From the NCBI GenBank assembly GCA_022821935.1, contig JAJECR010000192.1:1-46753 (forward strand): DNA of 46,753 nucleotides, in the 5' to 3' direction. A program made the translations under genes and the position numbers. The DNA is from Candidatus Latescibacterota bacterium (GTDB taxonomy: Bacteria; JAAXHH01). The notes below the pieces were generated by a model, which worked only from the letters and a program-made list of their open reading frames with translations, had not been told where the DNA came from and ran no database searches. Below, in pieces: positions 1-46,753 of the stretch (its first letter is position 1; each line of letters begins with the position of its first letter).

Positions 1-63
1 GGCGTTTCCATCCTTTTTACATAATCAGATCCGCCAACTTCCCGTTAAACCCGACAGAGCACC

Positions 64-1323
64 ATGTCCGTTCTCGGCCTGACCTGTACCCGTTGCGGTG
101 CCCAGTATCCCCTGGAACCGATGTTCTTCGGCTGTCCCGCCTGCGCGGACAAAGCAGGGGGCGCCGCCGCTGCTTTGACCGTGGCATACGACTACCGGGC
201 GATCGCGTCCGGTCTGAACGTGGAGGACTGGGGTCGCGCGGGTCACGGTATCTGGCGGTTCGATGCGCTGCTGCCCCTGCGGGACCCGGCGGCGCAGATC
301 TCCCTGGGCGAGGGGAACACGGCGCTGGTTCGGCCCCGGGCGGTGTGCGAAGCTACGGGTCTGTCGAACCTGTATATCAAGAACGAAACGACGAATCCCA
401 CCTGGGCCTTCAAGGACCGATTCCACGCCTCCTCGGTCTCTATGGCGAAATCCCTGGGCTACACCCGGGTCACGGCCAGTACAACGGGCAATCACGGCGC
501 CTCGGCCGCGGCCTACTGCACCGCCGCGGGGATGGATTCCTGCATCATCCTCTGCCACCCCGAATCATCGATGCTGCAGCGGGACATGATTGCCCTGTAC
601 GGCGGTCACGCCTTCGTACTGGAAGACCGCTTTCAGTACCTGGACACGTTGATCCGGGACCATGGATACTATCCTTCCACGACGATGACTCCCATGCCCA
701 CGGGTACGCCCTTCGGCATCGAAGGCTACAAGACCATCGCCTTCGAAATCTTCGTGCAGCTCGGCGGCAGCGTCCCCGATCGGATGTTCTGCCCCATCGC
801 CGCGGGCGATTCGCTGTACGGCCCGTGGAAGGGATTCAGCGAGATGCACGCGCTGAACCTGGTCGATCGGCATCCCGTCATGCACGGCGTGCAGCCGGCT
901 GGATGCAACCCCTATGTACAGTCGTTCCAGCAGGGACGCGCCGACGTAATCGTCCATCCCGATCCGAGTTCCATCGCGCTCTCCATTCGCGACGACACCG
1001 GCGGCCCCGCGGCGCTGCAGGCCATCTACGACTCCGGCGGAGACGCGACCGACGTCACCGAGGAAGAGATCATCGAGGCGGTGCGGTTGCTCGCGCAGAG
1101 CGGTTACCTGGTCGAACCCTCGTCGGCGGCATCGGTTGCCGGGGCGATCAGGGCGGCCCGGACGGGTCGGTTTGCTTCTGACGAGACGGTCGTGTGCCTG
1201 GTCACCGGATCGGGGTCCAAGTGGCCGGAAGTCATGTCTGAACTGGTAGATCGCGATGCACTTGTCGAGCCCTCCTGGGAAGAGATCAAGGCGCGAGCCG
1301 GCCTGGACGACGCGCCTCAATAA
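64..1323 (+). CDS. Threonine-synthase-family (fold-type II) PLP-dependent enzyme with N-terminal CxxC...CxxC zinc-ribbon-like motif
   Basis: 419-aa ORF. 'NPTWAFKDRF' matches the ThrC-type PLP-lysine motif (NPTxSFKDR). 'STTGNHGASAA' is the glycine-rich phosphate loop. N-terminus has CTRCG...GCPAC. Only 12 nt before the next same-strand gene. Confidence 0.8.
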   Translation: MSVLGLTCTRCGAQYPLEPMFFGCPACADKAGGAAAALTVAYDYRAIASGLNVEDWGRAGHGIWRFDALLPLRDPAAQISLGEGNTALVRPRAVCEATGLSNLYIKNETTNPTWAFKDRFHASSVSMAKSLGYTRVTASTTGNHGASAAAYCTAAGMDSCIILCHPESSMLQRDMIALYGGHAFVLEDRFQYLDTLIRDHGYYPSTTMTPMPTGTPFGIEGYKTIAFEIFVQLGGSVPDRMFCPIAAGDSLYGPWKGFSEMHALNLVDRHPVMHGVQPAGCNPYVQSFQQGRADVIVHPDPSSIALSIRDDTGGPAALQAIYDSGGDATDVTEEEIIEAVRLLAQSGYLVEPSSAASVAGAIRAARTGRFASDETVVCLVTGSGSKWPEVMSELVDRDALVEPSWEEIKARAGLDDAPQ

Positions 1324-1335
1324 AAAAGCAACGCA

Positions 1336-3939
1336 ATGACCACACCTCTCTACATGCTCGCCGACGACCTCGCCGGCGCTCACGACGTGGCGGTCCCCTT
1401 CGTGAAACGGGACTTCGCCGTAGCCGTGCTGTCCGATCCCGACCGGCTGGATCGGTTCGATACGGCGGACCTGATCGTGCTGAACACGAACAGCCGTTCC
1501 TGCGGCGAGGCTGAAGCCGCCGATCGCGTGGGGGCGGCCTGCGACGCGATACGGGCCCGGTCGGGCGCGTTGATCTACAAAAAGATCGACTCGACGCTCA
1601 GGGGACACGTGGGCTTCGAAATCGATCTTGTCAGCGACAGGATGGACTTCGATCTGGCCGTATGCGCTCCGGCTTTTCCTGAAATGGGACGCACGACGGT
1701 GGGCGGATATCAACTGCTTCACGGCGTTCCGGTACGGAGCGTGGACATGGCGGGTCCCGACATTCCGCCGCAACATGCCTACATCCCGGATCTTCTCGAC
1801 AATGGATCCCAAAGAAAGACGGTCCACATCGATTTGAAAACCGTCCAGGGCGGTTCGTCAGTCATTCGAGACGCAGTCGACTTGCTCGGGTCTGGTACCG
1901 AGACCACGGTAGTCGTGGACATGGTCGATCCAATGGGATGGAATGGGTTGCTGGACGCGGTCCTTGTCGGCCGTGAAGCGTACGCGGTTGAAGACCGTGA
2001 AGCGTACGCAGAAAGGCGATTACCAGAACACTGGACGGCCCCGGTGCTGCTTTGCGGCTCCGGTGGACTGGCCGGCGCCCTGGCGGAAAAGTTGGCGCTC
2101 ACGCGGAAACCGCGCGCCTTATCATCCCGGAATTCTCGGGCTCCCGCATCCTCGTCGCCACAGAGGGAAAACCGCGTCCTCGTCTTCGCCTGCAGTCTGC
2201 ACGACACGACCACCCGACAGGTCGCGGAAGTCGCAGGTCGAGCGTCGACAGTCATTTGCTCCTTCGATCCCCTGTTGTTCATGGAAGAGCGGCACCGCGG
2301 CGACGAAACGGATCGACTGACAAAAAGCGTCACGGAGGTCATGGCGAATGACCGGAACGCGGTTGTTACACCGAAGCGGCCAGGCCAGTCGCAACTTCAG
2401 GCATGGTTGGGGCGGCTTTCGGAGGCGGCCGGCGGCCGCGACCCCGCGTCGGTGGTCATTGAGAACCTGGGTGTAGTCGCCCGCCGCCTGTTCGCGGCAA
2501 CGGAACCGCGCGGCATCGTACTCACGGGAGGGGAAACCGCGGGCAGCGTATTCCACGAACTGGATAGTGACGGTGCCTGGATTCTCGACGGAATCGAACC
2601 GGGCGTAGCCCTGGCCGCGGTTGCGGGCGGTCCCCAGGATGGTATGGGCGCGGTCGTCAAACCCGGATCCTTCGGCGACGGGCACACCCTGGCGAAGGCT
2701 ATGGACCGCCTGGACCGCCTGAACCGCCCGGACCGCCCGGACCGCCCGGACCGCCCAGACCGCCTTGATCGCCCGAGCTACTCGGACCGCCCGGACCACC
2801 TGTCTCCGCACGACGCTGCTGTGCCGTCAAGCGAAAGTCGGACTCATGGAAACCACAGAGTTAGCGATACGGAAGAGCGCCCGGTCATCGGCATCACGCT
2901 GGGCGATCCGAACGGCGTGGGTCCGGAGATCATCGCCAGGATCCTTTCCCAGGGATGGGTCTACGAGCTGTGCCGGCCGCTGGTCATCGGGCATGATGAG
3001 GTAATCCGCCGTGCCTTGCCATTGGTCCATGCCGGCTCTACCAAAGACGAAGACGGTGGAGGGCCCGCTCCGGTCCCTGGCATCCACCGCGTCGACCATC
3101 CCGCAGCCGGCTGGTATCGCCACGGTACGGTGGACGTCCTGAACGCCGCGGACGTGGAAATGGGCGTACTGAAGCCAGGACGGGAGCAGGCCGAAGCCGG
3201 CCGGCTTGCCGTGGAATCGGTCAAGCTGGCCGCCCGCCTGGCGATGGCGGGTGATATCGCCGCCGTGGTTACCGCGCCGATGAACAAGGCGGCCATGGGT
3301 CTTGCGGGGTATGCCTACGCCGGCCACACCGAATTGCTGGCCGAATTAACGGGAACGAAGCGTTTCCGGCTTGCGCTGGCCTTCGACGGAGTCCTGGTCT
3401 CCCACGCGACGACCCACGTATCCCTCCGGGACGCCATTGAACGATTGTCCGAGGAGGAAATCCTCGTGACGATCGACCTGGTCGGTCGCGCGCTGATCGG
3501 CATGGGTACGGCGGCACCCCGGATCGCCGTCTGCGGACTGAATCCCCACGCCGGCGAAGGCGGGCTCTTCGGGGACGAGGAGATCCGGATCATCGCGCCC
3601 GCCCTCGAAAAAGCGCGTGAAACAGGATGGCGGCTCGTCGGCCCACTCCCGCCGGACACCGTGTTCATGCGAGCCCGAAAGGGCGAGTTCGACGGGATCG
3701 TCGGCATGTACCACGACCAGGGCCACATCCCGGTCAAGGCCATCGCCTTCGACCGCACCGTGAACGTGACCCTCGGCCTGCCGATCATCCGCACCTCCGT
3801 GGATCACGGCACGGCCTTCGACATCGCGGGCAGGGGCATTGCCGACGCCGGCAACCTGGGCGAGGCGATTCGGATGGCCGTGCATCTGGTGGGCGACCGG
3901 TGGTCCGTCGGACCCAACCCTGGAGAAAACGCGACGTGA
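1336..3939 (+). CDS. Fusion protein: DUF1537 four-carbon acid-sugar kinase (DtnK/OtnK-like) at the N-terminus, PdxA-family NAD-dependent dehydrogenase (PdxA/PdxA2-like) at the C-terminus
   Basis: 867-aa ORF. N-terminal part has 'LADDLAGAHD' (DUF1537 ADDFTGA motif), 'LTGGETAGSV' and 'KPGSFGD'. C-terminal part has 'IGITLGDPNGVGPEI', 'APMNKAA', 'AGHTELLAE', 'YHDQGHIPVK' and 'SVDHGTAFDIAGRGIAD', which are PdxA hallmarks. The domains are joined by a (DRP)n linker. Confidence 0.85.
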   Translation: MTTPLYMLADDLAGAHDVAVPFVKRDFAVAVLSDPDRLDRFDTADLIVLNTNSRSCGEAEAADRVGAACDAIRARSGALIYKKIDSTLRGHVGFEIDLVSDRMDFDLAVCAPAFPEMGRTTVGGYQLLHGVPVRSVDMAGPDIPPQHAYIPDLLDNGSQRKTVHIDLKTVQGGSSVIRDAVDLLGSGTETTVVVDMVDPMGWNGLLDAVLVGREAYAVEDREAYAERRLPEHWTAPVLLCGSGGLAGALAEKLALTRKPRALSSRNSRAPASSSPQRENRVLVFACSLHDTTTRQVAEVAGRASTVICSFDPLLFMEERHRGDETDRLTKSVTEVMANDRNAVVTPKRPGQSQLQAWLGRLSEAAGGRDPASVVIENLGVVARRLFAATEPRGIVLTGGETAGSVFHELDSDGAWILDGIEPGVALAAVAGGPQDGMGAVVKPGSFGDGHTLAKAMDRLDRLNRPDRPDRPDRPDRLDRPSYSDRPDHLSPHDAAVPSSESRTHGNHRVSDTEERPVIGITLGDPNGVGPEIIARILSQGWVYELCRPLVIGHDEVIRRALPLVHAGSTKDEDGGGPAPVPGIHRVDHPAAGWYRHGTVDVLNAADVEMGVLKPGREQAEAGRLAVESVKLAARLAMAGDIAAVVTAPMNKAAMGLAGYAYAGHTELLAELTGTKRFRLALAFDGVLVSHATTHVSLRDAIERLSEEEILVTIDLVGRALIGMGTAAPRIAVCGLNPHAGEGGLFGDEEIRIIAPALEKARETGWRLVGPLPPDTVFMRARKGEFDGIVGMYHDQGHIPVKAIAFDRTVNVTLGLPIIRTSVDHGTAFDIAGRGIADAGNLGEAIRMAVHLVGDRWSVGPNPGENAT
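1971..2018. repeat. 24-bp tandem duplication inside the kinase domain (15-bp perfect core CCGTGAAGCGTACGC x2)
   Basis: Core at 1971-1985 and 1995-2009. Encodes REAYAVED/REAYAERR. Confidence 0.85.
2704..2802. repeat. In-frame 9-bp minisatellite (GACCGCCYG)n encoding the interdomain linker DRLDRLNRPDRPDRPDRPDRLDRP-SYS-DRPDHL
   Basis: Eight contiguous 9-bp units at 2704-2775. A 9-bp interruption follows, then two more units up to 2802. Confidence 0.9.
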
Positions 3940-5636
3940 TGAAGGCAAAGCGGCGGTCAACATCGGATTTGTGCGTGTTTTCGGGTCTGGTAGCGCTGGG
4001 ATGCGTGTGCGTACTGATTGCCGTCGCAGGCCCGGCGGTTTCGCAGAACACCACCGCTGTATTCAATTCCATCGGCAAGCCGATGCCGCCCGATGCGGCG
4101 CCGCTCGAATTCCAGACCTACCGGTTCATGCGCGACGAACCCAGGAGCCTGGACGTCAGTGTCAATCTCTACGTGGGACAGTGGAACGAGTTCCTCTTCG
4201 AAACCCTGGTGGCCAAGGACGAGAACGGCGGCCTTATCCCGGCGGCGGCCGATCGCTGGGAGATCTCTTCCGACGGGAAGACCTGGACGTTCTACCTGCG
4301 CAAAACGGGGCGTTGGAGCGACGGCAGGCCCGTCACGGCCCACGACTTCGTCTACACCTTCCGCAGGTCCCTTTCCTACGAGACGGCCAATCCCTACGCG
4401 GCTTTCTACAGTGACATCGTCGGCGCGAAGACCTACAGCCAGACCCCGAACGCGGACCCCGCCATGCTGGGCGTCCGGGCCGTCGACGACCATACGCTGA
4501 CCATTGGGACCACTCATCCCGCCCCCTACCTGGGGTTGATCCTCTCCGTCCCCACGTCCATGCCGGTGCCCCGTTGGCAGGTGGAGAAACACGGCCCCAG
4601 GTGGACCGAGGAAGGGAACTGCGTGTCCAATTCGAGTTATCGGCTGACGGAGTGGCAGCACGGCAGCCACATGAATTTCGAACTCAATCCCCATTATGAC
4701 GGTCCCATCAAGGGCTATGTGGAAAAGATACACCGTGTCTTCCGCCATCCGTCGACGGCCAATCTGCTGCCCTACGAAAACGACGAAGTGGGTTTTGCCG
4801 AAGTACAGGCCAACGAGCTGATTCGCGTGCGACGCGATCCCGAACTGAGTTCCGAACTCGTTTCCAACCCGACCGACGGCACATGGTACATCTTCTTCGA
4901 TACGCGCGAGCCCCCCTTCAACGACGCCAGGGTACGGCGTGCCGTCGCGCGGGCCATCGACCGGGAGGCGATCTGCCGCGTCGTGCTGCACGGCGCGGCC
5001 GTTCCCGCTTATTCCATGCTGCCGGTCACCTTCGACGCCCACGGCGATTACAGGGCCTACCAGGATTTCGATCCCGGAAAGGCGCGGGAATTGCTGGCCG
5101 AGGCCGGTTATCCCGGAGGCCGGGGGGTTCCGACGATGGAGATGTGGCTCAGGCAGCCCCGGCCGGACATCCGGATGGTCGCGGAAGTGATCCAGGGAAT
5201 GCTCAGGGAGCACCTGGGCATCGGCATCACGTTCCGCAGCGCCGACTACCCGGTATTCACCAATTACATGTTCAACTGGAATATCAAACTGGGCCTGGTG
5301 CCCTTTTTCGGGGACTACCGGGATCCGAAGAACATGCTGGACATGATCTGGCGCCCCGGCAGCCGGGGGCGCAGCCGCCACGATTTTGAAAACGCCGAAT
5401 TCGAAGCCTTGCTGGACGCGGCGGACCAGGAAATAGATCCTGATGAGCGTACGGAGATCGTTCGCCGGGCCGAACGCATCCTGGTCGAGGAGGCCGGCGC
5501 CGCCTTCGTATTCCACCCTATGGCCAATCACCTCTTCAAACCATGGCTCAGAGGGCTCAAGACCAACCGGTTCGGCGGCAAGACCGTGATCTTCACGGAT
5601 CTCTATATCGGTGAGGATTTTCCCGAGGCGAGGTAG
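3939..5636 (+). CDS. ABC-transporter substrate-binding protein, family 5 (peptide/nickel/opine type), secreted or membrane-anchored
   Basis: The track ORF 3627-5636 overlaps the upstream gene. The in-frame ATG at 3939 shares one base with the upstream TGA (TGATG). It gives MKAKRRSTSDLCVFSGLVALGCVCVLIAVAG, a signal or anchor sequence. The body has typical family-5 SBP sequence and length (WSDGRPVTAHDFVYTF...). No permease or ATPase genes are adjacent. Confidence 0.85.
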   Translation: MKAKRRSTSDLCVFSGLVALGCVCVLIAVAGPAVSQNTTAVFNSIGKPMPPDAAPLEFQTYRFMRDEPRSLDVSVNLYVGQWNEFLFETLVAKDENGGLIPAAADRWEISSDGKTWTFYLRKTGRWSDGRPVTAHDFVYTFRRSLSYETANPYAAFYSDIVGAKTYSQTPNADPAMLGVRAVDDHTLTIGTTHPAPYLGLILSVPTSMPVPRWQVEKHGPRWTEEGNCVSNSSYRLTEWQHGSHMNFELNPHYDGPIKGYVEKIHRVFRHPSTANLLPYENDEVGFAEVQANELIRVRRDPELSSELVSNPTDGTWYIFFDTREPPFNDARVRRAVARAIDREAICRVVLHGAAVPAYSMLPVTFDAHGDYRAYQDFDPGKARELLAEAGYPGGRGVPTMEMWLRQPRPDIRMVAEVIQGMLREHLGIGITFRSADYPVFTNYMFNWNIKLGLVPFFGDYRDPKNMLDMIWRPGSRGRSRHDFENAEFEALLDAADQEIDPDERTEIVRRAERILVEEAGAAFVFHPMANHLFKPWLRGLKTNRFGGKTVIFTDLYIGEDFPEAR

Positions 5637-5698
5637 GACTTCGCAGTGGGGCGGAACCCCGCGTGCGGAATGACCACGCGGATACCCCCGCTACCGCT

Positions 5699-5788
5699 TT
5701 ACTTCTTCTTATGCCTGTCGGCCCGCAAGCGTTTCTTGCGCTTATGGGTAGCGATCTTGGAACGCTTGCGCTTCTTACCACTTGGCAC
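5699..5788 (-). CDS. 29-aa Lys/Arg-rich peptide, bS22/mS38(AURKAIP1)-like small ribosomal protein (not in the ORF track)
   Basis: GTG start, product MPSGKKRKRSKIATHKRKKRLRADRHKKK, TAA stop. GAGGAG lies 6 nt upstream of the GTG. It starts 17 nt downstream of the HU/IHF stop. 16 of 29 residues are K or R. The sequence matches the MPSGKKRKRxKxATHKRKKR pattern I recall for small ribosomal peptides of FCB-group bacteria. Confidence 0.6.
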   Translation of the reverse strand: MPSGKKRKRSKIATHKRKKRLRADRHKKK

Positions 5789-5805
5789 GTCTGTCTCCTC
5801 TTTGA

Positions 5806-6087
5806 TCAGTCTTGTTTCTGTACACGATCCTTCAGGTGATCGGACGGTTTGAAAACGGGCACGACGCACGGAGGTATCCTGATGCCCGTCCCCGTCTTGG
5901 GATTGCGGGCGACGCGTGCCTTTCTTTCCTTCACTTTGAATATGCCGAACCCGCGCAGTTCGATCTTTTCACCCCTGCCCAAAGCGGACGAGATGGAATC
6001 CAGCAACGCGTTCAGCACTTCCGCGGTATCCACCTTGGTCATTCCCGTGGACTGTGCGATTCGAGCCACGATATCGGCCTTAGTCAT
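5806..6087 (-). CDS. HU/IHF-family (DNABII) DNA-binding protein
   Basis: Starts MTKADIVARIA at the internal ATG (6087), preceded by AAGGAG. 'ELRGFGIFKVKERKARVARNPKTG..I.IP' is the DNABII arm motif. 93 aa. Confidence 0.9.
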   Translation of the reverse strand: MTKADIVARIAQSTGMTKVDTAEVLNALLDSISSALGRGEKIELRGFGIFKVKERKARVARNPKTGTGIRIPPCVVPVFKPSDHLKDRVQKQD

Positions 6088-6118
6088 ACCAATCTCCTTG
6101 ATCGTTGTTGTTGCCGCT

Positions 6119-6997
6119 TCAGCGATACCGGTATTCGACGATTCCGGGAGCATATAGACCGGTCATCGTCTCCATGTTCTCCATCAACATTTCGAAAAAC
6201 GACTTTGGCCGTTGCCGGACCACGTCGGGCTTTCCAGATAGGCCGGCCATTTTGCCTGCTAGGGCAATCGCGTCCTGATAGGTACCCAGGCGGTCCACGA
6301 GTCCCAGGGGCAGGGCCTGGTTTCCGGTGTAAATCCGCCCGTCCGCCAGAGCGACCACTTCTTCGCGGGAAAGCGGCCTATAACCGGCTACGGCTTCTAC
6401 AAACTGATCGTATACGTCGTCAACCACGGACTGCACTATCCCGAATTCCTCGTCGGTCATGCTACGGCTCATCGATCCTATGTCCTTGTGCCGGCCGCTT
6501 TTGACAACCTGCCAGTCAATGCCGATCTTCGCGAACAGATCTTCCGCGCTCGGCGCGACAGTGATCACACCGATGCTGCCTGTTATGGTACCCGGATTGG
6601 CCATGATGGAATCCGCCGCGCAGGCGATGTAATATCCACCAGACGCCGCGATACTGCCCATGGACGTCACGATGACTTTGCCCGCTTCCCGGGTCTTGCG
6701 CAGTTCATCGAAGATTTCTTGCGTGGGGGCTACGGCGCCGCCGGGGCTCTCGACGCGAAGCACGATGGCGCGTACGGAATCGTCCTCGCGGTACCTGATG
6801 ATCTGCTTGACCGTGTCCTCGGCCCGGGTGATCGGCCCCCTGACTTCGACCAGCGCGACCCGTCCGCCGCCCACGCCGGAAAATGAGTTTTCACTACTCA
6901 GCATGGGACCGGCAATCAGCAGCGCCATGACGACCACGATAACCAGCACTCCGCCACCGAGCAAGCCGCCGATTATCCAGTCTGATTTGCGTGCCAT
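6119..6997 (-). CDS. sppA: Signal peptide peptidase SppA, 36K type (S49 family)
   Basis: N-terminal TM helix, 'SPGGAV', 'SIAASGGYYIACAAD' (catalytic Ser region) and 'GSIGV'. Confidence 0.9.
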   Translation of the reverse strand: MARKSDWIIGGLLGGGVLVIVVVMALLIAGPMLSSENSFSGVGGGRVALVEVRGPITRAEDTVKQIIRYREDDSVRAIVLRVESPGGAVAPTQEIFDELRKTREAGKVIVTSMGSIAASGGYYIACAADSIMANPGTITGSIGVITVAPSAEDLFAKIGIDWQVVKSGRHKDIGSMSRSMTDEEFGIVQSVVDDVYDQFVEAVAGYRPLSREEVVALADGRIYTGNQALPLGLVDRLGTYQDAIALAGKMAGLSGKPDVVRQRPKSFFEMLMENMETMTGLYAPGIVEYRYR

Positions 6998-7274
6998 GAC
7001 AACGCTCCGCCAGCCGGTTTCAATAACGAAACCCGGTCAGTCGATGGGCTTCATTGGACATCATAACCCGCGACCAAAATATCACGTTAGTTTAAGTATG
7101 TCAATGACTTTTTGGAATTCGGAAGCAGGGAGAATAGCGTTGCGGCCGATTGTTTCGGGGTTCGGAAGAGGGAGAACTTCGAGGGACGGACGCGGTCTTC
7201 CTGAGAAGGGCAGACGCGGTCTTCCCGCGCGATTGTCGTTTCATGCGACAAACGTCGTCTCGCCGTCACCTCAT

Positions 7275-9224
7275 TCACCGGGATTCGGGCAGGTCGATGC
7301 GGAGCCGGTCGCCGGGGTGAATGGCGCTGCGCCGGCTGAGTCCGTTGGCCCTTCGGAGCGCGCTGACGGTCACGTTATGGGACCGGGCGATAGCCCAGAG
7401 GGTGTCTCCCGGCCTGACCGTATAGGTGATGGCGTTCGATGCCACCGCGCCGCCCTCGCCGCGGGTCGTTCCGTCCCTTGCGGTGGATTCGCGGTCCGAG
7501 GTCGAAGCGCCGCCGGTCGAAGCGCCCTGTGACGCGCGGGGGAGATAGATCGTCAGCGTGCGGCCGGCGATGATGTCACCGGGGTTGTTCAGCTTGTTCC
7601 AGTCCTGCAGGTTCGCCATGGATACGCCGTACCGTCTGCTGATGCTCGCAAGCGTGTCTCCCCGCCTGATACGGTACGAGACGGCGCGGTGGGTCGAAGG
7701 ATCGGGGGGCGGAACGTCCCTGGGCTTCCGGTAGCGTATGGATCGATTCGCCAACCGGTTCGAGGAGCCGTACAACGGTATGGTGAGGACCTGTCCGATC
7801 CTCAGGCGATTCGGTCGGCGTATGTTGTTCTCGACGACGATATCCGCCGTCCGCACCCCGAAGCGGCGGGCTATGCGCCCCAGCGTATCGCCGCGCCTGA
7901 CCCTGTAGAACGTCAGGTCGGAGGGGTCCGGCCCCGGCGGTTCGATGCCGGCCCAGGAGGCGTAGGACCGGGTCGTACCCAGCGGCACCTTGAGATTGTA
8001 CCCGGACTCGGCCTTCCAGCGACGCAGTTCCGGATTGAGCCGGCGCAGCTGCTCGACGGGGATCTTCATACCCTCGGCCACTTCCTCCAGGACCATGAGT
8101 CTCGGAACCGGCACGGACTCGTGGATCAGCGGGAGGCCCCCCAGGGGTTCGAATCCGTACTCCTCCGGCGACTTGGAAATGATGGCCGCCGCCATGACGA
8201 AGGACACGAAGGGAATCGTCTGCCTGGGAAGTCTCATGTTCCACAGACTCAGGCCCTCGGCCCTGCGAAGGGGCGTCGAACCGGCGTGATGGGCCGCGAG
8301 TACGAGATCCCAACTGCCCAGTTCCAGGTAGAGATCTTTGAACCGCGCCGCCGCCGCCCGTGTCGACTTCTCCGGATCGTAGCGCTCGTCGATCTCGCCG
8401 CTTCGGGTCAGACCGTATCGTTCCGCGTCCTCCAGAGACAACCGCCACAGGCCCGCGCCGCCTTCCGGCGAGCGCGCACGGGGATCGAAACCGCTCTCGA
8501 CCATGGCGACATAGATCAGGTCGCCGGGCAGTCCCGATTTGGAGAGGATCGACTGGATCATGGCCCGGTAACTGTTCGTTCGACTCAACCAGGCGGTAAA
8601 AACATCGGACGCATCGTTCCTGAGGATGTGGATCGCATGCTTGACCCGGTCGTTGTAGCTGATGGGCACGTCGAATCGACCGAAATCGGGCCAGGGCGGC
8701 GCCGGCGCCGCGGCGCGCCCCGATCCTTCCAGGAAAGACGCGAGCAGGTCGAACCCGGCAACTCCGCTCTGCTCTTCCGCGTACGGATCAGTCGTTGAAC
8801 CTGAACCGGCCGCGGGTGCGCCGGTCGTTGAACCTGCATCCACCGCGGACCCGGCGGGTCTGAACGCGGATTCCGCGGCGGGATTCGCCGATGCGCTCGT
8901 ATCAGGCGCGTTCGAGGACGACAATAAAAAAACCGGCGCTGTGTTCAGTATAGCGTCGGTTGGCTTGTCTTCAAACGTGTGGGGCCCTGCGTAGAGGAAG
9001 GAAGGGAGCAGGACTAGGCAAAACAGACAGATCGGCAGCCGCCTTACAGAGCAGAGGCGACCGTTGGTCGGTATACTGCGAATGACTGTGCAGGTGGTGC
9101 TGAGCATAGTGAGCGCTGTATACGGATTGCCGACTTGGGTATTAAAGTGTATTACAACTCGACGGGACGTCCTGTACCCTGATCGATCACAAGGGACTGG
9201 CATTCGAGGCAAAGTCGCCGCCAT
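7275..9224 (-). CDS. MltD-like membrane-bound lytic murein transglycosylase with three C-terminal LysM domains
   Basis: SLT motif 'YVAMVESGFDPRARSPEGGAGLWRL'. Three LysM repeats: YRVRRGDTLGRIARRFG, YRIRRGDTLASISRRYG and YTVRPGDTLWAIARSHN. The start is uncertain. The maximal ORF begins 8 nt after the tRNA, and the ATG at 9107 (MLSTT..., followed by the hydrophobic LPICLFCLVLLPSFLYA) is an equally good start. Confidence 0.85.
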   Translation of the reverse strand: MAATLPRMPVPCDRSGYRTSRRVVIHFNTQVGNPYTALTMLSTTCTVIRSIPTNGRLCSVRRLPICLFCLVLLPSFLYAGPHTFEDKPTDAILNTAPVFLLSSSNAPDTSASANPAAESAFRPAGSAVDAGSTTGAPAAGSGSTTDPYAEEQSGVAGFDLLASFLEGSGRAAAPAPPWPDFGRFDVPISYNDRVKHAIHILRNDASDVFTAWLSRTNSYRAMIQSILSKSGLPGDLIYVAMVESGFDPRARSPEGGAGLWRLSLEDAERYGLTRSGEIDERYDPEKSTRAAAARFKDLYLELGSWDLVLAAHHAGSTPLRRAEGLSLWNMRLPRQTIPFVSFVMAAAIISKSPEEYGFEPLGGLPLIHESVPVPRLMVLEEVAEGMKIPVEQLRRLNPELRRWKAESGYNLKVPLGTTRSYASWAGIEPPGPDPSDLTFYRVRRGDTLGRIARRFGVRTADIVVENNIRRPNRLRIGQVLTIPLYGSSNRLANRSIRYRKPRDVPPPDPSTHRAVSYRIRRGDTLASISRRYGVSMANLQDWNKLNNPGDIIAGRTLTIYLPRASQGASTGGASTSDRESTARDGTTRGEGGAVASNAITYTVRPGDTLWAIARSHNVTVSALRRANGLSRRSAIHPGDRLRIDLPESR

Positions 9225-9231
9225 CGAATAG

Positions 9232-9304
9232 TGGAGCTGAGCGGGATCGAACCGCTGACCTCATGAATGCCATTCATGCGCTCTCCCAGCTGAGCTACAG
9301 CCCC
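9232..9304 (-). tRNA. tRNA-Ala, anticodon GGC, CCA not encoded
   Basis: The reverse complement GGGGCTGTAGCTCAGCTGGGAGAGCGCATGAATGGCATTCATGAGGTCAGCGGTTCGATCCCGCTCAGCTCCA folds as a 7/4/5/5 cloverleaf. It has the G3:U70 alanine identity pair. Anticodon loop is A-T-GGC-A-T and the T-loop is TTCGATC. Confidence 0.92.
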
Positions 9305-9315
9305 TGACGACGGTC

Positions 9316-9344
9316 AAGATAGGAACACACCCACAGGGTGTCAA
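9316..9344 (-). promoter_or_regulatory. Sigma70-type promoter for tRNA-Ala (TTGACA-17 nt-TATCTT)
   Basis: On the minus strand: TTGACAccctgtgggtgtgttccTATCTT. The -10 element ends 11 nt before the mature tRNA 5' end. Confidence 0.5.
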
Positions 9345-9454
9345 GTGAAAACAGGGTCGCCTGAGGAACCTGCCGCGGACGGCTCAAACCGTGTTTTATC
9401 GTGCCGGTACGGAATTGACTTGTAAGGACCGATTCCGGGGTTTAAAGTCTCTAT

Positions 9455-11053
9455 TTGCCGGGAAACGCAGACGGATTCCGGTACCGCGACCCGTGTCTGC
9501 CCGGGCCGAAAGAGCAACAGGGAAAAAGACGGGAACAGCAACAAATCTCCGCAAGGATCGGCAAAGGACGGCGAGCCGTGTCTAAAGTAAAAACCAGCCG
9601 GAGCCATCCACTTCGCATTGATCCGGTGCGTCCGGAGGAAGGCTTCGGCCGTATCGGAATCACCCTGTGTCCCGGCAAGACAGATCCCCGGGGGATCGCG
9701 GGTAACTGGGAGCGCGATCTGGACCTGGATCTCGATAAGGTCAGAAAATGGGGCGCGACGGCGGTTGTCAGCCTGATCACGCAGGAGGAGATACGGGATC
9801 TGAGAGTGCCCGGTCTTTCCAGGGCGGTCGCGGACCGCCACATGGAGTGGTGGCACCTGCCGATTTCAGACGGGCAGGCTCCTGGCGCTGATTTCGAGCA
9901 GGCATGGCGCGTGGCGGGACCGGCCATCAGAGACCGGCTCCGGCTCGGTTTCGACGTCCTCGTCCATTGCAAGGGAGGACTTGGCCGTGCGGGCACCCTG
10001 GCCGCCCGTCTCCTCGTGGAATTCGGGGCGACCCCGTCCGACGCGATGAATCGGGTTCGAGAAGCCCGGTCCTCCAACGCGATAGAAACCTCCAGCCAGG
10101 AGCGCTACGTGGCGCAGTGCGCGGCAGTGGCGGAGCCGCCTCCTTCCACGACCGCGAAGCGCATCCAGGACCGTGCCATCGGGGCTTTTCTCGGTCTCGC
10201 GGTGGGTGACGCGGTGGGCACGACACTCGAATTCCGGCCGCGCGACGTGCAGACGCGGTTGAAGGATATGGTGGGGGGAGGCCCCTTCGATCTGCCTGCC
10301 GGATCGTGGACGGACGACACGACCATGGCGTTGGCCCTTGCGGAAAGCCTGGCCGCATCAGAGACGCTGGACTGCCGGGACCTGATGGACCGTTTCGTCA
10401 GCTGGTGGCGGGACGGCGAATACTCCTGCACGGGCAGTTGCTTCGATATCGGGAATACCACAAGCGCGGCGCTCGCCCGATACGAGCGAACCGGAGATCC
10501 GATCGCCGGCTCGACCGACCCGCGCGCCTCGGGTAACGGTTCGCTGATGCGCCTCGCCCCGGTCGCCCTGCGCTTCTGGGACGACCGCGTCTTGCTTGAC
10601 GCCACCGCGGCTGAACAGTCCCGGACCACACACGGAACCGAAGAAGCGGTAGATGCGTGCCGTGCCTTTGCGGAAATGCTGGCGGACGCCATCGCCGGTT
10701 CGGCACGGGCGGACCTCCTCGCCCCGAGGCGTTTCGACGGGGCGCCGGCCGTCGCCCGGATCCTGGGCGGAAGCTGGCGTGGGCGGCCCCGAAACGAAAT
10801 CAGCTCAAGCGGGTACGTGATTGACACCCTCGAAGCCGCTATCTGGTCCATCGCCCGCACCGCCGACTACCGCAGCGCCGTACTCCTCGCGGCCAACCTG
10901 GCCGACGACGCCGACACAGTCGCCGCGGTGACGGGACAGCTCGCCGGCGCGCTTTACGGTCTCAGCGGGATTCCCGAAAGCTGGCTCGACCGGCTCGCCT
11001 GGAAGGACCGGCTGTTGGACGTGGCCCACCGCCTGTCCGGCAGGAACGCATAA
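9455..11053 (+). CDS. Two-domain protein: Cys-based PTP/dual-specificity phosphatase-like domain (CDKN3/KAP-like) fused to an ADP-ribosylglycohydrolase (ARH/DraG family) domain
   Basis: N-terminal domain has 'VLVHCKGGLGRAGTLAA', the HCxxGxxR(S/T) P-loop. C-terminal domain has 'GLAVGDAVGTTLEF', 'WTDDTTMALA', 'SGNGSLMRLAP' and 'DDADTVAAVTGQLAGALYG', which are ARH motifs. The start is uncertain: ATG at 9455 or in-frame GTG at 9578. Confidence 0.8.
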   Translation: MPGNADGFRYRDPCLPGPKEQQGKRREQQQISARIGKGRRAVSKVKTSRSHPLRIDPVRPEEGFGRIGITLCPGKTDPRGIAGNWERDLDLDLDKVRKWGATAVVSLITQEEIRDLRVPGLSRAVADRHMEWWHLPISDGQAPGADFEQAWRVAGPAIRDRLRLGFDVLVHCKGGLGRAGTLAARLLVEFGATPSDAMNRVREARSSNAIETSSQERYVAQCAAVAEPPPSTTAKRIQDRAIGAFLGLAVGDAVGTTLEFRPRDVQTRLKDMVGGGPFDLPAGSWTDDTTMALALAESLAASETLDCRDLMDRFVSWWRDGEYSCTGSCFDIGNTTSAALARYERTGDPIAGSTDPRASGNGSLMRLAPVALRFWDDRVLLDATAAEQSRTTHGTEEAVDACRAFAEMLADAIAGSARADLLAPRRFDGAPAVARILGGSWRGRPRNEISSSGYVIDTLEAAIWSIARTADYRSAVLLAANLADDADTVAAVTGQLAGALYGLSGIPESWLDRLAWKDRLLDVAHRLSGRNA

Positions 11054-11090
11054 CAGTAAAGTCCCGTCCGGGTCCCGCTCCAATTTGTGC

Positions 11091-11119
11091 TTGTAACGGG
11101 TTGCCCTCCGTGTTATAGT
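11091..11119 (+). promoter_or_regulatory. Candidate sigma70-type promoter (TTGTAA-17 nt-TATAGT) upstream of the DegT-like gene
   Basis: Hexamers and spacing were read directly. It lies 64 nt upstream of the ATG at 11183. Confidence 0.35.
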
Positions 11120-11182
11120 CCTGAATCCCGATTCAACCTTACCGCGATCCAGATCTGTATCCATCGTTGAGGCTTGACGTCC

Positions 11183-12448
11183 ATGGCGGAATCCCTGGCA
11201 ATAGATGGCGGAGTTCCAGTCCGCACGGCGGAATGGCCGCCCCTGATCCCCGGCGGTTCAATGTACGGGGAAGAAGAAAAACAGGCCGCCATTGAAGTCA
11301 TCGAAGCCCGTTCGCCTTTTCGGTACTACGGGATCGAGCCCCTCGGCAAGGTGGACCGTTTAGAAGCGGCCTACGCCCGTTACATCGGCACGCGCTTCGC
11401 CCTGGCCACCCACAGCGGCAGCACGGCCCTTTCCGTGGCGCTCGCCGCCCTCGACGTGGGACCCGGCACCGAAGTCATCATGCCGGCCTTCATGTGGATC
11501 GCCGACGTCAACGCCGTCGTCCATCTCAGGGCCGTGCCGGTGCTGGCCGACATCGACGACACCCTCAACCTGGATCCCAATGACATCGAACGGCATATCA
11601 CGCCCCGGACCCGGGCTATCGTCGCCGTACATATGGCGGGGACGGTCGCCGACGTGCCGTCCATCATGGAAATCGCGGACCGGCACGGGATCGCGGTTCT
11701 GGAGGACTGCTCCCAGGCCGCGGGCGCGAACATCGACGGCCGCCGCGTCGGGTCGATGGGAAGGGTGGGCGCCGTCAGCCTGCAGTACAACAAGAACTTC
11801 ACCACGGGCGAGGGCGGCATGATTACGACGGATGACGAAGGGGTCTTCCGGCGTGCCGTGTGCTACCACGATACGGGTTTCGAACGGGATATCGAAGGCG
11901 TTTCCACCGGGGAGGACTCCCTGTTCGAGACCTTTGGCATGGGGGTCCGCATGGACGAACTCCGCGGCGCGCTGGGTCTGGTCCAGCTGGACAAGCTGCC
12001 CGTCATCCTGGCAGGCATGCGCCGCCACCATGTCCGTTTGCGGGAGACCCTCGGCAAGACGCCGGGCATCCAGCTCCGTCGCATCGTGGATCCCGAGGGC
12101 GACAGCGGGGCCTATTTCACCTGGATTCATAAATCGGCCGGCGACGCAGCGCGTTTCACCTCGGCCATTCGCGCGGAGGGCATCCCGGTGGGCGAACCCC
12201 ACGGCGGCATCCACCAGTATCGCTATATGTCCAACCTGTTGAAGAAAGTGCCGGTCACGACGGCGGGATGTCCGTGGACCTGTCCGTTCAACGCCGAGAG
12301 CCCGATGGAATACCGGGCCGGCATGCTGCCGCGCAGCGACGACCTGCTGGACCGGGCGCGCATACTGCCCCTGCCGGCGCAACTGACGGATGAGGACGTG
12401 GACGACGTGATCCGTGCGTTCCGCAAGGTGGCGCGGGCGGTGTTGTAG
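11183..12448 (+). CDS. DegT/DnrJ/EryC1/StrS-family PLP-dependent (sugar) aminotransferase
   Basis: 'HSGSTALSVALAAL', 'VIMPAFMW', 'AIVAVHMAG', 'LEDCSQAAGA' and 'SLQYNKNFTTGEGGMITTDD' (PLP lysine). The ATG at 11183 is preferred over the TTG at 11174. Confidence 0.85.
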   Translation: MAESLAIDGGVPVRTAEWPPLIPGGSMYGEEEKQAAIEVIEARSPFRYYGIEPLGKVDRLEAAYARYIGTRFALATHSGSTALSVALAALDVGPGTEVIMPAFMWIADVNAVVHLRAVPVLADIDDTLNLDPNDIERHITPRTRAIVAVHMAGTVADVPSIMEIADRHGIAVLEDCSQAAGANIDGRRVGSMGRVGAVSLQYNKNFTTGEGGMITTDDEGVFRRAVCYHDTGFERDIEGVSTGEDSLFETFGMGVRMDELRGALGLVQLDKLPVILAGMRRHHVRLRETLGKTPGIQLRRIVDPEGDSGAYFTWIHKSAGDAARFTSAIRAEGIPVGEPHGGIHQYRYMSNLLKKVPVTTAGCPWTCPFNAESPMEYRAGMLPRSDDLLDRARILPLPAQLTDEDVDDVIRAFRKVARAVL

Positions 12449-12558
12449 GATCGAGGGCTGGTCTGGGGCGATTTCAGCCGACCGGCCGTCGTCGTTCCTG
12501 TCGGTCAGGCGACTATTCGAACTTTGCATGTGTGCGATGCGCGTATCTTGCGCGTCTA

Positions 12559-12677
12559 TTGCAGCCGTACCGTGTTGCAGCCGTGCCGTGCGCGTTTGTT
12601 GCTAGTTCATCTCATCAAGTAAACCGACAGTAAACCGAACACGCACCGTTCGGTCGATACACGCACCGTTCGGTCGA
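12559..12677. repeat. Cluster of three tandem direct-repeat pairs in the intergenic region upstream of the class-V gene
   Basis: TTGCAGCCGTRCCGTG x2 at 12559-12574 and 12575-12590. GTAAACCGA x2 at 12619-12627 and 12630-12638. A perfect 19-mer, ACACGCACCGTTCGGTCGA, x2 at 12639-12657 and 12659-12677. Confidence 0.9.
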
Positions 12678-12710
12678 ACATTTAACCGGAACAACCAGGG
12701 GAGCACACGC

Positions 12711-13898
12711 ATGAGCGAAGCTTCGACCCCGGTACGGCCGGACCCGCTGCCCGCCCCGGACGACGCCTTCTGGAAGGCAATCCGCCGCGACCAGTTCTAT
12801 CTCGAACCCGATATCGCCTTTCTCCAGGGCGGTTCCGTCGGACCGTCTCCCAAGCCGGTCGTGGACCGGGTGACCGAGGCCATGCGGGCCTTCGACAGCG
12901 ATCCCCTGAAACACCAGCAGCAGTACTGGCCGATCGTCGAGGAATCCCGGGAAAAGCTTGCTCGATTCGTGGGTACCCGGCCGGAGCGCATCGCCCTGGT
13001 ACAGAATACCACCATGGCCCTGAGCGTCTTCGCCCAGGGCGTGACCTGGAAGGTGGGCGGCGAGATCCTGATGACGGACCAGGAGTACGGCGCGGTGAAC
13101 GCCTGCTTCGACTACATCGCCGAGCGCCACGGCCTCACCGTGAGGCGCGTTCACCTGCCCATGGAGATCAACGACCAGCAGCAGATCATAGATGTATTCA
13201 GGGACGGGATGAACGAGAAAACGGCGGCGGTGGTCTTCGGCCACGTGTACTGGTCGACCGGTCTCGTGACGCCGGTGAAGGAACTGACCGAAATCGGACG
13301 AAGTCAAGGTATCTGGGTCGTCGTGGACGGCGCCCACGCCGTCAGCATGGTACCGTTGCGCCTGGACGAATGGAACCCCCATTTCTACGCGTCCAGCCTC
13401 CACAAGTGGACTTTGTCGCCCAAGGGCACGGGCATGCTCTTCGTATCGGACGACGCCCACGACCGGGTGGAGCCGCTCATCCTGGGTTCCAGCGCCCACC
13501 CAAACCCCAACGCGAGCCGATTCGACATGATGGGCACCCGGGACCAGACGCCCTTCATCGGTCTGGGCACGGCGCTGGATTTCCAGCAGGAGATCGGCTG
13601 GGACCATATCCGTGCCTACTGCCGGGGTCTGGTCGATTACATGCGGGAGCGATTGGGACGTATCCGGGGCGTGCGCTTCCTGACGCCGCGGGACCCCGAA
13701 ATGTCCGGGTTCATCACGACCTTCACCATTGAAGGGGCCGATCTCCAGAAGATCCGGCAGGAATTGTGGGACGACGAGCAGATCGAGACCGTGGCCTTTC
13801 ATATCAACGAAGTGCCCGTGTTCCGTATTTCCACCCATTTCTACAACAGTCGGGAGGAAATCGACCGGATGGTCCGGGCCATCGAGCGGCGGTTGTAG
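12711..13898 (+). CDS. Class-V aminotransferase-fold PLP enzyme (isopenicillin-N-epimerase / cysteine-desulfurase-like)
   Basis: 'VVDGAHAV' and 'SSLHKWTLSPKGTGMLFV' (class-V PLP-lysine motif HKW..PKG). 395 aa. Confidence 0.85.
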   Translation: MSEASTPVRPDPLPAPDDAFWKAIRRDQFYLEPDIAFLQGGSVGPSPKPVVDRVTEAMRAFDSDPLKHQQQYWPIVEESREKLARFVGTRPERIALVQNTTMALSVFAQGVTWKVGGEILMTDQEYGAVNACFDYIAERHGLTVRRVHLPMEINDQQQIIDVFRDGMNEKTAAVVFGHVYWSTGLVTPVKELTEIGRSQGIWVVVDGAHAVSMVPLRLDEWNPHFYASSLHKWTLSPKGTGMLFVSDDAHDRVEPLILGSSAHPNPNASRFDMMGTRDQTPFIGLGTALDFQQEIGWDHIRAYCRGLVDYMRERLGRIRGVRFLTPRDPEMSGFITTFTIEGADLQKIRQELWDDEQIETVAFHINEVPVFRISTHFYNSREEIDRMVRAIERRL

Positions 13899-13933
13899 AC
13901 CCGGGATCCTAAGCCATCGAGCGGCGGCTGTAG
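13878..13933. repeat. Duplication of the last 21 nt of the class-V gene, including its stop codon, 35 nt downstream
   Basis: GCCATCGAGCGGCGGTTGTAG at 13878-13898 and GCCATCGAGCGGCGGCTGTAG at 13913-13933. 20 of 21 positions match. Confidence 0.9.
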
Positions 13934-13949
13934 GGAAAGGTGAGATTAA

Positions 13950-15005
13950 ATGACCGATGAACATGGATTCATCACGCGTTCCATCCACGCGGGCGAGGCG
14001 GAGAACGCGTCGGCCACGCCGATCTACCAGGCGGCGACGGTGGACGGAGCCTACCTGCGGGGGGGCAATCCCACCTTCACGGCCTTCGAGGAGAAAATGT
14101 GCGCGCTTGAAGGCGGGGGACGCAGCATCGCGACCGCCTGCGGTATGGCATCGGTCACCCAGGCCGTGATGACGCTTATTCGGGCGGGTTCCCGGATCGT
14201 TTGCCACCAGACCGCATACACCTGGACCAGGCACTTCATGTCCGAAGAACTGCCCCGGCTCGGTTTCGATACCGAAATGATAGACATGCGGGACCCGAAG
14301 CAGGTCGACGCGGCCCTCGAGAAGCCCACCGACGTGGCATATTTCGAGCCCCTGTCCAATCCCTCGCTGGACATCATCGACGCGCCCGCGGTGATCCGCA
14401 AGGCCCACGCGGCCGGCGCGAAAGTCGTGATCGACAACACCTTCCTGTCCCCCCATCTCTTCCGCCCGATCGATCACGGCGCGGACGTAGTGCTCCACAG
14501 CGCCACCAAGTATCTTTGCGGGCACGGCGACGCGCTGGCCGGCATCATCACGACCCGCGACCCGGACCTGGGCGAGCAGATCCTGCGCACAAGGAACACC
14601 TACGGGGGTATTCTCAGCCCATTGAACGCCTTCCTCCTGCTTCGCGGGATCAAGACACTCTCCATCCGCATGGACCGCCACGTCATGAACGCCCGCGCCG
14701 TGGCGGAGTTCCTCGAGTCCCACCCCCGGGTTAAACGGACTTACTATCCCGGGCTGCCCTCCACGCCCGGTCACGAGATCGCCCGGTCGCAGTGGGCCGG
14801 GTACGGCGGGATGGTGAGTTTCGAACTCGCCGAAATGCCTATCGAACAGTTTTTCAACAAAGTCCGCCTTTGCCGGCCCTGGGTAAGCCTGGGCGACGTG
14901 GGCTCGCTCGTTGCCGGCGATCCCGCCGGCCAACGGGTGCGAATGTCCGTCGGCCTCGAAGACACCGACGACATCATCCGGGATCTCGAGCAGGCGCTGG
15001 GATGA
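13950..15005 (+). CDS. Cys/Met-metabolism PLP enzyme (cystathionine gamma-synthase / beta-lyase / methionine gamma-lyase family), short form
   Basis: 'VVIDNTFLSP' and 'VLHSATKYLCGHGDALAGII' (PLP-lysine motif SxTKYxxGHxD). 351 aa. Confidence 0.85.
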   Translation: MTDEHGFITRSIHAGEAENASATPIYQAATVDGAYLRGGNPTFTAFEEKMCALEGGGRSIATACGMASVTQAVMTLIRAGSRIVCHQTAYTWTRHFMSEELPRLGFDTEMIDMRDPKQVDAALEKPTDVAYFEPLSNPSLDIIDAPAVIRKAHAAGAKVVIDNTFLSPHLFRPIDHGADVVLHSATKYLCGHGDALAGIITTRDPDLGEQILRTRNTYGGILSPLNAFLLLRGIKTLSIRMDRHVMNARAVAEFLESHPRVKRTYYPGLPSTPGHEIARSQWAGYGGMVSFELAEMPIEQFFNKVRLCRPWVSLGDVGSLVAGDPAGQRVRMSVGLEDTDDIIRDLEQALG

Positions 15006-15297
15006 CGACATCTCCCACAGACGCCGGCTTTCCGCGACCGGATTCCTTCCATCGGCTTCCCGCCTCAGCCATCACTACGACTTGATACAGATCGAATAGT
15101 GCGCAACGGGAACGGCCAGAAGGCGACCTGCGTCCAACAGATCACTGCGGGAACCGCCGGCATGCGGTGCGCGTTCAATGGAGCAACTGAGAGGGGACCG
15201 GCAGCACGCAGCACGCAGTACGCGTCCTGCATATTCATCCGGCAGCGAGAGACCGGGAGTTAAACAGAAGCCACGACCGTCAAGGAGGAGCCATTAA

Positions 15298-16059
15298 ATG
15301 TCACGAAAGCGCGTATTCATTGGAGACCTGACACGCAAGGAGTTCCGCGAAGGGATCGATAGCGGCACGATAAAAGCAGCCATCGTGCCCACGGCGGCGA
15401 CGGAACAGCATCTCGAACACCTGGAGATGATCCACGACACGGCCAGCGTCGCTTACATGGCCGAACACGCGGCGCTTGAGTTATACCCTAAGGTCGCCGT
15501 AGCCTCTCCCATCGCCATCGGGGTATCGGAACACTGGATGGAACACCGGGGCACGTTGACGGTCCGCCCGGAGATCTTCACCGAATACGTCTACGACGTG
15601 TGCGATGCCCTGAAACGGGGCGGTATAACCAATATCCTCATCCTGAACGGACACGGCGGCAACGTCGTCCCGATGATGAACCGGATAGAGGACTTCCGGC
15701 GGCGGCTCGGCGTCAACGTGCGCTTTAATTCCTACTGGGACACCTACCCCACGGATGTCGTGTACCAGTACATGGAACGCGAAGCGCTCCCCGGGCACGC
15801 TGACGAATATGAGACTTCCATGGCCATGGCCCTCTTCCCGCACCGGGTCCACCCGGACGACATGGAAATGGAAAGCACGGCCCGATTCGGAACGAAGGAG
15901 AAAGGAGAAGCGCTCGCACCGGTGGCGGTGAAGGGCGTGGCAGAACTACTGCGCCGGATGATCGAAGGTGAGGAAATCGACCTGGAACCCCGCACGTTCC
16001 GAGCGGCCGGAGCCCAGTCGATGATCCGGGATCATCTCATCGAGGCGAGATCTGCGTAA
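15298..16059 (+). CDS. Creatininase-family metal-dependent amidohydrolase (creatinine amidohydrolase / MftE / ArfB family)
   Basis: 'PTAATEQHLEHL', 'ILILNGHGGN' and 'GHADEYETSMA'. AAGGAGGAG sits upstream of the ATG. Confidence 0.85.
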   Translation: MSRKRVFIGDLTRKEFREGIDSGTIKAAIVPTAATEQHLEHLEMIHDTASVAYMAEHAALELYPKVAVASPIAIGVSEHWMEHRGTLTVRPEIFTEYVYDVCDALKRGGITNILILNGHGGNVVPMMNRIEDFRRRLGVNVRFNSYWDTYPTDVVYQYMEREALPGHADEYETSMAMALFPHRVHPDDMEMESTARFGTKEKGEALAPVAVKGVAELLRRMIEGEEIDLEPRTFRAAGAQSMIRDHLIEARSA

Positions 16060-16164
16060 TTCAACGGTTGATCGGAGAAGACCGGGGCAACGGCGTCTCT
16101 ACGTGTAGCAGCGTTTCATAGTATTCTGTGTGTAAGCAGCGCACAGAGCGTATAAGGAGGAAGG

Positions 16165-16869
16165 ATGACACGCCACAAACCCCGTTCGTACGGTATGAGT
16201 TACTCAACAACTTCCGTTCCGGTATCGGTTTCAGCCTTGTTCTTCATTTCGGCTATGGTCTTATTTTGTGTCTCGGTCACGCTCACCGGGTGTTCTGAAT
16301 CGTCGCCGACGGGGCCGGAAATGGAGGAGCAAGGCGAACACGGCGGCGAAGGCAGCGAAGGCGGCGGCGAGCATGGTGGAAGCGGCGAAGGTGGTGAGGG
16401 TGGCGGCGAAGGCGGCGAGGAATCCGGAACGGAGCTGACAAAAGACCAGGCCTATGATACTGTGCGTAAAGGCGCCCGGCTCGTGCTGCGTTACGATTCA
16501 ACCGCCGACGCGTTCGTCGGGACGGTGTCGAATACTACCGATTCGACCCTGACCCGGGTCAGAGTCGAAGTGCACCTGTCCAACGGAACGGAACTGGGTC
16601 CCACGACGCCGGTTGATCTCGCGCCGGGCGCGTCGGTGCCCGTCAACCTCTCCGCCATGGGAGAACAGTTCACCGGCTGGTCGCCCCACGCCGAGGTGGG
16701 TCCCTCCAGCGGGAGCGGAGGCGAACACGGCGGCGAAGGAGAGGGCAGTGGAAGCGGTGAAGGCAGCGAGGGCGGTGGCGGAGAACACGGTGGAAGTGGA
16801 GGTGAATCCGGTGAGGGCGGTGGAGGAGAACACGGTGGAAGTGGCGAATCCGGAAACGATGGGAGTTGA
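16165..16869 (+). CDS. Lipoprotein of unknown function, paralog 1: conserved ~90-aa core flanked by Gly/Glu/His (GGEHGG) repeat arms
   Basis: The context GGAGGAAGGATG contains the SD and start. The signal peptide ends in the lipobox VTLTGC. It has five EHGG units. The core is about 70% identical to the next gene, and the differences there are mainly synonymous in this frame. Confidence 0.75.
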   Translation: MTRHKPRSYGMSYSTTSVPVSVSALFFISAMVLFCVSVTLTGCSESSPTGPEMEEQGEHGGEGSEGGGEHGGSGEGGEGGGEGGEESGTELTKDQAYDTVRKGARLVLRYDSTADAFVGTVSNTTDSTLTRVRVEVHLSNGTELGPTTPVDLAPGASVPVNLSAMGEQFTGWSPHAEVGPSSGSGGEHGGEGEGSGSGEGSEGGGGEHGGSGGESGEGGGGEHGGSGESGNDGS

Positions 16870-16988
16870 CCGGGAAGGGCCAGGTCCAATGCGTTTCCAC
16901 TTGTGCGAATTACATCACCGCGTATGCTTAGTATATCACCGGGTAAGCACAGGATTGTATAGTTTTAGGTAACAATATGGGAGGAAGT

Positions 16989-17693
16989 ATGGTTGGCCAC
17001 AAAGCACGTTCATGCGGAACGAGTCCCCAAACTATGGGGTCCTCCTCGACACCGGTTTCGTCTGCGCTTAACTTTCTGGTCGTGCTCTTCGCCGGGGTTT
17101 CAGTTGCGCTGTTCGCGTGTTCGGGTGACGCAGGAGAAAACCGGTCCACGTCCGATGCGGAACGGATGGAAGCGGTAGAGGCCGGGCAGGACGGCGAAGC
17201 GACGGCGTCCGGCGCGGGGGAGAGTTCGTCCGGAAGGGAGTCGGGAGAGCACGGAGGAGAAGGTGTAGAAGGTGGAGAAGCCGGAAGTGACGAAGGCGAA
17301 GAATCCGGAGAATCCCTGACCCTGGACGAGACGTATGACTTCGTTCGTAAAGGCGCCCGGCTCGTCCTGCGTTACGACGCTGATTCCAATGCCTTCGTCG
17401 GATCGGTGGCGAACACCACCGATGTAATCCTGCGCAGGGTCCGGGTCGAAGTGCACCTGTCCAACGGCACGGAGTTGGGACCCACGACTCCGGTCGATCT
17501 CGCATCGGGTGAAATGGCCGACGTGAGCCTTTCCGCCACGGAAGAGCCGTTCACCGGATGGACACCCCATGCCGAGGTAGATACGGGGGACGGTGGCGGA
17601 GGCGAGCACGGTGAAGACGGCGAAGGCGGAGGCGAGCACGGTGGACGCGGAGAAGGTGGTGAGGGTGGAGGAGCACACGGCGGAAGCCGTTAA
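16989..17693 (+). CDS. Lipoprotein of unknown function, paralog 2 (same architecture as 16165-16869)
   Basis: The start was chosen at the ATG at 16989 (MVGHKARS aligns with MTRHKPRS of paralog 1), in the identical context GGAGGAAGTATG. Lipobox is VALFAC. It has four EHGG-like units. Confidence 0.75.
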   Translation: MVGHKARSCGTSPQTMGSSSTPVSSALNFLVVLFAGVSVALFACSGDAGENRSTSDAERMEAVEAGQDGEATASGAGESSSGRESGEHGGEGVEGGEAGSDEGEESGESLTLDETYDFVRKGARLVLRYDADSNAFVGSVANTTDVILRRVRVEVHLSNGTELGPTTPVDLASGEMADVSLSATEEPFTGWTPHAEVDTGDGGGGEHGEDGEGGGEHGGRGEGGEGGGAHGGSR

Positions 17694-17924
17694 GGGAGCG
17701 AAGGCGCTGAAACTGACGTAAGTGACGAAGAGGACGGAGAATACGCCGGAAGCGGCGAGGGTGGCGGGTACGTGTAAGGTGGAAGGTGGCGTAATGGGTG
17801 AGGGAGGCGTGCATGGCAGTGGAAAATAACGAAAAGTCCAGCTGTCGTTGCCGCGCTCGATAATTTTGCTTTGCGCATCAATACAGGAACCGTAAAGTAC
17901 CCACCCGAACAGGAGAAGAATAAA

Positions 17925-19019
17925 ATGCAACCAACAACGTCGTCCGCGGGCGTGAAGCAGGTCCCGCTCCTGACCACGGACCAGATCGCCCGGTTCAAAC
18001 GCGACGGCTTCCTCGTGCTGCCCGCCGTGCTCGATCCCGATCTGTGCCGTCAGGCCAGGGAAGCGCTGTGGTCCGCGGTGGGTACCCACCATCCCGGCAT
18101 GAAGCGCGGAGATCCCTCCACCTGGACGGGGTTCAACGATGAAGAAACCGGCCATCTGAACGCGAAGCGGCCCGAGATCGGCGGCGACCCCTATTTCTTC
18201 ACCGAAGGCCACCGCTTCTACGTCCGCAACGGTACCGAGCCGTTCATGCTCGATCTTGCCCCCAGGGCCCTGTGGCGGGTCGCCGAGCAATTGCTTGGCA
18301 AGGGCACGGTGGTCTGGCCCGCCGGCGCCGATGACTCCGGTATGACGACCGGGCCGTGCTTCATGGCCGATGACGTGGTGGGTGGGCTGGCCACCCACGG
18401 GATCAAAGAAACCGCGCAATGGCCGGAGAAGGGATCCTTCTCCACGGAAGAGGCACTGCGCCTGCCGAGGACGGGTCCGGTGTGGTCGACCGGGCAAGGG
18501 ACGCGCGGCCTGTACTGCACCCTGCCCGGCAGCCCTGCGCCCGGTTCCGAATACCGCGGCGCCCATACGGACGGCGCCTGCTACGGACGCGTCCGGTTTC
18601 AGGTAACCGCTTATGTCGACGACCTGCCTCCCGGTTCCGGAGGCTTTACGGTATGGCCGGGCAGCCACCGCCGGATCTGGCGCGCGCAGTGGCGGGACTT
18701 CCTCGAAGGCGAAAAGCACTCGGACGACCAACTGACCGGACGCAGGCCCGGCTACGACGATCCCGTCATCCAGCGCATCAAGCAAGATACCCGGCCCGTC
18801 GATTGCCACGGTCCCGCGGGCACGGCGGTCCTTTGGCACACCAAGATCCTGCACATCGCCGGGCAGAACACGTCGGCCGACATCATCCGCCAGGCGACCA
18901 TCTACGGATTCCTCAAAACGCCGGAGTCCCTTCCGGACCCGCTCGTAACGGACGAAACAAACATCGACATCTGGCGGGACTGGTCCGATGAAGTTCGGGC
19001 CATTGATGAGCGCCAATAG
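17925..19019 (+). CDS. Phytanoyl-CoA dioxygenase (PhyH)-family Fe(II)/2-oxoglutarate oxygenase
   Basis: N-terminal 'LTTDQIARFKRDGFLVLPAVL', an HxD triad in 'GAHTDG', 'FTVWPGSH', and a distal His in 'LWHTKILH'. The ATG at 17925 is preceded by GGAGAAG. Confidence 0.85.
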   Translation: MQPTTSSAGVKQVPLLTTDQIARFKRDGFLVLPAVLDPDLCRQAREALWSAVGTHHPGMKRGDPSTWTGFNDEETGHLNAKRPEIGGDPYFFTEGHRFYVRNGTEPFMLDLAPRALWRVAEQLLGKGTVVWPAGADDSGMTTGPCFMADDVVGGLATHGIKETAQWPEKGSFSTEEALRLPRTGPVWSTGQGTRGLYCTLPGSPAPGSEYRGAHTDGACYGRVRFQVTAYVDDLPPGSGGFTVWPGSHRRIWRAQWRDFLEGEKHSDDQLTGRRPGYDDPVIQRIKQDTRPVDCHGPAGTAVLWHTKILHIAGQNTSADIIRQATIYGFLKTPESLPDPLVTDETNIDIWRDWSDEVRAIDERQ

Positions 19020-19055
19020 ATCACCTTGAAAGACCGTAGAGATTAAGGAACGAGG

Positions 19056-19084
19056 TTGACCGTTTTTCCGGATCGTGTTATAAT
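19056..19084 (+). promoter_or_regulatory. Near-consensus sigma70 promoter for vapBC (TTGACC-17 nt-TATAAT)
   Basis: TTGACCgtttttccggatcgtgtTATAAT. The -10 element ends 42 nt upstream of the vapB ATG. Confidence 0.6.
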
Positions 19085-19126
19085 GGCGTTTAGTGATGTG
19101 TGAATAAATGTGTAGAGGATGACACA

Positions 19127-19327
19127 ATGGCAACGAACCTCTCGATTGATCCCGAATTGCTTGACAAAGCGCTTCAGGTCGGTGGCGAGAAAACCAAGAA
19201 AGCAACCGTCAACAGGGCTTTGAAGGAGTTTATCGCGCGTCGGGAGCAGGAGCGGCTACTCGTTCTGTTCGGCAAGATCGACTGGGATGAGGAGTACGAC
19301 TACAAGCGAGAACGGATGCGACGTTGA
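19127..19327 (+). CDS. vapB: Type II antitoxin, VapB family
   Basis: MATNLSIDPELLDKALQVGGEKTKKATVNRALKEFIARREQ...LFGKIDWDEEYDYKRER matches the VapB-antitoxin pattern. GAGGA lies 7 nt upstream. It overlaps the PIN gene by 4 nt. Confidence 0.85.
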   Translation: MATNLSIDPELLDKALQVGGEKTKKATVNRALKEFIARREQERLLVLFGKIDWDEEYDYKRERMRR

Positions 19328-19764
19328 CTCTGTTCGTGGATACAAGTGTCTGGTCGCTGGCGTTAAGGCGCAACCGGGATACTGAAGGGCCTGAAGTTAA
19401 TCGCCTGCGGGAAGCCCTTGGCAGTGGAGAGGCGATCTATACGACCGGGGTCGTCTTGCAGGAATTGCTTCAAGGCATCCGCAGCCCCACGCACAGAAAA
19501 AGGATCGTGGAACACTTCACCTCTCTTCCCATGCTCGTGCCCACGCGAAACGACCATATTGAAGCAGCAGACCTGTATAACGAATGCCGTCGCCGAGGTA
19601 TACAGGTCGGTACCATCGACGTGCTGCTCGCCCGGCTTTGCATTAGCCGCGATCTGGTCATGTTGTCGACCGACAGGGATTTTGGACATATCGCCGGGTG
19701 TACCTCGCTGCGACTGTGGGCGTCCTCCTCCGTGAACGACAAGTCCAAACATTTTCTTTCCTGA
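19324..19764 (+). CDS. vapC: Type II toxin VapC, PIN-domain ribonuclease
   Basis: 'LFVDTSVW' carries the first acidic PIN residue, and the ...D...TxD pattern appears near the C-terminus ('LSTDRDF'). TTG start overlaps the vapB stop (TTGA). Confidence 0.85.
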   Translation: MTLFVDTSVWSLALRRNRDTEGPEVNRLREALGSGEAIYTTGVVLQELLQGIRSPTHRKRIVEHFTSLPMLVPTRNDHIEAADLYNECRRRGIQVGTIDVLLARLCISRDLVMLSTDRDFGHIAGCTSLRLWASSSVNDKSKHFLS

Positions 19765-20095
19765 AACGACCGGGTTCATCTCACAGACTTAGTCGTTGGC
19801 CGCCTCGTTTGCCTCAGCAGGTGCTCGAACACTCTGGTGTAAGCGTGGTCAACAGTACCGTTGTCAACGGATTTGCTGAACAGTCTTATGGAATACGAAT
19901 CCTCTGGCAAATGTGCTGGTGGACGCAAGCCATCGGGCTTCGATTGTCTAACGGGTCGTCCGTGGATTTGATCTTGACAAGTAAGCGCAAAGCGGGCAAT
20001 GGTTGGGCTACCATTGTCTCACGCATAGAATTTGGCTGCTCACATCAAGCGCACTTACGTCCAAACGAACTGTAAGGCAAGCGACCGGAGGCAAA

Positions 20096-20998
20096 ATGTC
20101 ATCCGAAAACACTTCCATTGCCGCCGACGAGAAGAATGTCGCGTCCACCTCCACCACCCAACCCGTCCCTATGACCGATGAGCAGAAGTTCTTCTTCGAT
20201 TTGAAAGGCTGGATCCTCGTGCCGTCCGTGCTGTCGGAGACGGAGATCGAAGATATGAAGGCTGAGGTGTACGCCGCGGTGGCACCGGACTACAAGGGCA
20301 AGAACAGCGACATCAGACAGGGTTACAAGGGGAAGCTGGCCAACCTGCTCGATCACCCGGCCGTGGTGGGCATCCTGAACGAGATCCTGACCGAGCCCCC
20401 GTTCGTGGGAGACGACTACTATGGCTTCCGCTGCGAGAACTCCTTCCTCATGGTACGTGAACCTGGTTGGAAATCCACCGTGCAGGGTACGGGACTGCCC
20501 CACGTCGTCCGTCCGCCTCAACAGGCGAACGCCATGCGCTACCAGGTGCAGGGGGGCAAGATCTTCGCGGGGCTGACCCGCGTCGTCTGGGAGCTGGAGG
20601 AGGTCCGGGCGGGATACGGAGGCACCTCCTTCCTGAGCGGTTCGCACAAGGCCCATTTCAACTACGGCGGTCCGGACCGGTATCGTCCCAACATCAGCGA
20701 ATCTCCTTGGGAGGAAAGCCTTTACGCCGCTTTAGAGGACTACAGTTGCCCGCCGGGGTCCATGCTGGTCTTCACCGAAAGCCTCATCCACGCGGCGAAC
20801 GACTGGACCAATCCGGACAACCGCCGCTGTGCGGTGTTCAATTGCTACAATTCGATCTGGGCGCAGTGGCACCGGCTGAACCTCGATCACGAGATCATCG
20901 AGAAGATGCCGCCGAAACGGCAGTCTCTTTTCAGGGGCGCGTGGCAGTTGGGCGGCGATGGGAACCAAACGTACACGCTGGACAACCGGTCGGTGTAA
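20096..20998 (+). CDS. PhyH-like / 2OG-Fe(II) oxygenase-superfamily protein
   Basis: 'MTDEQKFFFDLKGWILVPSVLSETEIEDM' is a PhyH-type N-terminus. 'GGTSFLSGSHKAHF' and 'VFTESLIHAA' are also present. The metal triad is less clear than in the other two paralogs. The ATG at 20096 follows GGAGG. Confidence 0.65.
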   Translation: MSSENTSIAADEKNVASTSTTQPVPMTDEQKFFFDLKGWILVPSVLSETEIEDMKAEVYAAVAPDYKGKNSDIRQGYKGKLANLLDHPAVVGILNEILTEPPFVGDDYYGFRCENSFLMVREPGWKSTVQGTGLPHVVRPPQQANAMRYQVQGGKIFAGLTRVVWELEEVRAGYGGTSFLSGSHKAHFNYGGPDRYRPNISESPWEESLYAALEDYSCPPGSMLVFTESLIHAANDWTNPDNRRCAVFNCYNSIWAQWHRLNLDHEIIEKMPPKRQSLFRGAWQLGGDGNQTYTLDNRSV

Positions 20999-21071
20999 AC
21001 CGGCTCGACTGCTTGCGGCAGATGCTGGTGCGCATAGCCATGTCGCCAGTCGGTAACTTAAGGACGTTCAG

Positions 21072-22367
21072 ATGACCGAAATCCCTGGAGGACTGGATTC
21101 TGTCTCCCCGCAGCCTGCGCCCGTCCCGGCAAGTTCCGTCCTCAAGATCACAGCGGTGGAGACGCTCATTCCCGACGACGTCATGCCCGGATTGATCCTG
21201 CTGCGGATCCACACCGACGCGGGCACTATCGGCCATGGCGAGACCTATTACGTCCCCCAAGCGGTGGCCGCCGTGATCCATGACTGGCTGGCCCGCAGGC
21301 TGCTGGGCAGCGATCCCTGTTCCATCGAGCACCACTGGCGGTTCTTCTACGAGCGGTTCAGCGCATTCGGATCGCGGGGCGCCGAAATGCGGGCGCTCAG
21401 CGCAGTCGACCTGGCCCTATGGGACATCCTGGGCCAGTCGAGCGGACTTTCCGTCTGGCAACTCCTGGGCGGCAAGGCCCGTGATTCCGTACGGGTCTAC
21501 AACAGTTGCGGCGGTCCGACCTACGGCCGGCGACCACCGGGGGAGCACTCCGAACAGGGCTGGCCGGGACACGGCGACATCGGCAAACCGGGGCCGCTGG
21601 AAGACAACTGGGCGGCCCATCACGCTGCGGGCGACTTGGCGGAGGAACTGGTGGCAGAAGGGTACACGGGCATGAAGTTCTGGACTTTCGATCGGGCCTA
21701 CCGCGCCCACGGAGGCAGCTATCTACCTATGTCCACGGTCAGGGAATGCGTTAAACCGATGGAAGAAGTACGCAAACGGGTGGGCGACCGTATCGAGATC
21801 CTCTTGGACGGCCACGGGTTCTTCCAGCTTCCCGCCGCCCTGCGCATCGCCGAGGCCGTGCGCGACCTGAACCTGATGTGGCTCGAGGACGTCATGCGCC
21901 TAGACAATGTCGACACGCTCAGGGACTTCCGTGACAAGGCGGGAGTTCCGCTCGCCGTGAGCGAGATGTTCATCAGCCGGGAAGACTACCGGCACGTGCT
22001 GGAGAGAAACGCCGCGGACTACCTCATGGTCGATCCAACCTGGGTGGGCGGAATCAGCGAGACCCGGCGGCTGGCCGAGTTGGCTCAGGGTTACAACATA
22101 CCGGCGGCCATGCACGACTGTACGGGACCGCTTACCCTCTTCGCGGGCATCCACGTAGCCACGGCCGTACCCAACGTCGTCATCCAGGAGTCCGTCCGCG
22201 CCCACATCCGGACTTTCTACGACCTGCTCATCGAACCCAATATCGTCATCGACAATGGGTTCGCCCAGCCGCCGGAGGGACCGGGCCTGGGCACCCGCCT
22301 GCGGCCGGAGCTCTTCGACCCGGGGCACCCGGGTTACCGGATTACGCGGCTCCAGCCCGGGGAGTAG
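21072..22367 (+). CDS. Enolase-superfamily enzyme, mandelate racemase/muconate lactonizing family (acid-sugar dehydratase-like)
   Basis: 'KITAVETL...LLRIHTDAGTIGHGETY', 'SAVDLALWDILGQ..G..VWQLLGG', 'ILLDGHG', 'LMWLEDV', 'LAVSEMF' and 'MHDCTGP'. Confidence 0.9.
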   Translation: MTEIPGGLDSVSPQPAPVPASSVLKITAVETLIPDDVMPGLILLRIHTDAGTIGHGETYYVPQAVAAVIHDWLARRLLGSDPCSIEHHWRFFYERFSAFGSRGAEMRALSAVDLALWDILGQSSGLSVWQLLGGKARDSVRVYNSCGGPTYGRRPPGEHSEQGWPGHGDIGKPGPLEDNWAAHHAAGDLAEELVAEGYTGMKFWTFDRAYRAHGGSYLPMSTVRECVKPMEEVRKRVGDRIEILLDGHGFFQLPAALRIAEAVRDLNLMWLEDVMRLDNVDTLRDFRDKAGVPLAVSEMFISREDYRHVLERNAADYLMVDPTWVGGISETRRLAELAQGYNIPAAMHDCTGPLTLFAGIHVATAVPNVVIQESVRAHIRTFYDLLIEPNIVIDNGFAQPPEGPGLGTRLRPELFDPGHPGYRITRLQPGE

Positions 22368-22370
22368 CCC

Positions 22371-23147
22371 ATGCTTAGTGTCGATATACTCGAGGCGGGC
22401 GAAGTTGAGCGCGCTGCCGTGGTATTCCATCGCGACGGATTCGTCTGCGTTGCGAATCCCCTGAGCGAGGAGCAGTTCGCCCTCAACCGTTCCGGCGCCG
22501 AACGCGTGATGGCGGAGCAGGAGGCCGAGTTCGGGCGCGACAAAATGAACCGGGGCTTCGCGCGCCATTCTTTCGGGAGCCAGGTGCACAACTGGGAGTG
22601 GTGCGTCCTGATCGACCTGCCGACGATCCTGCCCATTATCGACGCGATATGGGGGAGCGACGACTTCACCTGCACCGGCGCGGGCGGCGACTACTCCCTG
22701 CCCGGCGCGAAGATCCAGCATCTGCACTCCGATCGGAACGCCGACATCTTCAACGATCCCGAAGCGCGTGTCTCCCACCGGGACGTCCCGGCGCCTTTTG
22801 TCGTAATCAACTTCACCATGGTGGATTTCACCGTGGAAAACGGCGCGATCCGGTTCATTCCCGGCACCCACCGGTCCCATGCGCCGATCCCCTCGCTCGA
22901 GGAGGAGCCGGAGTGGATGCGCAACAACCACCTCTGCGCGCCGGCGAACACGGCCATCATCCGCGACGTGCGTTGCTGGCACGGGGGCACGGCGAACCAC
23001 TCGGACATGAAGCGGCCGATGACGAGCGTGGGCTACCACGCGCCCTGGTTCCGGGCGGTCGAGGAGAAGGTCCTGCCGAGGGAGCATTACGACAGGCTGA
23101 CACCCAGGGGCCAGCGGCTGTGCCGGCATATTGTGAAGATGGAGTAA
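22371..23147 (+). CDS. Phytanoyl-CoA dioxygenase (PhyH)-family Fe(II)/2OG oxygenase
   Basis: 'FHRDGFVCVANPLSEEQ', the HxD motif in 'HLHSDRN', 'IRFIPGTHRSH' and 'CWHGGTANHS'. It starts 3 nt after the enolase-family stop. Confidence 0.8.
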   Translation: MLSVDILEAGEVERAAVVFHRDGFVCVANPLSEEQFALNRSGAERVMAEQEAEFGRDKMNRGFARHSFGSQVHNWEWCVLIDLPTILPIIDAIWGSDDFTCTGAGGDYSLPGAKIQHLHSDRNADIFNDPEARVSHRDVPAPFVVINFTMVDFTVENGAIRFIPGTHRSHAPIPSLEEEPEWMRNNHLCAPANTAIIRDVRCWHGGTANHSDMKRPMTSVGYHAPWFRAVEEKVLPREHYDRLTPRGQRLCRHIVKME

Positions 23148-23177
23148 CCGATGGTTTTATTGATAAACACAGATGAG

Positions 23178-23206
23178 TTGACATATCGTCAGGATACAGA
23201 TATATT
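23178..23206 (+). promoter_or_regulatory. Near-consensus sigma70 promoter for higBA (TTGACA-17 nt-TATATT)
   Basis: TTGACAtatcgtcaggatacagaTATATT. The -10 element ends 14 nt before the higB start. Confidence 0.6.
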
Positions 23207-23220
23207 CACCCTTGGGGTGA

Positions 23221-23523
23221 TTGGTGGAATTAACTTTCAGAACAAACCGACTAAAACGCAATTACGAAGAATCAGCGAGAGCCACAAAGCAGTGGGGTTC
23301 TGATGTCGCGCGAAAGTACATCACTCGTGTAAATGAACTATATGCAGTCAGGGATTTTCAGGAAGCATGCCAAGTTAGATCGATGCGCTTGCATCCATTG
23401 AAAGGATCTGAGAGTGGGAAATGGTCCATTTATCTTACTGGAAGATGGCGCCTCATAATAACAAAGGGAGATACTGAGGACAGTGTATTCATCGAGGAGG
23501 TGAGCAACCATTATGATGACTAG
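23221..23523 (+). CDS. higB: HigB-type (RelE/ParE superfamily, 'plasmid maintenance system killer') toxin
   Basis: 'MRLHPLKGSESGKWSIYLTGRWRLIIT...VFIEEVSNHY' matches the HigB C-terminal pattern (LE.LKGDR.G.WSIRIN.QWRI.F..VEI.DYH). TTG or GTG start. It overlaps the next gene by 11 nt. G+C is clearly low. Confidence 0.8.
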   Translation: MVELTFRTNRLKRNYEESARATKQWGSDVARKYITRVNELYAVRDFQEACQVRSMRLHPLKGSESGKWSIYLTGRWRLIITKGDTEDSVFIEEVSNHYDD

Positions 23524-24661
23524 TGTATCGCGCATTTCTTCGGACCTGCCGATTCCGCCCGGTGAAGTATTGGCCGAGGAAATCGAGGCCAGAGGAATGA
23601 CACAACTAGAACTCGCGAGAAGGATCGGCAGGCCCGTACAAGTAATAAACGAAATCGTCAGAGCAAAGAAGGCAATCACTCCTGACACTGCTATTGAATT
23701 GGGAAACGTCTTCGGAATGTCTGCTCGGTTCTGGATGAATCTCGAGAGCGAATATCGCATGACATTAGCGAGAAATAGAAAAAGTAAAGAACTTGAAGCC
23801 AACGTTAAATGGCTGGATGAATATCCGGTAAAAACGATGATCAGGCGTGGCTGGATGGAAAAGGGATTGGAAAGGACCGAGAAACTGCAAGCACTGCTGT
23901 ACTTTCTTGAAGTCGCCGTCCCGGAACCACGGGCCTATCAGCAGGCCATCGGGTTTCAGGTGCCGGAGACTGTAAGTAATCGCGTTTCGCCTGGCGCACT
24001 TTCAGTATGGCTTCGGATGGGCGAACTCGCAGCTCGTTCTGTCGAGACTGCCGATTTCAATGCGGTTGTATTTCGCAACGTGCTCACCACGATCAGAAAA
24101 TACACTAAAGATCAGCCAGTGGAATTTCTACCCAAGATGTCTAAAGTCTGCGCTGAAGCAGGCGTCGCTTTCAACATGGTGAAGGAATTGCCAAAGAGCG
24201 GAGCGATTGCCGCGACCAGGTGGCTAAGTGAGCACAAAGCAACGATACAAATGAGTCTTAAGCAAGAGCGGGCTGACAGCTTCTGGTATACCTTCTATCG
24301 TGAAGCGAGCCACCTTCTCAAGCACCGAAAGCGACATAGGATCGTCATCGAGGGTCTTGCGAAGGAGTTGGAAAACTCGGACACCGATGTGGAAGCTGAA
24401 GAGTACACGAGGAATTTACTCATCGCCCAGGAGAACTGGCGAGAATTCTGTGGGGAAGGCCGTTTTGACTCCGGTCGGGTCAGCGAATTCGCAAGGTCGA
24501 TTGAAATAGCCCCATTCATTGTTGTTGGTAGATTGCAGAGCGAAGGACGAATTGGCTCTCACGAACTCAAGTCGCTGAAACGGCGATACAGTTGGAAGCA
24601 AAACCACGCGGCCACTCCCCTTTCGGCCAGTACGTTTTTCCAGAGGACGCCACCAGAATGA
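23513..24661 (+). CDS. higA: HigA-type HTH (XRE) antitoxin domain fused to a ~290-aa ImmA/IrrE (M78)-like domain with a degenerate zinc motif
   Basis: The N-terminus 'PPGEVLAEEIEARGMTQLELARRIGRPVQVINEIVRAKKAITPDTAIELGNVFGMSARFWMNLESEY' is the HigA signature. The C-terminal region contains 'FWYTFYREASHLLKH', which aligns to the M78 motif F.LAHELGHLLLH with the first His replaced by Arg. Confidence 0.8.
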   Translation: MMTSVSRISSDLPIPPGEVLAEEIEARGMTQLELARRIGRPVQVINEIVRAKKAITPDTAIELGNVFGMSARFWMNLESEYRMTLARNRKSKELEANVKWLDEYPVKTMIRRGWMEKGLERTEKLQALLYFLEVAVPEPRAYQQAIGFQVPETVSNRVSPGALSVWLRMGELAARSVETADFNAVVFRNVLTTIRKYTKDQPVEFLPKMSKVCAEAGVAFNMVKELPKSGAIAATRWLSEHKATIQMSLKQERADSFWYTFYREASHLLKHRKRHRIVIEGLAKELENSDTDVEAEEYTRNLLIAQENWREFCGEGRFDSGRVSEFARSIEIAPFIVVGRLQSEGRIGSHELKSLKRRYSWKQNHAATPLSASTFFQRTPPE

Positions 24662-24674
24662 CTACCCAGGGCAG

Positions 24675-24881
24675 TTGATCTATGCCGTGGAAATTGATAA
24701 GTACATTCACCTCGTGCCATTCGTGATGCAGGCCGACGGTACTCGCTTTCTGAAGACGATCATCCCTAGCCGTAAGTCAACGAGAGATTACAAAAGGAGG
24801 CGAATACACAGATTGTGCAATTCATCCAGGTGCGCCCGCCCTCATTCGACAATCAACACCCCATCTCAATTACTAATTTAG
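24675..24881 (+). pseudogene. Possible 3' fragment of a BrnT-like small toxin gene
   Basis: 'YIHLVPFVMQADGTRFLKTIIPSRKSTRDY' loosely fits the BrnT C-terminus (hhVVhT.R...IRIISARKAT..E..Y). There is no ATG, and the frame opens only at 24579, inside the higA 3' end. The N-terminal half of such a protein is absent. Confidence 0.25.
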
Positions 24882-24931
24882 GATTAGTTAGTAATAGATT
24901 AGTAGTTCTCAAAAGTTTTAATGTACAATGG

Positions 24932-25192
24932 CAGTTGGAGTCTCTGGCGCAGAACCTCGATGCCTTCAACCATCGACAGAGAGACCTACTCAGTCACGCA
25001 ATGAGACATCCTCGTCATCAGTACACGATCAAAGCACACCAGACATTGCACGACGTCGTGTACGAAACGGCCAGGACGGATCTGCTGGAATTGCAACGGC
25101 TCGGATTTTTTTTGTTAGAAAAACGGGGCAGGAAGTGGGTCTTCACCGCGCCGGAGGATCTGGAGGCGAGGCTTGCGGGGGCGCATCATTAG
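24932..25192 (+). pseudogene. C-terminal (winged-helix) fragment of a Fic-family protein gene; the catalytic Fic domain is missing
   Basis: 'NHRQRDLLSHAMRHPRHQYTIKAHQTLHDVVYETARTDLLELQRLGFFLLEKRGRKWVFTAPEDLEARL' matches the conserved C-terminal module of ~370-aa Fic proteins. No HPFxxGNGR motif is found upstream in any frame. Confidence 0.55.
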
Positions 25193-25349
25193 GCTTGTAA
25201 ATGGGAAGTTCTGAAGAGTGGAGCCTACTATGGTGCTCTAACTGCCGGAACGAGTTCCTAGCTCTGTAAAGCACGCTTTCCGTTCCGACCAACCCGACGG
25301 ACTAGATTGATCGGAACGAAGATTCGTGCATCCTCCAACCCCCAACCCC

Positions 25350-26195
25350 CTACCGCTCCCACGTCCTCTTTTTGTCATCCGCGCACGTAATGGTCAGCGC
25401 GGGTCCCAGCTTGTCAATGCTAAGCCGCAGACTGTCGCCGTCCTGCACGGGACTTAGGGCGTAGTGGTGCGTGCCCGTTGAGACGACGTCGCCGGGCTCG
25501 AGGGTGACCACGGCGGTCACTTCGGCCAGAAGTTCGGGGATGTGGCGCGCCATTTCGCCGGAGGAGAAATCGTGCTTGAGGTTGTCGTTGATCCACATCT
25601 TCGCGGGCAGGTCGTTGGCGTCGCCCACCTCGTCGGCCGTGACCAGCGCCGGTCCCATGGGACCGAAGGTGTGCCAGCTCTTGCCGAGGAAGAAGCCGCC
25701 GGGCAGTCCGCGGGCCGAGACGTCGATGAACTGAGTGTAACCGAAGATGTGGTCCAGGGCTTCGTTCTCGCTGAGCTTGCTGGCCCGTTTCCCGATCACG
25801 ATAGCGAGTTCGGGTTCGAAGTGGAAGACCGAGGCGTCCGTGTCGGGCAGTTCCACGACCGCGTCCTGCCCCATGACGGAGGTGTTGGATTTCAGGAAGG
25901 CGTTGAAGGTCTCCTTGGTCGGATGATCCGGCTCGATGTAATTCCCGGCGAGGCAGAGCAGCTGTCCCGGACGCGGCAACGGGGCGCGCAGATTCACCGC
26001 GGACAGTGGCGTGCCGGACTGGCCCCGCGCGGCATCGGCGATGCGGCCGCCATAGGTATCCCAGCCGGCGATGACCGCTTCGATCTGAGCCTGTGGACCG
26101 GACGATCCGGTATCCGACACCGCGGCTGAAACGTCGATGATCGCGTCGTTCTCGATGACGCCCAGGGTGTAATCATTGTAGAATGCCAGTTTCAC
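25350..26195 (-). CDS. Fumarylacetoacetate hydrolase (FAH)-family hydrolase/decarboxylase/isomerase
   Basis: 'FHFEPELAIVIGK', 'IFGYTQFIDVSARG', 'GKSWHTFGPMGP' and 'LEPGDVVSTGT'. I chose the GTG at 26195, preceded by GGGAGG at 6 nt (VKLAFYNDY...). The track's 46-codon N-terminal extension just reads through 15-bp repeats. Confidence 0.85.
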   Translation of the reverse strand: MKLAFYNDYTLGVIENDAIIDVSAAVSDTGSSGPQAQIEAVIAGWDTYGGRIADAARGQSGTPLSAVNLRAPLPRPGQLLCLAGNYIEPDHPTKETFNAFLKSNTSVMGQDAVVELPDTDASVFHFEPELAIVIGKRASKLSENEALDHIFGYTQFIDVSARGLPGGFFLGKSWHTFGPMGPALVTADEVGDANDLPAKMWINDNLKHDFSSGEMARHIPELLAEVTAVVTLEPGDVVSTGTHHYALSPVQDGDSLRLSIDKLGPALTITCADDKKRTWER

Positions 26196-26243
26196 GTAAG
26201 CCTCCCGTCTTCGGTTGACGCCTCTACCCAACTTACAGGCGTT

Positions 26244-26288
26244 TTGGTCTGGAAATAGTTGGTCTAGAAATGGTTGATCTGAAAATGG
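26244..26288. repeat. Three contiguous 15-bp direct repeats, TTGGTCTGGAAATAG / TTGGTCTAGAAATGG / TTGATCTGAAAATGG
   Basis: Read directly. They lie 49-93 nt upstream of the FAH-family GTG start, which is on the minus strand. Confidence 0.9.
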
Positions 26289-26423
26289 ACGGTTTAATAT
26301 AACGGGACGCGGTAACCCGTCAACCGCAATCATTCAGGTTGAGCGGATAGCCCTAATCGGATGCCGATCGCCCGGGATCGAAACGCTTGCTCCTTCAAAC
26401 ACTCCCGTTCAAAACACTCCCCA

Positions 26424-29400
26424 TCAAAACGTATACCGCACACCCATCTGCACCTGCCAGCGGGAGGAGAGGTTGGTGGTCTGAAACACGTCCTCGCGCT
26501 CGACTTTCCCGTCTTCGTTGGCGTCCCGGACCCGGAGGTCCATGTCCGGCCTGCCCTGCTCGTCATACCCGTCGAAATTGAACAGGCCCACGGCGTCGAA
26601 TCGCACGAAGCGGCTCTGGCCCCAATCGCTGTTGATCAGGTTGGCCAGGTTCAGGACGTCCAGCGTCAGTTCGAAACGGTGGTTACGTATCGACGGCAGT
26701 TGCTGGATCAGGCGCAGGTCCAGCCGGTTCCGCCACGGCGACCGGGTCGCGTTGCGCCGGACGATGCCGCCCCGGGCCGCGTTCAGCGTGGGATCGGATC
26801 CGATGAAGACGTCGATAGCCTGCCACTCGTCGTCGGTGACCTCCGCGCTCACCTCGCTCCTGCCTGCCGGGACGTAGGCGAGGTCGTTGCCCCGGATCCC
26901 GTCGCCGTTCACGTCGTCGGCGTACATGTAGCTATACGGATCGCCCGCGCTGCCTTCGTAGAAAACGGATACGGTCGTGGCGAGTCCCCGTTCGAACTCG
27001 AACTTCCACGACCCGCTGGCCAGGATCCGGTGCCGGACCTCGAAATCGGACGTGGCGGTCGTCTCGCCGTTGGGGTCGTCGGTCTCGTTGTACTGCCAGT
27101 TGGAGATGGCGCGGCTGGACCTCCCGCTGTTGATGTCCTCGGCGTCCTGGAATACGTAGGCGACGCTGCCGAAGAGCCCGGGCAGAAAAGAAGTGTTCTC
27201 TCCCTTGCGCAGCCGCAGCGTCAGGTTGAACTGGCGGCCCTTGTCCGTGTTCTCCAGGAGGATGACGTTGGTGAAATCCCCGCTGACCTTCCTGCCGCCG
27301 TAGTCGGGCCGTCCGTCCGGGGTCGTACCCGTCGAATGGCCGTCGTTCCCGATGTTGAGGTTGCGGAAACGGACCTCGTCCAGGTTCCGGGCCAGCAGGA
27401 CTTCCACGGTGCCGACCAGGTCCAGGGGCAGCCGGCGGTCGAGGGCGAGGTTGGCACGGAAGACCCGGGGCAGCCTGAAATCCGGATCGATGACGTTCAC
27501 TTCCGTGGTCTGGGGCGTGGTGAGACTGGCACCCATTGGAAGCGGTTGCGAGAAGGGGTCCGCAACGAACGCCGGGACGTCCTGGTCCCGGAAGGTCGCA
27601 AGGTCGATGCGCGCGAAGTCCACCCCGGTGTTGCTGTAGGCGTTGGAGAGCCAGACGGCCGGAGGCAGCCCCGCGAAGACGCCGGCGCCGCCGCGTACCT
27701 GCGTCGATCGATCTCCTCCGGCGTCGAGATTGAAACCGAAGCGGGGAGACCAGAGGATTTGTCCGCCCGGAGTCCGGTCCGTCCGGTGGCCGGCGAACTG
27801 GCGGGCGAAACGGTCGTTGGCCAGGGGCTTGTCCGGCAGGACCGGCACGTCGGCTCGCAATCCGAAGTTCAGGCTGAGCCGCGGACTGATCCGCCAATTG
27901 TCCTGGGCGTAGAACCCCATCTGGGCGTAATCCCACGCCGCGCGGGGCTGTTCGACGCCGGGTACTCTGGAGAGACTCAGGAGGTAGCGGGCCGGCGTGC
28001 CTTGTTCAAAATCCTCGATGCTGTCGAACTCATAGGCGCCGTAGTAGTCCTGGATGAACAGGTTGTCGAAGGAGATGAACTCGTTGTGCGTGCCGATCGT
28101 AATGGTGTGGTCCGCCTTGAAAAGGTGGAGATCATTGGTGAATTCGAAGGTGTCCTGGTCCAGGGTGTTGGCCTGGGAAAACCGCTCCACGCCGAGACGG
28201 ACCTCTCCAAGGAACGCGCCGCCCGGCTCCTCGAGGTCTATACTGACCTGGGGGAAGGAAGCGGAAAGCGGCGACCGGCGGTCGCGTACGCGGCTGTAGG
28301 ATAACCGCGCTTCATTGGCGAGGCTGGCGGAGAAGGTGCTGTTGAGCTGCACGACCGAAGACTGGGTGACGTTGTCGCGTTTGAACTGGTTGCTGGTAAG
28401 GGTGAAGAGGGTGCGGCCGCGGCCCAGCCCGTCGTCCCGGTCTCCGGTTACGTAGTTATGGCGCAGTGTGAGCCTGTGCCCGGGCGACAGGTTGACGTCC
28501 AGCCGCCCGAAGAACTTCTCGTTCCGCGTATCCTGCGAGAATGGGTCGAATCCCCCGGCGTCGTAGCCGTACTTTTCGCGGGCGATGTCCACGATACGCT
28601 GCAGGTCCGCTGATCCCGCCCCGAAACGGATGGGCAGCCCCGAATCCGCCGGTCCCGCGCTAGAAGGACTCGAACGCCTCCGCAGTTCTCCGTTGATGAA
28701 GAAGAAGGCCCGGTTCCTGGCCACCGGACCGCCGAGTCTGAATCCGAGCTGGTAGTCGGTGAAATCCCCGAATTCGTCTCCGTCCAGGTCGCCCACCAGG
28801 GATTCGTTGCGGCCGAACCAGTACAGGGAACCCAGGTACCGGTTCGTTCCGCTGCGGGTCACCGCGTTGATGAGCCCGCCGGCGAAACCCCCGGAACGGA
28901 CGTCAAATGGCGCGACCTGCACCTGGAACTCCTCGATGGCGTCCAGGCTGATCGGCTGGGCGTTCACCTGTCCCGTGGGCAGGCCCTCGCCCGTGAGGCC
29001 GAAGGCGTCGTTCAGAACAGCGCCGTCCACCTGGAAGTTGTTCAGGCGGTTGTTCTTGCCCGCGATGCTCTGACCGCCCGCCTTCGCCGCCGCTTCGGGC
29101 GCCAGCCGCGTGTAGTCCTGTATACTCCGCGCGATAGAGGGCAGCCGGGCGATCTCGGTCGACGAAACGTGGGTCTCGGTACCGGTGTTCGACGCATTGA
29201 GCACCTCGTCCCTGTGGGCCGTGACAGTGATTTCCCCGGCCTCAATGACGTCCCTGCGCAGCCGGAATTCGGTACGCAGGTGTTGTCCCATGGTGAGCGA
29301 AACGCCCTGCCGGACGGCGGTGCGGTAGCCGATGTAGCTCACCCTGATCTCGTAGGGCCCGCCGGTCCTGAGTCCTGCGATGTTGTACCTTCCGTCATCA

Positions 29401-29585
29401 CGGGAGAATACGCCGGAGGAGACCCCCGTGGGTCCGTGCAGGGCGATCACGGTGGCGTTCGGGAGCGGGCGCCCGGTATCGTCCAGGACCTGTCCGCTGA
29501 GCGTCGCCGTGGTCACGCCCTGGGCGTGGACCAGGGAGGATAGAAAAAGGACGAAGGCCGGAACGGATAGGCGAAGTGTTCGCAT
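26424..29585 (-). CDS. TonB-dependent outer-membrane receptor with N-terminal carboxypeptidase-regulatory-like domain
   Basis: 1053 aa. Signal peptide is MRTLRLSVPAFVLFLSSLVHAQG. 'TLSGQVLDDTGRPLPNATV...GRYNIAGLRTGGPYEIRVSYIGY' is the CarboxypepD_reg-like domain. A plug region follows, and the C-terminus ends in the beta-barrel signature ...GVRYTF. Confidence 0.9.
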   Translation of the reverse strand: MRTLRLSVPAFVLFLSSLVHAQGVTTATLSGQVLDDTGRPLPNATVIALHGPTGVSSGVFSRDDGRYNIAGLRTGGPYEIRVSYIGYRTAVRQGVSLTMGQHLRTEFRLRRDVIEAGEITVTAHRDEVLNASNTGTETHVSSTEIARLPSIARSIQDYTRLAPEAAAKAGGQSIAGKNNRLNNFQVDGAVLNDAFGLTGEGLPTGQVNAQPISLDAIEEFQVQVAPFDVRSGGFAGGLINAVTRSGTNRYLGSLYWFGRNESLVGDLDGDEFGDFTDYQLGFRLGGPVARNRAFFFINGELRRRSSPSSAGPADSGLPIRFGAGSADLQRIVDIAREKYGYDAGGFDPFSQDTRNEKFFGRLDVNLSPGHRLTLRHNYVTGDRDDGLGRGRTLFTLTSNQFKRDNVTQSSVVQLNSTFSASLANEARLSYSRVRDRRSPLSASFPQVSIDLEEPGGAFLGEVRLGVERFSQANTLDQDTFEFTNDLHLFKADHTITIGTHNEFISFDNLFIQDYYGAYEFDSIEDFEQGTPARYLLSLSRVPGVEQPRAAWDYAQMGFYAQDNWRISPRLSLNFGLRADVPVLPDKPLANDRFARQFAGHRTDRTPGGQILWSPRFGFNLDAGGDRSTQVRGGAGVFAGLPPAVWLSNAYSNTGVDFARIDLATFRDQDVPAFVADPFSQPLPMGASLTTPQTTEVNVIDPDFRLPRVFRANLALDRRLPLDLVGTVEVLLARNLDEVRFRNLNIGNDGHSTGTTPDGRPDYGGRKVSGDFTNVILLENTDKGRQFNLTLRLRKGENTSFLPGLFGSVAYVFQDAEDINSGRSSRAISNWQYNETDDPNGETTATSDFEVRHRILASGSWKFEFERGLATTVSVFYEGSAGDPYSYMYADDVNGDGIRGNDLAYVPAGRSEVSAEVTDDEWQAIDVFIGSDPTLNAARGGIVRRNATRSPWRNRLDLRLIQQLPSIRNHRFELTLDVLNLANLINSDWGQSRFVRFDAVGLFNFDGYDEQGRPDMDLRVRDANEDGKVEREDVFQTTNLSSRWQVQMGVRYTF

Positions 29586-29614
29586 GAACGGTTCCCCACG
29601 TTTTCGATAAATCG

Positions 29615-29644
29615 TTGCACAATGGGCCGGGCGTCGAATATAAT
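29615..29644 (+). promoter_or_regulatory. Candidate sigma70 promoter (TTGCAC-18 nt-TATAAT) ~190 nt upstream of the UxuA-like gene
   Basis: TTGCACaatgggccgggcgtcgaaTATAAT, read directly. The implied leader is long. Confidence 0.35.
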
Positions 29645-29834
29645 ACCCCAGAAGTTCAATTCCGTCACGGAACTTTGATCACCATTCGTTTAGCAGGCCT
29701 GGCAGGCAGGACTCGTTCGCACGGCAGTCTGTGCGGACAGAACCTTCAATGCAGCCCGTCGCGACTACAGTTCCCACCGCGGCTATGGTCCTCACCGAGG
29801 CTATACCCGCTACAAACAACCGAAGGAGTGCGCC

Positions 29835-30845
29835 ATGGCGCTGATGGAAATCGAACCCGGTATCAAGGTCGCGGGGCAGATGTCCCCCGAACCGACACGA
29901 GAGGACCTGGAGTTCGCCCAACAACTGGGCATTGAGTACGTCTGTCTCTGGACGGACGGCGAACATGCCAACTACGACTATTTCATGAGCCGCCGGGAAA
30001 TCTACGAGGAAGCCGGTATCAAGATCTACGGTTTCGGGAACAGCGACGTGCATAACCAGGACGCGATCGTGCTCAATCTGCCGAACCGGGATGCGAAGGT
30101 GGAGCAGTACAAGCGATACATACGCGACCTCGGCAGGGCGGGCATTCCCTATACGACTTACGCCCACATGGGGAACGGGATCTGGAGCACGGAGCGGGAG
30201 ACCACCCGCGGCGGCGCGCCGGCCCGGGGATTCGACCTCGCCAGTGCAGAGGAAGGTCACTGGGGCGGGCGGCTGTTCAGGATGCCACTGACCCATGGGC
30301 GGGCGTACAGCAAGGACGAGATCTGGGACAATTTCGCCCATTTCATCGGGGAAGTCTCGCCCGTCGCCGAGGAAGCGGGCGTCCGGATCGGCATTCATCC
30401 CGACGATCCGCCCCAGCCGGAACTCGGCGGCATTCCGCGTTGCATTTTCAGCAGTTTCGAAGGATACTACCGCGCCATGGAAATCGCCGACAGTCCGAAC
30501 GTGGGGCTCTGCTTCTGTATCGGCTGCTGGCTCGAAGGCGGATCTCTGATGGGCAAGGGCGTGGAGGAATCGCTGCGTCACTTCGGCAAGCAGGGCAAGG
30601 TCTTCAAGGTCCACTACCGGAACGTGGACCAGCCCCTGCCCCATTTCGTGGAGACCTTCATCGATAACGGTTACTTCGACATGTACCAGGCCGCGCGGGT
30701 GCTGGAGGAAACCGGCTTCTATGGGGTCATGATCCCGGATCACATCCCCGAGATGGCGGGAGACGGCCGGATCGGCTACGCCTACTCGATCGCTTACATG
30801 AAGGCGCACGTGGACCGGGCGCGGGCGGAGTGCGCAGCCGCGTAA
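29835..30845 (+). CDS. Mannonate dehydratase (UxuA)-family / xylose-isomerase-like TIM-barrel enzyme
   Basis: AAGGAG lies 6 nt upstream. 'IHPDDPP', 'GIPRCIFSS', 'GLCFCIGCW', 'FKVHYRNV' and 'MIPDHIPEM' follow the UxuA-family pattern as I recall it. Confidence 0.7.
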   Translation: MALMEIEPGIKVAGQMSPEPTREDLEFAQQLGIEYVCLWTDGEHANYDYFMSRREIYEEAGIKIYGFGNSDVHNQDAIVLNLPNRDAKVEQYKRYIRDLGRAGIPYTTYAHMGNGIWSTERETTRGGAPARGFDLASAEEGHWGGRLFRMPLTHGRAYSKDEIWDNFAHFIGEVSPVAEEAGVRIGIHPDDPPQPELGGIPRCIFSSFEGYYRAMEIADSPNVGLCFCIGCWLEGGSLMGKGVEESLRHFGKQGKVFKVHYRNVDQPLPHFVETFIDNGYFDMYQAARVLEETGFYGVMIPDHIPEMAGDGRIGYAYSIAYMKAHVDRARAECAAA

Positions 30846-30883
30846 GACCGTTCCCCGCCCAGCCGCGGAAGGACCGGCGCGTC

Positions 30884-31768
30884 ATGAACGAACTGGACGA
30901 TTTCCTCACCCATCTGCTCATCGAGCGGGGGCTGTCACCGAACAGCTACGAGGCGTACCGGCGCGACCTGACGTCCTACCGTGGCCACCTGGACAGGCGG
31001 GGTGTTTCTTCCTTTTCCGACGCGACCCGGCAGGACGTCCAGGGATTCATCGCTTCCCTGCGCCGCCGCGGGCTCGCCCCTTCCAGCATCGCGCGGCACG
31101 TATCGGCTGTGCGGATCTTCCACCGTTTCCTCATCGGCGAAGGACTGGCCACGGCGGATCCGACCGAACACGTCAGTGTACCCAAGCAGCCGCGCCGCCT
31201 GCCGGTCGTCCTGAGCCGCCAGGAGATCACGGCGCTGATGGAACTGCCGGATCATACGACTTCGCTGGGTCTGCGCGACCGGGCGATCCTCGAATTCATG
31301 TATGCCACCGGCCTGCGCGCATCCGAACTCCTGGACTTCCGGCGTCCCGATCTGCTCTTCGATTCGGGTCTGGCGCGCATATTCGGGAAGGGCGGTAAGG
31401 AGCGCCTCGTACCGGTGGGCCGGCAGGCAATCAACGTGATCAGGAACTACCTGCACAAGGTGCGGCCGGTCCTCGCCTCGCCGGACAGCGGGGAGATTCT
31501 CTTCCTGAACGCCCGGGGTCGCAGGCTGTCCCGCATGGGACTGTGGAAGATCCTGGACACCTACGTGGAACTGGCCGGCATCGAAAAGAAGGTCAGTCCC
31601 CACACGATGCGCCACTCCTTCGCCACCCACCTCCTGGAAGGCGGCGCCGACCTCCGGGCCGTCCAGGAAATGCTGGGGCACGTGGACATCGCCACGACGC
31701 AGATCTACACCCACGTGGACCGCGAATACCTCAGGGACATGTATACCCGTTACCATCCGCGGGGGTGA
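30884..31768 (+). CDS. xerD: Tyrosine recombinase XerD (XerC/XerD family)
   Basis: 'LSPNSYEAYRRDLTSY', 'LRDRAILEFMYATGLRASEL', 'GKGGKERLVPVG' and 'HTMRHSFATHLLEGGADLRAVQEMLGHVDIATTQIYTHV...YHPRG' carry the R-H-R-Y catalytic residues. The internal ATG at 30884 is used. Confidence 0.85.
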   Translation: MNELDDFLTHLLIERGLSPNSYEAYRRDLTSYRGHLDRRGVSSFSDATRQDVQGFIASLRRRGLAPSSIARHVSAVRIFHRFLIGEGLATADPTEHVSVPKQPRRLPVVLSRQEITALMELPDHTTSLGLRDRAILEFMYATGLRASELLDFRRPDLLFDSGLARIFGKGGKERLVPVGRQAINVIRNYLHKVRPVLASPDSGEILFLNARGRRLSRMGLWKILDTYVELAGIEKKVSPHTMRHSFATHLLEGGADLRAVQEMLGHVDIATTQIYTHVDREYLRDMYTRYHPRG

Positions 31769-33367
31769 TCAGGAAGATGCGCTTCCGCGGAAACGTGAGG
31801 TAATGCTGCCCGCCAGGGCCGCCGCGACGACGGCCAGCACGCAGCAGAACAGGGCGAACACGTCCCCATATCGGGTGTAGAACGTCGGTCCATTCCGGTT
31901 GGGATGTACGTTCGCGACGGTGGTCGTGGCGACCATCATCGGCGTAGTGCCGTAGACGGCGCCGGTGGAGGAGATGAACCCGGAAATGCCGGTATTCGCC
32001 GCGCGGATGATCGGGGTGCCGTTTTCCACGGCGCGCAGCACCGCCATGGAGAAGTGCTGGGCGGGCGCGGAAGTCGTCCCGAACCAGGCGTCATTGGTCA
32101 TGACCACCAGCACGTTCGCGCCGTCCAGGGGAAACCGCCGGACCAGGTCCGGGAAGATGGATTCGTAGCAGATGACCGTGCCGATGTGCATGTCGTAGCC
32201 GGTGAGCGGCATCACGGTCAGTTCGTCCCCGGGCGTGAGGTCGCCGATCGCGCCGGTCAGCCCGGACAGAAAGGAGAACAGGCTTGGAAACGGCAGGTAC
32301 TCGCCGAAGGGCACCAGGTGCATCTTGCTGTAGGAACTCACGATGCCCCGTTCAGGCAGCAGCAGAAAGGCGCTGTTGTAGGTGCCGGTCTCGCCTGGCC
32401 GGTAGCCCAGCGCGCCGGTGAGCACCGGCACCCCCGCTTCTTCGGTCAACGCGTGAACCTGTTCGGTGTATTCCTCGAACACAGGACTCTCCAGCCAGAA
32501 CGTCATCGCCGTCTCGGGAAACACGATGAATTCGGGATCCTGCGGCAACACCGATCGGGTCAGGTCCCGGTATACGTCCACGGTCCGCTGGTAGAGCGAC
32601 TCGGACCACTTTTCGCCCTGTTCCTTGCTTCCCTGGACGACAGCCACCTTTACCGGCGGCGTCATACGCTCCAGGATACGGGCCTGCGAAATCGACCACC
32701 AGCCGTACCCCGTCGTGCTGATCAGGGCGAAACAGGACAGCGACATGGCGAATACGGGCGCCCGCCAAGAGGTCCTCTCGCGCAGTGCAATGAAGACCAT
32801 GGCCATGGTCGCGTTCAGCAGCATGACCAGGAAGCTGACACCGTACACGCCCGTATATTGCGCGATCTGTATGACGGGCAGGGCCTGGTGCTGGGAGTAA
32901 CCCAGCAGTTCCCACGGGAACCCCGTAAACAGGTAGGTCTGTATGTACTCGAGGGCAGTCCAGAGCGCGGCCGCGAACAAGGGGAACAGGGGTGATTTCC
33001 AGCTGGTCCGGGCCACGAGTATCCCGAACAAGAAGGCGTACAGGCCCACCACCGCAGCCACGCCCGCCATGCTGACCAGCCCCAGCGCGAGGTTCAGACC
33101 GCCGTAATTCATGACGGTCTCCATGATCCAGTATACCTTGGCGACGCCTGACACGAACGCGAAAGCCAGGGCGATCAAAACCACCCTTGTCAAGGAGCCG
33201 GAACGGCCCGCGTCGTGCAGCGCAATCATGACCGGCACAAAGGCGATCCAGGCCAGGGGCCACCAGTCGACCTTGGGTATGCTGAGGAAAATGAACAGGG
33301 CGGAACAGAGCGCGAGACCGTAACCGGCGATGGGTGATGAGGCGTGGAGGCGTTGCGACAGGGGCAT
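31769..33367 (-). CDS. lnt: Apolipoprotein N-acyltransferase
   Basis: A multi-TM N-terminal half is followed by a CN-hydrolase domain ('VKVAVVQGS', 'VFPETA', 'GTVICYESIFPDL' with the catalytic Cys). 532 aa. Confidence 0.9.
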   Translation of the reverse strand: MPLSQRLHASSPIAGYGLALCSALFIFLSIPKVDWWPLAWIAFVPVMIALHDAGRSGSLTRVVLIALAFAFVSGVAKVYWIMETVMNYGGLNLALGLVSMAGVAAVVGLYAFLFGILVARTSWKSPLFPLFAAALWTALEYIQTYLFTGFPWELLGYSQHQALPVIQIAQYTGVYGVSFLVMLLNATMAMVFIALRERTSWRAPVFAMSLSCFALISTTGYGWWSISQARILERMTPPVKVAVVQGSKEQGEKWSESLYQRTVDVYRDLTRSVLPQDPEFIVFPETAMTFWLESPVFEEYTEQVHALTEEAGVPVLTGALGYRPGETGTYNSAFLLLPERGIVSSYSKMHLVPFGEYLPFPSLFSFLSGLTGAIGDLTPGDELTVMPLTGYDMHIGTVICYESIFPDLVRRFPLDGANVLVVMTNDAWFGTTSAPAQHFSMAVLRAVENGTPIIRAANTGISGFISSTGAVYGTTPMMVATTTVANVHPNRNGPTFYTRYGDVFALFCCVLAVVAAALAGSITSRFRGSASS

Positions 33368-33632
33368 CGGGGACTTCTCTGAGGTTGGACTTCGCGTATT
33401 TACGTGACAGGAATCAACACATTTGCCCGATGCCTGTCAACTTCAAGTAGTGGTTTGTGTCCAGCGCCCTGTGTTTCAAAGGGGTTGACCGTACACGGCG
33501 GCGGCGTCTACATTTCTGTCGTCGGCTGGAATGAAGAGCCGGTCAACCAGGTTGGCGCGGCGGTACCGGCCGGACGACAGGTTTCCGGGGGATAGCGGTA
33601 TCCATGTATTTTTCGAGAAGTAACGCTACGTT

Positions 33633-34646
33633 GTGCCCGTATGCGAGGAGGCCCCAGATTTGGACCCATTGCGAACGGCCGTAATCGGTGTAGGCCGGCT
33701 GGGCGAAGCTCATGCACGGGTGCTGGCGGACCTGCCGGGTATACATCTCAGCGGCGTGTATGACATTCGCGGCGAGCGGGCCGAGGAGATTGCCCATCGC
33801 TACCGCACTAGTGCCTACGGCGGCCTGTCCGAACTCGCAGGGGACGCCGACGCCGTCACCGTGGTCGTGCCCACCACCGCCCACTGCGAGGTGGCTTCAT
33901 ACACGCTGTCCAAGGGTCTGCATACCTTCGTGGAAAAACCGATCGCCGCGACCGTCGAAGAAGCCGAACGCCTCGTCGAACTGTCGGAGTTCCATCGACG
34001 GGTACTTCAGGTCGGACACATCGAACGGTTCAACGGCGCCTTCCGGGCCCTGGAAGGAACGGACGTATCTCCGGGGTTCATCGAGTCGCACCGCCTGGCG
34101 TCCTTTGACCCAAGGGGAACGGACGTGTCCGTGGTCCACGACCTGATGATCCACGATATCGACTTGATCCGTTGCCTGGTCCGGTCGGACCTGGAAAGGG
34201 TGGACGCCACCGGGGTCGCGGTGATATCAGACCAGGTGGATATCGCCAATGCCCGGTTGCAGTTCGTCGACGGCTGCGTAGCCAACGTCACGGCCAGCCG
34301 CGTATCCCTCAAGCAGATGCGCAAGATGCGGGTCTTTCAGCGCGACCACTACATTTCGATCGATTTCCTGAAGGGCGAGAGCGAGATTTACCGGCTGGTC
34401 GACGAGCCCGGACCGGGCAGGATCCGGGGATTGAAGATTCCCATAAACACCGGCGACGGCCGCACGAGGCACATCCTGCGCCAGAAGACGGCGAAGGACA
34501 GGACCGAGCCGTTGAAGGCGGAACTCGCCTCCTTCGCCGACGCCGTGCGGGACGGGTCTCCGCCGCCGGTGACCGGCCGCGATGGCCTGGAAGCCCTGCG
34601 CGTCTCTCTGGCGGTGATCGATCAGATCGAACGAGGGCAACGGTAG
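33633..34646 (+). CDS. Gfo/Idh/MocA-family NAD(P)-dependent oxidoreductase
   Basis: Rossmann N-terminus 'RTAVIGVGRLGEAHARVL', plus 'VVVPTTAH' and 'FVEKPIA'. The start is uncertain: GTG at 33633, or TTG at 33660, which has GAGGAG 9 nt upstream. Confidence 0.85.
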   Translation: MPVCEEAPDLDPLRTAVIGVGRLGEAHARVLADLPGIHLSGVYDIRGERAEEIAHRYRTSAYGGLSELAGDADAVTVVVPTTAHCEVASYTLSKGLHTFVEKPIAATVEEAERLVELSEFHRRVLQVGHIERFNGAFRALEGTDVSPGFIESHRLASFDPRGTDVSVVHDLMIHDIDLIRCLVRSDLERVDATGVAVISDQVDIANARLQFVDGCVANVTASRVSLKQMRKMRVFQRDHYISIDFLKGESEIYRLVDEPGPGRIRGLKIPINTGDGRTRHILRQKTAKDRTEPLKAELASFADAVRDGSPPPVTGRDGLEALRVSLAVIDQIERGQR

Positions 34647-34659
34647 CACGAATCACGAC

Positions 34660-35229
34660 ATGGACCTACGCGCCAGCGTTTTCGCAGCCCGAAGCTATAC
34701 GCCTATTCCATTGCTCATCGCCGTGCTGATCATGGCGGAATCGAGCGTCCTGACTTTCGTGGGCGGCGGGCTGCTGGTCGTCCTCGGGGAATCCATTCGC
34801 CTTTGGGCGGTCGGCTACGCCGGCTCCGCGACCCGCACCCGCCACGTCGGGGCGCCCTCGCTCATCACCAACGGCCCCTATGGCCGGGTACGCAATCCCC
34901 TCTACGTGGGTAACTTCATCCTGAGTCTCGGCCTCTGTGTCATGGCATGGGCCTGGATGCCGTACATGCTCGGGATCTTCCTGGCGGCCTTCGGGATACA
35001 GTACGGGCTTATCGTATCCCTGGAGGAGGAGAGTCTGCGGAAAACTTTCGGCGAAGCGTACGACGCCTACGCCGAAGCCGTGCCCCGGTTCTTCCCTCGT
35101 CTCACCGAGTATGCGGGGGACGAACCGGCGCCCTACGACTTCGCCGCCGCCCTGCGCAGCGAAAGACGGACCTTCCAGTCCACGGCCGTGGTGGTGGCTG
35201 CCCTCGCCGCACGCTGGTACTTCGGCTAA
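34660..35229 (+). CDS. Isoprenylcysteine carboxyl methyltransferase (ICMT/PEMT)-family membrane methyltransferase
   Basis: Multiple TM helices. 'LITNGPYGRVRNPLYVGNF' is the family motif. Confidence 0.8.
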   Translation: MDLRASVFAARSYTPIPLLIAVLIMAESSVLTFVGGGLLVVLGESIRLWAVGYAGSATRTRHVGAPSLITNGPYGRVRNPLYVGNFILSLGLCVMAWAWMPYMLGIFLAAFGIQYGLIVSLEEESLRKTFGEAYDAYAEAVPRFFPRLTEYAGDEPAPYDFAAALRSERRTFQSTAVVVAALAARWYFG

Positions 35230-35251
35230 TCGGAAAGAGGAGGGCCCGGTT

Positions 35252-35698
35252 TCAACGAACCAGGCGCGCGCCGCGCTTACGGTCACCGGCCTGCCCCGAT
35301 CTCGTAAAACGCAACGGACCGGAACCCATGCCGTTCCCATTATGCGGGCGGGAGGCAGGGGGCGTCTCGGGATTGGATGGCGGCGGCACCGGAGGATCAA
35401 GCGTTTCGTCGGGGACATCAGCGGCCTGTGTTTCCTCCGGCCGCTTCTGCACGCTGACTCCGGCGGCCCCCTGCAGGAGGCTGAGGACCGCGACGAGTAA
35501 TACGAGAAGGACGACCGGCCACCACGGGATTCTGCCCAAAACCCGCAACAAGTCCGATTCAGGCTGGAAGAACAGCCCATACAGCAGGATGGGGCCGAGT
35601 ATGACTAGCAGGGATACCCCGGCAATGCACACGATCTGCGACCAGGCCGGGTTGCGCTGGAGAAACCGGGATATGCCGGAGGTGTTGATCTTCCGCAT
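35252..35698 (-). CDS. Hypothetical membrane protein (two predicted TM helices plus a Pro-rich tail)
   Basis: ATG with AGGA 10 nt upstream. Hydrophobic stretches IVCIAGVSLLVILGPILLYGLFF and WWPVVLLVLLVAVLSLL. No family recognised. Competing ORFs here are antisense or run-on artefacts. Confidence 0.4.
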   Translation of the reverse strand: MRKINTSGISRFLQRNPAWSQIVCIAGVSLLVILGPILLYGLFFQPESDLLRVLGRIPWWPVVLLVLLVAVLSLLQGAAGVSVQKRPEETQAADVPDETLDPPVPPPSNPETPPASRPHNGNGMGSGPLRFTRSGQAGDRKRGARLVR

Positions 35699-35934
35699 CA
35701 GACGTCTGTCCTTTTAGAACATGGTGCATTAGCACTCATCAGTTTATCCACTCTTTCACCGGGGTGGATGCACGTATTTTCGGCTGGACGAACCCACTTT
35801 CCCGGCTATGCCGTGGTTCCTCCAACGCCCGGTCCTTTCAGCATAGCGTCATCCCTTGTGCTAGACGTTACAACTATTTCGAATGCGTTGCGGATTGACG
35901 GGCCGCCGGGAACGTCTGAAGCCGCTCATATTCC

Positions 35935-35963
35935 TTGACAAACCCCTGGCGGTGGCCTACTGT
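35935..35963 (+). promoter_or_regulatory. Candidate sigma70 promoter for hisB (TTGACA-17 nt-TACTGT)
   Basis: TTGACAaacccctggcggtggccTACTGT. The track ORF 'start' at 35935 is the TTG of this -35 hexamer. Confidence 0.4.
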
Positions 35964-36030
35964 AACACGTCGATCTGATGGCCACTGTTCTGGAAACAAC
36001 CCGTACCTTGACACCGACGATGAGGATTAC

Positions 36031-36618
36031 GTGCCTCGCACCGCCAGCATAACGCGCGAAACGCTGGAAACCCGTGTCGAGTTGACCCTCAACCTGGACG
36101 GCGAAGGCGCACTATCCGGCGAAACCGGCATCGGTTTTTTCGATCACATGCTGGCCAGTTTCGTCAAGCACGCGGGTTTCGACCTCGCCCTCTCCTGCAC
36201 CGGCGACTTGCATATTGACGATCACCACACGGTGGAAGACGTGGGGATCTGCCTGGGGCAGGCCTTTGTCCGGGCTATCGGCGACGGGTCGGGCATTACG
36301 CGTTTCGGCCATGCCTACGCGCCCCTGGACGAGGCGCTGGCCCGGGCCGTCTTCGACATCAGCGGACGGGCGCACCTGGAATTCGACGCCGAATTCTCGC
36401 GTTCCTCGGTCGGCGATTTCAGCACTGAAATGGTACGGGAGTTCTTCGGAGCTTTCGTCCATCACGGACGCGTAACCCTGCACGTCAGCCTGCTCGCGGG
36501 CGTAAACGCCCACCACCAGGTCGAAGCGGTCTTCAAGGCTGCAGCCAGGGCACTGCGCCAGGCCGCAGGTATGGATGACCGCGTGTCCGGGGTACCGTCC
36601 ACCAAGGGCAGTCTTTAG
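36031..36618 (+). CDS. hisB: Imidazoleglycerol-phosphate dehydratase
   Basis: 'RETLETRVELTLNLDG', 'GIGFFDHML', 'DDHHTVEDVGI', 'DEALARAV.DISGR' and 'GVNAHHQVEAVFKAAARAL'. A GTG start at 36031, after GAGGA, gives a typical 195-aa HisB. Confidence 0.92.
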   Translation: MPRTASITRETLETRVELTLNLDGEGALSGETGIGFFDHMLASFVKHAGFDLALSCTGDLHIDDHHTVEDVGICLGQAFVRAIGDGSGITRFGHAYAPLDEALARAVFDISGRAHLEFDAEFSRSSVGDFSTEMVREFFGAFVHHGRVTLHVSLLAGVNAHHQVEAVFKAAARALRQAAGMDDRVSGVPSTKGSL

Positions 36619-36737
36619 CCGCCTGACCAGGGACGCGGCCAGCAGGATACTCGGAACGCAGACCACGTATCTACGTCGTATATACTGGTCCAGACGTTAC
36701 AACGAGAAATGTACCTACATAGCATACGCGGGTAGTC

Positions 36738-37781
36738 ATGCACATTGATGAACTGGACACGCCGGCCTATACGGTCGACCTGGACGTGATGGAGCGGAAC
36801 ATCTCGTCCATGGCCGAACACTGCCGCAATCTCGATATCGCCCTCCGATGCCATACTAAAAGCCACAAGATCCCGGAAATCGCCCACCGCCAGGTCGAAG
36901 CCGGCGCGATCGGCATCTGCTGTCAGAAGCTCGGCGAGGCGGAAGTCATGGCCGCCGCGGGCATCGAGAACATCCTGGTCCCCTACAACATCGTGGGCGC
37001 CCGGAAGGTCGAACGCCTGACCCGCGTCGCCAGACGTACCGAGATCACCGTGGCCTTGGATGACGACATCACGGCACGGGGCATTTCGGACCGGGCACTG
37101 CAGGACGGTTGCCGGGTCAACGTGATCATCGAACTGGATACGGGCACGAAGCGATGCGGCGTGCAGTCACCCGAAGCGGCGGCCGAACTGGCCGAACGCA
37201 TCACGGACCTGCGCGGCCTGACATTCAAAGGCGTCATGATCTTTCCCAGCCATCCCGAGGCAAAGGGCTTTCTGCGGGAAACCGTGGAGCGGATCACCGA
37301 AAAGGGCATACCCATCGAGATCATCAGCGGGGGCGGCACCGGCGGCGAGGAAAACTCCAAAGCCATGGGGTGCACGGAGACCCGCAGCGGTTCCTATATC
37401 TGGGAGGGGATGAGCCGCATCGGGAATTCCGGCATGCTCAACGCCGAACGCTGCGCCTGCCGCATGATCGTTACCGTGGTGAGCGCCCCGACGCCGGACC
37501 GCATCATCATCGACGGCGGCATGAAGACCTTCGCCAGCTATCCGCCCACGCCCTACGGCCACATCATCGAACATCCGGATGCGGAGATATACGGGATGTC
37601 CGTGGAACACGGTCACGTGGACGTATCCCGCTGCGCCCACCGGTTCAAGGTCGGCGAGCGCCTGTCGGTGATTCCCCTGCACCAGGAGATGGCCCTCAAC
37701 CTGCACGACGAACTCAACGGCGTGCGGGGAGACCAGGTGGAAGTGATCTGGCCCGTCGCCGGCCGGGGTAAAGTGAAATAG
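36738..37781 (+). CDS. D-threonine aldolase / D-serine-dehydratase-like (DSD1, alanine-racemase-fold) PLP enzyme
   Basis: 'LDTPAYTVDLDVMERNI' and 'LRCHTKSHKIPEIA' (PLP lysine, compare RPHxKTHK). The C-terminal beta-domain has 'GMSVEHGHV'. Confidence 0.8.
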   Translation: MHIDELDTPAYTVDLDVMERNISSMAEHCRNLDIALRCHTKSHKIPEIAHRQVEAGAIGICCQKLGEAEVMAAAGIENILVPYNIVGARKVERLTRVARRTEITVALDDDITARGISDRALQDGCRVNVIIELDTGTKRCGVQSPEAAAELAERITDLRGLTFKGVMIFPSHPEAKGFLRETVERITEKGIPIEIISGGGTGGEENSKAMGCTETRSGSYIWEGMSRIGNSGMLNAERCACRMIVTVVSAPTPDRIIIDGGMKTFASYPPTPYGHIIEHPDAEIYGMSVEHGHVDVSRCAHRFKVGERLSVIPLHQEMALNLHDELNGVRGDQVEVIWPVAGRGKVK

Positions 37782-37808
37782 CCGCCAGCAAACCGGAAGG
37801 AGTGCTTG

Positions 37809-39353
37809 ATGTCCGTAACAAAGGTAAGGGAAGTCTGGCAAAGCCGCATGGGCCTGATCATGGCCATGGCGGGCAACGCCATCGGCCTGGGCAATTTCCT
37901 GCGGTTCCCCGTGCAGGCCGCCGCGAACGGCGGCGGGGCTTTCATGATCCCCTATTTCGTCGCCTTCCTGGTCGTGGGCATCCCCATGATGTGGGTGGAG
38001 TGGAGCGTCGGCAGGTTCGGCGGGAAGCACGGCCACGGCACCACGCCGGGCATTCTGTATCGCCTGTGGAAGCATCCGGCGGCCAAGTACATCGGCGTGC
38101 TGGGCATCGCGGCGCCGGTCGCCTTCGCCCTCTACTACTCCTACGTGCAGTCGTGGACCCTGGCCTACAGCTTCTTCTCCCTGACCGGCCAGTACTTCGG
38201 CATCAGTTCTCAGGAGGAGATGGGCGCTTTCCTTAGCAGCTTCCAAGGCATCACCGAGAGTTCCCACTTCAGCGGTCTCGGCACCGCGTACATCTTTTTC
38301 GTGATCAACCTGGGCATCGTGTTCTGGGTACTGTCCCGCGGTGTGGTCCGGGGCATAGAGACTCTGGCCAAGTTCGCCATGCCCATGCTGCTGGTCTTCG
38401 CCATCATCCTGGTCGCACGGGTGTTTACCCTGGGCACACCGGACCCGGCCTTTCCGGACCGCAGCGTCATGGCCGGTTTCGCCTGGATATGGAACCCGGA
38501 CATCAGCCGCCTGTCCGAAGCCAGCGTATGGCTCGCGGCCGCGGGACAGATCTTCTTCTCCCTGGGCATCGGCATCGGCAGCATGCAGTGTTACGCGAGT
38601 TATGTCCGCGCCCGGCAGGACGTGGCCCTGACCGGATTGACGACCTCCATGAGCAACGGGTTCGCCGAGGTCGTACTGGGCAGTTCCATCGCCATCCCGG
38701 TGGCCGTGGCCTTCTTCGGCGTCACCGCGACCGAGGCGATCGCGACGGGCGGCTCCTTCGACCTGGGCTTCCAGTCCATGCCGCTGATCTTCCAGCAGCT
38801 GCCCTTCGGACAGTTCATAGGCATGCTCTGGTTCGGCCTGCTGTTCTTCGCCGGGATCACCTCGACCGTTGCCCTGACCCAGCCGCCCATGGCCTTCCTC
38901 CAGGACGAGATGGGATGGTCGCGCAAGAAGGCCGCGCTACTCGTTATTTCCGTCCTGTTCATCTTTGGGAACTTCATCGCCTTCCACATCCAGCACGGCG
39001 TGATCGATGAATTTGATTTCTGGATCGGGACGGTGGGACTGGTCGTCTTCTCTTTCCTCGAAATCATCATCTTCGCCTGGATCTTCGGCATGGACAAGGC
39101 CTGGGACGAGATCACCGAAGGCGCGGCGATCAAGATTCCCCGCATATTCTACTACATGATCAAGTACGTCACGCCCGTCTCGCTGGCGATCCTGCTGGTC
39201 GTGTGGACCTACCAGGCCGGATTCGACCTGCTCCTGCTGCGGAACGCCGACCCCGTGGACATCCCCTATCTGCTGCTCACCCGCGGGATCATCGTGGCAC
39301 TGATTCTGGTTGGGATTTTCCAGGTGCGGCGCGTTTCGAAGAACTGGGACTGA
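37809..39353 (+). CDS. Sodium:neurotransmitter symporter family (NSS, LeuT-like) amino-acid transporter
   Basis: 'MAGNAIGLGNFLRFPVQAAANGGGAFMIPYF' is the NSS signature. About 11-12 TM helices. AAGGAG lies 6 nt upstream of the ATG at 37809. Confidence 0.9.
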   Translation: MSVTKVREVWQSRMGLIMAMAGNAIGLGNFLRFPVQAAANGGGAFMIPYFVAFLVVGIPMMWVEWSVGRFGGKHGHGTTPGILYRLWKHPAAKYIGVLGIAAPVAFALYYSYVQSWTLAYSFFSLTGQYFGISSQEEMGAFLSSFQGITESSHFSGLGTAYIFFVINLGIVFWVLSRGVVRGIETLAKFAMPMLLVFAIILVARVFTLGTPDPAFPDRSVMAGFAWIWNPDISRLSEASVWLAAAGQIFFSLGIGIGSMQCYASYVRARQDVALTGLTTSMSNGFAEVVLGSSIAIPVAVAFFGVTATEAIATGGSFDLGFQSMPLIFQQLPFGQFIGMLWFGLLFFAGITSTVALTQPPMAFLQDEMGWSRKKAALLVISVLFIFGNFIAFHIQHGVIDEFDFWIGTVGLVVFSFLEIIIFAWIFGMDKAWDEITEGAAIKIPRIFYYMIKYVTPVSLAILLVVWTYQAGFDLLLLRNADPVDIPYLLLTRGIIVALILVGIFQVRRVSKNWD

Positions 39354-39367
39354 AATGAAGAACCGAC

Positions 39368-40447
39368 ATGAGCGAGGCTGACGAAAACTATCAAAGCGTC
39401 GGACTGCCGCCCGGCGTCATACGCCTGAGCCGGAACGAAAATCCCATCGGTCCGTCCCCGGCCGTCGTGGAAGCGGTAATGGCGCGATGCGCCCGGATCA
39501 ACCGCTACGAAGACGCCGACCAGATCGCCCTCTTCCGCAAGCTGGCGGAACTCCACGACGTCCCGCACGATGAGAACCTGGCGCTCCCCGGGCTGGATTC
39601 GGACGGTGCCTGGATCCGCGTGGGCGACGGTTCCGAACACCTGATGCACGCCATCGCCTGTGCCTTTCTGGCCGAGGGAGACGAGGTGATCGAACCTCAG
39701 CCATCCTTCGGACTGATGACCCGGTACGCGGAGGCGTTCGGCGCCCGCGCCGTGAGAACGCCGTTGACGCCAGCTTACGGTTACGACCTGGACGCCATGG
39801 CCGCGGCCGTCAACAGACGCACGCGCATGGCCGTCATTACCAATCCCAACAACCCCACGGGCACGATCCTGACCCACGAAGCCCTGTCCCGCTTCGTCAA
39901 AAGCCTGCCCAGGCGCGTGATCGTCCTGGTGGACGAGGCCTACATCGACCTGGTGGAAGACGACGCGTGCGCCGATGGCAACGTCCTTGTCAGGGAACAT
40001 GAGAACGTCGTCCTGGTCCGGACCTTCTCGAAGGGTTACGGGCTGGCGGGCTTCAGACTGGGCTACGCGGTTGCACAGCCCCGGATGATGCGACGCGTCC
40101 GCCAGTTTCACGGCGGGTCGCCCAGCGCCATGGTGATGACCGCCGCCAGCGCCGCCCTCGACGATCCGGACCACGTGGAACGGACCCGGCGGGCGGCAAG
40201 CGCGTCCAAGGCGATCTACTACGAGACCTGCGCGGATCTCGGGCTGGCGTATGTCTGGAGCGAGGCCGCCTTCGTCCTGATCGAGGTGGGAGACGCCGCG
40301 GCAGTCACCGCGGCCCTGGCCGAGCGTGATATACTCGTTATCAACGCCGACGCATCCTGGCATCTGAAAGGCATGATCCGGGTCTCCTACGGCAACGAGC
40401 AGGAAAGCCGGATCTTTGCCGGGGCGTTGAAGGATATACTTCTCTGA
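39368..40447 (+). CDS. Class I/II PLP aminotransferase, histidinol-phosphate-aminotransferase-like
   Basis: 'LSRNENPIGPSP', 'NPNNPTGT', 'VLVDEAYIDL' and 'RTFSKGYGLAGFRLGY' (PLP lysine). Confidence 0.8.
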   Translation: MSEADENYQSVGLPPGVIRLSRNENPIGPSPAVVEAVMARCARINRYEDADQIALFRKLAELHDVPHDENLALPGLDSDGAWIRVGDGSEHLMHAIACAFLAEGDEVIEPQPSFGLMTRYAEAFGARAVRTPLTPAYGYDLDAMAAAVNRRTRMAVITNPNNPTGTILTHEALSRFVKSLPRRVIVLVDEAYIDLVEDDACADGNVLVREHENVVLVRTFSKGYGLAGFRLGYAVAQPRMMRRVRQFHGGSPSAMVMTAASAALDDPDHVERTRRAASASKAIYYETCADLGLAYVWSEAAFVLIEVGDAAAVTAALAERDILVINADASWHLKGMIRVSYGNEQESRIFAGALKDILL

Positions 40448-40543
40448 AGAGACGCGCTGCAGAGGCGACGCCCACACGAAGTGGTTTGGTCCTGATCGAA
40501 ACCCGAGTAATCCCTTCCTGAAGTGAGAAAAGAAAGGCGCACG

Positions 40544-41965
40544 ATGCCCGTATCCGAACTGTGTTTCACTACGGCCAACGATCTCGTCCGCATGATCCGC
40601 CACAAGGATGTATCCGTGACGGAAGTCATGGAAGCCCACCTGGCCCAGGTCGACCGGGTGAATCCCGCCGTGAACGCCATCGTCACCTATCATCCCGAGC
40701 AGGCGCTGGACGGCGCCCGGAAAGCCGACGAGGCCATCGCGAAGAACGAAGCGCGAGGCCCCCTCTTCGGACTGCCCATCGCCCACAAGGACCTGGTGCT
40801 GACCAGAGGTGTCCGGACTACTTATGGCTCACCCCTTTTCCGTGATTTCGTCCCGGGCCAGGACGAACTGATCGTGGAGCGGCTGAAGAAGGCCGGGGCG
40901 ATTTCCTTCGGCAAGACGAACGTGCCGGAGTTCGGCGCAGGATCCCAGACCTTCAACCCGGTTTTCGGTGCGACGCTCAACCCCTACGACACGTCCCGAA
41001 CCTGCGGCGGCAGCAGCGGAGGTGCCGCCGTGGCGCTGGCCTGCGGCATGCTGCCCATCGCCGACGGCAGCGACATGGGCGGATCGCTGCGCAACCCGGC
41101 CAACTTCTGCAACGTGGTGGGTCTGCGCCCGGCGCCCGGGCGCGTACCAAGGTGGCCGGCCGTCAACGCCTGGGGCAAGCTCAGCGTTCAGGGTCCCATG
41201 GCCCGGACGGTGGAGGACGCCGCCCTCATGCTCAGCGCCATAGCGGGTCCCGACCCCCGTGCGCCGCTTGCCATCCGGGAGCCCGGGAGGTCGCTCGCCC
41301 TGCCGCTGGAACGTGACTTCAGGGGCGTGACCATCGCCTGGAGCCGTGATTTCGGCGGGTTGCCCGTCGACCCGGAGGTCACCTCGGCCCTAGAAGCGAA
41401 GCGCGGGGTATTCGAGGACCTCGGCATGGACGTCATACCGGGCGAGCCCGATTTCTCGGAAGCCGACGAGGCGTTCAAGACGCTGCGTGCATGGAGCTTC
41501 ATCCAGGGTTACGGCGACCTCCTCGAGAAACACCGCGACCAGATCAAGGACACCGTCATCTGGAACCTCGAGGCCGGATTCGCCCTGTCGGGTCCGCAAA
41601 TCGCCCGCGCCGAGGTGGACCGGACCACCCTGTACCACCGGGTCCGCAGGTTCATGGAACGCCATGAATTCATGGTCTTTCCCGTCAGCCAGGTCCCGCC
41701 CTTCGACGTGCATACACCCTACCCCACGGAAATCGACGGTGTGCGGATGGAGACCTATATCGACTGGATGAAATCGTGCTATTACGTCACCGTCACCGGC
41801 CTGCCCGCCATTTCGGTACCCTGCGGTTTCACATCCTCCGGTCTGCCCGTGGGGCTGCAGATCGTCGGCCGGCACGAGGACGAACTCGGGGTCCTGCAAC
41901 TCGCCCACGCCTTCGAACAGGCGACACAGACCTGGAAAAGGCGCCCAGCCGTGGCCGAGTCGTGA
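40544..41965 (+). CDS. Amidase-signature (AS) family amidase
   Basis: 'PIAHKDL' and 'CGGSSGGAAVALACGMLPIADGSDMGGSLRNPA', the Ser-cisSer-Lys signature region. Confidence 0.88.
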   Translation: MPVSELCFTTANDLVRMIRHKDVSVTEVMEAHLAQVDRVNPAVNAIVTYHPEQALDGARKADEAIAKNEARGPLFGLPIAHKDLVLTRGVRTTYGSPLFRDFVPGQDELIVERLKKAGAISFGKTNVPEFGAGSQTFNPVFGATLNPYDTSRTCGGSSGGAAVALACGMLPIADGSDMGGSLRNPANFCNVVGLRPAPGRVPRWPAVNAWGKLSVQGPMARTVEDAALMLSAIAGPDPRAPLAIREPGRSLALPLERDFRGVTIAWSRDFGGLPVDPEVTSALEAKRGVFEDLGMDVIPGEPDFSEADEAFKTLRAWSFIQGYGDLLEKHRDQIKDTVIWNLEAGFALSGPQIARAEVDRTTLYHRVRRFMERHEFMVFPVSQVPPFDVHTPYPTEIDGVRMETYIDWMKSCYYVTVTGLPAISVPCGFTSSGLPVGLQIVGRHEDELGVLQLAHAFEQATQTWKRRPAVAES

Positions 41966-42103
41966 GCGCGTCCTGCCTGCCCCGTACTCTGAACAAAGCA
42001 CCGCGACACAGTACATTAGTGAAAGCGCCACGGCGCCACGGCACGTTTCAGATATCCCCGTCGAGCATGCGTGGTTTTCGCCCGCCGCCGCAGGAGATCT
42101 GTG

Positions 42104-43480
42104 ATGCCCGCTAAGGCGGAAATCGTCATCTGCGGCGCGGGCGTGGCCGGTGTGGCCGCCGCGTATCATCTCGTCGTTCGCCGAGGCGTGCGAAACGTCG
42201 TGCTCGTCGACGAAAGACCCCCTCTCTCCCTGACCAGCGCCGCCGGCACCGAAGCCTATCGCAACTGGTGGCCCGACCTTTCCATGTTCCGGTTTGTGGA
42301 CCGGAGCATCGGCCTGATGGAGGAACTGGCGAGGGAGAGCGGCAATGTTTTCCGAATGAACCGGAGAGGATATGTATTCCTGACCGGCAACAGGGACCGC
42401 ATTCCGGAACTGAAAAAAGAGGCGGAGGAGGTCTCCAACCTGGGCGGAGGCGCCCTGCGCGTGCATCGCGACGGCGGGACCTACGTGCCTTCCCGGCCAG
42501 AGGGACTGGCGTGGCCGGAGGGACTGGAACCCGATCTGGCCGGTGCCGATCTCCTGCTCGACGGCGATGCGATTAAAGTACTGTTTCCGTTTCTGGCGGA
42601 CGATACCGCCGCCATGCTGCACGTGCGCCGCTGCGGCTGGCTGGATCTCCCGTCACTCGGCCGGTGGATGCTCGACCGCATCGCGTCCCGGGGCGGCGAG
42701 CTCCTGCAGGACAGGATTTCGAAGGTCGACGCTCGGAACAATCGGGTCCGGGGCGTAACGCTGGCGTCGGGATCGCGCATCGAAACCGGCAATCTCGTCC
42801 TTGCCGCAGGACCCCTGGTCCCGGCGGCCGGCCGGATGCTGGGACTGGATATTCCGGTCTTCATGGAGTTGCACGGCAAGATCATCGCGGAAGACCGGGC
42901 TTGCGTACTGCCGCCTGACGCGCCCATGATGATCTGGACGGACCCGATCGAACTGATCTGGAGCGAAGAAGAAAAGCGGCAGCTTTCCGCCGGCGCCGAT
43001 ACCCGTTACCTCACCGAACCCTTTCCCGCGGGGCTCCACATCCGTCCCCGGTACCGGGACGGAAAACAGACCTTTCTGGGTATCTGGACCTATGACGTCA
43101 CGCCGCGGGAGGCAGTATTCCCGCCCGAATTCGACCCGGCCTACCCGGTGATCGTCCTGAGGGGACTCGCCCGGATGATTCCGGGTATGCGCGTGTATTT
43201 CGAAGCGACCGATGCACTGGCGGTGGACGGCGGATACTATTGCAAGGCGCCGGACAACCTGCCGCTGATCGGACCGTTGCCGGTGGATGGCGCGTATATC
43301 GTCGGCGCGCTCTCCGGCTACGGCGCCATGGGTTCCCAGGCCGCGGGAGAATTGATCGCCGCCCACGTCACCGGCGCGGTCTTGCCGGACTATGCGAAGG
43401 CCTTCCTGTTCAGCCGTTTCGACGGGATATCGGACACCGAAATGCGGGAAATGCGCGATGCGACGCGCGGGCAGTTGTAG
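42104..43480 (+). CDS. FAD-dependent oxidoreductase (DAO / glycine-D-amino-acid oxidase superfamily)
   Basis: 'IVICGAGVAGVAAAYHL' dinucleotide-binding motif directly after the ATG at 42104. AGGAG lies 7 nt upstream. Confidence 0.85.
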   Translation: MPAKAEIVICGAGVAGVAAAYHLVVRRGVRNVVLVDERPPLSLTSAAGTEAYRNWWPDLSMFRFVDRSIGLMEELARESGNVFRMNRRGYVFLTGNRDRIPELKKEAEEVSNLGGGALRVHRDGGTYVPSRPEGLAWPEGLEPDLAGADLLLDGDAIKVLFPFLADDTAAMLHVRRCGWLDLPSLGRWMLDRIASRGGELLQDRISKVDARNNRVRGVTLASGSRIETGNLVLAAGPLVPAAGRMLGLDIPVFMELHGKIIAEDRACVLPPDAPMMIWTDPIELIWSEEEKRQLSAGADTRYLTEPFPAGLHIRPRYRDGKQTFLGIWTYDVTPREAVFPPEFDPAYPVIVLRGLARMIPGMRVYFEATDALAVDGGYYCKAPDNLPLIGPLPVDGAYIVGALSGYGAMGSQAAGELIAAHVTGAVLPDYAKAFLFSRFDGISDTEMREMRDATRGQL

Positions 43481-43489
43481 GTGTGCGGG

Positions 43490-43556
43490 TACGTGTAAGT
43501 GGCGGGCGTGCAGGCGGCTGATACGTGCGGGTGTGGTGATACGTGCAGGTGGCGGG
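43490..43556. repeat. G/T-rich imperfect direct repeats between the FAD-oxidase stop and cobQ
   Basis: TACGTGYARGTGGCGGG at 43490-43506 and 43540-43556. Also a tandem 18-mer, GATACGTGCGGGTGTGGT / GATACGTGCAGGTGGCGG, at 43520-43555 (14 of 18 match). Confidence 0.8.
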
Positions 43557-43608
43557 TACGCGCGCCGGATTCATTCGAAATCAACTCGCTTAGGATCTAT
43601 TCGCTGGT

Positions 43609-45078
43609 ATGGGCACGCCGATGAATGCTTTGATGATCCAGGGCACGGCGTCGGGGGTCGGCAAATCGCTGCTGGTCGCCGGGTTGTGCCGGCTGCTCGC
43701 ACGTTCCGGCGTTCAGGTCGCCCCTTTTAAACCGCAAAACATGAGCAACGCGTCCTGCGCCTGCCCCTCCGGCGGCGAGATTGGTCGCGCCCAGGCGCTG
43801 CAGGCCTTCGCCGCCGGGATCGAACCCACCGTGGACATGAATCCTGTCCTGCTCAAGCCCGAGGCCGACAACGCGGCGCAACTCGTCGTGGGCGGCAAGG
43901 TACGCGGGCGGCTCATGGCCGGTCGATTCAAGGAAGACCGAAGCGCGTTGATGCACGAGGTGCTGGGGGCTTTCAACCGGCTTCGCGGTTCGTATGACTG
44001 GATAGTCGTGGAAGGCGCGGGATCGCCAGCGGAACCCAACCTGCGTGAGGGGGATATCGCCAACATGGGCTTCGCCCGGGCGGCCGGCGTTCCGGTTTGG
44101 CTGGTGGGCGACATAGACCGCGGAGGCGTTTTCGCCGCCCTGCTCGGAACGATGGAGGCCCTTGCGGCCCACGACCGCGGGCTCGTGGAGGCGATGATCG
44201 TCAATCGGTTCCGGGGTGAGGCTTCCCTGTTGGGCGACGTGTTCAGTTGGCTTGAAAATCGTTCGGGCACGCCCGTACTCGGCTGGTTGCCCTACTTGCA
44301 GGATCTCGTGCTTCCGGATGAAGACATCCCCTATACGGGCATGGACCGCTCGCGGGGATCCGTGAACCCTGGGGGCGAAAACAAACTGCGGGTCGGCGCG
44401 ATACATTACCCGCGGGCAAGCAACACGACCGATCTGGACCCCTTCCTGATCGATCCGGACGTGGAATTCGCCTGGTTGCGCGATCCTTCGGAAATGACCG
44501 GTTGGGACCTCGTGATATTGCCCGGCTCGAAGTCCACTTCCGCGGACCTCTCCTGGCTGAGAGCGCGTGGCTGGCCTCCGTCGCTAGAACGGCACCTTCG
44601 ATACGGGGGACGCGTGCTGGGCATCTGTGGCGGTGCGCAGATGCTCGGGCGCCGTATCCTGGATCCTGAAGGAATCGAGGGGCCGCCCGCTGCCGAAGGC
44701 CTGGCCTGGATCCCGATCGAGACCGAAATGCTGCCGGACAAGCGGGTACGCCCAGTGGCGGCCCGGTCAAGATGGCCGGCCGACCTGCCGTTTACCGGGT
44801 ACGAGATCCGTCACGGACTGAGCAGTGAGGATCCCGAAGTGTACCCCTTCTGCGCACGCTCCGACGACGGTCGGGTGATGGGCACGTTCATCCACGGGCT
44901 GTTCGACGACGGGCGGTACCGCTGCGCCGTGCTCGAAGCCTGGCTGAACTGGAAGAGCGCCGCGGAAGAAGACATCACCGAGCGGTGGACACGAGACCTG
45001 GACCGGATAGCCGACGCCATGGCCGCTAATCTGGATCTCTCTCTCCTTGAACGCAGAGTCGGAGTCCGTCTGCAATGA
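43609..45078 (+). CDS. cobQ: Cobyric acid synthase
   Basis: 'LMIQGTASGVGKSLLVAGLCRLLARSGVQVAPFKPQNMSN', 'GEIGRAQALQA', 'VEGAGSPAEPNLR..DIANMGFA' and a C-terminal GATase domain with 'GICGGAQMLG'. The ATG could be at 43609 or 43621. Confidence 0.9.
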   Translation: MGTPMNALMIQGTASGVGKSLLVAGLCRLLARSGVQVAPFKPQNMSNASCACPSGGEIGRAQALQAFAAGIEPTVDMNPVLLKPEADNAAQLVVGGKVRGRLMAGRFKEDRSALMHEVLGAFNRLRGSYDWIVVEGAGSPAEPNLREGDIANMGFARAAGVPVWLVGDIDRGGVFAALLGTMEALAAHDRGLVEAMIVNRFRGEASLLGDVFSWLENRSGTPVLGWLPYLQDLVLPDEDIPYTGMDRSRGSVNPGGENKLRVGAIHYPRASNTTDLDPFLIDPDVEFAWLRDPSEMTGWDLVILPGSKSTSADLSWLRARGWPPSLERHLRYGGRVLGICGGAQMLGRRILDPEGIEGPPAAEGLAWIPIETEMLPDKRVRPVAARSRWPADLPFTGYEIRHGLSSEDPEVYPFCARSDDGRVMGTFIHGLFDDGRYRCAVLEAWLNWKSAAEEDITERWTRDLDRIADAMAANLDLSLLERRVGVRLQ

Positions 45079-45102
45079 AGCGGAAGATTGAGGAGGTTTT
45101 TG

Positions 45103-45131
45103 TTGGTCCTGTTCCAGGGCTGTGGTATAAT
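45103..45131 (+). promoter_or_regulatory. Candidate sigma70 promoter with extended -10 (TTGGTC-17 nt-TGgTATAAT)
   Basis: TTGGTCctgttccagggctgTGgTATAAT. The -10 element ends 73 nt upstream of the amidohydrolase ATG. Confidence 0.5.
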
Positions 45132-45204
45132 CACTCTGTCTCTGTAGCCCGGTAAAATCCCTGTGCTTTGTTGATCAAAAAGACTCGCCAATACTGGAGT
45201 TTCC

Positions 45205-46323
45205 ATGCCCACACCTGAATACGACCTGCTCATCCGCGCGGGACGCGTGTTCTGTGCGGAATCCGGCCTCGACGGACCGGGCGCCGTGGCCTTGAAAGAC
45301 GGACGCATAGCGGCGTCGGGACCCGAAGTCGACGGATCCGCCGCCATGACCTTCGAGTTTCCCGACGGCCTGGCGCTGCCGGGACTGGTGGACCTGCACG
45401 CCCATCCCGCGCGCGGCGGCTCGCGCTACGGCGTCGACCCTGACACCCACTTCCTGTCCCGGGGCGTCACGACTGTCATGTCCCAGGGCGACGCCGGCGC
45501 CGATAACTGGCCGACCTACCGGGATCGGGTGATCCGGGCATGCAGGACGCGGGTGATCCTGGCGATCAACCTTTCGATTCATGGCGAATCTCATCCGGAC
45601 GGCTGTTTCCCTGACCTGGAATCTGCGGACGTGGACGCCTGCGTTTCCGCCATCGAATCGGGAGGAGACACCATATGGGGTATCGCGGCCAACACGGGTC
45701 CCAGCAATCCCACCCCGCCCAGGGAGATCATGCGCCGCGCCCTGGAGGCCTCCGAACGTTCTGGCAAGCCGCTCCTGGTCGGCACGCGCCTGTCCGCCGA
45801 CTGGTCCCTTGACGACCAATTGCCGCTGCTGCGTTCCGGAGACGTGGTCACCTACTGTTTCAACGATTTTCCCGAGAGCGTCGTTAAGGACGGCCGGATC
45901 CGCCCCAGTGTCCGCGACGCCCGCGAAAGGGGCGTCCTCTTCGATATCGGCCATGGCATGCGGTCCTTCAGCTTCCAGGTCGCCGAGGCCGCCATCGCCG
46001 ACGGGTTCCTGCCCGATACCATTTCCACCGACCAGTACAGCCGCCATGTCGGGAGCAGCCCGCAGCACGACCTGCCCCGGACGATGTCCAAGCTGATCGC
46101 GGCCGGCATGTCGGAACGCGACGCTTTCCCAAGGGTGACGAGCCGTCCGGCGGAAGTCCTCGGATTGAAAGGCGAAACCGGCACCCTGCGCGCCGGCGCC
46201 TGCGGGGACGTGGCGGTGCTGCGCTGGAACGAAGACGCGCCGCCGCTGCGCGACGTGGACGGCGTGGAACGGCCCGGAGGCTGCTGGGAACCCGTACTCG
46301 CCGCCCGGGCCGGCATCGTATGA
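45205..46323 (+). CDS. Amidohydrolase-superfamily metallohydrolase (dihydroorotase / deacetylase-like)
   Basis: 'YDLLIRAGRV...ALKDGRIAA' composite-domain N-terminus, 'LPGLVDLHAHP' (HxH metal site), and later 'FDIGHG' and 'TISTDQ'. Confidence 0.8.
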   Translation: MPTPEYDLLIRAGRVFCAESGLDGPGAVALKDGRIAASGPEVDGSAAMTFEFPDGLALPGLVDLHAHPARGGSRYGVDPDTHFLSRGVTTVMSQGDAGADNWPTYRDRVIRACRTRVILAINLSIHGESHPDGCFPDLESADVDACVSAIESGGDTIWGIAANTGPSNPTPPREIMRRALEASERSGKPLLVGTRLSADWSLDDQLPLLRSGDVVTYCFNDFPESVVKDGRIRPSVRDARERGVLFDIGHGMRSFSFQVAEAAIADGFLPDTISTDQYSRHVGSSPQHDLPRTMSKLIAAGMSERDAFPRVTSRPAEVLGLKGETGTLRAGACGDVAVLRWNEDAPPLRDVDGVERPGGCWEPVLAARAGIV

Positions 46324-46376
46324 AGCCAGGCTGATACAGGACAGAATAAAGGCAGTCCCATTCAAGGACCGGGCGG

Positions 46377-46420
46377 TTCCACCCAGAGGACCAGGAGATT
46401 CCACCCAGCAGATCAGGAGA
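46377..46420. repeat. 22-bp tandem duplication TTCCACCCAGAGGACCAGGAGA / TTCCACCCAGCAGATCAGGAGA directly upstream of the NHL-repeat gene
   Basis: Units at 46377-46398 and 46399-46420; 19 of 22 positions match. Each unit ends in CAGGAGA. The second GGAGA is 8 nt from the ATG. Confidence 0.9.
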
Positions 46421-46427
46421 CCCCAAC

Positions 46428-46753
46428 ATGGTATACGGATCGGGAGATTACACCTACGAACGCGTCGAAGGCTGGGGCGGCGGAACCGCCGGCCGGGACC
46501 TCGGCGTGGTATCTTCCATGGCCGTCGATTCGCAGGACCGCGTGCACGTCATCGACCGGGAACCCGATCCTGCGGTTGTCGTCTACGATCGCGGCGGACG
46601 TTTTCTGTACGACTGGGGCCAGGACATCTTCAAGGTGCCCCACTCGATCTGGATCAGCGCGGACGATATCATCTACATGACCGACGTCCAACTGCATACC
46701 GTGATGTCTTTCACCCTTGAAGGGAAGATGCTCTCCATGCTCGGCACGCCCGA
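46428..46753 (+). CDS. NHL-repeat beta-propeller protein (peptidyl-alpha-hydroxyglycine lyase-like), 5' partial, runs off the window
   Basis: Not in the track because it has no stop. My translation: MVYGSGDYTYERVEGWGGGTAGRDLGVVSSMAVDSQDRVHVIDREPDPAVVVYDRGGRFLYDWGQDIFKVPHSIWISADDIIYMTDVQLHTVMSFTLEGKMLSMLGTP. It follows the NHL-blade pattern (VAVDS.DRV.V.DR....V.V.D..G.F...WG). Confidence 0.7.
   Translation, partial: MVYGSGDYTYERVEGWGGGTAGRDLGVVSSMAVDSQDRVHVIDREPDPAVVVYDRGGRFLYDWGQDIFKVPHSIWISADDIIYMTDVQLHTVMSFTLEGKMLSMLGTP

Follow-up and report, generated by a model that had tools for sequence, protein, structure and literature searches.

The window, by which we mean the whole 46,753-nt stretch analysed from a Candidatus Latescibacterota bacterium, carries two adjacent plus-strand genes, each encoding a lipoprotein precursor in which a conserved core is framed by an N-terminal and a C-terminal arm (table 1). 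The details of these two genes and of their architecture that had been given in the initial annotation were all correct where we checked them. Both products start with a positively charged N-terminus followed by a hydrophobic stretch and a lipobox, as in lipoproteins processed by SPase II, for which the lipobox pattern is [LVI][ASTVI][GAS]C (MTRHKPR...VSVTLTG/C and MVGHKAR...VSVALFA/C, the slash preceding the lipobox cysteine). For the second gene, an ATG further upstream (16977) is also among the listed ORFs; the start at 16989 is to be preferred, as the spacing of the GGAGG motif ahead of it mirrors that of the AAGGAGG motif of the first gene, which is kept in the related genome L082. A separate ribosome-binding site seems to serve each gene. 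The window also encodes a lipoprotein maturation enzyme, an apolipoprotein N-acyltransferase with LNT_N and CN_hydrolase domains (31772-33367, minus strand); neither Lgt nor LspA was found within it. Among 263 homologs, a lipobox was detected in 60% by regular expression.

Table 1. Features of the tandem lipoprotein genes (positions in the window)
Feature	Position	Strand	Remark
Shine-Dalgarno-like AAGGAGG, paralog 1	16154..16160	+	4 nt ahead of start codon
Paralog 1, 234-aa lipoprotein precursor	16165..16869	+	signal peptide aa 1-42; then N-arm, core, C-arm
Lipobox LTG/C, paralog 1	Cys43 = 16291-16293	+	read from sequence
N-arm, paralog 1 (aa 44-86)	16294..16422	+	two GEHGG units; GEESG directly ahead of core
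Core, paralog 1 (aa 87-181)	16423..16707	+	HMM envelope
Tetrad E135, H137, H175, E177, paralog 1	H137 = 16573-16575, H175 = 16687-16689	+	tetrad statistics
C-arm, paralog 1 (aa 182-234)	16708..16866	+	three GGEHGG units
Shine-Dalgarno-like GGAGG, paralog 2	16980..16984	+	4 nt ahead of ATG at 16989
Paralog 2, 234-aa lipoprotein precursor	16989..17693	+	N-arm, core, C-arm
Lipobox LFA/C, paralog 2	Cys44 = 17118-17120	+	read from sequence
Core, paralog 2 (aa 106-200)	17304..17588	+	HMM envelope
Tetrad E154, H156, H194, E196, paralog 2	within 17304..17588	+	
In-frame arm-like stretch past the stop codon (TAA) that ends paralog 2 (GSEGAETDVSDEEDGEYAGSGEGGGYV, then a stop)	17694..17777	+	absent from L082 ortholog

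Overall identity between the two proteins is 51% (BLASTP E 2e-47). Over the 22 codons of VRVEVHLSNGTELGPTTPVDLA, the genes differ at eight codons, every one synonymous and the same as those listed in the initial annotation. Extended to the 95 codons of the core, the comparison gives 41 identical codons, 25 synonymous and 29 non-synonymous differences (dN 0.227, dS 0.857). These differences indicate that the region is coding in the plus frame, that it is under purifying selection, and that the duplication is old, which confirms the earlier reading. Paralog 1 is a 100% match to a gene called on contig KELL22-1 scaffold_851. The tandem pair is also found in L082, where the second gene is the ortholog of paralog 2. 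The in-frame stretch beyond the stop codon of paralog 2 is possibly the remnant of a longer C-arm shortened by a nonsense change, an uncertain reading. Beyond the ribosome-binding site and some short patches, the upstream regions of the two genes have nothing in common with each other or with L082, and scans around both genes revealed no sigma-70 promoter-like sites and, on the plus strand, no terminator-like sites. Long antisense ORFs cover the region (e.g., 17100-19205, minus strand); they are by-products of the G/A-rich coding strand.

The core is predicted with high confidence to fold as a seven-strand beta-sandwich (AlphaFold2, pLDDT about 97), in line with what had been guessed from its pattern of residues. 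It carries a pair of E-x-H and H-x-E motifs forming a tetrad, E47/H49/H87/E89 in the numbering of A2, and 336 of the 376 distinct domains (89%) keep all four residues. Nine domains lack H87, and six of these also lack H49, replaced by arginine, lysine, or tyrosine; the two histidines of the tetrad therefore tend to be lost jointly. Within each of the two predicted strands, the i/i+2 spacing places the glutamate and the histidine on the same face. In a classical Ig/FN3 topology, the two strands could sit at opposite edges of one sheet. Both window cores end in FTGW(S/T)PHAEV. Conserved positions make up about half of the core residues, a share well beyond what a metal site would require, which suggests a protein partner as well.

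The core has no characterised family, Pfam entry, or solved structure. The only curated model matching it is the NCBIfam model FxLYD_dom (NF038353), and this match is borderline: with the cut-off at 23 bits, the isolated core of paralog 1 reaches 23.9 bits, and the full-length paralogs stay under it at 21.2 and 14.1 bits. FxLYD_dom nevertheless matches 45 of 46 family cores (E<0.1; best E 4e-7), as the suggested resemblance to FxLYD had implied, with an alignment restricted to profile positions 6-56 of 71 and thus short of the whole profile. Some members already carry the name "FxLYD domain-containing protein" at NCBI. The earlier statement that no family could be recognised was thus slightly too strong, while it holds for characterised families. 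Like the window core, FxLYD is a small beta-rich extracytoplasmic domain, and the function of NF038353 is likewise not assigned; its model, however, lacks the Glu/His arms, the tetrad, and the linkage to sensors described below. Literature searches retrieved nothing on the FxLYD domain and nothing relevant on the core family or its motif. Single-sequence and profile searches of the PDB returned no match to the core, and a fold search of the PDB only generic Ig-like sandwiches (E>=4e-3, TM<=0.46), namely ToxA, de novo Ig designs, SadB, DUF1425, and adaptin ears. Pfam searches with the full proteins and with the cores gave nothing above threshold; the sub-threshold matches were inconsistent (DUF7507 in 14/46 cores, TOBE in 7/46, and PCuAC, Big_1, and FixG_C once each) and were taken as generic beta-sandwich noise. 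The match of one core to AdcA (E 0.096) is at chance level, and the database names "AbrB/MazE" and "ribosomal protein L19" are spurious.

The arms average 64.5% G/E/S/D, with 29% glycine, 17.5% glutamate, and 3.8% histidine, and 43% of their histidines lie in an E-H-G context compared with 5% expected from composition. We counted five EHGG units in paralog 1 and four related ones in paralog 2 (EHGG twice, EHGE, and AHGG), exactly as first noted. The N-arm of paralog 2 is longer and less glycine-rich than that of paralog 1 and carries one EHGG; its C-arm carries EHGE, EHGG, and AHGG. The DNA encoding the C-arm of paralog 1 is an imperfect 21-nt tandem repeat. Across the family, nearly every core is preceded by GEESG and followed by GGEHG. 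The arms are predicted to be disordered, with block means of 54-69 in a single-domain model, which covers the modelled part of the paralog 1 N-arm, and below 50 in a two-domain model. A collagen-like triple helix was rejected, as the arms show no G-X-Y periodicity. Homologs lacking arm histidines, named at the outset as evidence that would count against metal capture, do occur (10/263, 4%), so this objection applies in part; 35 of 263 (13%) have essentially no C-terminal arm. The arms are therefore best viewed as accessory and the core as the conserved functional unit, and the arms could be chiefly spacers.

The family comprises 953 clusters at 50% identity from many phyla, mostly represented by metagenome-assembled genomes (MAGs) of sponge-microbiome-type lineages. 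Among the best genome matches, MAGs of Poribacteria, Dehalococcoidia/SAR202, Caldilineaceae, Acidimicrobiia, Gemmatimonadota, Latescibacterota, and Spirochaetia predominate, with core identities of 58-74% between phyla. The phyla that characterise sponge microbiomes have been listed, and lateral transfer between symbionts of sponges described (PMC8163846). Other members come from Wukongibacter baidiensis and further MAGs; no homolog was found in the plasmid collection searched. Most members fuse two or three cores in one chain, and some have a TbpB-like C-terminal barrel (weak match). The window genes are single-domain tandem copies equivalent to these fused forms. The model of a two-domain homolog shows no confident packing between domains (pTM 0.44) and therefore gives no support to a fixed heterodimer of the window paralogs.

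In other genomes, the module is associated with signal transduction genes. Of 80 loci with a homolog, about 20, found in Chloroflexota, Acidimicrobiia, and Spirochaetia, have the lipoprotein gene directly followed on the same strand by genes for an OmpR-type regulator and a BaeS-like kinase, which are orthologous between loci; these cassettes contain no other effector gene. The kinases score best against BaeS-type models, and at 241.8 bits they are far under the equivalog cut-off of 500, so they are not BaeS orthologs. An operator-like element, GACAWATTTSWGCRACATTTC, made of ATTTC half-sites 11 bp apart, has a single exact match at each of 11 loci, located either at the 5' end of the lipoprotein ORF or shortly upstream of it, and is followed by a -10-like box in the upstream regions that we read. 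The periplasmic loops of the cassette kinases contain an acidic/His stretch (e.g., EGSEGGEHGSSDSLHH). Similar stretches are present in an unrelated EnvZ-like kinase of Paracoccaceae (GDGEHGREDVHGHRESD) and in a clostridial kinase, and BlaR1-like sensors also carry Glu/His-rich segments outside the cytoplasm.

A second type of linkage involves BlaR1-like transducers. In P0255 and P0264, a BlaR1/M56 transducer is joined to an arms-core-arms unit that forms its extracytoplasmic C-terminal part, and each fusion gene is preceded by a gene for a BlaI/CopY-like repressor. Leptobacterium has a split version, in which BlaI is followed by BlaR1 with a Glu/His tail and then by two homologs. At locus L164, the fused sensor gene is divergent from an RND operon of the CusA/CzcA family (best match TIGR00914, 270.8 bits on a 404-aa fragment), which also encodes an adaptor whose C-terminus is rich in histidine and a HEHEHHAHQHQHAHDH protein of 141 aa. 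L164 is the only locus with a metal-efflux association; no metal gene lies near most loci, the window included. Companion genes elsewhere encode, in Paracoccaceae, an EF-hand protein whose two ends are His-rich and, in Wukongibacter, a secreted hyper-acidic protein of 455 aa with EESHEEG repeats. Genes downstream in Paracoccaceae and upstream in Leptobacterium, which by eye resemble a 5-oxoprolinase, a TRAP transporter, a peptidase, and a LytTR system, were judged unrelated.

The window itself contains no metal transporter or metal regulator, no homolog of the cassette regulator or kinase, and no GACAWATTTSWGCRACATTTC element with up to three mismatches; the pair is therefore not part of an operon with a sensor. 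The region upstream of the second gene is loosely similar to the right half of the operator, too weakly to be of use. The window genes are orphan copies with no sensor nearby. The initial annotation had taken the neighbouring creatininase and PhyH genes, described as metal enzymes, as an argument for metal handling. This argument finds no support, as the synteny is limited to close relatives (L002, L003, L006, and L082) and members elsewhere lie in unrelated contexts.

The tetrad, the EHG dyads, and the genomic contexts together suggest that the module is, somewhat more probably than otherwise, an extracytoplasmic metal-binding or metal-sensing unit. In their diderm host, both products would be lipid-anchored outside the cytoplasmic membrane. 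The functional unit would be the small rigid beta-sandwich, with its tetrad on two strands, tethered between flexible Gly/Glu/Ser arms bearing Glu-His-Gly dyads. Tetrad and arms may bind a divalent transition-metal cation, with Zn, Ni, Co, or Cu(II) preferred over Cu(I)/Ag(I) because the candidate ligands are histidines and carboxylates and not cysteine or methionine. The lipoproteins might then buffer metal in the envelope, serve a membrane sensor by binding its ligand as a partner, or do both. In other genomes, the module heads what would be an autoregulated operon of lipoprotein, response regulator, and histidine kinase genes, follows a BlaI/BlaR1-like pair, or is the extracytoplasmic C-terminal part of a BlaR1-like transducer. 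The extracytoplasmic metal capture proposed from the window alone has gained independent support from the tetrad, the Glu/His-rich sensors, and the efflux-linked fusion at L164. Metal binding itself, the identity of the metal, buffering versus co-sensing, and a surface versus a periplasmic location are all inferred.

Part of this evidence could also be read as that of a co-sensor and not of a buffer, in which the beta-sandwich docks on the Glu/His-rich loop of a kinase or of a BlaR1-like protease and modulates it, the cue not necessarily being a metal. Accessory lipoproteins with such a role are known: LpqB, CseA, and NlpE modulate MtrB, CseC, and CpxA, respectively. The order lipoprotein, regulator, kinase in cassettes devoid of another effector, the C-terminal extracytoplasmic position of the core in the BlaR1-like fusions, the similar Glu/His composition of sensor loops and lipoprotein arms, and a conservation over roughly half of the core that fits a protein-protein interface all agree with docking. 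Yet most members, the window pair included, have no sensor nearby, the amplification as tandem genes or as two to three domains suits capacity better than stoichiometric signalling, and homology to the known accessory lipoproteins is absent. We consider this explanation rather unlikely. It overlaps with metal binding if a metal bridges the docking. A distinctly speculative combination, which we would not expect to hold, is an as yet undescribed, horizontally shared envelope sensing system with the family as its ligand-binding element, in which the rigid beta-sandwich recognises Glu/His-rich tails in a metal-dependent manner and free lipoproteins such as the window pair titrate the signal. The arms of the module itself would be such tails, as would the tails of histidine kinases or of BlaR1-like proteases. 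Such a system would amount to a tunable "three-component" sensor of a metal or host cue in sponge-associated bacteria of at least seven phyla.

The mostly sponge-microbiome distribution could indeed indicate a host-derived cue instead of a metal. In a surface protein adapted to the sponge niche, the sandwich would bind a host molecule (matrix, lectin, or immune receptor) or mask the cell, with the arms as hydrated spacers. Such a role would match the predominance of sponge-microbiome phyla among the best genome matches and the TbpB-like barrel of some members, typical of surface lipoproteins, and horizontal spread among unrelated symbionts would account for the core identity between phyla. On the other hand, the family extends to W. 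baidiensis, a hydrothermal-vent isolate, and to other MAGs, the Pfam search gave no likeness to known eukaryote-like repeat or adhesin families, and neither a linked sensor cassette with Glu/His-rich loops nor an adjoining metal efflux operon is expected of an adhesin. We consider this explanation improbable. Least probable, in our view, is an envelope polyampholyte responsive to pH or to Ca2+/Mg2+, in which Glu/His dyads titrate near neutral pH. The composition of the arms, with histidine nearly always beside glutamate, and the EF-hand and hyper-acidic companions would suit it, and His/Glu residues of the periplasmic loop of PmrB do mediate the sensing of acid pH. An invariant tetrad in a rigid core, however, is more site-like than a bulk polyelectrolyte, and the context at L164 is a heavy-metal RND system.

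If metal binding or sensing is correct, the family represents a metal-handling module of the extracytoplasmic space that has so far escaped characterisation, that comes with regulators and an operator of its own, and that is laterally shared by distant sponge-microbiome-type bacteria. Sponges concentrate trace metals, and a common symbiont metal buffer or sensor would bear on the persistence of consortia in the host sponge. The system is small: its parts are a domain of 90 aa, a candidate site of four residues, and a defined cassette of operator, regulator, and kinase. For annotation, the analysis provides a domain definition and context rules that apply to about a thousand "hypothetical proteins".

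Several known systems resemble parts of the module. SilE is a disordered periplasmic metal "sponge" (PMC5008109). SilE and PcoE are, like the window proteins, secreted and largely disordered (as the low model confidence of the arms predicts) with His-bearing repeats, and high-capacity buffering in the envelope has been proposed. However, SilE has neither a folded domain nor a lipid anchor and relies on His/Met residues to bind Ag(I)/Cu(I), whereas the window family has a rigid conserved beta-sandwich. Homology to SilE/PcoE was not detected in Pfam or NCBIfam, and Met-based motifs are absent from the mature arms. A two-component system that responds to metal is likewise part of the sil and pco loci. 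Small extracytoplasmic proteins encoded beside, or controlled by, a two-component system responding to metal or envelope stress are also known from ZraP-ZraSR, CpxP-CpxAR, Spy-BaeSR, and CopM-CopRS, but ZraP, CpxP, Spy, and CopM are alpha-helical and unrelated in sequence to the window lipoproteins. CopL is a copper-resistance lipoprotein of Staphylococcus and Bacillus with tandem small DUF1541 domains (PMC5947656). It shares with the window family the lipid anchor, tandem small domains, conserved histidines, a proposed role as surface metal sink or sensor, and horizontal transfer. It differs by its His/Met residues, its co-transcription with a P-type ATPase under CsoR, and the lack of low-complexity arms, and DUF1541 matched neither paralog nor any of the 46 family cores. 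The comparison with ZnuA-type loops made in the initial annotation is compositional only: the fold of the window proteins is a predicted 90-aa beta-sandwich, and they have no solute-binding-protein domain of the cluster A-I type. In BlaR1, the sensor (penicillin-binding) domain occupies the C-terminal extracytoplasmic position, where P0255 and P0264 place the arms and beta-sandwich in a BlaR1/BlaI arrangement (MecR1/MecI, CopY-related). The window proteins differ in having no M56 domain; the fusions would give this class of transducers a new sensor domain.

The two tandem genes (paralogs 1 and 2) encode predicted lipoproteins in which a conserved core is flanked by low-complexity arms. AAGGAGG (16154-16160) lies ahead of the paralog 1 start and GGAGG (16980-16984) is placed likewise ahead of the ATG at 16989, which we therefore kept as the start of paralog 2 over an alternative upstream ATG at 16977. 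Both N-termini show positive charge, then a hydrophobic stretch, then a lipobox (LTG before C43 in paralog 1, LFA before C44 in paralog 2). The initial annotation had described two lipoprotein genes here and we concur: ORFs and lipoboxes agree, its motif counts are exact (five EHGG in paralog 1; two EHGG, one EHGE and one AHGG in paralog 2), and across the 22-codon stretch VRVEVHLSNGTELGPTTPVDLA the genes differ, as it stated, at eight codons, all synonymously. The proteins are 51% identical (E = 2e-47). Together with a dN of 0.227 against a dS of 0.857 over the 95-codon core, these synonymous differences show that both are real genes, derived from an old duplication and under purifying selection. 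The same pair, flanked by the same neighbours, is present in a related genome (locus L082, GCA_022825625.1).

Past the TAA of paralog 2, 27 arm-like in-frame codons (GSEGAETDVSDEEDGEYAGSGEGGGYV; 17694-17777, +) extend to a second stop. This extension, absent from the L082 ortholog, could reflect recent truncation of a C-arm, or be a G/A-rich tail arising by chance. Long antisense ORFs of up to 701 aa (16283-16900 and 17068-19205, -), opposite the paralogs and the downstream PhyH gene, were rejected as genes: they are the Pro/Ser/Arg-rich mirror of a G/A-rich coding strand, and similar artefacts replaced real genes in crude ORF calls at several loci.

Coordinates of the window genes and of related elements at homolog loci (L-numbers) in other genomes
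Feature	Sequence	Position	Strand	Remark
Paralog 1 ORF	window	16165-16869	+	234 aa
Paralog 2 ORF	window	16989-17693	+	234 aa
tRNA-Ala(GGC)	window	9231-9304	-	
TonB-dependent receptor	window	26424-29585	-	
XerC/D-type tyrosine recombinase	window	30830-31768	+	
Apolipoprotein N-acyltransferase Lnt	window	31772-33367	-	
Operator-like element GACAWATTTSWGCRACATTTC	L010, L012, L013, L015, L017, L038, L045, L052, L059, L070, L078	e.g. L012 7689-7709		
Repressor + BlaR1/M56-core fusion pair	L164 (also L165)	1-6611		
Repressor + BlaR1/M56-core fusion pair	L168	8531-10620		

Pfam searches with the full proteins and the cores gave nothing above threshold. The only consistent NCBIfam match is FxLYD_dom (NF038353), a model with no function attached, on which a literature search found nothing. 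The full-length paralogs score 21.2 and 14.1 bits, under its cut-off of 23, and the paralog 1 core alone 23.9 bits, barely over it. This profile matches 45 of 46 family cores, with alignments limited to its positions 6-56 of 71, and a few members are already called "FxLYD domain-containing protein" by NCBI. PDB sequence searches, by single sequence and by profile, gave no match, and Foldseek retrieved only generic Ig-like sandwiches (E ≥ 4e-3, TM ≤ 0.46). When 1.84 billion representatives were searched exhaustively by profile, 953 clusters matched at E ≤ 1e-3, and 746 clusters did so at E ≤ 1e-10; the family is compact and distinct.

AlphaFold2 prediction from a 46-sequence alignment gives a seven-stranded beta-sandwich for the core (block pLDDT 94-98) and low confidence for the arms. 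Conservation of the core is unusually high: invariant or nearly invariant residues, in the numbering of core profile A2, include D10, G15, R17, F29, G31, N35, R45, E47, H49, L50, E55-L-G-P58, D63, G67, W84, H87, and E89. An HMM built from the two window cores scored 121 sequences (120 listed hits, paralog 1 among them, plus paralog 2), finding one core in 19, two in 89, and three in 13. As the relatives are mostly multi-domain, the tandem single-domain genes of the window correspond to one multi-domain chain elsewhere. The model of a natural two-domain homolog, with two confident domains, linkers of pLDDT <50 and a pTM of 0.44, thus looks like beads on a string.

In the proteins, every core has GEESG directly ahead of it and, a few residues past its end, GGEHGxGGE. 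Among 263 homologs, E-H-G is the context of 43% of arm His residues, where composition would predict 5%. The initial annotation had proposed that the lipoprotein pair captures or buffers a divalent metal, against which homologs lacking arm His would count; a minority, 10 of the 263, have none. The C-tail is at most 5 aa long in 35 of the 263, and Longimicrobiales proteins at L008 and L077 stop at HAEVG or HPEVG. From these 10 and 35 homologs, what is essential is the core, to which the arms are an accessory.

A candidate metal site is the tetrad E47/H49/H87/E89 (E135/H137/H175/E177 in paralog 1, E154/H156/H194/E196 in paralog 2), complete in 336 of 376 distinct domains. E47/H49 and H87/E89 are each spaced i/i+2 on a predicted strand, so that both residues of a pair would point to one face within their own strand. 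H87 is missing in nine domains, six of which also lack H49, with R, K or Y instead; H49 is missing in 29 of the 367 H87-bearing domains, 28 of these being the N variant. This association between the two losses is suggestive only, being inflated by kinship among the sequences. A variant "B-type" core (CFVQIELNLKQG...W.IHPE.FDC), present beside the standard core in many proteins, has Asn where the standard core has the first His of the tetrad (position 49) and, in most copies, a conserved Cys pair. Such cores occur in homologs P0004, P0106 (aa 194-297), P0113, P0115, and P0266, and usually share the chain with standard cores.

Scanning a single genome for each species yielded at least 168 loci. 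Of the best 80, which we examined, the overwhelming majority are from MAGs, of Poribacteria, Dehalococcoidia/SAR202, Caldilineaceae, Acidimicrobiia, Gemmatimonadota, Latescibacterota, Spirochaetia, Paracoccaceae, and Gammaproteobacteria; Wukongibacter baidiensis and Leptobacterium flavescens, both cultured isolates, contribute two. Across these phyla, the cores are 58-74% identical to those of the window. The window is closest to a Candidatus Latescibacterota MAG, and the window HisB shares 81% identity with a gene from the contig bearing locus L011. A plasmid search found no homolog.

Clustering of all ORFs from the 80 loci revealed one recurrent neighbour, an OmpR/PhoB-type response regulator with a BaeS-like histidine kinase of about 469 aa. 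In about 20 of the 80 loci (Chloroflexota, Acidimicrobiia, Spirochaetia), this pair directly follows the lipoprotein gene in the same orientation, and the linked kinases are mutual orthologs, 55-74% identical to the L012 kinase used as query. An acidic/His stretch, such as EGSEGGEHGSSDSLHH, occurs in their periplasmic domains. In each of the 14 upstream regions read, a conserved element stands ahead of a -10-like box. The operator-like element GACAWATTTSWGCRACATTTC, two ATTTC half-sites with 11 bp spacing, has exact matches in 11 loci, one per locus, each lying at the 5' end of the lipoprotein ORF or shortly ahead of it, and the -10 box beside it is of the CTATCGT type in the regions read. From these sequences, the lipoprotein-regulator-kinase operon looks autoregulated.

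Other sensors adjoin homologs elsewhere. In Paracoccaceae (L079 4495-8750), the neighbours are a divergent two-component system, its EnvZ-like kinase carrying GDGEHGREDVHGHRESD and unrelated to the BaeS-like kinases, and an EF-hand protein with His-rich ends. In Wukongibacter (L016 7821-13590), a 455-aa secreted hyper-acidic EESHEEG-repeat protein comes after two homologs, along with a regulator-kinase pair; the loop of that kinase is likewise acidic and His-bearing. In Leptobacterium (L069 5835-8282), a BlaI-like repressor and a BlaR1/M56-like protein with the C-terminal tail ENHEEGHDNKK...EGEHREGEEHKEGERDEINHKD precede two tandem homologs.

In P0255 and P0264, the arms-core-arms unit is fused to the extracytoplasmic C-terminal end of a BlaR1/M56 transducer, and a BlaI/CopY-like repressor gene precedes each fusion. 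The BlaR1 sensor domain sits at this C-terminal extracytoplasmic position, which the module therefore occupies. For the L164 repressor, CopY/TcrY is the second-best NCBIfam match (107.9 bits, under the 121.95 cut-off). At L164, repressor and fused transducer are divergent from an RND operon encoding a pump best matching the CusA/CzcA family (TIGR00914, 270.8 bits, 404-aa fragment), an adaptor with a His-rich tail ending GGHFHADGTFHGDH, and a 141-aa protein with HEHEHHAHQHQHAHDH. Elsewhere, P0136 combines Cache domains with two cores, and P0256 a core with a TbpB-like C-terminal barrel (weak match); P0245 and P0203 have similar C-terminal extensions without Pfam match. In P0249 and the second L016 gene, the core follows an N-terminal region read by eye as a putative Cu_amine_oxidN1-like stalk. 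The module is portable, extracytoplasmic, and ligand-facing.

Given the sensor contexts, the BlaR1 fusions, and the conserved tetrad, the most economical reading, which we hold to be somewhat probable, is an extracytoplasmic module binding or sensing metal cations. A His2/Glu2-type candidate site would lie on a rigid sandwich, the Glu-His arms would add low-affinity capacity, and dedicated sensors would carry the same ligand chemistry as the arms. The absence of Cys and Met argues for borderline divalents (Zn, Ni, Co, Cu(II)) over Cu(I)/Ag(I). The Czc-like neighbour at L164 fits such ions, and the link to metal efflux comes from this one locus. The family might instead be accessory to signalling, docking on sensors, an unlikely role that is partly compatible with metal binding. 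Judged by lineage, the phyla of the best 80 loci are those typical of sponge microbiomes, and lateral transfer of genes between them is reported (PMC8163846). A surface protein specific to the sponge niche seems to us quite improbable. A polyampholyte responding to pH or bulk cations is very unlikely.

Under the metal-binding reading, the family belongs to a known kind of protein, the envelope lipoproteins or sensor modules that bind metal. ZraP, CpxP, Spy, and CopM, paired with two-component systems, are functional analogues, none homologous to the window family. SilE (PMC5008109) and CopL (PMC5947656) are likewise analogous in function and not homologous. As far as could be found, the fold family, its arms, the operator-regulator-kinase cassette, and the BlaR1 fusions are undescribed.

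The window contains neither regulator or kinase homologs nor the operator GACAWATTTSWGCRACATTTC, and neither the window ORFs that were scanned nor the gene calls for the contig include a metal transporter. Catabolic genes surround the pair: aminotransferases, creatininase, three PhyH-family genes, an enolase-superfamily gene, and FAA hydrolase. This synteny is common only to close relatives, so the initial annotation's argument from neighbouring metal enzymes carries no weight. Lnt and the TonB-dependent receptor show the host to be diderm. Between PhyH-family genes, where local GC falls to ~0.54, lie a VapB-like antitoxin (19100-19327, +) and a PIN-domain (VapC-like) toxin (19324-19764, +) with overlapping stop and start. 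GC dips sharply to 0.46 at 23200-23800 (flanks ~0.62-0.65), where an HTH_3-domain gene (23513-24661) begins; the dip possibly marks a foreign insert or a regulatory region. At 1336-3939 (+), a single 867-aa ORF joins a DUF1537-type four-carbon acid sugar kinase (SBD_N + NBD_C) to a PdxA-like dehydrogenase, usually encoded by separate, adjacent genes.
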